A stretch of DNA of 63,748 nt, filler included, from Sluysia triapertura (GCA_046118255.1; 5 parts of 5 records of this genome joined end to end with filler, not necessarily neighbours in it); one strand, 5' to 3'; positions 1-63,748 are shown, numbered from the whole stretch's first letter. Program-made: numbers and translations. Notes: generated from the letters alone by a model not told the origin.

Positions 1-12461: not shown

Positions 12462-12658
12462 TAAACTAACGTGACTGTTTATCAACGAATAAATATTTTG
12501 AAAAAATCTCGCCCAGAAAAAATTTATGTTAAATTGTTATAATAAATTGTGAAAAATTATAAAAATGTTGTCTATATTTATAGTTGTTTTAGTCTGACCT
12601 TGACCAGACTAAAACAAACAAAATAAAATATTAAAATTATAAAAGTCACGTTAGTTTA
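12462..12658. mobile_element. MITE-like element with 15-bp inverted ends and an internal 13-bp hairpin
   Basis: TAAACTAACGTGACT ... AGTCACGTTAGTTTA. Internal TTGTTTTAGTCTG/CAGACTAAAACAA at 12584-12617. Confidence 0.55.
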
Positions 12659-13234
12659 TAATAATGATTTTACAATTTTACAAATTTAAATATTAACAAT
12701 TTAAATACTAACAATAATTTAAAAATTTAAATAATTAAATAATAAAATCTTACATTCAATTATCCAAAACAAATATTAATTAATTTCCAGTATAAAACAA
12801 ATAATATATAAATTTAAAATATTATTATATAGTTTATAATATAAACATATATTCAATCATAGTCATAGTTATCAATATATATTCAATAATCATAGTTATC
12901 AATATATATATTCAATGAATCATAGATAGTCATAGTTGTTTACATCTTTCAATTTACTTCATTAATGCATTATTTCTAAAAGTAATTTTATTCTTATGTT
13001 CGGTTCGAAGAGTTCAAATCATTGTGTTAAGTCATTTAAAACTTTTCTGATAACTCAGATTTTCGGTCTTTATAGCTTTTCTATATATTTACGGAGAAGT
13101 TCCATTGCGTCACACATTATTAGAAAATATTTGCAGTTTCTCTACACATTAAAATTATTGAAACCGGATTTTGCTTGCACATTTATAAACATTTATTGAT
13201 TTGATGCACAAATATTTTATTTATTTCGTTAAAG

Positions 13235-13453
13235 GTGCCTCTTCCACTGGTAGTTCATCGTCCAATAGAAACAATAGTAATTCACAGTCATTGTCCAATA
13301 AGAAACGACTTCAGTCGACTTCCAATATTTCGAAATCAAAACTGAACGGAGTGTCATTGCGAAGATCCAATAATGCGAATAATCAGACTCGTCCTATTTC
13401 TATGGTGATTACGAATGAATGTAAAATATCTCCGGGTAATAACGATGATGGTG

Positions 13454-13508
<55 letters not shown>

Positions 13509-14238
13509 ACATGGAACTTGCGAAACAACAGAGAATACGAATAATAGGATTCAATATAATCGAAATTCAATCAGTATTGAAGAGTTTCAAGTTGATTTTA
13601 ATTTTATTAATAATTTAATTATAAAATCACACTATTCGTTATTACAACTACCTATAAAATTACAGGCTGCACTGTTTCTACGATCAGTTCTTCAAAATCA
13701 GATCAATAACAGTTTGGAGTTAGGTCAGTTATTTGTTCATCTGGCGCGCGCACAACCTTGCATTCGAGATTGTGTTGGGTGGACAAGAATCGAGTTAGAA
13801 CAATTTATCAGAAAAATGCCAACTTTGTTCGAGTTGACTCCTAACACGAGCAATCTTGATCAGTCGAACAATACAGGCTGGCGTGTTCGTTCTCGTAATC
13901 ATTCATTCAAGTTAATACAATCTACAATACCGCAGCGCTTGGAAACAGGAACAATGAAGACCAATGAGTTACTAGGCAATACTACTGTTGCAGATCAAGT
14001 GATTATATCACCTTCCTTAGATACAGCTGCTAATGTAGACGCAGTAACCACTATTGCAACTAACAACAACAACGGCGATCTGTTACCGGCTCGTGGAGCA
14101 CGTACTATCATCAATCATTGTGGAATCGTGTATCACGTGGCCAAACTATGGGGTATCATTGATCTAGGGCAGCATGAACATGTTTTCTTCGATGTATCTA
14201 TTTTCAAACATCTGAGTAATTTGGAAATACATTTCCAG
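13235..14238 (+). CDS. Internal exon of a LIN-66-like RNA-binding protein (Ser/Asn-rich region, winged-helix domain, start of cold-shock/OB domain)
   Basis: AG acceptor at 13233-13234 and GT donor at 14239, open for 1004 nt. Motifs AALFLRSVL...CVGWTRIELEQFI and GIVYHVAKLWGIIDLGQHEHVFFD are as recalled for LIN-66-like proteins. Poly-Asn comes from (AAT)n. Confidence 0.75.
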
Positions 14239-14539
14239 GTAAAAATTAACAATGTTTAATATAGTGTATTTGAGTATATTTGACTAATATAGTATATTAG
14301 TCTCTGATAATAAACTAAACTTCTTTAATATTGTTTCTACGTTATATTACTACTTAAACTTATCTGAAGATACAATCTTTTATTGACGTAAATTTCCTCT
14401 ATTAACATATTCTGCAAGTAATATCTTTTATAAGTTGTAAATATTTGAATACTCTCTAAAGAACTTTACATATTTCATGTAATAGCTAAATCTTTACTGA
14501 TATAAATTTCTTTAATTACAATCTGTATGATAATATATT

Positions 14540-14970
14540 AATTTATATTGCGCTCATATCTTCTACAAAGTAAGTACTCAAAAGCGCTTAAATTAAATCA
14601 TTCACCATAATATTTCTGAAACAGATACAACTTTGCCTTTTTCTTAAATATTTCATAATCTTCCAGTAATTTGACATTCTCTGGTGGTACTGGTTGTATA
14701 TTTTTGAAACATAAACGGTATACAACCTATCACCAGCTCTTATTATCACTGTGGATTTTGTATAGATTATTATTATTATGTCTCAATGAAATATTCATCT
14801 TGATTTCCAAATCTTTTTATTATTTCCAAAAGATATTCAATACTTCCGCAATGTAAGCGCATTTGTAAATTATTGTCATGATTTGGAATTCTTTTCTTGA
14901 TTTTATTGGCAACCAATGTAATTCTTTGAGATAGGGTGTTATATGAGATCTTCTTCCAACTTGGAGAATT
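14540..14970 (-). mobile_element. L2-clade LINE 3' fragment, copy 2
   Basis: Minus strand reads RRSHITPYLKELHWLPIKSRKEFQIMTIIYKC. It has an L2-type 3' end AAGCGCTTTTGAG...GAGCGCAATATAAAT. Confidence 0.85.
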
Positions 14971-15070
14971 NNNNNNNNNNNNNNNNNNNNNNNNNNNNNN
15001 NNNNNNNNNNNNNNTTAATTAATTAANNNNNNNNNNNNNNNNNNNNNNNNNNNNNNNNNNNNNNNNNNNN
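14971..15070. other. Artificial contig linker N44-TTAATTAATTAA-N44
   Basis: Identical 100-nt spacer with stops in all six frames, present four times. Confidence 0.97.
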
Positions 15071-15074
15071 TATT

Positions 15075-15107
<33 letters not shown>

Positions 15108-15227
15108 GCTATCTTGCCATCTTAAAAGCAAAAGCTAGTAAAAATGCAATAGATAAAAATATTTTGATAGCCTTTTTTAAAATTATTTCACAATTATTCG
15201 TAATTTTTTTAACACATAATTATTTAC

Positions 15228-15667
15228 CTTTTCAGTGTTCGGTAAAGATGTTAACACTCTTCGCAAAACTTCTCCACTCGCTGCATCCATTGTATCGATA
15301 CAGAATTTCTGGGTATTATTTTCACATTCGTATTGTTGTTGTTGCTGCTGCTGCTGTAAATCGTCGTGTATAAAACCCATAAGTGTCTTAATTTCTCTTA
15401 ATATGTACACTGATAATCGCCTTATTGTACTGCGATACTGACACAACATAACCAAACAAAACCCTTCCACTTCATCTAACAAAGTCTTATCAAGAGCTTT
15501 AGAACACGTCTTCTTTGACGAATCTTTATCGCAGCATTGGTTCGATGTAGGTGGATTACACAGTGCGGTTTTCCAAGCATTTATCAAGTGATAGATTACT
15601 TTCAAACTACTTTCTAATTGACTGGTAGAATTGTCGGGGATTTCTTTCTGTACGAAGTTCAAAAATG
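15228..15667 (-). CDS. fry: Furry (FRY/Tao3/MOR2-PAG1 family) internal exon
   Basis: AG acceptor at 15669-15668 and GT donor after 15228. TFLNFVQKEIPD...LESSLKVIYHLINAWK...LDEVEGFCLVMLCQYRSTIRRLSVYILREIK matches recalled FRY sequence and splices in phase with the upstream exon. Confidence 0.9.
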
Positions 15668-16075
15668 CTACAAAAACGTAATAATAATCATAATAATTAA
15701 TTAAAAAATTATAAGATTAAAAAATTAATGTCCTTTTAACTATTACTTAATTAGTCGGCGTATAATTCCGTATTGTAAATCTTGTTCATTAGTAAACTTG
15801 CAATATACTGTATAAACTTCCGCCTACTACAAAAGTAGGTATGCATTGAACACCATGCGAGTCCATTGGACCAATAAAATAACAAAGTTTAAACCAATCA
15901 TATAAATAAACACATTGATCTGCTATATAAAAAGGGAGGAAGTAAAAACAATTTCCATCTAACATATTACTAGAAAATAACTAGTATAGAAACTTCAAAT
16001 TCTGCAGTTTTACAATTATTTAAAAATTACTTTAAGAGAATGAAATAATTTTACAACATGGAACAAAACACTGAC

Positions 16076-16284
16076 TTTGTAAAGTCTTATAACGCCAATT
16101 TGGAAATTCTTGCATAATATTTATTAAATCTTGATGTGCCAACGTTCGCAGTTCTTCATCGACATGAATTGTTAATCGAGCCAGCATTTCTACTAAATCC
16201 GATTTCGACATGTCAATAGGCAACAGTCGTGGTATAGCTGAAACACAGGTTTTCAATAATTCGATTTTCGGTTTTCGTTCAGAA
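16076..16284 (-). CDS. fry: Furry internal exon
   Basis: SERKPKIELLKTCVSAIPRLLP..MSKSDLVEMLARLTIHVDEELR resembles FRY [22 protein letters not shown]. Canonical AG/GT, with a 408-nt phase-1 intron to the next exon. Confidence 0.92.
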
Positions 16285-17859
16285 CTAAAAATAAATACAA
16301 GTAATGAAGTATAGATCTATTTATATGGATGCTAAAATATGCTGGATTAAAAAATATGAGATTAATTTTTAATTTTAAAGAATTATAACCTAAAGTTTTA
16401 TAAAGTTTACGAATAAAAGTTTGCAAATAATTGTATAAATTCTAGGGCTGTTCCCGATGCACTGGATAAATTTTCTGCACCGGTTTTTGATTTAGGTGCA
16501 CCTGATTTTATCTTATGAACATGATCAATAAATAAATGACAGTATAATAGTCTTAAAAATCATGAATTTTCATCCTTCTTGAATATTTTTTGAAATAAAA
16601 TTTATAATATTTACAATAAATTTCTAATTGGGAAATCAATGTCTCATTTTGGAATAATAGTTGTTCGTAGGTGTTTCATTATATAGTATATAATATACAT
16701 ATATAGTATAATATATATCCAACGAAATTCATAACGTTACGTTGTAATTTCATTCTTTTTTATTGTATTATATTTAACTGAATAATGCAATATTATGAAA
16801 TAGTGCTGTTCCCTGCACACCGATGCAATAAAATCCTTCAAAGTCCCAGCTTTATTGAAAACCATTTGAACTCATTATAATCTTTAGATTTTCTCTAAAG
16901 TAAATTTCACTAGTATTACATCATAAGATAATAATTAGCTAATTAACAAAATAATAAAAAAAACTTATTTTTTACCTTAAAATAAGGTTTTTAAAAATAA
17001 AATAGAAATGATAATAATAATAATTTATACAATGATGGAATTCCGAACAATAGAGATGATATAGCAAGAATTAATAAAAAAACAGAACAAGGAATTTTAT
17101 TTAAAATTTCATTATAATTATTATAAGCATCCAAACAATGTTTTAAACCAAAAAAATGAATTAATCTTTTAAGGTTAGCAGTGTTTGCTCACCCAGCAGT
17201 CCCATTGGAGTGCACAGTAAAAGAGATAATGCTTATTGATATCTTGTTGTACGACTATTTTGGGAACTTCTATTTATTGATTTTTATGAACAAAATTGGC
17301 ATTAACACGTTAATTTCGGTAAAGAAATGGTGGCGCTTAAGTTACAATTGCAGTTTATTAATTTAAACATAATATCAAATTTATATTTAAGATTTTCATT
17401 TTACGGAAATTTTTTGAAACTGTAGAAGTTCAAACATGAAGATGAAACAGTGAATGATTGAATGTGGATTAATAGTTTTGTATAATGTTTGATATGATAT
17501 GTGATGTATTTGATATGATGAATTGATGAGGTTTTGAATTTGATTAAAGTAGGCTTAGTGTTGAGTGGAACTTATTTGAGAAGTAAAATTGAATATTTTG
17601 GTTGAAGATCTATCAATATTGTTTTAGGTTTCAATTTGCACTTAACTGCTGTTGATTGCCTACTAATAGAGAAGTATTGGTTGTCTTGTCGTAGTTAAAC
17701 TTAAGGACATAGTATGAAGCGGAATAGGGTTTTTCAGCGCTAGCCAAACGTATTCACTTTAGCGATTCCTTTAGAAGTTTAAATGTAAAATGAATTATTG
17801 TGGGTTGGTACGGTGTCAAGACTAGATAAGTAATCTCGAAGATGTGATTAAACTATTTT

Positions 17860-18660
17860 TTCTTTGGAACTTCGGCGTCAAGAAATTCATGTGGCATGCG
17901 AGTTTAATTTAGGCTATAGAATATTCCTCCATCGAAGTAATATTAACAGTAATGTGTCGGACCAATTATGCTTTATAGATAAGGAATACAAAGAACTTTT
18001 TACAACGCGGTGAAAACGCTCTGACATTCTATTGAGTTGTGGGTGATAAGCAGTTGTTTTGAGTCTCGAGCATATCCTAAACATTGAATATTTGGACTCG
18101 AATGGGTTCTTTCTGCTCTGATGGAAGGATGGAAATTAAGTGTAAAATTATCTGAATAAGTCTTATTTACCACTGCGATGGACAACTAGTGGCTCAATAT
18201 ATTTTTTTATATCCAGGAATCATATTTTGAAAATTAACGAATATTCTACAAGGTTCGTAGAATAAAATATATTGAGCCACAAAGTATTTTGAAAAAAGCA
18301 TAATGTAAGTTTCGTTTACCATTGGATGACGATTTTAGTACGTCAATCGAATTTGGTACTACAACTAATTTTTGTACGTCAGATGATTTAGGTAAATTTG
18401 TTATTGTTTTATCAACTTGGATATGAGACATTGCAAACGAAAATGATGCGAATAAAAGTACGCCTCATATTTATACAAATTTTTTGTATGTGTATTCACG
18501 AACAGAAAAAAATGTATATTCCATGTGCGTACGCAAACAATAAACAAATGATTTAGTCCTTTCTTTGTTAATGTGTATGGATAGAAAAATTTATGTGTAT
18601 ATAAATAAGTATAAGAAATCATTTCGTCATGATGGCAAATATTAATTAAAAAGGTCATGT
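17860..18660 (-). pseudogene. Degenerate intronless orphan gene divergent from the Polinton polB remnant
   Basis: Three consecutive protein-like minus ORFs (18401-18658, 18246-18431, 18000-18185) broken by frameshifts and stops. Confidence 0.4.
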
Positions 18661-18720
18661 TTTAAATGATATTAGTCGTTTAAAATATAATCAATTGAAG
18701 CCGAAATTGTATGAATGCAA

Positions 18721-18774
18721 ATTGGTTATTGTGACAAGTGGTAAATGCAGAATTATGAAGTTTAAGTAACCAAT
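18721..18774. promoter_or_regulatory. Inverted CCAAT pair between divergent genes
   Basis: ATTGGTTA ... TAACCAAT, positioned between the minus-strand orphan and plus-strand polB. Confidence 0.3.
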
Positions 18775-18919
18775 AGAATATGTATCGTGTCCATTTTCTG
18801 ATAGCATGAAGTCGTCAAATGAGATAAGTTAGAAGAACACATATAGTTATGACTTATTACCAAATCAAAAGAAATAAATTAAACTAATTACGAAAAATAA
18901 TTTTCAGTTAAATATTATG

Positions 18920-19545
18920 ACCATTCATCTTGTAATAAATGTAATTTAAGTAGAAAAAATCGTCAAACTTTACTTGTAATATTTCATAATTTACGTGGAT
19001 GTGACATTCATTGGATGAATTACTTATACTAAATCATTAAAAATTTATAGATAGTTTTCATTTTACCAGCATTTTAGAAAATTTAATTAGCGCGATATTT
19101 GCATTACCAATAACTAGTAAAGTATTTTCAAATGGTTTAGCAAAATCAAAAGTTATTTTTCCGTATCAAATGGCTACTTCATTCTGCGTACTACAAAATA
19201 TCAAATCATTAGAAACAAAGTGAAATAATGATATAAGTGATGACGATTATAATAAATCATTAAAATATGGCAAGAATTAAATTGTGATAATTAATTTGAT
19301 TATGTGATATATAAATGAAGATCATTTAGATCCAGTCAACTTTTTATCATTACCTTGCTTAAGTTGGGCATCAATACTTAAATCAGTTATTGGTTTTAAC
19401 TGATCATGATATGATTAGTTTTTAGAAAATGGTGTATGAGATGAAATTACATTCATCAACAAACATTATGCAAGAGCTGTTAATAATACTAGTTTATTGT
19501 ATATAAATATTAATAATTTACAGGGCTTTAATGGATTTTAATAGA
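18920..19545 (+). mobile_element. Polinton/Maverick (adintovirus-like) protein-primed DNA polymerase B remnant
   Basis: Ordered motifs across frameshifts: CNKCNL, VIFHNLRGCDIH, LKFIDSFHF, SKVIFPY, ISDDDY, LDPVNFLSLPCLSWASILK, LTDHDM, FLENG, KHYARA, LLYININNL. These match the recalled Maverick pPolB consensus (FHNLxGYD, DSxxF, KGxFPY, LDPAHYxTAPGLSWDAMLK, GIRGG, YLDxNNLYG). Confidence 0.85.
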
Positions 19546-20242
19546 TTTATGATGTAAATAAATTAATTGTAAATTTACCAAATACAATCACAGTAAATTG
19601 TCACATTTGAATTTACACTTTTATGCTATGTTTATTATTAAAGTTTTGTTTGTTTACCGATATCAACTTGTTCATTTTTAGTTTGAACCAGATTTCTTTT
19701 TATCATCTTTTAACTTTAATTTGAATAAATTTTTTACTGATGACATTAATAACTCCAAATATTGTTTAGCTTCTCTTAATAAATTTCCATATTTCTTCAA
19801 CCCGATTACAATTTCTCACTCGAAAGTATATTTATTGAAAAATACAATAAAAATTTTTGCCCATCAAAATAATTTTATCAATTTTTTATAATATTCAACT
19901 AAAATAAAAGCTTTAAATTGATAACATGTTACGAATACATTACATATTTAAATTTTAAAAATACAATTATAAAATAATTTATTATTTAAAGTAATTTTGC
20001 GTGCACCATGCACGAAAATTCATCCAATAGATGGTAGGTGAATGCACTTCAAAAAGTCTGTCTACAAATGTAGACAGAAATGTCTATTAGAATTAAAATA
20101 AACATGATAAATAATCATCAAATAAACCTTTATCAAACAAATTTGAATTTAATAACATGATTTTGTTGAAACATTTAAAACTTGTAAAAAAATTAAATTT
20201 ATATAATTTTAACTTTTCATAAATTTATTAATTAAGGATAAC

Positions 20243-20467
20243 ATGGGGAAAATTAATTCCAATGTTTGTGCTAACAAAAAAATATCACCAATACCAACTA
20301 ATATTGAACAAGAAAATAATTCAATATCTTTCGGGTATGAAAATAAATGTGAAAAACAAAATGATTATGATGTAGATTTAAACGGTGGTATTAATTATGA
20401 AGATAATTATGATAGAGGTAGTGATGATGATGATAATAATAATAATAATAACAATAATAATAATAAC

Positions 20468-20511
<44 letters not shown>

Positions 20512-20665
20512 CATAAAGCTATACAATATAAATTCTTTGTGCACCGAAAATTTATTTATATTTGTTCCTGAATTTTGTATACGCCTAAAAATGATTATAT
20601 TATGTGCAAAATTAAACAAACCGATATTCCAAGTGAAGATTTACCAATGTTTTCAAACAAGTTAG
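20243..20665 (+). CDS. Possible orphan ORF/exon with (AAT/AAC)n poly-Asn
   Basis: 140-aa ATG-initiated ORF. The flanks of the repeat are hydrophilic and protein-like. No family recognised. Confidence 0.25.
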
Positions 20666-23600
20666 CACATGAAGAACTTCATCTAACATTGGAATATTTA
20701 ACAATAATCTAAATAATATAAATATTACATTTTCTATTTGCACATTCAAAATTGTATTAATTAAATTTAAATTTAAAATTAATTCATACATTATTTACTC
20801 CATTTTTATGTTTATTTATCGTGGAATTTTTTAAAATATATTTTAAAAAATCTTCCAATTTTTCGTAATATAATATTAAATTTATTTTGCTATGTTTTTC
20901 ACTTAATCTTAGTGCAAAATAATTTACTAACGACACTGGGTTCACGTAGACTACACGGTTTGCAAGGTGTTTGAAGCTAAGTTTATCTAAGCTGATTGAT
21001 ACAGATTTATTTTACGAGATAAGATTGTGCATCTGTAAGAGTAAACTGAGTTTAAAAATAATATAAAGTTTAATATAATAACACAAAAAGTAAATATTAA
21101 TAATATCAGGCATTTTGACATAATATAAAATTACAATTTAAAAGATAGTTTGAAACTAGCTTTAAATTAGTTCTGAAAAATAATTAATCCATTAAAGAAA
21201 GATGAAACTTATATAAATAAATCTTAATATTCATTGAAAATGATTGATTTGCTTCATCCGCAAATGTCGTTACTTTCTTTGTAGAAGATACGAACAAAGT
21301 TATAAGATCGATCTCATATGATAAATTTCGATAGCGTCAGCGGGATACGCACAGTAAGATTGATTAATAGTTTTATAGTTTAAAGTCGTAATAAAATTTT
21401 TCTGTTTAAATTCTTTTTTAAATAATTGTTACGATAAAAGTTTTCAATATAATTGTTTTAGAATTTCATCATTTATTATTCTGGTCGGCACAATTTTATA
21501 AAAGAGATAAAATGATGCTTGAAATATAATGAAATAATAAATAACTAACAATTTATTTAATGAATCCAAGTAATTTTTATCACCTTTACCATCTCGAAGT
21601 AAAATTTCCGATTTTTCTATTAAACTTCTGCAAACCTACATTGTCATTATTAATTATTAACATTTTATTAATATCATTTATTATTATTATTATTAACTCT
21701 TTAAGTTTCGCTACTCTTTCTTACAAAAGACACTTTTTCAATGATTCATCCACATAACAATACACACATCTAAAACTTTTGACACACCTTAATTCCTTGA
21801 TCATTGTTATTATCATTTTGATAAACTTTAATTTCTATCTCCAAATGAGTAATTAAAATTTCTTACGATTAATTTTTATATCTCTTTTAAAATAAATATC
21901 GAAAGAGTTTTAATTATTTTCATTATTAATCTTTTTCAATTTCATTATTACTTTTGTTAATGCTACTAAGAAATAATGCTATTCAAATAATTTATGCTAA
22001 CTTTTTCTTGTTAAAATTGTAATTTTCGAAAAAGTAAAGTTAAATGATGATTTTAAAGTTTTAACGAAAATATTATTTAAACTAAGTCCAGATTTAGTAT
22101 TACTAATTGTGTAGGTCTGATAAAAAAACATAATTATGTCGATTGACATTATTTGTCAGGAGAATTGGCATAAACACATGTTGATAATCATGATTATAAA
22201 CATTTAAACAATTTTTCTTTTGCCATCATTATAAAAATATGATTAAAATTTTGTTTTTAATTTATATTTGTTTAGTTTTTATTTATTGAATTAAGTTGTG
22301 AATTTAACATAACACAAATTCGGCTTTTAATTCAACTAATTTTAAAATATTAAGACCAAAAGATACAAGTAAACTTATAGAAAAGATCATAATAAAAATT
22401 ATCAAAAATTTAGACACAACTAGATCAAGAATACAAGATTTAGGTTATAAATCACAAATCACATAAATTTGTAAAAGAAATTATAAGAAAAACTTTAAAT
22501 TATTCAGATACAGGAGCAAAACAATCAGAGTATACTTTTACTATTAAATTCATGGTCAACGTCTTAAGCATCCTACATTACTGAACAACGTAAAATCAAT
22601 ATAGAAATCCATAATGAATACACAAACAATTTACATTATTTTCTTTGCTACATAACTAGATGGTAGATTTATTATGATGAACTTTGATTTATGTTTGACT
22701 GTTTTCATTTTCATACAAGATAATGACTAATAGATAAGAGAAATTTAAATAAACAAAAGTAATTATTTCATTGGTTACATTTATTTAAATAATTTGCTGA
22801 CGTTTTTAAAATAGTATACAGTGTGATGTACTCTAATAATATTCTTATATTTGTATTTATAATTTTCTAATAATTGATACTTTGTGAATTATAATTGTTA
22901 AATGAATGTTTCAAATGTTAATGAATAGTATGTTAGTACAAAAATCGTTAAATGTTAAACGAATGATAATGCACGTTTGAATTTTAATAAATAAATAAAT
23001 AAATATTAGAAATTTTTTCTGAATTAGAAATGTTGTACATGTATGTAATTTACAACAAATAATACGTATGTAGTGATGTTGAAAGTAAATTGCTGTTGAA
23101 CAATTGTAAATAGTATAAAAATTTCGAGAACACGAATTAAAATTGTATGTATGAATAGTACATAAATTAATATTGAATAATTTTGCTAATAATAATAATA
23201 ATTTTCCATGCCAAAATGAAAGTAATAATTTTGTACATAATCATAAAATTTAACATGTAATTATTAAATTATTAATTTTATGTAAATAATCATGTTAAAT
23301 AATTAAAGTAATAATATGAAGGAAAGTAATAAAAAATGAATTGTGTATGATTAAATTTGTAAATAGCAAATAATATATAAGCACCTAATATTTTATCATA
23401 ACAAACAATATAAAAATTTTTGTAACAGAAAAGGTTTTTTTAGTTTTAAGAAAAAAAGTATCGAACCAAACCTTCAGAAAAGAAAATCGATTTTGTACGA
23501 ATATGAGTTATTTTAAGTAAATTGAATAAAAAGTTATTTGATAAATTTATACTAAGTCATTCAAAGATATAAGAGAAAAAGTGTTTCAACTAATATCAGA

Positions 23601-23918
23601 TTAAGATTTAAATCACATTATGATTTCAGAATTAACAATTATAAAAATAAACTTTGAGTAATTTGTGTTAAAAGAATTAGAAGAGAAAGTTTAGACGAAA
23701 ATTAACTCAAACTTATAATCAACCAAAAGTTATAAATCGATATAAATCGATTATTTAGTTGTGTTTTCATTTATTGTTCTTAAATATAATAAAATGTCAA
23801 AAACACAAAAATTATTTTAATTGAAAAGAAATTAAAAGTTTATTTCAAATTCTATTCGTCAATTTAGAGCAAGTAAAGTCAACCAATGACGAGTAAAATA
23901 AATAACTAAATGACTTAC

Positions 23919-24088
23919 ATAGTCTATAGAATCTTCTAAAGGATCTTCAAGCAAGCAAATTATCCAACTTTTAATAGCACTGACCAATAACGGTAATGTT
24001 GTAGCTTGCACAGAAAATACCGGAACCATACTAATCCCAAGAGCTATTGAAGCAACTTGAGCTGCAAATCGTTTATCTACCGGGCTTG
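23919..24088 (-). CDS. Internal exon of an unidentified helical protein
   Basis: TTTTAG acceptor and GTAAGT donor. Open frame SPVDKRFAAQVASIALGISMVPVFSVQATTLPLLVSAIKSWIICLLEDPLEDSIDY, with elevated GC. Confidence 0.65.
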
Positions 24089-24396
24089 CTAAAACAATAA
24101 TAATAATATATTTTTATTGTTTTACGTTATTCATGTAAAATTTGCGTAATAAATCGAATAAACCCTATAATTAAAACTTTATAACAGTGTTATTTTAATA
24201 TTACAATCACTTTAAACATTTACCATTTGAAACAATATTTCACACAAGAAATCATTTAATTATAATAATCATTATAATTCATTATTATTATAATAAACTG
24301 AGAATAGCTTTATTTTAATATTTCAATTAATTCGATATCAAATTTAATCGATTATTAATAATACAATTTATATTGATTTATTTTAAATTAACCTAC

Positions 24397-24461
24397 TTTG
24401 TTTTATTTTCCACATATTTATAAAACATTCCATCACTGTTATTCGTATGTCTCCGTTGTAT
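24397..24461 (-). CDS. Small exon likely upstream of 23919-24088
   Basis: TTTTAG acceptor and GTAGGT donor. YNGDIRITVMECFINMWKIKQ splices in phase 1 to the next exon. Confidence 0.4.
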
Positions 24462-26143
24462 CTAAAATATATAAATAAAATTAAATTTTCAATAAAATAA
24501 AAATAGTGAATAAAATATGTCATTTGTATCAAAACTCATAAGGATGTATTCTTAAATTTTAACATATTATCTTCAATTTCTTAAACACTTACATCACAAT
24601 AACCTCCCTCCTTCATAAAAGCAACGCCGATTAACTTTAATATACATCAACCTAATCTAAAAATATAATTTATTATCATTTTTATTATTGTTGTCACTGT
24701 TTTTGTAATGCGAGACGATTCTTTCCTTATATAGTGGCTCTTGAATAACCACAAATCTATGTAGATATATTTTTAACAATTACAATCAATATTTAAACAT
24801 CATTTTTTATTACTTTATGAAAATTGATTATTTATTGTAACCTTTATTAACAATTAATAACTTTAACTCGCTTGGAAATATTCTAACTCAGTTTAGAACT
24901 ATTCGTATATTTTTAAACTCGACTCGATAACTTTTAATTATTTCAAACTTTCTTAATACTTTATCTAATAAATTCAAAGTCTCAATCTCGGAAATCGTAG
25001 ATTTAACTTGATTGTGATGTAAGAAATGTAAGTCCAAATAGAATTTAAAGTCTGAAAAAACAAAAATGTCTAATAACACGAATATCAACAATTCATTCGA
25101 CACTCGAATAATTAATTCAATAACTTCGATTATTTGTCCATTATTCCAACAAAATCGAATGCAAAACCAATATTCAAACAAAGTAACAAAATTTTGTACA
25201 CTGTTCTAATTTTAAATATTTCTGTATTTTTTCTCTAATGCCTCCTTTTTTATGTATATTGTTCTTTGTGAGTATTACAATGTAGCCAAAAATTTATTTA
25301 CTTATCCAATAGAAAAATCTTCTCAAAATCAATATTACAGAGGAAAAATCATTAATATATAGATAAAATTGATCTACCAAGATTTTGTGTTTACCTATTT
25401 GTACACCAAGTACGTATATATAGATCTAGGATGAGCTGAAGAAAAATTATACCGCTAAATAAATTTAACAATTATTATATAAAACGTCAAAACATAAATT
25501 GAGAAAAAATGGTTAAACTTAGAAAATAATTTCAAATTAAAATATTAAAAGATGTCTTGTAACACATTTGGTAGAAATATATAGATATTAAATGTAGAAA
25601 GAAATTAATTGTAGAATAATCAGTACGAAATATTACATATAGGCAAACAAAATAAATTATGAAAAGTAATTATTATCAGTTATTATTGTTAGATCTTGAT
25701 TCGTTTTTAAATTCTTAATAAGTACAATGGATCAATAAATTAATAAAACAGTTACATTATAAGTTGAATTTATTTTCGAACGTAATAAATTGGAACTTTA
25801 ACTTACTTCAACTACTAAAATTCGTACTTTCGTCTTTACCACCAAAAAACAAATTAGAGACAAAATAAAAATTATAAAAATATTACTCCGTCAAGTGTAA
25901 TAATAATATTTACAATAAAAGTAATTTAAATTAAAAGTAAAAAAGAAGAAAATATTCTTATTATTTTATTTTTTTTAATGCAATTTAAAATTATAACTCA
26001 ATTTACTAAATATAATTAAATCAATCAAACTCTTCTAAGATTGTTTCTGCTTGGTCTAGATTCAAATTCTGCAATTGTAAATGTGGTTGCATGATTATTT
26101 TTGAACAAGTATCAAAATATATTAAAGCAATCTGGAATAGGAA

Positions 26144-26243
26144 NNNNNNNNNNNNNNNNNNNNNNNNNNNNNNNNNNNNNNNNNNNNTTAATTAATTAAN
26201 NNNNNNNNNNNNNNNNNNNNNNNNNNNNNNNNNNNNNNNNNNN
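26144..26243. other. Artificial contig linker
   Basis: N44-TTAATTAATTAA-N44. Confidence 0.97.
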
Positions 26244-26314
26244 TTTTATTCATGTAGAATGTGATAACACAATTTACTACTAATCAAATATGTACAAACT
26301 GTTGTATCAGTACT

Positions 26315-26540
26315 ACTTTGCTTGCCTTCATTTGTTATTCAATAATTCTTTGATACTTAAAGGTATGTCACGGATGAGCTTGGAGCACAAGTATTTGATC
26401 TCGTCATTGGGATGTCATACTTTTATTAGGGTTTCAATAAGTTACGTCCTTGTGATTGATTTATGGGTAGAAACTCTCCTTTTGACAATTTTCCATAGAT
26501 TTTCTACCTTATTCATGTCTGGAGAGTTTCCAGGGTAGCA
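26315..26540 (-). mobile_element. Tc1 transposase C-terminal remnant
   Basis: PGNSPDMNKVENLWKIVKRRV...LIETLIKV resembles WPxNSPDLNPIENLW. In-frame stops present. Confidence 0.85.
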
Positions 26541-27343
26541 AATATTAAGAAACCCAAATAAAAACATATTTTTCCTGTTTTAGTATAATAATTTGACCAC
26601 CACTGTATTTATTTAAAATTTGAAATTTAGAAGTTCTTATCTTTATCCTTAGATTGATTCAGTCAGAAGAAATGTGCCATCAATCTAAATAAATGATAAA
26701 CTAACATTATATAGTGCGGACTTTTTTGGTTCGCTTCATCTTTATTATATTTTCGTCATATCAAACACGATTTATAAAGGTTTACATGTCCACTTTCAAG
26801 CCTTTGAAATCAATTTTCTTCAATTTGACATTTTTTGTATCTTCAGTTACTCTGACTTTGTTATTGTTGTCATTGATTACGAAATTTTAATTGGAACTTT
26901 TCAATATAAATCGATACATTTATGTAGCATCTTATTATTTATTCGGTTACGAATCGATGTTAATGTTTTAATAAATAATAAATTACTATAATAATTTAAA
27001 TTAGTGTATAATTTTGACATCTATCTCCTAAAAAAAAGTTCAATATTAATTTCTCATTGGCCAATCATAAAATTATATTAACTGAATTTTTAGGTATTTT
27101 ATCTTTTTTGAACAATATTTCAATTCAAGATAGAATTTTCATTATCGTCAGAGAAAATCAAGATGTCCGCTGTTAGAAAAGGTATAGTGCATATTTTTGG
27201 TGATGAACATTTTATCAGTAAGTTTTATCACTGTTCAGTGATAAAACTCTTTTCTTTATTTTGTGTATCTCATGAATGTATCCCAAAAAATAATCGAAAA
27301 ATTAGATATCAAAAACGACAAATTTAATAGGTATATTTAGTAT

Positions 27344-27670
27344 TTACAAATGTTCAAAATGTTCACCTTGAACTTCAATATAAACACATCTTTTCAACAC
27401 TGCGACATACTTTCTGGAAAGTTTCCTCTGAAATTTGGTTCCATTAGTGCTGAATTGTCCTAGGCGTTTTAGCATAAACTGGCAGGCCATTTGATTGGTC
27501 CTCGACGTCCAATCCAACGTCCAGGAAATGCTTCATCAAAAATGTCGAAAATGAAGATCACTGAATTGAGGGAACTCATTAACACTTTAGTCTTCAACAT
27601 GTGAAGGTAATGTTCATCATTAACAGTTCCCTCAAAGAAGAATGGGCCAACTAGACCAGTGTTCCCTTGT
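27344..27670 (-). mobile_element. maT/DD37D-like mariner transposase remnant
   Basis: GLVGPFFFEGTVNDEHYLHML, FPGRWIGRRGPIKWPA and a terminal GEHFEHL*. Internally deleted. Confidence 0.85.
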
Positions 27671-28138
27671 ATGTCAATATTACTTCTGCATCTCATACAA
27701 ATTCCTTCATAAGCAATATTTAATTTGCCAGTAAGAGCAGAAGGAGCATAAACACCGACACCTATAGTAATAATAGAAACACTATATATCTTTAAACATA
27801 TGAGCCTCTTTTATTTTATAAATGCAAGTTTCTGTTTGTAATGTAAATAAAAGTTATAAAATCGAAGTTTTGATGCGAAAAATATTTAAAAAATTGATAT
27901 ATTAATTATATTTTTTTCGAATAAAATTTAGAAAACTGATTATTTTTAACAAAATTATAATTAAATAAATCAATTAAAAATATTTATTATTATATTACAA
28001 ATTATTCAATTTTATTTTCTAAAATAAATAATTTAATAATAATTTACAAATAATTTAAATAAATATAAATAAATATTTTACAATCTAAAATAATGTTTGT
28101 TATATTTAATTTAATTTGTGTTTTTGTTTCATTTGTAG

Positions 28139-28333
28139 AAAGAATCCAAAAGTGATTTTGAGTTAAGTAGAACATTTTCCACTTTATTTTCACATATAGA
28201 ATATCATGAACAAATTCTGTCTAGCAATAATGAAGAAGAGTTTCGACAGAAACTGCGAGAAGAGGCCGAAAAATTAGCCAATCAGCATCAAAAAAAGAAA
28301 ACTGTTCTACCACGATCTACAAGGGTTCAAGAG
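28139..28333 (+). CDS. Isolated phase-0/0 exon, coiled-coil-like, gene unidentified
   Basis: Polypyrimidine tract with TTGTAG acceptor and GAG|GTGAGT donor. 65 open codons, KESKSDFELSRTFSTLFSHIEYHEQIL...RSTRVQE. Confidence 0.7.
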
Positions 28334-29087
28334 GTGAGTATTTAAGTTTCCTATAAATATACGATGAATCAGAAGTTTGTTGCTAATGCATTATTGTATT
28401 AGTGAGATATTAACGGTATGTCACAAGCTAATATCAATAACATATACACAATGATTTATTAATGATTATTAATTTGACATAAACTTTTACTTTATATCAA
28501 CTTTTACATAAATTTAACTTTATAAAGAAGAAAATTAAATTAACGATTTTACCTTATCTATTTTGGCATGTTTTGCTCAATTTCAGTGTTCGTAACATTA
28601 CTAAATTTCATGTCATCTAGAAATTTATTGATTAAAAATGATCTTCAAACAATTTTAATTAAATTAATTAATAAATGTGCTTATGTATTTTTCGAAAGCG
28701 ACACTTTTTAACACTGGAACATACATATAACCACGACATATCATTATTAAAATGATTATTTATTGGGGTTAGTACAAAATTATCGATGTAAAACAATAAA
28801 ATTATTGAAGAGTACATGTCTAAAGTTCCATTAAGAATAATGATTGCATAATTGAGTATAATAGAATAAAATTGTTAGACGGGGCTGATGGCACAGCTAT
28901 GAGGCGAGAGGATCCGGTTTAGAAAGAAAAACTAATAATAAATTAAGATTTCAACTTTGTTTTTATTAATGACAATCTTTAATTATCAAAAGTAAATTGC
29001 AAACTAAATTTTGTTCTGTTTCTTATTTTCGTTACCAAATTCAATTGCATTACATTTTTGGGTTTTTAATGCGATATTTTAATAAGC

Positions 29088-29700
29088 TGTGGTGGCCAAC
29101 CAATTACTTTAAGAATTTTATATCAACAGGACATAACAAAATTACTTTTCAGAACATTTCATAATTGTTAATATGTGTAAACAGTCTAAACATCAAAATC
29201 ATAATCAAGATAGAAAATCATCAAATATATATCTTAAAAATTAATTTTAAACATTTTAAATTTAATTCAACATATCTCACATTCCATAATATTTTACCTA
29301 TTTCCATCAAAACCTTTTTTATATTTTATTATTTAGATCCACTAAAACTATTCGTATTTCAAAACATTTTAAATTTACAATTTTACAATATCATAATCAC
29401 TTCTACATTCAAAACCATTAAAGTACATTAAATTTCATAACACCAGAATTACAATTTACATCTTAAACTCATCTTAATACACATCTTAAATTCAATCCAA
29501 TACATTTTTAGTTTACAACCCTTAACATTAAATCTCTAATATCACTTAAAAACATTAAATTATCACTTTGAAACCATTATAGATATTGCAATTAAAATAA
29601 CATTCCTTTAACATTTTAGTTATCAATCATTTCCTTCAAACATTCTCTTATCAGCTCTTCCATAACTCATATCCTTGTAATCACCGAACAAATCTCTATT
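29088..29700 (-). mobile_element. Family C strand-skewed terminal module
   Basis: Begins TGTGGTGGCCAACC, the reverse of GGCTGGCCACCACA (ending 53249) and GGTTGACTACCACA (ending 36764). Followed by about 600 nt of C/A-rich, G-poor sequence. Confidence 0.55.
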
Positions 29701-30639
29701 AAAGGAAATATGAAATGTAACCAATATTTCAAAAGCATTTGAAGAAAGAAATGAAGTATGTACATAATCAACAAAGAAAAGAACTAAAAACGATTTTATT
29801 TTAAGACATTAAGTTAAGACAATTTTAGTTTGTAATGAATCATTTTAAAGAATTTTATTATGTTGAGAAAGAAAATTTAGAGTAGAAAGATTATGTTGAA
29901 AATGGTAAAGAATTTATGTCCTTTGTTTGATTTTAGTATTACTATTCTTGTTATTATCAATTCATTTTATTTAATCTAGTATAATTGTTATTATTATTCG
30001 TATCATTATTTTTATTATTCACTACCATTACTTTATGATTAAACTATTACTATTAATCAACATTATTCATTGTTGTCAGTACACATTGATTGTTGCTGAC
30101 AGCATATGTACTGTCAGTGACGACATTTTCTTTTCGCACACATACATATTGTTGCAACATGGCAATCAATTAATTTTTCTTGTTATTTGATTGGATGTCC
30201 AATCTGTTCCATCTCATTATTTCACATTCCACTGGACATCCAATTACAATCACTTACATTGTGTTTATCTCAGCAACATTTGGTAAAAAATCATTATTAA
30301 TGTTATTGGGTACCTAAAATTAAAAATAATAAAGAAATGTTATTATATGCTTTTAATAAATGCACACTTCATATCTCTCATGGGATTGGATACCCAATCA
30401 ACAAGGACAATAATAAAATTTAAAAAATAAACTTTGTCAGAAAATTATTATTTGAGCAGAATAGACACTAAAGAATAAAAAATATAAATCTAAAGTTACC
30501 AATATAGATATAAAGAAAAACTTGCTATTATCAAATGTGCAGTTAAATTATTCTGTTTCATTTGGTAATTCTTGTGATGAAAAAAGTTTACGTTAAATGA
30601 ATTATTTGATTTTAGATATTATTATGATCATAGTATTCC

Positions 30640-31515
30640 ATCAATTAACATAGTACTCTATTCTCATGAAAAGATAATTTGAAAATAGGTTATGTTGTTT
30701 GTCCGATTAACAGCAACCAAATAAAATATGATATGTATTGAGATATTTTAAAAACCCGAATAGTTATATTGTAAATAAAAAATTTGTGAAGTTAAGGTCA
30801 ACATATAATGAAAAATTAGTTTCAGCTAGCATGTTTCATGGATTACATGGAGTATCTCCGAAAGTTATAAACGCTTTTTATTTTGAAATTTATGTTAGAT
30901 TTGTTCAAGCGAGAGAATTTATTGTGATTTATTAAAGTAACAAAAAAGTCATTACCAGGTTTGAGTCATGTCCATTCTTTGAAATATAAAATGATAAAGC
31001 AAGATGAAAATATTGATAGATTAGGTATAACAGTTGATAATCAAGTTTTAGAAATTCATATTAATACATATTCAACGTCTAACAAATTAGTTATTCCAAA
31101 TATAGTAGATGTTGATTCAGTTGTCATGACAAATAAAGAAACATCATCAAAAACAAAATCAGGAATTGGCCGTTTAAATTTCTTCTATAGTAGCAGCAAA
31201 CCTTACCATATAAATTTACAAACTTGCTCCAATGAAAACAAATACTACAAGAATGCTATTTGTTTATACGAAACAACACCAACTTGTCAATGCTCTAAAT
31301 ACGGTAAAATTTGTCAACATTGTCACGGGTTCTACCAACGAATAAATTCTCTTTTGGCAAGTTTGACAATGGAACCATTAGATCTAGTTATCCAAAAGGA
31401 CCCAAAAGTAATTTTTCAATTCATGTTTTTTAATTTTTATTCTGATATAAATCAATTATCATATTTTTATTATCATATTTGTATTTGTAGTAATGTCCTC
31501 TACTCACGCGATTAA
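30640..31515 (+). pseudogene. Intronless orphan gene with Cys/His cluster (CxCxxxGKICxHC), disrupted 5' part
   Basis: ORFs 30738-30935 and 30961-31515. PTCQCSKYGKICQHCH resembles a SWIM-type zinc finger. Confidence 0.45.
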
Positions 31516-31904
31516 ACCAGTAAACTCTGTGCTCTAATTCCGAGCGAAGAGAGTTTTAGGTTTAATATTTTAGAAAAAAGAATAATATTAAATGATTTAT
31601 AAATTATATTTATAAATTCATGAAATTCGAATAGTAGAATAAAATGATATTTAATAAGATTTATATTTAACCTTTTTGCTTTAGCTAGATCCGTATAATT
31701 ATTAAAATAATTGAAAAAAAGACAGTTTTATTTTTACAGACATTTAGTTTAACTTTAGCTATACATAATTTTATATTCCGTATTATTAATTATTATATTC
31801 CGTGCTATTAATTTCAGACTCATTGCCAAGCTTTCGGATTGCAGATTCCTGTAAAATAATAATAAATTTTATCTATAGGGTTTAGTAAAATAAGTAAAAT
31901 TACA

Positions 31905-32605
31905 TTACGGATGATGTTAGAACAATTGTAGTATGAAATTGTCTACGTGGTTGTTGAGCACCATGCTTTAATGAATTCACTAGTAGTTTAACTCCTATTC
32001 TATGTCTTAGCGCAACATCATAACTGTCATCGATTTCGGCTATTTTATGGGCAATATGCTCCATACGTTATACATCTGTTACAACGATCGAGTTGGCTGA
32101 GGCATTGTATTATTCGTAGTCGATTAACAGAAAATGTATCTAACGATGGTGTAAAGATAGATTGCTCTCAAAATTCAGTCAACGGCTGACTTATGTAATT
32201 GATATAAATATTACGACTCCAATTTGAAGAATCAAAATTGAACAACTTATATTTTGGAGAAAAAGATAAATTTTTAGTGTAAATATTTGTGACCGGTTCC
32301 TTCATATTAGTAAACAATGGGTTGAATAATTTTTCGACATGACTTGACGATCGTTTTTGATACAATATTTCATGGAATAATCTTTTCAGTTTTTGAAAAT
32401 AATTATATGAGACAGATACTGCAGATATTAACCAAACATCGTTGAAGAACTTTATACCTTGAGTTATATAGTGAATAAATTTTATTAGCTTTCGTACAGC
32501 TTGAATATCTATTAATTCGTAAGTACAAATATGAAATGGTCTAGTTTTGATAACAAGTAAAATCTTTAATTTATATTTCAACCATTGAGAATGCTTCATC
32601 ATCAA
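31905..32605 (-). pseudogene. Intronless orphan gene, disrupted
   Basis: 145-aa ORF 32168-32605 continues after a stop/frameshift as MEHIAHKIAEIDDSYDVALRHRIGVKLLVNSLKHG. Confidence 0.45.
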
Positions 32606-32613
32606 TACAAAAA

Positions 32614-32700
32614 ATCAACCTGATTGGCCGTCCAACCAGGGAAACGTATAAAAATAATGATGATAATAAATTTGGTTGGACGACCAATAATAGAGATCAA
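32614..32700. promoter_or_regulatory. Shared inverted-CCAAT/TATA element, copy 1
   Basis: ATTGGCCGTCCAACCA-GGGAAACGTATAAAA...-TGGTTGGACGACCAAT. Homologous to 36027-36110. Confidence 0.55.
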
Positions 32701-32915
32701 AAGTTGTAAGATTGGTGTGCCAATCAATGTGAGCTAAACGCGTTGCTTGATAATTGATGATTGAACCACTATCAGTGGTGTCAGAGATTAGAAATATATT
32801 TTAATGAAATGGCTACTGATAGTGGTAGTTACTGAATAAAATTTAGTAATTATTATTAAATAAAAATAATAAAAATTAATAATTGTGATAATAATAATAA
32901 TAACAGCAAAATGCT

Positions 32916-32917
<2 letters not shown>

Positions 32918-32970
<53 letters not shown>
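32918..32970. repeat. (ATT)n microsatellite
   Basis: Directly visible. Confidence 0.95.
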
Positions 32971-32971
<1 letters not shown>

Positions 32972-33914
32972 CCCAAAAACGCATAAACTCTGTATTCTGT
33001 GACTTAAACATGATCTTTCTTGTAATTCTTCATAATTATGTAAAATATCATTAAAAAACTTTAAAATCATTTTTCCAAAAAAGAAAAGAAAATTTCGCAA
33101 AAAGAAAATAAGCTTCTAAAAATAGAATAGAAGCTTCTACAATGTTCTAGAATGTTTTAGAACATTACATATATTACTATTTGCTGATGACTAGTATATA
33201 AACTAGCATAAGTTCACTTAAAATGCACAATTTCATTATCACAATTTTGTTTTACTAATTTTATGTAAACATGTACAGTACTACAATCTCAATTATCGAA
33301 ACTACTTTGTTTCATTTTCAATCACTTCAGCGTTTATTGACGTGATTTTATCGACGCAATCTCCATTTTTATTCTCTCAATTCGGATACAATTCGACAAT
33401 TTGATTTCATACAATTTCAAAGGACGTATTATAATCATTTTATTAGTTATTTGATAAATTTTATTATTGTAAGAAGGTTTCGACCTAAAAAATTGAAACA
33501 TAAATTACACTTAAATTAATTTTATGGAACTTCCAAAACCACGATCTATTGAGGGGAGCGTTCATAATTAAAATAGCACACATTAAAAATAAAAGATCTG
33601 TAAGATTTTGATTTCAAATTAATAGATATTTTAATAACTTGATCTAGTAGCTTATATTTTCTTTGTTCATTATTAATTTGATGATATAATTAAAATATAT
33701 ATATTCCTCAGTTTCTTATTTTAATTACATTAATTGGATTGATTATTAATTAAAGTGACTAAGAAGACCCTCTAATTTTATTTCACGTTTTTCATTAAAA
33801 TTAACTTAGTGTTGGTTACAGAGACGCCATCTTTACGACGTGAGACATTTACTGTAATCGGACCCTGCTGGATTTTATTGTGCCGTAGGTTAAGAGGTAA
33901 GAAAAACCACAGCA
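32971..33914 (+). mobile_element. Family A LTR-like repeat, copy 2
   Basis: Shares AGAAGCTTCTA, GACTAGTATATAAACT, TTTACTGTAA..GGACCCTG and the AAAACCACAGCA end with 2263-3089. Confidence 0.7.
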
Positions 33915-35082
33915 AATTAAAGATGTTAGGTTGTCATCACAACCCTATAAAATAACTTAAAATGTCATAATGACCATTTAAAATATTTTTAATCATTTAA
34001 AAATCTTATTTTCCAAAAAAATTATTTTTCGAAAAAAGAAAATTCGCTTCTAACAATAGAACAGAAGCTTCTAGAATGTTCTAGAACATTCCATCGATCC
34101 CCATTGGCTATGACTAGTATATGAACTATCATCAGTTTAATGAAAATCTCCATTTTGAAAAATCCACAATTTTTAAATTACAATTTGCAGCGTCTTTGTT
34201 GGAGGAATTGTGAATTTTTAGTAACTGTTCGCAATTCGTAGTTATTTCAGAAATTGGAAAATATCTACTCGACTACAGCTATTTAAATTCAATCCATTTT
34301 TTGGTATATTATATATTTAAAGGTTCAATTTAAAATATACTTAAATTTCCTATCATTTGTAAATGTTTATATTTATATTAATTTTTATATACCCCATATA
34401 TTTAGGTATAATATCTACCTAAAATATTTGTTATTAGATTAAACACCATCAGAGCTTTATTCCGTAAAATAATTATTTTTATCTTTTCTCTTACTACTAT
34501 TATTATTAAAATTTTGTGTTTCATAAATAAAGTTAATATTCTTGCGTTTAGTTAATTATTAAAAGTTAAAGAATAAATTATTAAAATTTTTTGAGAAGAT
34601 TATACTTTTGAGCACACTTGTTAAGACCGTAGCCACTTAACAATTAAATTCAGATAAAATATTAGCTCATACAGTTACAGAAACACTCTCTTCACGACAT
34701 AAGACATTTACTGTAACTGGACCCCTCTCAAAAGATTGTTGTGGTTTGTTATTTTTGTTATTGATCTTTACATTTATGAAAACTTGAATTATCTAATAAT
34801 ATTTAAAAAATTTTGTTAAATCTTTTATGGTTTTACATTTAAATCTTTTGTGACATTACAATTAAAAGAGTATAAATAACAAATGAAAAATAATCAATAA
34901 ACAAAATTTTATTTCTAAGTAACAAAATGAAAAATTTTAAGTCTATAGGTTCTTTTCCATGTATACCAGATAGCCAAGTCGATGTTTTAACGCCTAAAAT
35001 AAAATAAGGAATTAATTTATAAATAGAGCAAGAAAAAGAATTAATTACGTTATAATTGACCACGACGTGCTGTTCTAATTGA

Positions 35083-35931
35083 CTATGACTCCGCGTCAGA
35101 ACCTTGTTTGAACTTGTTGTAATACATGATATCATTGCCTTTATTAATAATTAGATACCTTTTCATATTCTGACATAATATAGATTCATGTTTGATGGCA
35201 ACACTTTTATTTCTTGAAAGCATAATATTTTTATTCGGTTCAACCAATAAACCTTTGATTCTTTTATTTTTTATATGATACGAATTTTCGGCATCTCGTG
35301 CTGTTCGTAATTCTGTTCGCTTCTTTCGAATTAATTCTCGTTCTGTTTGAGTTATATACATCAAATACATTGGTTTATTCTGACATTTATTATGTACACT
35401 ATATTGCTTGCATAATTAACGAATATTTACTCTAATCGCTGTAACGGTATCGAGAAGTTCTTTTAGATTTTGTTCGGTGTTCTTGTACGGTTGGAAACGT
35501 GCACGTTCCGTTGGAATAATCACATATAGGATATACTTTGTCTGAACTTCACAACTAATTACGCCTTCATAGCTGATCGTATCGTTAAGTATAATTTCAT
35601 TTATATTATGTGGTTCTTGGTAATGGCAGTTACTAATTAATTTTGTTATATTTCGTCTAATTTTCATAGATAAGCAACATTGACCATGGTCTAAATTTAA
35701 TCCGCTGTCTGCGCCGATGTTAATCTTTGGTAATGAAATACATTCAATTGTAACGAAGTCAAGGTTCATTCACTAATATTGTAAATCTACATGTTTGTTG
35801 AATCATTGTGATGGTAACTTGTCCGACTTTTGTAATTTAGCACAAGCTGCTTCCACTTCTGACATTGTTTTAGCAGGATTGCAAACAAATTGGTCAAAAT
35901 AATTCATCTTTTTCCTTAACATTACTGACAT
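35083..35931 (-). pseudogene. Intronless orphan cargo gene, disrupted by stops
   Basis: MSVMLRKKMNYFDQFVCNPAKTMSEVEAACAKLQ reads through stops into ORF 35416-35769 and then 35083-35370. Confidence 0.5.
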
Positions 35932-36026
35932 AGATAAACTCCTTTGGTGTTTCTATTTTTACAATGTTGTAACTTTAAAAATAATTTATGAAAAATTTTT
36001 ACCTTCTAAAATTTTTGTACTACAAC

Positions 36027-36110
36027 ATCAACCTGATTGGCCGTCCGACAAGAAAACGTATAAAATTAATGAGCAGAATAACTCTGAGTAGACGACCAAG
36101 TCTAAAGATA
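36027..36110. promoter_or_regulatory. Shared inverted-CCAAT/TATA element, copy 2
   Basis: ATCAACCTGATTGGCCGTCC...AAACGTATAAAA...GACGACCAA, as at 32614-32700. Confidence 0.55.
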
Positions 36111-36242
36111 GAAAGATGAGCCACCATCAATGTTGATGTGAATTTATATACATTAATCAGTAATGACAGCATTGATGGTGGTATTTATGATTTACAAAGT
36201 ACATAGAATTAATAAAGATGTTAATATTAACAATAATAACAA

Positions 36243-36287
<45 letters not shown>

Positions 36288-36288
36288 C
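36243..36288. repeat. (ATT)n microsatellite
   Basis: Directly visible. Confidence 0.95.
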
Positions 36289-36859
36289 AATATTAATTAA
36301 AAATAAAATACAAAAATTCTTCGTAAAAAGGTCTTTCTTTGATAATCTTTAATTTCTCAATATATTTAAAAGTTAGAGGTAAAGAAGGAACATGATATTT
36401 GATGCTACCTCATCCTTATGTTAAGATAGTATTACGAACTGAAATGTTATTGAAATGTAGTTGATTGAGGCCTAAATACCTTGGAATATTATTATTGTGT
36501 TGTTTTGAGATGAGTGGTACAATACTTTAGATACTTTTTAATGTAGTTTAATGATTTAGAGTGTTATTGTGGTATATATGTTATGGGACTGTGGATATAA
36601 ATTGACTTTGGTAGATGAATTGTTTTGGTGAATGTAGAGGAGATAAATGTGATAATGCTAAATGTTAAAGTGTGTGATTTTATATAGAATGTGTTGATTT
36701 GATGATTTTGTAATGTTGTAAAAAAAGGAGGATTTTTATAAATTTTGAAGGGTTGACTACCACAAAGATATTTTGTCGTAGGTTAAGAGTTAGAAAAACC
36801 AAATATCAGAAAATATCAAATACTAGAAAATTTATTAATAAGGTACTGCACAAAGAAAT

Positions 36860-37300
36860 GTTCATTCGTTGATAATTAATAATAATCATAACGACTAACT
36901 TTCCAAGTAAGAAGGTGATTGCACAAAACATACCTTAGTTTAAAATATTACATTGGTTACCACTAAAACTCATTAATATAACTTATAAATACTTACATTA
37001 TGGAAGTCCTTGCTAATATCTCTTGGAAATAATAAAAAATTCACAAACTAAAATAAATTAAGATATAACAATGCATATGGAATCCACAGTGCCACTAAGA
37101 TATGTGATAGGCTATATACTGTTTGTTTCAAAAATATACAACCAACTACCAGACAATGTTACATTAAAAATATTATGAAAAGGCACAGTCTTTTCTGTTT
37201 CAGAAATATTATAAATATTGATTTACTTTAAGCGCTATTGAGCACTTATTTTATAGAAGATATTAGCGCTATCATTATTATTATTATCATTAGTATTATT
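36860..37300 (+). mobile_element. L2-clade LINE 3' fragment, copy 3
   Basis: ILHWLPLK motif and an AAGCGCTATTGAG...TAGCGCTAT-(ATT)n end. Homologous to copies 1 and 2. Confidence 0.8.
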
Positions 37301-37962
37301 AATTATTAATTATTATTTAGAATTAACCTTAATAAATTAAACTTATTTTATACTTTAATCAAAGACAAAATTTAAATACGCATATAAAAATTTAACGTTT
37401 CTTAAATTTCTTTTTTTGATCATAAATTACATAATTTTATTAAGTTTAAAAAAATAATTATATAAAATAAATAAAAATAGCTCTAAACGTGTCAATTCAG
37501 TAAATAAAAAAAAGTATAATTTCGAAAGTTTAGCAGAACTGTAATGAATATTTTACATATTAAAAGAATTTTAATGAGTTAAATATAAGAGTAAAAGAAA
37601 TTTAATTATAAAATGAATCAATTAATTCATAAACATATTTTTCACTATTAATTTAAGTACATATAAATGTCATTTCATATATTTATTATTATTAATTACA
37701 GAATGTGTATCATCCAATAGGAAGTGGTTTAAAACAAGATGTATTATCGTTATTAAACAGTTACAAATCAGTATTAAAAATATGTTAGTTGTTATTGATA
37801 TTGTCAGGGTCAACAAAATTGGACATTGGACATTACTAAATTTAACTAAAAATAACAATTATTGTGTTTATTAATTATCAATTTTATAACAATTTTTGTA
37901 TTTATTGATTATTTTTATTGGACTCTTAATAATTTTACTGTAAGTTTAATAATTCTAGATCG

Positions 37963-38062
37963 NNNNNNNNNNNNNNNNNNNNNNNNNNNNNNNNNNNNNN
38001 NNNNNNTTAATTAATTAANNNNNNNNNNNNNNNNNNNNNNNNNNNNNNNNNNNNNNNNNNNN
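37963..38062. other. Artificial contig linker
   Basis: N44-TTAATTAATTAA-N44. Confidence 0.97.
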
Positions 38063-38783
38063 AAGGAGTCAACAATTAACAATAAAAAAATGTTGTAAGT
38101 TCGATATGTAAATAATTGATAAAATGTTATTGTATAATCTTTTATTATGAAAATTTAAAATGAAAATTACAACATCCAAACTAAAATGGGCATTAATAAA
38201 CTAATTGATTTTTAGTGTGATTTTGCAACCTAGTAAAATAGGCTTACCATCATAAATATGGTCCAACGATTAAACTGAAATCCGATAGGTAATTTTCTGT
38301 TAATTGAACAATTTAATCTCCTTCGTTGAAATAATTTTTCGAAGCAAAATGTAATTTTATGTCAATTGAATAATGAAATCTCCTTCGAACAAATAATTTT
38401 TTCGTTAAATAAATTACGATTGTAAATCGAGAAGTCAAATGCAAATAAAAAATTATAAACACGATTGTCTAATCTATTTTATTATTATCATTATATAGTT
38501 GTTTTGATTGACCTTGATTGTTAATAAATTTTAACAAAATTAAAACACTTAAATATTCTAAATATTCTTAAACATTCTAAATTTTAATACAATAATAATA
38601 TAATTATATAATAATAATATAATTATATAATAATAATATAATTATACTATCAAATTTAATTATTATGTTTATAAGTTTATTGATTTTATTGAATGTATTA
38701 ATTATTTATTTATAGATTACAATTTTATTTATAGATTTCAATTTAATAATTCTAATTTTATTTACATACACTCAATGTATTTA

Positions 38784-38970
38784 CCGTATTTTCTTGTGTA
38801 TAATCGGCACTTAATATATAGCCCGCATTATAAAAATCAACTTTTTTAATATCACCGGCATATATATATTTCTTTAGGATCAATAAAATAAACTACTGAT
38901 GTATAACCCGTACCACAAAAATACACGTTTTTTAATGTTTAGCCCGCGGGCTATAGGCAAGAAAATACGG
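38784..38970. mobile_element. pogo/Tigger-type MITE (187 bp) with TA target duplication
   Basis: TA-CCGTATTTTCTTG ... CAAGAAAATACGG-TA perfect terminal inverted repeats. Confidence 0.85.
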
Positions 38971-40185
38971 TACAAGCATTCAATTGTGGTTGGTTGACAA
39001 AAGCATAGGTAATTAAAAATTGTGACACAAGTTAAAAATCGGTTATTCGTCAGGTATGTGAAAATAGGCAATTAATCTGATTCTACGCACAGTAAAAATC
39101 TTTTTACAAGTTAAATCTACATTCAAGTTTAAACTGTCTAGGAGCCGAGTTTGGTCTAATTTAGTCTAATTCTATAAAATCTGGTTGTGAGTAATATTGT
39201 TATTTGGGTATCATCTTCTAATTTGAAGTGGTCATTCATCAAAGGACATATTCTAATCATTTTTCTTTTTCCACGAAATCGTAAGATATTTGTTATTAAG
39301 TTTTTTAAATCCTACAATTAGTACAGGATCAACTTTTGACTTAAAATATTAAACTTTTGAATCGAAGAATTAATCCTGGATTAAAATCTAATTTAAAATT
39401 TTGAAATTTTTAACCAATTAAGAGAAATCTTAATATAATTGTTGTCATTGTTTATTTTGATATTTTAATTTTTTGTAATAAATTCTTCGGATACTTTATT
39501 GTTTACTTTCGAATAACTTAATGAGATAGTTGTTACGAATACATTGTTTTAAGTGTCTTAATTAGAAAATAACCTTTAAGAATAATAGGTGATTAAGGAA
39601 GGTTGTAGTAAGTGGTTAAAATAAAGAATATCTAATTATAATTAAAAAGTAAATAAAAGACCCTTATTTAGAATAATGATACATTAAAACACATTTAACA
39701 ATAATTAGTAAGAGATTAATTAAGAAGAAAATTTGTATTAAGATTAGGGAACTATTTATCGCAGAATTTAATTATAAACCACTTATTTCAGGCGAACGTT
39801 TAATCATATTTTCAAATAAACTAATAAAGTTTTATTAACCTATTTTAGTTTAAAGAAATAACAAAAATTATTACAATAGTAAAAACATACAAAATTATAA
39901 TAAATAACATCAAAAAGAAATATATACTATTATCAATTTAAATTTTGCTTAAAAGTTTCTGTCCGTAACATCATTTTAATTTTAGACATCAAATTATGTT
40001 AGTATAAGCCAAAGTATAACATTTAAATATTTAAAATGAAAAAAATAAATATTTAGAATTTATTTTTGCGTTACTATGACATATGCCGATAAAGAAAGGT
40101 CAATATGTTAAATAAATAATTAAAATGTATATAAACAGTGATTGAAAATCTAGAATTTATTTGAAAATATTGGATTCAAATTAAA

Positions 40186-40581
40186 ATGTGGAAAATTTTT
40201 ATGTGTGCTATTTTTATATTTTTAAGCTGTAAGTTTGAATTCTTGTTGAACTATTTATGACTATTAGGCTATAATGTCGAATGTTTAACTTGTTTTATCT
40301 GTCGTGATTGTGCAACTACTCCAAGCAATGTAACGTCGTCGTGTGCGACAGGCGTCTGTGAAGTATTTATTAAAAATGCTACAATAAATAGAAATTGTTC
40401 TACTACAGGCTCGGTAAAACAATGTCCAGATGGCTCAAAATGTTGTGATGCAGATTTATGTAACAATTATTCATGTAAAATCGATAATACAAAACTCTCT
40501 TGCAGCAGTACTCATTTCCTTACATTCAATACAATCGGTTTAATATTGCTTTTCATCGTGACTTTTATAAAGCAAATTTAA
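40186..40581 (+). CDS. Ly6/uPAR (three-finger, LU domain) GPI-anchored protein; exons 40186-40228 and 40268-40581
   Basis: Signal peptide MWKIFMCAIFIFLSC, then a 39-nt phase-1 GTAAGT..TAG intron. LTCFIC..C...C...C...C...C..CCDADLCN gives ten Cys and the CCxxxxCN signature, followed by a hydrophobic C-terminal tail. 118 aa, intact. Confidence 0.88.
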
Positions 40582-41956
40582 CAATTAATATTGACTCTAA
40601 TAATAACATGATATTATATAGCAAATTCCTTTGATTATATTAATTATATTTTTACCATAAAATTTTATCAAATGTTACATATTTAATGAATTAAATAAAG
40701 CATTTTTAAGCACCAATTCGAAGTATTAATGAATTTTATATATTTAAACCCATAAATGCTCATCACAATTAAAAATTGGTACAATAAAATAATTTATTTA
40801 AATAAAGCAATTAATGCGAGTAATATATAAATTAAACCAAAGTTTTAGAGTGTTTGATCGAAAATTACTTTGGTTGGGAATCAAATTTTCAAAATCATGT
40901 GTAAATTATAGTTATTTGTGAATGAAATTGAGGAGATACTGTTCCGAGATCAAATAATTCATATTATAAACTGAAATTAATTTAAATTGCCGGAAAGAGA
41001 TGATTATATAAATGTATATAGTGCATTTAAACTAACACAACAATAATTAAAGGTAGAAAATGTAGCTTGGTATTCATCACACTTAAATATCAAATGAATA
41101 ATGATACTGATTATACTAAAGCATTGAACGATCTTTTTATTAAAGAAATGAAGAATCAGGTACAAACAAATGCTAAATAATTCATAAATAATTTATATAT
41201 AAAACTACATATTTAATAAATTTTAACTGAATATTAAAAATTCGTAAGATTCAATCTTTAAATCTATTTTTGTTGTGCTTGAATAATTAGTTTTCGAAAA
41301 GAAAATATGGTTAATTTAAATAAATTATAACAAATGAGTTTATTGTATGAATGTATTAAATTTAAAATTCTTTCATTTACTTCATTTAATAAAATAAAAA
41401 TGTCTTACCTAATAAAATATTATTTTATACATTTTATGTTTTCCATTTATAAATTTAATTTTGAAAAAATTAATAAAAGTTATTTATTTCTTTGTCGTAA
41501 TAATTAAAAGATTTGTTTTCTGTGATCTTTATTTATTTATTAGTTATTTTAAGCGGATATAATAAGTTATTACAAAAAATAAAAAATTTATAATTTGATA
41601 ATAAACATACTTTTACATTTTTTCTTGATTTATAAAATTATATTTATATGTATACATTGCAAAAGTTAAACTATTGTGATTTTAAATGTTACTTTTGACA
41701 ATCAATATTTTAATTAATGATTTTTATTTATTCGATTCTAATAATATGTAAATTTGTAGTAATTTAATTTGTTATCTTTAAGATTGCTTACTTAAAAATA
41801 ATATAACGGATTTTTTATAATTAGAGATTATTTTATGTTAATTAGAGTTTTATATTTTTATTAATTTGAAGTTTCTGCAACTGGATTCTAATATATTAAT
41901 TCATGGGAACATTGATTTAGTATAATTTATTATTACTTCTAATGTTATTATTATTG

Positions 41957-42440
41957 TGGAAAAGTGTAGTAAAATTTACAATAAAATGTGAATCCACTTA
42001 AGATCCTAGGCTAGTCCTTAGGATTTTAACAACAATAATCATAAACTTATTGGAGGTTAACATTATTATTAATGACTTGCTTAATTCCCTTCTTAAATGA
42101 GGCCTTGAAAAATTATTATCTTAGAGTTTCTTATTAATTGAAACCTCAAAATATTAAATTTTAATTTTCTGGTATATTTGTAAACTTATTTGTCTTACTC
42201 TTAATCAGTTTTTTGAAAATTTATTATATTCTTTAATAATTCAATTTACTTAGGTTCTTTATTAAATAGAACCGTTATTAATTTATTGAATTGGAATTTT
42301 ACTTCGATTAAAAAACTTTCCTCTTAATCTAAGTTATAGTATTTAATTCTTACTATTAATTATACTAATTCTTCTTAGAAATTAAAAGAATATTAATTAA
42401 ATGAAAGTTTATTAACAAAAATGGGAATAATATTGTTACA
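41957..42440 (-). mobile_element. Family B-related LTR-like repeat
   Basis: TGTGG terminus, GTGAATCCAC core variant, and a GGTTCT...AGAACC-TAAGTAAA hairpin unit (reverse complement of 42245-42273). Confidence 0.35.
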
Positions 42441-43034
42441 AGTGTTATAAATATAGTGTAAAAATTTTTATGAATATTACTATTAAACTAGTAATCTTCG
42501 TAATAAAAATTTTAAAAATATGATTTTATTTTGCTATTAATGTAAAAAACAACGAGAATAATAAAGTTTTAAAATTTTGAGTATATTTTACTTTGCAAAA
42601 TCTTAAATATTTGCACAAACTTATAAAAAAGAAACTAAAGATTTTTCTTTTTATGATTAGTAAAATCTTTTGGAGTGATGCCACAATATTTAAAATTTTC
42701 TCAATAGAATAATTGATATTCAAACTATACACAAATGTAAATAATAGAAGACTAGTATTGTATAAAATAAATGAATCAATGATGTTGATATATTTAATCG
42801 GTTCACATTTAAAAAACCAAACTTCAAAAAAATTTAAAATTATTTCTTTTGTGTAATGCTAAATTATATATCTTCAAAAATGAAATTTTAGATCAATATT
42901 TTTATGTAATTGATACACCTGACAAAATAAATAGTTGTTAAAACCGTTGTAATTATTTATTATTATGTTATAATTGTTTTAAAAACTTATAAAAAAGAAA
43001 CATCAACCAAATATATAAAAATACTAAAACCATT

Positions 43035-44070
43035 TAATTATATGATAGATATGCAATGGTTCGAAGATATGTAAGTATATCTGATCTTCCAAAGTTAGAA
43101 ACCGTTCTTGAAACTCTCTCATTTAGCAGTCTATACTTACAATTAGATATTTGAACCACACCTGTTGTACCCTGTAAAAAGCATGCTTTTGATGTTGCAT
43201 ATCTTTTGTCAAACCTTCAAAAACTTCATATTGTAAGTATTGCAAGGGATAATGCCATTCCTCGACAGTATTGGTAGTTCTGGCTATTCCTGAAACACCG
43301 GCTGAAAACCGATTCCATTTTTCTATTGAAAAAAGTGGCCTAGAAAGAATATTTTCCTGCGTTCTATTTCAAAAAAGGTTATGAACTCATCAAGTCTTTC
43401 CACTTCGCTTATTATTGATCATGCAAAAACTTCAAATGATTCTTCTACTTCATCTAAAGGAACATAAGCAAGTGCGGCAAAAGATCGAATATAATCTCTT
43501 AAATGATCATTATTTTCATATTTTGATTTCATTACTAATTCATTTACTTTTCTTAAAACGCTATGACAAAGGTGAAAATAACATTCTGTTACTCTAGCAA
43601 TTGGAAATATTGTTCAAAATCAACCAAAATTTTTTCAGGAGAACTTTCAGGAATTAATTGCCTGATAACAGTTAACAGTCGAATATAGGTATTATTTGTT
43701 TTGTTTGGCAGTAAACAATACACCCCTACTAAATTTATCCCATCTGAAAAATGGAAATGAATTGTAAAAAGTTGAAAAAAGATATTTGTCACCACTTTGA
43801 AGAGAGAGGACCTCGAAAGTCCATTACGAAGTAATAGACAACCTTCAATTAAGATTCTATCATCGCCAGGTCCATAATGAAACAAGATAATATCAATTAA
43901 ATGTAAAGTAATTTCAAACGATAAATCGAATGGATTTGCTGGAATTGGAGCTGCATTAATTTCTTATATAAATTTTCTTTTTTGCCTATACAGTATTTTC
44001 TTTGGCAACCCCATTAAAAGATTATCATCTAATGACCTCATGACATCCGTCATTATATTAATCGGATTTA
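43035..44070 (-). mobile_element. MULE (Mutator-like) transposase pseudogene
   Basis: GPGDDRILI, FKVVTNIFFQLFTIH, VYCLLPNKTNNTYIRL, PEKILVDFE and a terminal YLRTIAY. Frameshifts and deletions present. Confidence 0.88.
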
Positions 44071-44169
44071 CAGTGCGGAGAGGGCTTTTTATATTTTATA
44101 TTTAAAATTTCATTTAAAACTTTCAATTAATATTAAACATTTTAAATAAAACTTAGAAGAAATTAACAA

Positions 44170-44825
44170 AGTAGGCTTACGGTCTTTTTAAAACAATAAA
44201 TTAAGTAAATAAACAACGAGGTTGAATTTTATATTAACAAGAAATAAAACTATAAAAATATAAATACGATCATTATCAGTTTTATCTGCAAAATCATCAT
44301 TAGTAACTAGATTTAAATTTGCTAAACTAATAGAGTGTCTTTATAGAATGTATTATTTGACTCCTGCAAAGAATTTTCTGAACTTATAACGCAAATATAA
44401 TTCTGGAGGCGTGTCCACCTAACAGAAACGTCTTATGACTTAGAAGAGTCACGTACTTTAAAATGTTTAATTAGGTGAATGGATTCGTTTAATAATTATC
44501 AAAAATTAAATATATTTTAGAAGATTTTGAGTTAGCCTTTTTATGGTCTAATTTAGAAAACTTTATATGATATTTTATGATTTTTAGCTAGCCTTATTGC
44601 GGTCTAGCGTTGATAAAGGATTTTAATCTTTTAATAAATAATTCAAAACTTCCTGTAAGGTATATTATTGAAAAGAACTTTATCTACAGAAATTTTCCAA
44701 ATAAAAGAAAATAAGCAATATAATAATAATAATAATACAAAATTTAGTACTTAAATTTTAGTGATTTAATACAAAGAATTTTAAATAAAGGTTAACTTAG
44801 ACTATTACGGTCTAAGTATAAAACA
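44170..44825. repeat. Unclassified repeat with four spaced TAGAC/TAGCC...GGTCTA hairpin units
   Basis: Units near 44172, 44533, 44589 and 44798. Confidence 0.45.
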
Positions 44826-44945
44826 AATTATTATTTTAAGTACATTTTACTTCTCCCGATTACGGTGAGAATTGCATTTAATAAAATGCAATTTATAAAT
44901 AATAATATAATAAAATAAAGGCCAAATATTAAATTATATTATAAT

Positions 44946-45616
44946 TCAAATAATATTCACACTGTCCTTTGCATCATTGTCGACCATAGCCTTGCCAACC
45001 TCACATTCCAATTTATCTTCACCAGTTTTTGCTAATGTTATTAAATTTTTAACTTCATATTTTGTAGGACTCAGTGCTTTACAAATATATTGTAGTATAT
45101 CTAGTAGACCTAAATAACTACCTTTGTAATAATCAAAAATAAGTTCAACCATATAGTATTCATTTCTATAAAAACAAGCAACATTTTTAGTCAATTGCAA
45201 TTTACAAAAACGATATTCTATTTTTTCAAAAATGTTTCATTAACTTTGCCTGAGAATTGCTTAATATAAATATTTGGATGCATTGCCATCATAAAACAAT
45301 GATAACGAACTCCATATTTGGAAGGTGAATATCCATTAATTTTTAACCAACGATCCAACCATGGATTTTGACTCATATCAAAAATAAGAGCTTCTATTTG
45401 ACATAATGTTGACACAGTGCTCGTATCGAATTTTACACTAATTTTAGTTGTTGATATATCAAGAAACAGCATTAAAAATATAAACATAGTATTCTGCAAA
45501 CTAGACATTAAACAGAAATTTCGAATAAAATACATATAATTAGTTTCTAAATCTAATTCAACTGATTTGTTTGCTAGTACAGATTCCAAATTTTGAGCTA
45601 TTAACATTTTAATCAT
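44946..45616 (-). pseudogene. Intronless orphan gene, one stop/frameshift
   Basis: Adjacent ORFs 45218-45616 and 44946-45200, with tandem CCAAT boxes upstream at 45812-45830. Confidence 0.45.
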
Positions 45617-45899
45617 TTAAGATCAACATAATTTTAAAAAATCAATTTTTTATAATTTTTTAACTTTTTATTATTTGTAGTTTTTAGTTACGGATTTCGT
45701 TTTCGTAAGATAAATTACTATACTAAGTATTGATTCGACTACAGTGGTGATAAATAGAGTTACGTAATTCTAAAGTATTTAAATCATGCAATTGCACTAA
45801 TCCTTTTTCACAACCAATAATAATAACCAATAATAATCAGAACAATTATCAAGTTTGTTTTGCCATATAATATTACAAGAGATAACATCTGCTACACGG

Positions 45900-46480
45900 C
45901 ATTTTAGAAAAATGTCAGTTCCATAAATTGCATGTTAATATTGAGTTGTAATAACTAATAAAGTTTAAAGACGCAACAATATAATTAGTACTGGATTTTG
46001 TAGGTTTTGTTGTATTAACTATTTCCTTATTATTTTCAAGTGTTAAAACTTGTGGTGCTCTACGAACAAGAGATTGTTCATTACTTTCACGGTAGTTGTT
46101 TAATTCTTCTAAAGTTTAATCACATGTTTCGTTATTAAATTTATCATCATTAGTCACATTTTCTTTTTCTTGTTGCGTTTTAATTAAGATACTTGTTTTT
46201 CTATCTTTCACATAAATATTATTATCGATTTCTGATTTATATTCGTTCACTAGTGATGTTGCTTTATTTTGCATCATTGTGGCAGTTCTAGGTCTAAGAT
46301 GTGTGAAGTTGAGTTTATTTGTAGGTGCATGTTCAGGAATGATTACATCAGTTTTAGTATGATTTGCCGCGAATTTCTGATTGTGAGATGATTAATCTGT
46401 GTTTCTTTTAAGAGATCGTGCTAAATTATCGCATACTAACTTACTTGCTGTCATACATGAATCTTCATCACTAATATAAT
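45900..46480 (-). pseudogene. Intronless hydrophilic orphan gene with in-frame stops
   Basis: MTASKLVCDNLARSLKRNTD*SSHNQKFAANH...THLRPRTATMMQ... stays in one frame for more than 150 codons with two stops. TGACGCAA motifs lie upstream at 46722 and 46765. Confidence 0.4.
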
Positions 46481-47237
46481 GTTATATTTTGTTTATTTGA
46501 TTGATGAAGCTGTTTTTTCTGCTTGGTAAATATATACCACTAAGAGACTATCTATCGCGGCTATTGGGAAACACATACAAATATATAGAAATTTACACAA
46601 ACAAAAGAATTTTTAAAAAATCAAATGAAAAAAATCAAATACAAATCATTTTTATAAATCTCCACTGAACAATACTAAAAATGACAAGATTAACAATAAT
46701 TTTTATAATATTATTAAGGAATGACGCAAGAAATCAGTGACATTCTACCTAAAAAAACCAGGAGTGACGCAACAAACACTAAAAATATCAATATCTATAA
46801 AGTTTAAAATAGTGATAATGCTCATGTATTTTCAATAATCTTAACCTAACTTAATAACGATTAAATATTATAGAATAATTTTGGTAGGGATCCACGAAAA
46901 AATCAAAGTTGTCAATTTCCTATGAAAAAGTAAAAATAAAAATGATATTGCTAAAATATTTCAAAGTAATTTTATTTTATCTGATTAGCAAAAAAAATTA
47001 TAAAAATTTTTCATTTTATACTCTGTTATCATCCAATCAATCCAAGGTCTCACAATCAAACACTGTCACACAAATCATCAAAATCTCTTTGAGAATCAGA
47101 CCGACAATAACAACTTTGATATTGTACGTTCCATCCAACTTCATTAGGAATAAAACGTAGAAATTTGATTTATTATCAACCATCACGTTCTTTTACTCAC
47201 ATTAAAGTATCAATCAATAATATCATTAACACACATA

Positions 47238-47900
47238 AAAATAATGAATTTAATTTCACTTTTTAGAATTTAATTAATTTTTGGTTTTTCACACCCAATT
47301 TTCTAATGAAAAGTGTTTTGAGGTTCTTATTCTCAAATGAACTGTTCTACAAACATTTCGAACTCACTTATTGATTGTTCTTTTTCATAGAAATCATTTC
47401 ATATTCCAGTCATTACATTTGCATCACTCTAAGTATAAAAAATATTCAACATTCCATAATTAGAAATTGATTAAAATTTGACTTTGCTCAATATTAAGGC
47501 TTTCCTTGCATGAACTCGATCAAACCATACCTTCATAGAAAGGTCTTTTCAAAACAAATACATACATAGTTTCAAATTCAACATAGCATTCCACATTCAA
47601 AAGTTATTCACAAAATCGTACTTTTTCTTAATTAAGTTAATTAAGATTTTTAATTAATTAATCTATGTTTAAAGGTTTTGTTAAGGTTCTAAAGTTATTT
47701 AGTAATTTATAAGGCATTCAGGAGGTTCTAGATGTTTTCACTTTCACCTCTCTGATTCCTTTTCTACTTATTCATGTTAATTATTACTATGTTAAACTTA
47801 TCTTTAATATTTTGAACAAATATTTTACTTCTCAAACATTTTGAAGATTTTATACACTTTATAATATTGCTCGAAGATATTTGAAATTCTATTTTATCAT
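47238..47900. repeat. Family D repeat, copy 1
   Basis: Collinear with 50667-51245 (e.g. GGCTTTCCTTGCATGAACT, TTATAAGGCATTCAGGAGG). Confidence 0.85.
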
Positions 47901-48169
47901 CCATGTCTACGGTAATTTGTTATTATAAGGTATTTTTATCTTCTCGGATAGGATAAAAATATTAAAATCTAACTCTAAAATATTTTTTAATTGTTTTTTC
48001 ATCCTTGACGTAATGAGAGGAATTTTAGATTATTAAACTTTTAATTTTAATCAAATATTTTTAGAAATTTTGATTATAAATTAAATTATCTTTATTATAT
48101 TATTAAATGTGTTTATTTTGATAATAATAATAATAATAATAAAAGTTAACCATTGTTATTTTTTTATTG

Positions 48170-48353
48170 ATAAATCGGTATAAGACCCTCATAATAAAAA
48201 AGTGTTATAAGCGACATTCTCAAGAGGTTTAATACGATTTTAATTATCTTAGTTTCAGAAGTGCCAACTATTAGTTGTATAAGACGCTTACTGTAACTGG
48301 ACCCTGCTCAATTTTATTTTGCCGTAAGTTTAGCATTAAGGAAAACCACAGCA
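48170..48353 (+). mobile_element. Family A LTR-like repeat, 3' fragment
   Basis: CTTACTGTAACTGGACCCTGCTC...GCCGTAAG...AAAACCACAGCA. Confidence 0.7.
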
Positions 48354-49060
48354 ATATTATAAAGTCTAAAGTTATTATTACTTTGTTAGAATGGAGTGCC
48401 TATGTCTGTCTGATTGATTTAGAACTATATTACACTTTGACAGGAAATAATAAATTAACCAATTTTCACATTTTATTGAAAATTCATGAAAAATTATACA
48501 TTTTTAATTAATTTTGAAATTAACATTAACGCAAGTGGCGCCAGCTATTTAATGGCTTTTCTCATATATTTCATATAATTTCTCAAATAAATTTATGTTC
48601 GCAAAAATGCGCTCACCGACGGTTAAAGGGTTAATAATTACATAAATAATGATTATTATTTCATACGCTTACAACAAAAGAATACCTTTTATGAACGAGA
48701 ACCATCTATTTATACTTTTCTATAAATTTTTAATTCGTACAATAAGTGAAATTGTTTATGATGTAATTAACTAATTTTGTGAATATACGATATTACAATA
48801 AATTAATTTTTTGGTAATTATGTAATTGAATTATTTTTTTATTTTCGTAACGATAATAATAGTTCCATTTATCGTAAATTACCTTTTCTATTATATATTA
48901 AATAATAATAGGTCCGTTAGTAGCTGATAATAACAATAGTTCCATGAATTTATTTATTCTGCTAATAATTATTCGTTTAATGGTTAATCTAATTTACGTT
49001 ATTTTAGTTTAATTTTTTAAAGTTTATATACATATATATGCAAGATTTTTTTTGTGACTA

Positions 49061-49925
49061 TGTTGTAGAATAAAACTTAAAAAACTTATGTGAGTCCACC
49101 AACGTATTGGGCGTACAAACCTAATGGCCAACCGTTGGATTTTATATTAAAAATTGGGTCTAATAATTTAATAGTTTAATAACAATTTAGAGGTCTAGTT
49201 GCGATTTTAATGATTTTAGGATTATTTTAAAAAATATAAAATGTATTTTACTAAGGTTTGAATATACAAACCTGTTTTTAAAATAAATAATTTACTAAGG
49301 TTCAGTATAAATGAACCTATTAATGATTTTACTTGGATTCACCAAGGAACCCGATGAAATTGTCAGAACGAATATTAAATATACACCAAAATTTTATTAA
49401 TAAACAATAAAATATTACAATATAATGAATTAAAATTACAAGAGATTATTCTAGGAATAATCTTAAAATAAAAGTTAAAAATTATTTTTCTCCACTATCA
49501 ATAAAAGATAGCAGTTTAATTAAAATATAATTTAAGTGTGAATTTGAAGATGCAATGTTAAAAATTGCTGTAAGCTTATAATCAAAAAACTAACGATAAC
49601 TAATCGAGATGGAATAAAATGTAATTGTTTTCACGGCGAGTGCAGTTGTTTTTTAAGAATAACAGCTAGTGCAATTGTGTTCACGAATAATAGCTCTTCC
49701 AAGTAAAAAATGAAATCGCGAAATTATAAAATTTGTAAGTCAAAAATTGTGTATTGTAGAAATCAAGCATCTCTTTATATATTTATGTAGAATGGCCTTG
49801 AACAAAACAAAATGTTGAAAGAATAAAACAATTTAATATTTTTTATAATTTTTATTTTAAATTTAATATTCATCAATTTTTTAAATATTTTAAATTTAAT
49901 ATTTATAATAATAATATTAATAACA
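49061..49925 (-). mobile_element. Family B LTR-like repeat, near-complete (865 bp)
   Basis: TGTTGT...TAACA termini, with the core and triple hairpin homologous to 1-984. No TSD seen. Confidence 0.65.
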
Positions 49926-50657
49926 AAATACAAACCTGGATGATGATAAGCATAAATTTTGAATAAATTTCCAATAATTAATAAATTCTCGTAATTAATA
50001 TTTATGTTTTAGACATCTGAAATTTACATTTTAGACTTTGACTAAATATTTAAATTAATATTTTTTAGACTTTGAATAAATATTTAAATTAATATTTACA
50101 TATTTGAATGTGAATGACTAATGACTGAATATTTCAAACTAAATATTTGAATATTTACATATTTGAATGACTAATGACTAAACTAAATATTTGATGACTA
50201 AACTAAATATTTGAATTAAATTATTTACACAATTTAGCAGTAGCTTAAAATCAAAGATAAAATAATAATCAAATTAATTAGCTTAAAATATTTTAAAATT
50301 ATTTGGGCAGAAATATCCAAAAAAATTAATTTGATTTAGGTCAAAAAAATTAACAAAATAATTATAAAAATTATAAAAAATTATAAATTATAAAAGTTAG
50401 TGAAATCTTTAATTAAAATTAATAAAAACATAATTAATGAAAATGAAATAAGTTAATAATAATTTTATAAAATAAAAATAAGCTAACATTTAATAAAAAT
50501 AACAAGTTAATTCCAATAAATTGTTTAATGTTCAGTAATAAATTAATTCGATAATAATAATAAATAAATCAATAATTGATTAAAATAATAACAAAATTGT
50601 GTGTTTTAATAATAAAAACATAAAATTGTGCGTTATGTTATATGTTATGTTATGTGT

Positions 50658-51555
50658 TGTTGTAAGAAAAATAATGAATTTAATTTCTCTTTTTGGAATT
50701 TAATTTATTTTCTACTGAAAAATGTTTATGGTTCTCATTCTCAAACAAACCATTATACAAATATTTCAAAGTCATACATAAATTCTCCTCTTTCATAGCA
50801 ATCATCTCATATTAAATTCATTATATTTGCATCATTCTAAGTATAAAAAAATTCAACATTCCATAATTAAGAATTAATAAAAATTTGATTTTCTCAATAT
50901 TATGGCTTTCCTTGCATGAACTGCATTTTTAAAACAAATACATGAATAGTTTCGAATTTAACATAGCATTCTGCATTCAAATGTTAAGATTTTAATTAAT
51001 TAATCTATTTTGAAACTTAACTTATTCCATGTTTAAAGGTTTTATTAAGGTTTTAAAGTTAGTTAGTAGTTTATAAGGCATTCAGGAGGCTCTAGATGTT
51101 TTCACCTTCACTTCTCATATTACTCTTTCTACTTCTTCATGTTAATTATTACCATACTAGATTTATTCTTAATACCAATAATTGATTTTATTTTTCAAAT
51201 ACTTTAAAGATGTCATATTTTAATACTTTATAAGATTACTCGAAGATCAAGGTTTAAAGGTTCATAAAGTCTCAGATGATCTCAAAGTTCACAAATTCAA
51301 AAGTATCCCAATGCCTTTAAAGGTTTATTAGTGTATGTCAAACTTTCACAAGGTCTCAAACCCTTATATAGGTTTATAAAAACGCCAAGGTATTCTTTAA
51401 CTGTTAACATTATTATAGATGTTTTTACATTCACAATTCTTATTCCGATATTGTTTATAATGTTCACTCCATCAATTTGTATCAGTTCTTCCTTTATTTT
51501 ATAATTCTACGTGTTTATCACACATCTCTTAATCCACAGATGGAAAATCACAACA
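50658..51555. mobile_element. Family D repeat, copy 2, LTR-like (TGTTGT...ACAACA)
   Basis: Short inverted termini, strand-skewed composition and homology to 47238-47900. No TSD seen. Confidence 0.55.
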
Positions 51556-51647
51556 TAATTATTGAAAAAATTTCAAATTTTAAGAAGTTCAACTTATGAA
51601 AAGCAGACTGTATTTTATTTTAGGGGCAAAATTATGAGTTATAGAAA

Positions 51648-51960
51648 TATACATCTATATACATCTATATACATCTGTATACATCTATATACATCTGTAT
51701 ACATCTATATACATCTATACACATATATATATATATACATCTATACACATATATATACATCTATATACATCTGTATACATCTATACACATCTATATACAT
51801 CTACATATATCTACATACATCTATATACATCTGTATACATCTATATACATCTATGCACATATATATACATCTATACACATATATATACATCTATACACAT
51901 CTATATACATCTACATATATCTACATACATCTATATACATCTGTATACATCTATATACAT
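51648..51960. repeat. 10-bp minisatellite (ACATCTATAT)n running into the contig end
   Basis: About 30 visible units. It generates the spurious ORF 51562-52008. Confidence 0.95.
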
Positions 51961-52060
51961 NNNNNNNNNNNNNNNNNNNNNNNNNNNNNNNNNNNNNNNN
52001 NNNNTTAATTAATTAANNNNNNNNNNNNNNNNNNNNNNNNNNNNNNNNNNNNNNNNNNNN
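51961..52060. other. Artificial contig linker
   Basis: N44-TTAATTAATTAA-N44. Confidence 0.97.
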
Positions 52061-52189
52061 TAATAAAAATTTGATTATTCAACTTTACATTATGGGTTTG
52101 GTTATTCCGAGCATATTTCGGCAGAGTACTCTTGATGGTACTAAAAATTTAAAAGAAAAATTATCAGATATAAAAAAGGTAATCACGTA

Positions 52190-52672
52190 AAAATAATTAA
52201 AAACAACTATGATATGAAAGTCACCATTTTTGCTAATTTGAACAGGAATAGTTACTGTAGCCGGTGAATCATGTATGATTGGAAATGTTGAATGGTGCCA
52301 TCACAAAGTAATATCATTCGTTATACTGACACCTTGATGAATAACTCAGTAATAAATAGTTTTTTTTAGGTCCACCGTAGTGTTATGAACTACAATCTAG
52401 ACATAATGAAGTTGTAATAGGAACATCAAAAAAAAATATTAGTAGACTGCACTAAATCTCCTTTAGAAAATAAAGAATTATTAACTAATGTATCTAATAG
52501 ATGATGAGCAGTTGTAGGACTATAAAATAATTCTTCACATGTTTTTGACAAATAAATATCGTTTTCAACATGACTTGTACACATTAAATCATTCGAAATA
52601 TTACTTGTAGCACTTGCAGGGCTTCTATGCTTTTTATTTTTACTAAATACCTAGATTGTAGAATGAACATCA
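52190..52672 (-). pseudogene. Intronless orphan gene, disrupted
   Basis: MFILQSRYLVKIKKHRSPASATSNISNDLMCTSHVENDIYLSKTCEELFYSPTTAHHLLDTLVNN... continues through stops. Confidence 0.4.
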
Positions 52673-52799
52673 TTTTAGTATTTTTATAATGAAACAAGAC
52701 TACAAAATTTACCTCAAAGACATTTTATTTAATCGATAAACATTTATTTATAAAAAAAACAAAAAAAACAAAAACATAAATTTCTTTGCTTTAAAATTA

Positions 52800-53249
52800 C
52801 ATGATCTTTCTTTGTTTCTTGTGTATATCTTGAGAGCTAGAATTAAAATGATGTATATTGAAGTGTAAAAGGTTATAACTTGAGTATTTTAGAACAGTAT
52901 GAATGTTAAAATGAGTGATCAATGTTCAAGAAGGTCATGTTTGATTGTTAGGATTTGATGAAAGAAAATCGTGAATTTATAATGTTTAGATTGCTTTGAA
53001 GATGCCTGTTAGCTGATTTCTAGTGTGCTTGTGATTTGATTATTAGGAAATGAAAATAAAATATTTTAGATGAATTTTTTAATGTAATTGAATGGTTTTG
53101 AATGCATTAGTGGTTTGGGTGTTATGAGATTATGGGTTTAATTGATTTTGACGGGTGAAAATGTTAAAAAGATGTGATTTTGGTTATGTTGTGTTGAAAG
53201 GAAAAAAGTTTTAATAAAATTTATTAAAGGTGAAAGGCTGGCCACCACA
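52800..53249 (+). mobile_element. Family C strand-skewed terminal module
   Basis: G/T-rich tract ending GGCTGGCCACCACA, matching the 29088 and 36764 termini. Confidence 0.55.
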
Positions 53250-55917
53250 ATATTGCAGTGAAGTTGAAAAACTGGACGAATATACTCAGGTGATCTTCGA
53301 AGAAAAGATGTTATTAACCACGGACAAAAATTTTTAAAAAGTGTCTGCGATTAAAAATGGTGCGTATTTATATAGTTTTAATTCGACCTTGATCGGATTG
53401 AAACAAATGTTAAAAACTAAAACAAATAATTTTTCAAATAGATTAAATGTTAGTTTAATATTATTATAATTAAAATAAAAATAAATTATATAATTAGAAT
53501 TACTTACAAAAATGTAATTTGCGATAAAATTTCCAATAAATCAAAAAAATAAAATATTTGAAAATCAATAATATCCAAATAAAAAAAATTAATAATAAAA
53601 TAAATTAATAATATTTAATAATAGTATATATTATAGTGTTTAAATGTTCGAATAACAATTGTTACACACATATCAAAGTTTATAATAAATAAATCAATCA
53701 ATAATTGTTCAATAACTGTTAGTTCAAATGTTCGAATAATTGTTACGTCACAATATATTTTTAATTAGATTCAACAACAGAAAATACTTATTGTTTCATT
53801 GCACCGTATTTGAATTTTAAGTGTCCTCTTACAGCACCAAAACAAGTTTTCCATAACTTTTCAAATCACACAATTCCAATTTGTTGTTCCACATCCAACT
53901 CATCTTTTATTGGCCCATCATTATTATCATTAATACCATTACATGGTTGTATCATGACGAATCAAATCAATCTCAATTATTCCAGTTGTCCTTTTGGTTA
54001 GATATAAATTACATACAATTATTTTCGTGATTTATACATAAAATTGTAAACATTTCATATCTTATTATATAACATCATAAATAATTGATATTTTTAAAAT
54101 AAATTTTATACATTAATAAAAACTGTGTTAAAAATAATGTTTGTGTAATTTTAAGTAGTGCAGAAAAATTTTTTCGTAATTTTACCCTTAACACACACTT
54201 TTTGAAAAAATTCGGCAAAACAATCAATTTTTATTTAAGAACCTTGTTTCGACAAAAATTATAATTGTAATTTTGGATTTTGATCCCAATTGCAGATAAG
54301 AGCTGAATATTGCAATTTTGCACATACATCGACTTTTATTATTTTTCTTTTCGAATTGCCGTTTAGAAAAAAATTTTTCTAAAAATTTATCGGTAAAAAT
54401 ATTCATTTATACATTTTCAACAGAAATAATAATAATAATTTTCTTTTGTACGATATATTTCGAAGCAAAACGCAGCACATACTCCAATAATAATGATAAT
54501 GATAATTTGAAAATTAGAAATATCAAATTTTATTTTCCGTAATAACAAAATAACTATCTATGAAGATACACTTATCTTTGGAAGTTTACAACACTTAGAT
54601 AAATATTGAACTAAACTACTATATAAAACAAGAGAAAGTAGTATTTGATATTTCAGGAATAAATCGTAATATATAAGAAACAATGACCTTTATATAAATG
54701 ATAAATATCAATAAAACTCCAGCGTGCACGTTTAAGAGTTAACAATTGAAAAACATGAAACGTCAATATTACTAGTCTAAAAACAAGGAGAGATAATATT
54801 ATTATCTATTTATCTTTACTGTTTTCAAATACATGTTTTATTGTCATTAATTTTTAATTGATCCAAAGTTTATTTTATAATATTTTATTGTTTATTGTTT
54901 TATATTATATTATATATTATATTTAACACTTCGCATGCATACTACAGGGATCTGTGATCGCACACATCAACATACAAATGCGTATTTAATTGGTAAATTA
55001 TAAATATTAATTTAATATTTTATACGTTTGGTTGTTAAGTATTTACATTATTGATGTAATTAATTATGTATTGTAAGTGTACATAAATTAATTTGAGAAT
55101 TAAATGTCAACTTAGTTCAAACAAATGTTTTGATTGTTGATATTTATTGTGTCAGTATTTTGTGTTCATTGTTATATTTATTCAATATTTCGTAAAAATA
55201 AAAAGAATGTATTTAAATAACTAAATAGACAGAAAAAGAAATACGAAGTTTAAAAACTAGTAAAAATCAATGAGTAAAAGTTGTAAATTAAAATTGGACT
55301 TTATCATAATTTTATAAGAAAGACAAGTAGCTGTTATATTCACCGTTTGGTGTTCTACAATATGGAATTTGAACGAAGAAAGAACTATAAATGAAAAAAA
55401 TTAAAAACACATCGTAAAGTGTAACATTTTACGAAATTTGGTAATAAATATTATAAAGGTGCTACTATTGTTTGATGCTGTCATATCAAATTACAAATTG
55501 TTTAAATGCGCACTCATTAATTAATTAGATTATGATGACAATAACGGTTATATAATGTTATATGATTTTATTATGCATCTAATTATGATTTTGTTATAAA
55601 ACATATGTGGTTTTCGACGATAAAAAAAGAATTATATAATGAATATCTGATCATTGATAAACGTTTTTGATTAATAAAATGTTTATTTGACTTCCGAAAA
55701 TTCAATATTTGTTTCACAAAATTTCGTTACTTTTATATAAAACTCCATTATTATTTTGTTGTTTGGATTATATAATTATTATTATTAATTATTAATTATT
55801 ATAATTATTATATAATTAAAACTGAATTGATTTAAGTTTTATAATTATTTGATTAGGTACAATGAAGATATTAAAATTGACAAAAAATACTTAGTTTTGG
55901 TTTGATATTAAAATTTA

Positions 55918-56532
55918 TTACCGAAAATAAGACCTAGCTTGATATATCAGGATGATTTTAATTTATCGAATAGGATAGCTAATAAGTCAATGAATAGCTT
56001 GATTCGGTGTTCAGTGCATTCTTTAGCATATACTTCTATATTTAAAGCACAATTAGCTTTAAATTACAATACATTTTGAGATACTTTCATTGTTAAAGCA
56101 TTCTAATTCACTTTCTGACTTTGACTGACTATAACAATCCTCCAAGTAAGATTTTATTAGCAGTTATCAAAGCATTTCTCCTTTGTCGCACAACATCCAC
56201 GAGAATGACTTAAAATATTGAAATTCAGTTAAATGAAAACTCCGCGGAAACTTTGGAATCCAGTGACATGCAAGATACTCTAGAGGACGACGATATGGCC
56301 ATTTTTGAATGATTTATAGTTCCTGGTTTTTAAACATAAAATGTGTTATTCATTAGTAAATGTAGATCGGTTTTCATGTTTTTTGTATATTTATAAATTT
56401 CATAATTCTGTACTTTCTAATTTTGTTTTTCGATAAATGAAAATACGACACCACTCAAAAATAAGCCCCAGCGTCATATTTTGGAATGGGATTTAATATA
56501 AGCCCTGTATTATTTTCGGGGAAACACGGTAT
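55918..56532. mobile_element. pogo/Tigger-like element remnant
   Basis: Left CCGAAAATAAGACC and right TTATTTTCGGGGAAACACGG-TA inverted ends. Confidence 0.55.
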
Positions 56533-57375
56533 ACAGATTGTGTGGTTAAAAATAAAAATTATTTTCTTTTCTTTTTTCTCCGTTCTTCAAAAGAATGACT
56601 TTAACAGGAATAAGATCAAATATTCGAATGACAGATGGATAAATGATGAACAAAAAACATCATAAAAAGAATAATAGAAGAGGAAATATCGAAAGTTATA
56701 TCAATTTTCAATCTTATGTTACGTTGGAAGGAAAAATTTGCGAAAAATTTTTATTCACAATAAAAAGTGAATAGGTTTTAAATTTAAAAAATATGAATTA
56801 AAACATAAACAGATTTAAATTTCAAATTTTATTTTGTTCATATTCGACATGATAACCTGGTTCCAAATTCGCTGAAGTTTTTAATAAAATTTATATAGAA
56901 AAATGATGACCTCAGAACAGGAAAATGGTGCATACTTTAAAAATTACTGTGAATGTATTAGCAGAATTCAATTCTCCAGTATCCCAGTTATAGTCGCCAT
57001 ATTGTTCCGTTAACTTATAAGATAGAAAGTTCGAAGAAATGTATGATATAAAACTGACATTGATCAATTATTTCGTCTCGAAATATACAGTTTCTAAAAC
57101 AAAGAGATAAGAGTTACCATAGAGATGGAAAAAGGATATCGAAATGGATAGTATTTGCAAATTAAAAATATGTGTTTTTTATTTTTATATATTTAGATTT
57201 TTTCAGTAAAGTCTTTCTTTCTAAACCAATTAAAATAGTTTATTTTAATTTTCATAAATGTAATAGCAGGATTTTTTTGGACACCTTTGTAAAAGCATAA
57301 ACGTTTTCATAGAGATATTATTATTACTATTATTATATAATATTATTCTATTAATATTACTATTATTATAAGTAT

Positions 57376-57720
57376 TGTGAGAAATGTGAGTAAACCAATA
57401 GAATAAAATAAGTCAAAGATGTGAGTCAACCAACGTACTGGACTTACCTGCTAGGGCCAGCCGCTGGACTTTTACAAGATAATTCAAAAGAAAAATAAGC
57501 AAATGCAATACTCTTCATCTGGAGGTGTATATTCTTACTGTTTTTATAAAATTTCTGTATCTTTGATTACAAAATTAAATGAATCAAATTTAATTATATA
57601 TTTTTCGCAGGATTCCTTTATATGGAATCAAAAAATAGAATTTTACCTGCTAGAATTAAATTTTAGTCTTTTGAAAACTATAAAGATGTGAGATTTTAAT
57701 TGATTTTGCAACTATGTAAT
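57376..57720 (-). mobile_element. Family B LTR-like repeat, partial
   Basis: Core GTGAGTCAACCAACGTACTGGACTTAC...CGCTGG at 57421-57467. The right boundary is approximate. Confidence 0.5.
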
Positions 57721-58172
57721 TTATGGATTAAAAAAATTGTAAAGAAAAAATTCTTTTATTATTTAAATACAAAATATAAAATTAGCAAATATGGTTAAAA
57801 ATAATAATAAAATTTACATTAACTAACTATTGTTAGTTATAGTCAGTTATAGTTTAAAAAGATTTTTCCAAAGATCCAAATTATAAATATAGATTTTAAG
57901 TTGATTTTGCCTATGATATAAAATTTATATCAACCTTAAAAAATTTAAACTAACGGCACTATTTGCAATTACTCTTCTTAAAATTGTCTCTACAAATAAT
58001 AAGAATCTTGTCTGAAAAATCTTGTGTAAAACATTGCAGATGCAATCATTTATATACTTGTTTTAGTCATAAATCTATATTAAATGTCATGATTATAGTT
58101 CAAAATATCAACAATATGTTAATAACAATGTGTGCATAAACAAGTATTTACAGTATAATAATTAATAAAAAT

Positions 58173-58696
58173 ATGATATCTTATTTAGATTTCAAATATA
58201 GTAAAGATTATTATGTTTCCAAAGAATTTTATTTATGCTGTCGATTTATGACTAAAGATAGTATTGAAATGAATTCGAGCAGTAGAAACGAAGAATATGA
58301 ATTCGGATACATGGTTCATCGACATATTGGTTGCAATGCAATTGAAGATTCTTTTGAAATATTATTTGAACAAGTACTACAACAATCATTGAAATTACAT
58401 TTAATGATTTGTATAAGAAAAATGCAACAAGGTTATGAAATTTTTTAATTAAATTTTATCTACTCAAAAATTAAAATAAATAAATATTTTTAACAGATAA
58501 AATTGTACCATCAATTCCACTTTACTTTTTGTCTAATCCAAGATGCCCTCGTGGTTCAACTGCTCAACCATTTTATAAATCAATCTTTAAAAACTGGGAC
58601 GTGTGTGAGATACCAAGTCGAGCGTTGATATATCATGATCTTCACATTGGAGGCTTATGCTTTTATTCACCTAAACAAAAGTGTCCGTCCAGTTAG
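58173..58696 (+). CDS. Cys-rich orphan protein; exons ~58173-58431 and 58497-58696 (true 5' end uncertain)
   Basis: A 65-nt phase-1 GT..CAG intron joins the 91-aa ORF in frame to DKIVPSIPLYFLSNPRCPRG...GGLCFYSPKQKCPSS*. Confidence 0.45.
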
Positions 58697-59469
58697 TTTA
58701 ACGAATATTTATTCCATAATTATTTCGAACTTCGAACATAAATATTAAAACCGTAATTTCAAATAATAATAATAATATAAGGTACCAGAATAGTCGTACG
58801 GACAAAATAAGAATTCAGAGAAATTTCGGAATCTTTATACTTGATAAGCGTCATGTTCCAAATATTTATTTATTATAGAAATGACAAAAATCATGATGAA
58901 AGCATTTAGCTTAACCAAAATTGAATTTTTTAATACGTTCAATTAATTCTAGAAGAAACATAAGCATAGTTTTTTCTTTGAGAATATGTTAAGTATAAAG
59001 TTTGCAGTGTTTCCACGGAGAATTTTTGATCATATGACAAACAATAGTTAAAGTATTTTCTAATATCGGTTTTAAATATAGTAATAACCATTCAAACATA
59101 TTTAAAAAAGGAATGCATTCGTTTTACCATGTGCGGAGGACAATAAATAATTGAATTTAAACAAACTATTGATATTTTTATTTAATTTTAATTTTTTATC
59201 AAAAATATTTAAAACGTTAATTAAATAAAAACATTTTAACTTTAATTTAATCATCCCTAACAAAATAGGCTTAAGGCCTGTAAAGATTAACAAATTTAAA
59301 ACAATAATATAATTTGACGTCTTATTATTTATAAACAATAAGAAAAAACATAACAAGTGAAGAGCAAGCATAAAAGAATTAAATAATAAAACTAGCTGCA
59401 TTGAAAAAGTATCTTCACCAAATGGCATTTAAATATTACACCAAGAAGCTGTATTGTACAATTGGCTAA

Positions 59470-60735
59470 TCAATTCGTAATAATTCGAAAAAGTTTTTTA
59501 AGCGCTGTCAATAATTTACTAATATAATAGAACAGTGCTACTCCGAAAATAATCAATGGAAATAATACTTTTATAGCGACAATCAAGTAGATTACTATAA
59601 CATTGTAATTCTTGGTAATGTGTGAATGCAATTCGTTGAATGTCAATTGTCGAGTTGTCATGCAGGTTGTAGCAGAAGTAAGCGTTTTAAGTTTTATCAT
59701 TGCACCAATTGCCCAAAATGATGCTAGCTCGATTAATTTCAATCTATAACTATTCATAAGTGTATTATGATTAAGTTTGTCTTCATGTTCACTAATTTGT
59801 ATATCATTATTTTCCAAACTTTTAAATTTATCATTAAATTGAGCCCATAATTTATAAAGTCGAAAATCAGTTTTTGCAGCCCCACTGACAATATTAAGTG
59901 CAACTGCTAATTGATTAAACCCTCTTGTTCTGCAAAATCAGCTGCTGAATTGTCAAATCGATTTGTAAATCGAGAATTAGCACCACTAACTAATAATATA
60001 TTGCAGCAAGCAACAGAGCCACGCCTTGCTGCTAACATTAATGGAGTCTTACGTTGATTATTGAAACTATCAATAACTACGTCTAAATGCACAAGTGTTT
60101 CAATAAATTTCTTATGATTCAAAGGAAAAGATTATTCAAAGCAGCATAATGAAGAGCAGTATTACCATGATCATCAGTATTAATATACCCTTTAATATTG
60201 GGATTAGCTTCATTAGCGATTGATAACTAGATATACAATTGTGAATTATTGTCCTAATCATTTGTATAACTAAGCCAAGATGTTGGTGTATACATACATA
60301 ATGTCATTAAATCTATTTCATTCGTATTACTTAACTGAGAATTTACATTGAATCCCTTGTCAATTAAAATTTTCATTATTTCGTAATTTGCTTTTGCAGA
60401 AGCAACGATTAGAGGTGTTTCTCCATTTGCAAATGTGATTTCTTCAACCTCTTTAATTTAATCGGTGTCGTTAAGCTCAACTCTATAACTATTATCCTCT
60501 GAATCATCTCCTTTTTCTGATACACTTTTAGATTGCGTATCTCGCTCCGTAATTTTATATTTAATCAAATATGGCAAAAGTTCAATAAATTCTTTATTAT
60601 CATCATCACGTAAATATCTATAGAGTTTTCCTATTGGAGTTTCTTTACATTTGAAAACATCAAGATCAAAACAATAAGCATATTCCTAATCCGAATAATC
60701 ATCATTATATTCATCGCGCTCTCGTCAGAATACAT
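59470..60735 (-). pseudogene. Intronless ankyrin-repeat pseudogene with acidic N-terminus and hydrophobic C-terminus
   Basis: GETPLIVASAKANYEIMKILIDKG, GNTALHYAA and RKTPLMLAARRGSVACCNILLVSGAN. Several in-frame stops and frameshifts. Confidence 0.8.
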
Positions 60736-60957
60736 TCTCAAAAATATACTTAGCAAAATCTTATGATCCAATCGATATATTGAGTTATTTTTTAATGTTT
60801 TATTTTTATATTTTTAATTATTTTTAGCGAACTATTAAATAGCACAGAGAGCAAACAAAGTACTGATATAATAGTTTGTACATATTTAATTTGTAGTAAA
60901 TTGTGTTGTCAGATTCTAAATAAATATGATTTCTGTACGTTTTGGATCTCAGTATTT

Positions 60958-61330
60958 TTATCTGTTTTTGGTGAAAGCAATTATTTCCCAACAAATTACA
61001 TTTTCTATGATAACTATAGGTAAATGGTAAACTTTTGATTCATATTGCATAATATCATGTAATTTGGCATTATCAAATAAATAAATAATAATTTCCGTAA
61101 TACTTGTAATTGTTGAAAGTTTAATCGTTGATTCTTTTGCTAATGAATTTTCTAATAATTGAAACTGTTCAATTTTTAAAAACGATTCCATTAATGTTGT
61201 CGAATCTTCTGTATTAAGAAAACTTTCTAATAATCGTGTTTATATGCTATTACTCAGTGTCAATGATTTTATTGGCGCATCATTTGCTTCTTTTTGATAA
61301 ATTCTTTTGACAATTTGAGATCTTTCTGAT
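60958..61330 (-). pseudogene. Degenerate orphan ORF upstream of the ankyrin gene
   Basis: The 77-aa ORF extends upstream past one stop (QKDLKLSKEFIKKEANDAPIKSL). Confidence 0.3.
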
Positions 61331-61899
61331 TAAGCATTACTGTTCAAATAAAAATGAGAAAAGCAGAAGAGTAAAAAGAAAGACTAATAATAAGGATAAA
61401 AGAAATAATAATGATAACAATAACGTGAATTGTTGATGTTGATATGAAATTTATAGTGAAAATTGTTATAAAAGCTATTATAAAAGCTTTTAATTGCTAA
61501 TCATATTATATAACAATAATGACAATAATTATCATATATATTGTTTAATACGATTTGAATTGTAATAACAATAATCATGATAATTATGTGCAATGATTAT
61601 GTTTGTTTCTTGAATGAGTTTAGTAATTTGTTTAATAATTTGTGTACAAGTGAAGTGTTTTTATGTGATGAAGTGTGATGAAATTTGTGTGATTTCCCTA
61701 CACCATGTAAAATTATTCACTAAGTAAAGACTATTAAGTAGCTTATATATATATATATATAAGCTATATATGCAGCACTCCCTTTGGATTTTATAGTTTC
61801 GAATACAAATTAAATTGTGCGACATTTGAAAATTTATGTATTATCTAATTTTAATAATAGTAATGATAATAATATAAAAATATTTAAAATAGGTAGATT

Positions 61900-62348
61900 T
61901 CTTATATTTTTATAATAAATAAAATAATGAAATAATAAATAAATAAATTTTATAATAAAATAATAAATAAATTTTATCATTAAACAAATCTTAAAAAAAT
62001 AAAGCAATGAAATAATAAATAATAAACCAATAAATATATTTTATGATAAAAAATGAAATAATAATAAATTTTAAATAAATCTTATAATAAATAAAACGAT
62101 GAAATAGTAAACAAAAAATAAAATAATAAACAAATTTTATAAATAAACAAATCTTATATTAAATAAATAAAGCACTGAAATAATAAATAATTTTAAATAA
62201 ATAAAACAATGAAATAATGAATAATAAAATATTAAATACATTTTATAATATAACAATGAAATAATAATAAATTTAAATATATAACTAAATTTTATAATAA
62301 CTAGAATAATGAAAATAAAAACATAAAATAAACAAGATCAATGATATC

Positions 62349-62385
<37 letters not shown>

Positions 62386-62390
62386 CAAAA
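61900..62390. repeat. A-rich degenerate tandem repeat (AATGAAATAATAAAT units) plus (AAT)n
   Basis: Directly visible. Confidence 0.75.
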
Positions 62391-63748
62391 ATTATATATT
62401 ATTATTAATTTTAATAATAATAATAATTGAATATGCTCAAACGAACTTTATATATCAAGTAACAACTATGTCTTATAACTAACTTCGCATGATTTAAACT
62501 CTAAAGTTTCGTCTGGGCAATGTAAATCAAGATTCAAGAATTATTATTGTGCTTGATTTTATATTATTGTTATTAATTCTTATTTTAAAAGGATTTTATT
62601 AACTATAATAGTAAGGTTTGGTGTTTGCAAATTTTAATTTCGTGTTATCTTTGTTGAATATCATTTTACAATGATCATTTAAACAATTTAAATTTAAAAT
62701 TGTTATTTGTTATTAAATTTTGAATTTATATTATCTCTATGTAATCTCATTTTAATTTAATATAAAACATTAAGATCTCGGTAATTTTATAATTTAAAAA
62801 TACGAATGAATTATTTTAAATTTATTTTAAAATGAAAGTTTATGAAAATTTGAAAATGAAAATATGAAAACAAAAATGAGTTCGAACACAAAATGAGCAT
62901 TATTTTTAAAATGATCGACATTATTTTACAGTAAGAACATTCATGAGAACATTTATTTTTCTTACAATAATAATAATAATTCAAGCTAATTTTCCTTTAA
63001 ATACTTCATAAAACTTATTAAAATGTTTGTAAATATTTATAATACTGATAAAGTTCAAAATCAACTCAGAACAGGTTAAAATTAATCTTAAAATTTGTCT
63101 AAAATTCGTCTCTGTTCTTAGACAGAGAAGTGTAATATTTTTAAAGTTTCAGTTAACTATGCTAAATCGAATCGCAAGCTGAATTATACTATATTTAGTT
63201 ATTAAGTCGTAGCATTTAATTATTTTATTTAAATTAATTGTTCGATAAACAATTAAAAGAGAAGTCTGACAGCAGCGATTGAAATCAGCTTACCAACTTC
63301 TATTTTCAATAAATTGGTTATCTAGACAGTAATTAAATTGCCAATAAATTAAAAATGCAACACTTAGAAAATGAATTGTATATCCAATTAAATTAAAATT
63401 GCAACAAGTTTCTCTTTTTTGTTTTTTTTAGTAAAAAACCACTTTCAAACATGGCAAATAAGATGTTATAATCAATTTTTCTCTGTAGTTAATTCCATCA
63501 CGTGACCAATTTCTCTACACAGTAGTTAAATAAATTCTGTTATATAACTCTGACTTTGTTTATGTTGGTATTCATTTTTTCATTATTATTTTATCACACA
63601 TTTTTTCGATCTTGAGGTGCTTCCGATTAATCCGTAATTTATAATTTTAATTAAGTTTAATGAATTCTATTTTCTTCTAAAGTTACATATATATCTTGAA
63701 ATATTTCCTTCATATTTTAGACCTTGATCTCTGAAACTACTGATACTT

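Follow-up and report, generated by a model that had tools for sequence, protein, structure and literature searches.

The DNA analysed here, referred to as the window, is one strand of 63,748 nt consisting of five genome parts joined with filler, and all coordinates count from its first letter. It is animal DNA of ~24% GC. At positions 34737-36764 lies a 2028-bp insert, which starts with TGTTGTGG, ends with GACTACCACA and is bordered by two exact 5-bp copies of AAGAT (34732-34736 and 36765-36769), i.e. a target site duplication (TSD). The insert interrupts a high-copy, LTR-like repeat on the plus strand, which comprises a module B starting with TGTTAGG, a heat-shock-element (HSE) array (34064-34091), a CCAAT/TATA region and the first part of a module A (33924-34731). 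The remainder of module A, whose last bases are damaged, follows the insert at 36770-36801. Within the insert, the minus strand carries a frame of 294 codons without known homologues (35931-35050), which we refer to as the cargo.

That the insert moved as one unit, as a preliminary description of this DNA had proposed, is borne out by its flanks: the AAGAT copies are exact, and the host A module can be aligned across the insert with three intact copies (3089, 33914 and 48353), apart from a single additional base at the site. Taken alone, the duplication is weak evidence, because 218 of 1031 arbitrary ACA ends find some TSD partner 0.3-7 kb away in a free search; it counts because both ends, TGT and ACA, sit at the break of the host repeat. 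Identical 5-mers at the same spacing are present at 220 of 60870 window positions, and among the TGTNR starts less than 7 kb away from the right end of the insert, 34737 alone comes with an exactly duplicated 5-mer. Readings with an 8-bp or a 2-bp TSD were dropped since ACCACA is kept at three ends and TGNTGTGGTTT at four, and a 6-bp TSD would require sacrificing the final A of ACCACA, which is kept by the ends at 29088 and 53249. The alignment of an 891-nt contig from another copy breaks off at 34738, the side of the unaligned part being unspecified. The insertion of 34737-36764 into the host repeat is real. It shows the TGT...ACA ends and the 5-bp TSD expected from retroviral-type integrases, again as described previously. 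Likewise, the reported absence of paired LTRs, long TIRs and transposase was confirmed for the insert, which has neither a long TIR (z 0.2) nor a terminal direct repeat (z -0.8) and thus lacks the two repeats of a TRIM or LARD; a transposase or a Pfam match to integrase was not found either. The data support the view that the insert is non-autonomous. The statement that only this copy shows a TSD needs qualification: a second exact 5-bp duplication, AATTA, flanks the host-family copy at 33039-33914, possibly by chance.

Modules B and A form the termini of a single high-copy repeat measuring ~830-890 bp. To describe its copies we used contigs of one public run (X1), possibly not independent of the source of the window, which were aligned at 80% likeness to the stretch up to 36200. 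The start of the repeat is fixed at 33924 by 206 X1 contigs with loose letters before that position, and the summed X1 depth, which is not equivalent to copy number, reaches ~1e5 over B, amounts to 3e4 at the A end (33914) and is far lower inside. A second copy on the plus strand (33039-33914, 876 bp) lacks the usual first ~40 nt. B copies are present at 33924-34170, 2263-2547, 33063-33255 and, on the minus strand, 10027, and they contain five of the seven HSE arrays matched in the window (0.36 expected). In the X1 loose-end consensus of the family, this array is followed by ATTGG and TATATAAA. Judged by these motifs, B represents an LTR-like U3 promoter, and the family is a candidate for a heat-inducible retrotransposon promoter. 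HSEs are described for flatworm Mag, CsRN1 and Gmr1 LTRs, and also for one Helitron, in the available part of PMC12801592. Viral contigs did not contain the pattern of the B start.

The two ends of the insert differ from each other. Read inward, the left end (34737-34747, plus) is TGNTGTGGTTT, which is found four times in the window as compared to 0.13 expected, namely at this end and at three host A ends. The right end (36733-36764, minus), which reads TGTGGTAGTCAACCC inward, is of the same type as the ends at 29088 and 53249 (for each of them, 4 of 3000 background sites score as high) and similar to the start of host module B (9, 26 and 316 of 3000 background sites for the B starts at 2263, 33924 and 10027, respectively). 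Thus, the ends of the insert are asymmetric, each matching a different end of the host family, and are alike in their first few bases only. The likeness is confined to the termini. Over 32 nt, the left end matches the A ends weakly (84-328 of 3000 background sites), the first 250 nt of the insert do not align with B past the terminal bases (z -0.5), and none of six others can be aligned with the part following the cargo (z -1.6 to 1.8). Comparison with the LTR consensus termini TGTTRNR...YNYAACA, as given in the accessible part of PMC3601003, yields agreement at 7/7 and 6/7 positions, and the termini TGTTG and TGTGG also fit TGTNR. By analogy to the host family, the left end would be a U5-type and the right end a U3-type attachment end; if B-to-A corresponds to U3-to-U5, the insert then lies on the minus strand. 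In the window, a TGG primer-site start follows none of six 3' ends and a purine-rich run precedes one of five starts (2263); inside the insert there is neither a polypurine tract nor a second LTR start.

Upstream of the cargo, the insert contains a promoter-like block (36024-36118) in common with 32611-32706, which harbours GGCCAATCAG on the minus strand (36042-36033), CGTATAAAA on the plus strand (36057-36065) and GACGACCAA (36091). The similarity to 32605-32900 is pronounced (z 15.6, 0 of 300 shuffles) and substantiates the shared CCAAT element noted before. The block is followed by an inverted repeat that may form a long stem (36121-36183; RNA fold z -5.1, 0 of 200 shuffles), by an (ATT)n microsatellite (36243-36288), located at the same place in a sister cassette (32918-32972), and by a G/T-skewed terminal module (36330-36764; 94 G and 28 C), which is preceded by AATAAA at 36302 on the plus strand and is C/A-rich on the minus strand. 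Both the microsatellite and the skewed module had been recognized initially and are present. The terminal module is related to 52800-53249 (z 6.4) and weakly to 29088-29537 (z 3.3) and 11382-11831 (z 3.2). Past the cargo stop codon, the minus strand provides TATTTATAAA (35016-35025), a weak candidate for a TATA box or an AU-rich element that was picked post hoc, and ~140 nt past the stop a candidate poly(A) signal, AATAAA, followed by a T-rich stretch (34908-34913), which is the sole such hexamer on this strand between stop and end. Sites of the TATTTATAAA type occur 12 times in the window, three of them shortly past cassette ORFs (35025 minus, 31607 plus, 44901 minus). There is no tRNA and no Rfam match in 28000-38000. 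A sequence at 35965 that seemed to duplicate the left end internally did not stand up to comparison (z 0.6), and a metagenome match of a 20-mer from the promoter (L001) was attributed to chance as it resides in a contig of 59% GC. A further match (L002) covers 11 residues.

An AATAAA followed by a T/GT-rich stretch is found on both strands (minus 34913, plus 36302), and the orientation of the unit is therefore not fixed by this signal. The conserved CCAAT-TATAAAA pair is directed towards the G/T end, away from the gene, whereas the weaker TATA-like site past the gene points in the opposite direction. Read on the minus strand, the unit comprises a U3-type end, the C/A-rich module, (AAT)n, the inverted repeat, a forward CCAAT ~105 nt before the ATG and the gene, and subsequently the TATA-like site, AATAAA, ~170 nt and a U5-type end. 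Read on the plus strand, the order CCAAT, TATAAAA (conserved with 32645), hairpin, AATAAA and G/T stretch fits the motif order given in the part of PMC3601003 available to us. We lean slightly towards the minus strand, with the gene in sense orientation in U3, as compared to the plus strand, on which the gene would be antisense and the G/T module a long U5.

The cargo had been described as an intronless orphan gene. It is a real coding trace: the frame contains six stops in total, as compared to a mean of 21.7 per frame and to 13-30 in the other five frames, and only four of 5000 shuffles yielded a stop count as low in any frame. No homologue emerged, in line with the designation as orphan, but the gene is not intact. 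Five internal stops, at codons 43, 53, 54, 172 and 283 of 294, show that the cargo is a pseudogene in this copy. For homologue searches, stops were read as X or the stop-free part was used. A word search (0 of 309 candidates, lengths 162-517), phmmer against 1.84 billion representatives, Pfam and NCBIfam, and viral contigs (0 of 40 stretches) all returned no match; all these searches are less sensitive because the frame is broken in the insert copy. Folds predicted from the single sequence were of poor quality (mean pLDDT 41.0 and 38.5). Foldseek with these folds retrieved nothing at E <=0.001 in PDB or BFVD, and the best VIA hit (Z 6.0), like the Foldseek result, carries no evidence on the fold. 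A PH-domain-like resemblance perceived by eye was dropped for want of Pfam support.

Contigs of run X1 place the same gene in many other copies. The summed depth is unbroken over the left end and the gene (264-774, as compared to 11-22 for single listed contigs), amounting to 264-336 at the left end and 401-774 across the gene. Among the matches listed, up to 23 contigs have a differing letter at one and the same cargo position, and differences at or flanking all five internal stops account for 38-94% of the depth; the breaks thus look private to the insert copy. One contig, 35018-35368, spans the end of the gene and its flank. In another contig, the alignment begins exactly at the cargo stop codon, with 113 unlike letters past it, which hints that the coding sequence may be kept better than its flank. 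Altogether, the X1 data would fit tens of diverged cargo-bearing copies. The same cargo gene is common to a multi-copy family in X1, and the claim that each member carries a different gene is therefore contradicted at the level of the family. The gene seems to belong to the repeat as a regular component and not to have entered this copy by a secondary insertion.

Different genes are nonetheless encountered when families are compared. A sister cassette on the minus strand (32048-33038), split by the host-family copy, contains the same promoter block and (ATT)n together with a different decayed ORF. Another one on the plus strand (29088-31515) has a related end at 29088, a C/A-rich module and a decayed ORF with a CCCH-like zinc finger (PF25427, E 4.6e-5, below the curated cut-off); this ORF scores 0.90 in the Atlas to unnamed, partly SWIM clusters of low recognition, and a PARP-like reading of 30600-30990 found no support. 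These two sisters uphold the earlier observation that cassettes carry different ORFs. Two further members proposed at the time could not be confirmed as gene-carrying. At 52190-53249, a related terminal module and end are present (52800-53249, minus; module z 6.4) close to an assembly gap (51961-52060), and neither a stop-poor frame nor a Pfam match was detected. At 59470-61705, an ankyrin remnant is evident (~59760-60780; Pfam E 1.1e-9), and the terminal module is unrelated to that of the insert (z -0.4), its terminus being equalled by 435 of 3000 background sites. Judged by the ORFs of the two sisters, different genes appear to go with different families and not with each copy. No convincing far end with a TSD was found in the window for the ends at 29088, 53249, 48353 and 3089.

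Further loci in the window resemble such units. On the minus strand at 44949-46481, two or three decayed orphan ORFs are followed by a C-skewed stretch and the A-type end at 48353; a module of this locus is repeated at 50667-51247 (74%), there is no Pfam match, and the locus is possibly another gene-bearing cassette. A frameshifted ankyrin-repeat gene at 59395-61330 (minus) is flanked by orphan ORFs on either side and accompanied by a G-skewed stretch that ends at ~61702, and this locus is not linked to the ends of the insert. At 10100-11831, an ATTGG-TATAAAA pair and ATT repeats precede a G-skewed module that ends with CACCTACA and is weakly related to the module of the insert (z 3.2). Elsewhere, a decayed retroviral-type integrase core, possibly of Gypsy or Ginger origin, can be discerned by eye at 17750-18300 on the minus strand (Pfam rve_3, E 0.15). 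A DNA-transposase remnant (DDE_3, Pfam E 1.3e-5) is among the loci at 5436-6002, 27470-27890 and 43250-44100 (all minus), where we presume Tc1/mariner-like and Mutator-like remnants. The plus strand has a decayed frame with a weak PH_2nd_LRR match (57954-58745, E 0.009) and a cysteine-rich frame that we take to be Ly6/uPAR-like (40165-40578). Host exons with long single-residue runs are present at 13204-14259 (plus) and 15186-16316 (minus); they include an egalitarian exon (Pfam WH_Egal, E 1.7e-12) and, as we assume, a furry-like gene. The nearest Atlas cluster of the egalitarian exon is mostly Platyhelminthes (score 0.81), which provides a lead towards a flatworm. Assembly gaps of 100 nt with a short all-frame-stop spacer at their centre (14971-15070, 26144-26243, 37963-38062 and 51961-52060) mark joined contigs, and elements may be cut there.

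We propose, with a probability of about 0.6, that the insert represents the solo LTR of an element of Gypsy type, probably from a flatworm, and that this LTR encodes an accessory gene, as is the case for sag of MMTV. Its assignment to the Gypsy LTRs is probable. The preliminary description had named a solo LTR of an ordinary Gypsy/BEL element with a secondary insertion as the finding that would overturn its concept; the solo LTR now fits best, while the secondary insertion is not favoured. According to this model, a full-length element would have been integrated by a retroviral-type integrase via a 5-bp staggered cut. By recombination between its two LTRs, gag-pol would then have been lost and a single LTR retained between the TSDs, and the remaining copy would subsequently have decayed. 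The LTR would be oriented on the minus strand, with the gene in sense orientation in U3, driven by its own CCAAT promoter, and with the poly(A) signal ~170 nt before the end. Related LTR families would possess similar ends or promoter blocks and different genes. The gene would survive in the solo LTR because it lies inside the LTR. The frame 35931-35050 is located within the TSD-bounded unit, which amounts to an ORF inside an LTR only if the unit is an LTR, and the exact AAGAT duplication falls in the range of 4-6 bp anticipated for a solo LTR. TSDs of 4-5 bp are given for flatworm solo LTRs in the accessible part of PMC4558846. Neither a paired copy nor an internal gag-pol region of the insert was found in the window. 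As a guess by analogy alone, the cargo protein might be an accessory regulator whose target is either the host cell or the element.

A different scenario, which we consider unlikely but worth retaining, assumes non-autonomous cassettes that are moved as DNA: a class of integrase ends, short and asymmetric, would be common to several families, each with its own promoter-bearing gene (an orphan, a CCCH zinc finger and others), and a Ginger-like or retroviral-type helper integrase would act in trans. It is kept at this level because neither a paired LTR nor a primer site nor a parent element came to light, a primer site being absent after all six ends. The self-contained gene with CCAAT upstream and AATAAA downstream also speaks for it, as does the recurrence of two end types in families with unrelated interiors. 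The decayed integrase remnant at ~17750-18300 could point in the same direction, but is not linked to the ends of the insert. Moreover, solo LTRs give the same signature, gene included, an LTR-like promoter is situated close to the 5' end of the host family, which has the same ends, and described integrase-type DNA transposons have TIRs of 40-297 bp, of which the insert has none. The earlier proposal of a segmented or multipartite derivative of a Polinton-like element finds no support. Polintons/Mavericks have long TIRs and a 6-bp TSD. The insert lacks a long TIR, there is no polB or capsid, and viral contigs yielded nothing; the insert and the sister cassettes scanned gave no Pfam match to integrase, polB or capsid genes.

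Still less probable is an internally deleted LTR element that kept its outer LTR ends and a gene from an internal accessory region, and that was then amplified or became the commonest remnant; such genes would be comparable to the antisense ORFs of plant Retand, ORF3 of rotifer elements or the accessory ORFs of planarian Burro. Accessory ORFs beside LTRs are common, as far as the available parts of PMC11963269, PMC5408684 and PMC6431247 report, and both the lower depth at the left end than across the gene (264-336 as compared to 401-774) and the contig diverging right past the stop codon would agree with such an origin. However, neither a second LTR start nor a purine tract nor a terminal repeat lies within the insert, and a unit without two LTRs is unable to retrotranspose, yet the left end is multi-copy. 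We regard it as very improbable that an ordinary non-coding solo LTR received a retrocopy or a gene of another element in this copy alone. The window is dense in nested insertions, which would make such an event conceivable, but cargo and left end have a similar depth in many contigs and the contig at 35018-35368 bridges the end of the gene and the flank. In addition, the sequence shows neither an evident poly(A) tail nor an inner TSD, and the adjacent promoter block is common to another gene-bearing cassette. We retain the gene-bearing solo LTR as our preferred reading. If true, formation of solo LTRs would scatter whole promoter-bearing orphan genes across the genome, from which lineage-specific genes as well as falsely annotated host genes could arise. 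If, on the other hand, no parent retroelement exists, the insert would represent a new class of integrase-moved cassette.

Several known systems share individual traits with the insert. Ginger1 and Ginger2/Tdd transposons are characterized, in the part of PMC2836005 available to us, by TGTNR termini, a 5-bp TSD in TDD-4 and TDD-5, TIRs of 40-297 bp and an integrase gene. The insert likewise has TGTNR termini and a 5-bp TSD, but its ends are asymmetric and there is no integrase gene; it is not a Ginger because the TIRs are absent. Plant Retand elements resemble it in having an extra unassigned ORF next to LTR promoter sequence, but these ORFs are antisense and located between pol and the 3' LTR, that is outside the LTR, according to the accessible text of PMC11963269. 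Burro, a giant Gypsy element of dugesiid planarians, possesses many accessory domains, ankyrin repeats and zinc fingers among them, as described in the available portion of PMC6431247; here, the extra domains reside in the polyprotein or in internal accessory ORFs, and the likeness is one of description. Flatworm Gypsy/Metaviridae LTRs (CsRN1, Mag and Gmr1) have in common TG...CA ends, the 5-bp TSD and the HSE and TATA of the host family, and the sister-cassette ends TGTGGTG match the CsRN1 5' motif TGTGGYG, as judged from the parts of PMC3601003, PMC12801592 and PMC4558846 at hand. In contrast, these LTRs are ordinarily non-coding, whereas the insert would be a 2-kb LTR with an ORF.

This distinction leads to MMTV. 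In the accessible part of PMC4667437, LTRs are described as ordinarily non-coding and MMTV sag is named as the exception; sag is located mostly within U3, for which an internal promoter is described, and 490 of 527 sag-bearing contigs are solo LTRs without gag, pol or env. MMTV-like LTRs parallel the insert in having a single gene inside the LTR, a promoter described in U3 and a majority of copies that are gene-bearing solo LTRs. They differ in that the insert resembles neither sag nor any other known protein in sequence, superantigen homology of the cargo being without Pfam or phmmer match, in that the host is an invertebrate and in that sister cassettes carry other genes. Full-text literature searches, as judged by their listings and abstracts, brought up no description of an invertebrate Gypsy element with a protein-coding LTR; repeat databases and most subscription articles are outside this scope, and the family may be catalogued already. 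If true, an invertebrate LTR lineage with a different accessory gene in each family would extend the exception hitherto represented by MMTV sag.
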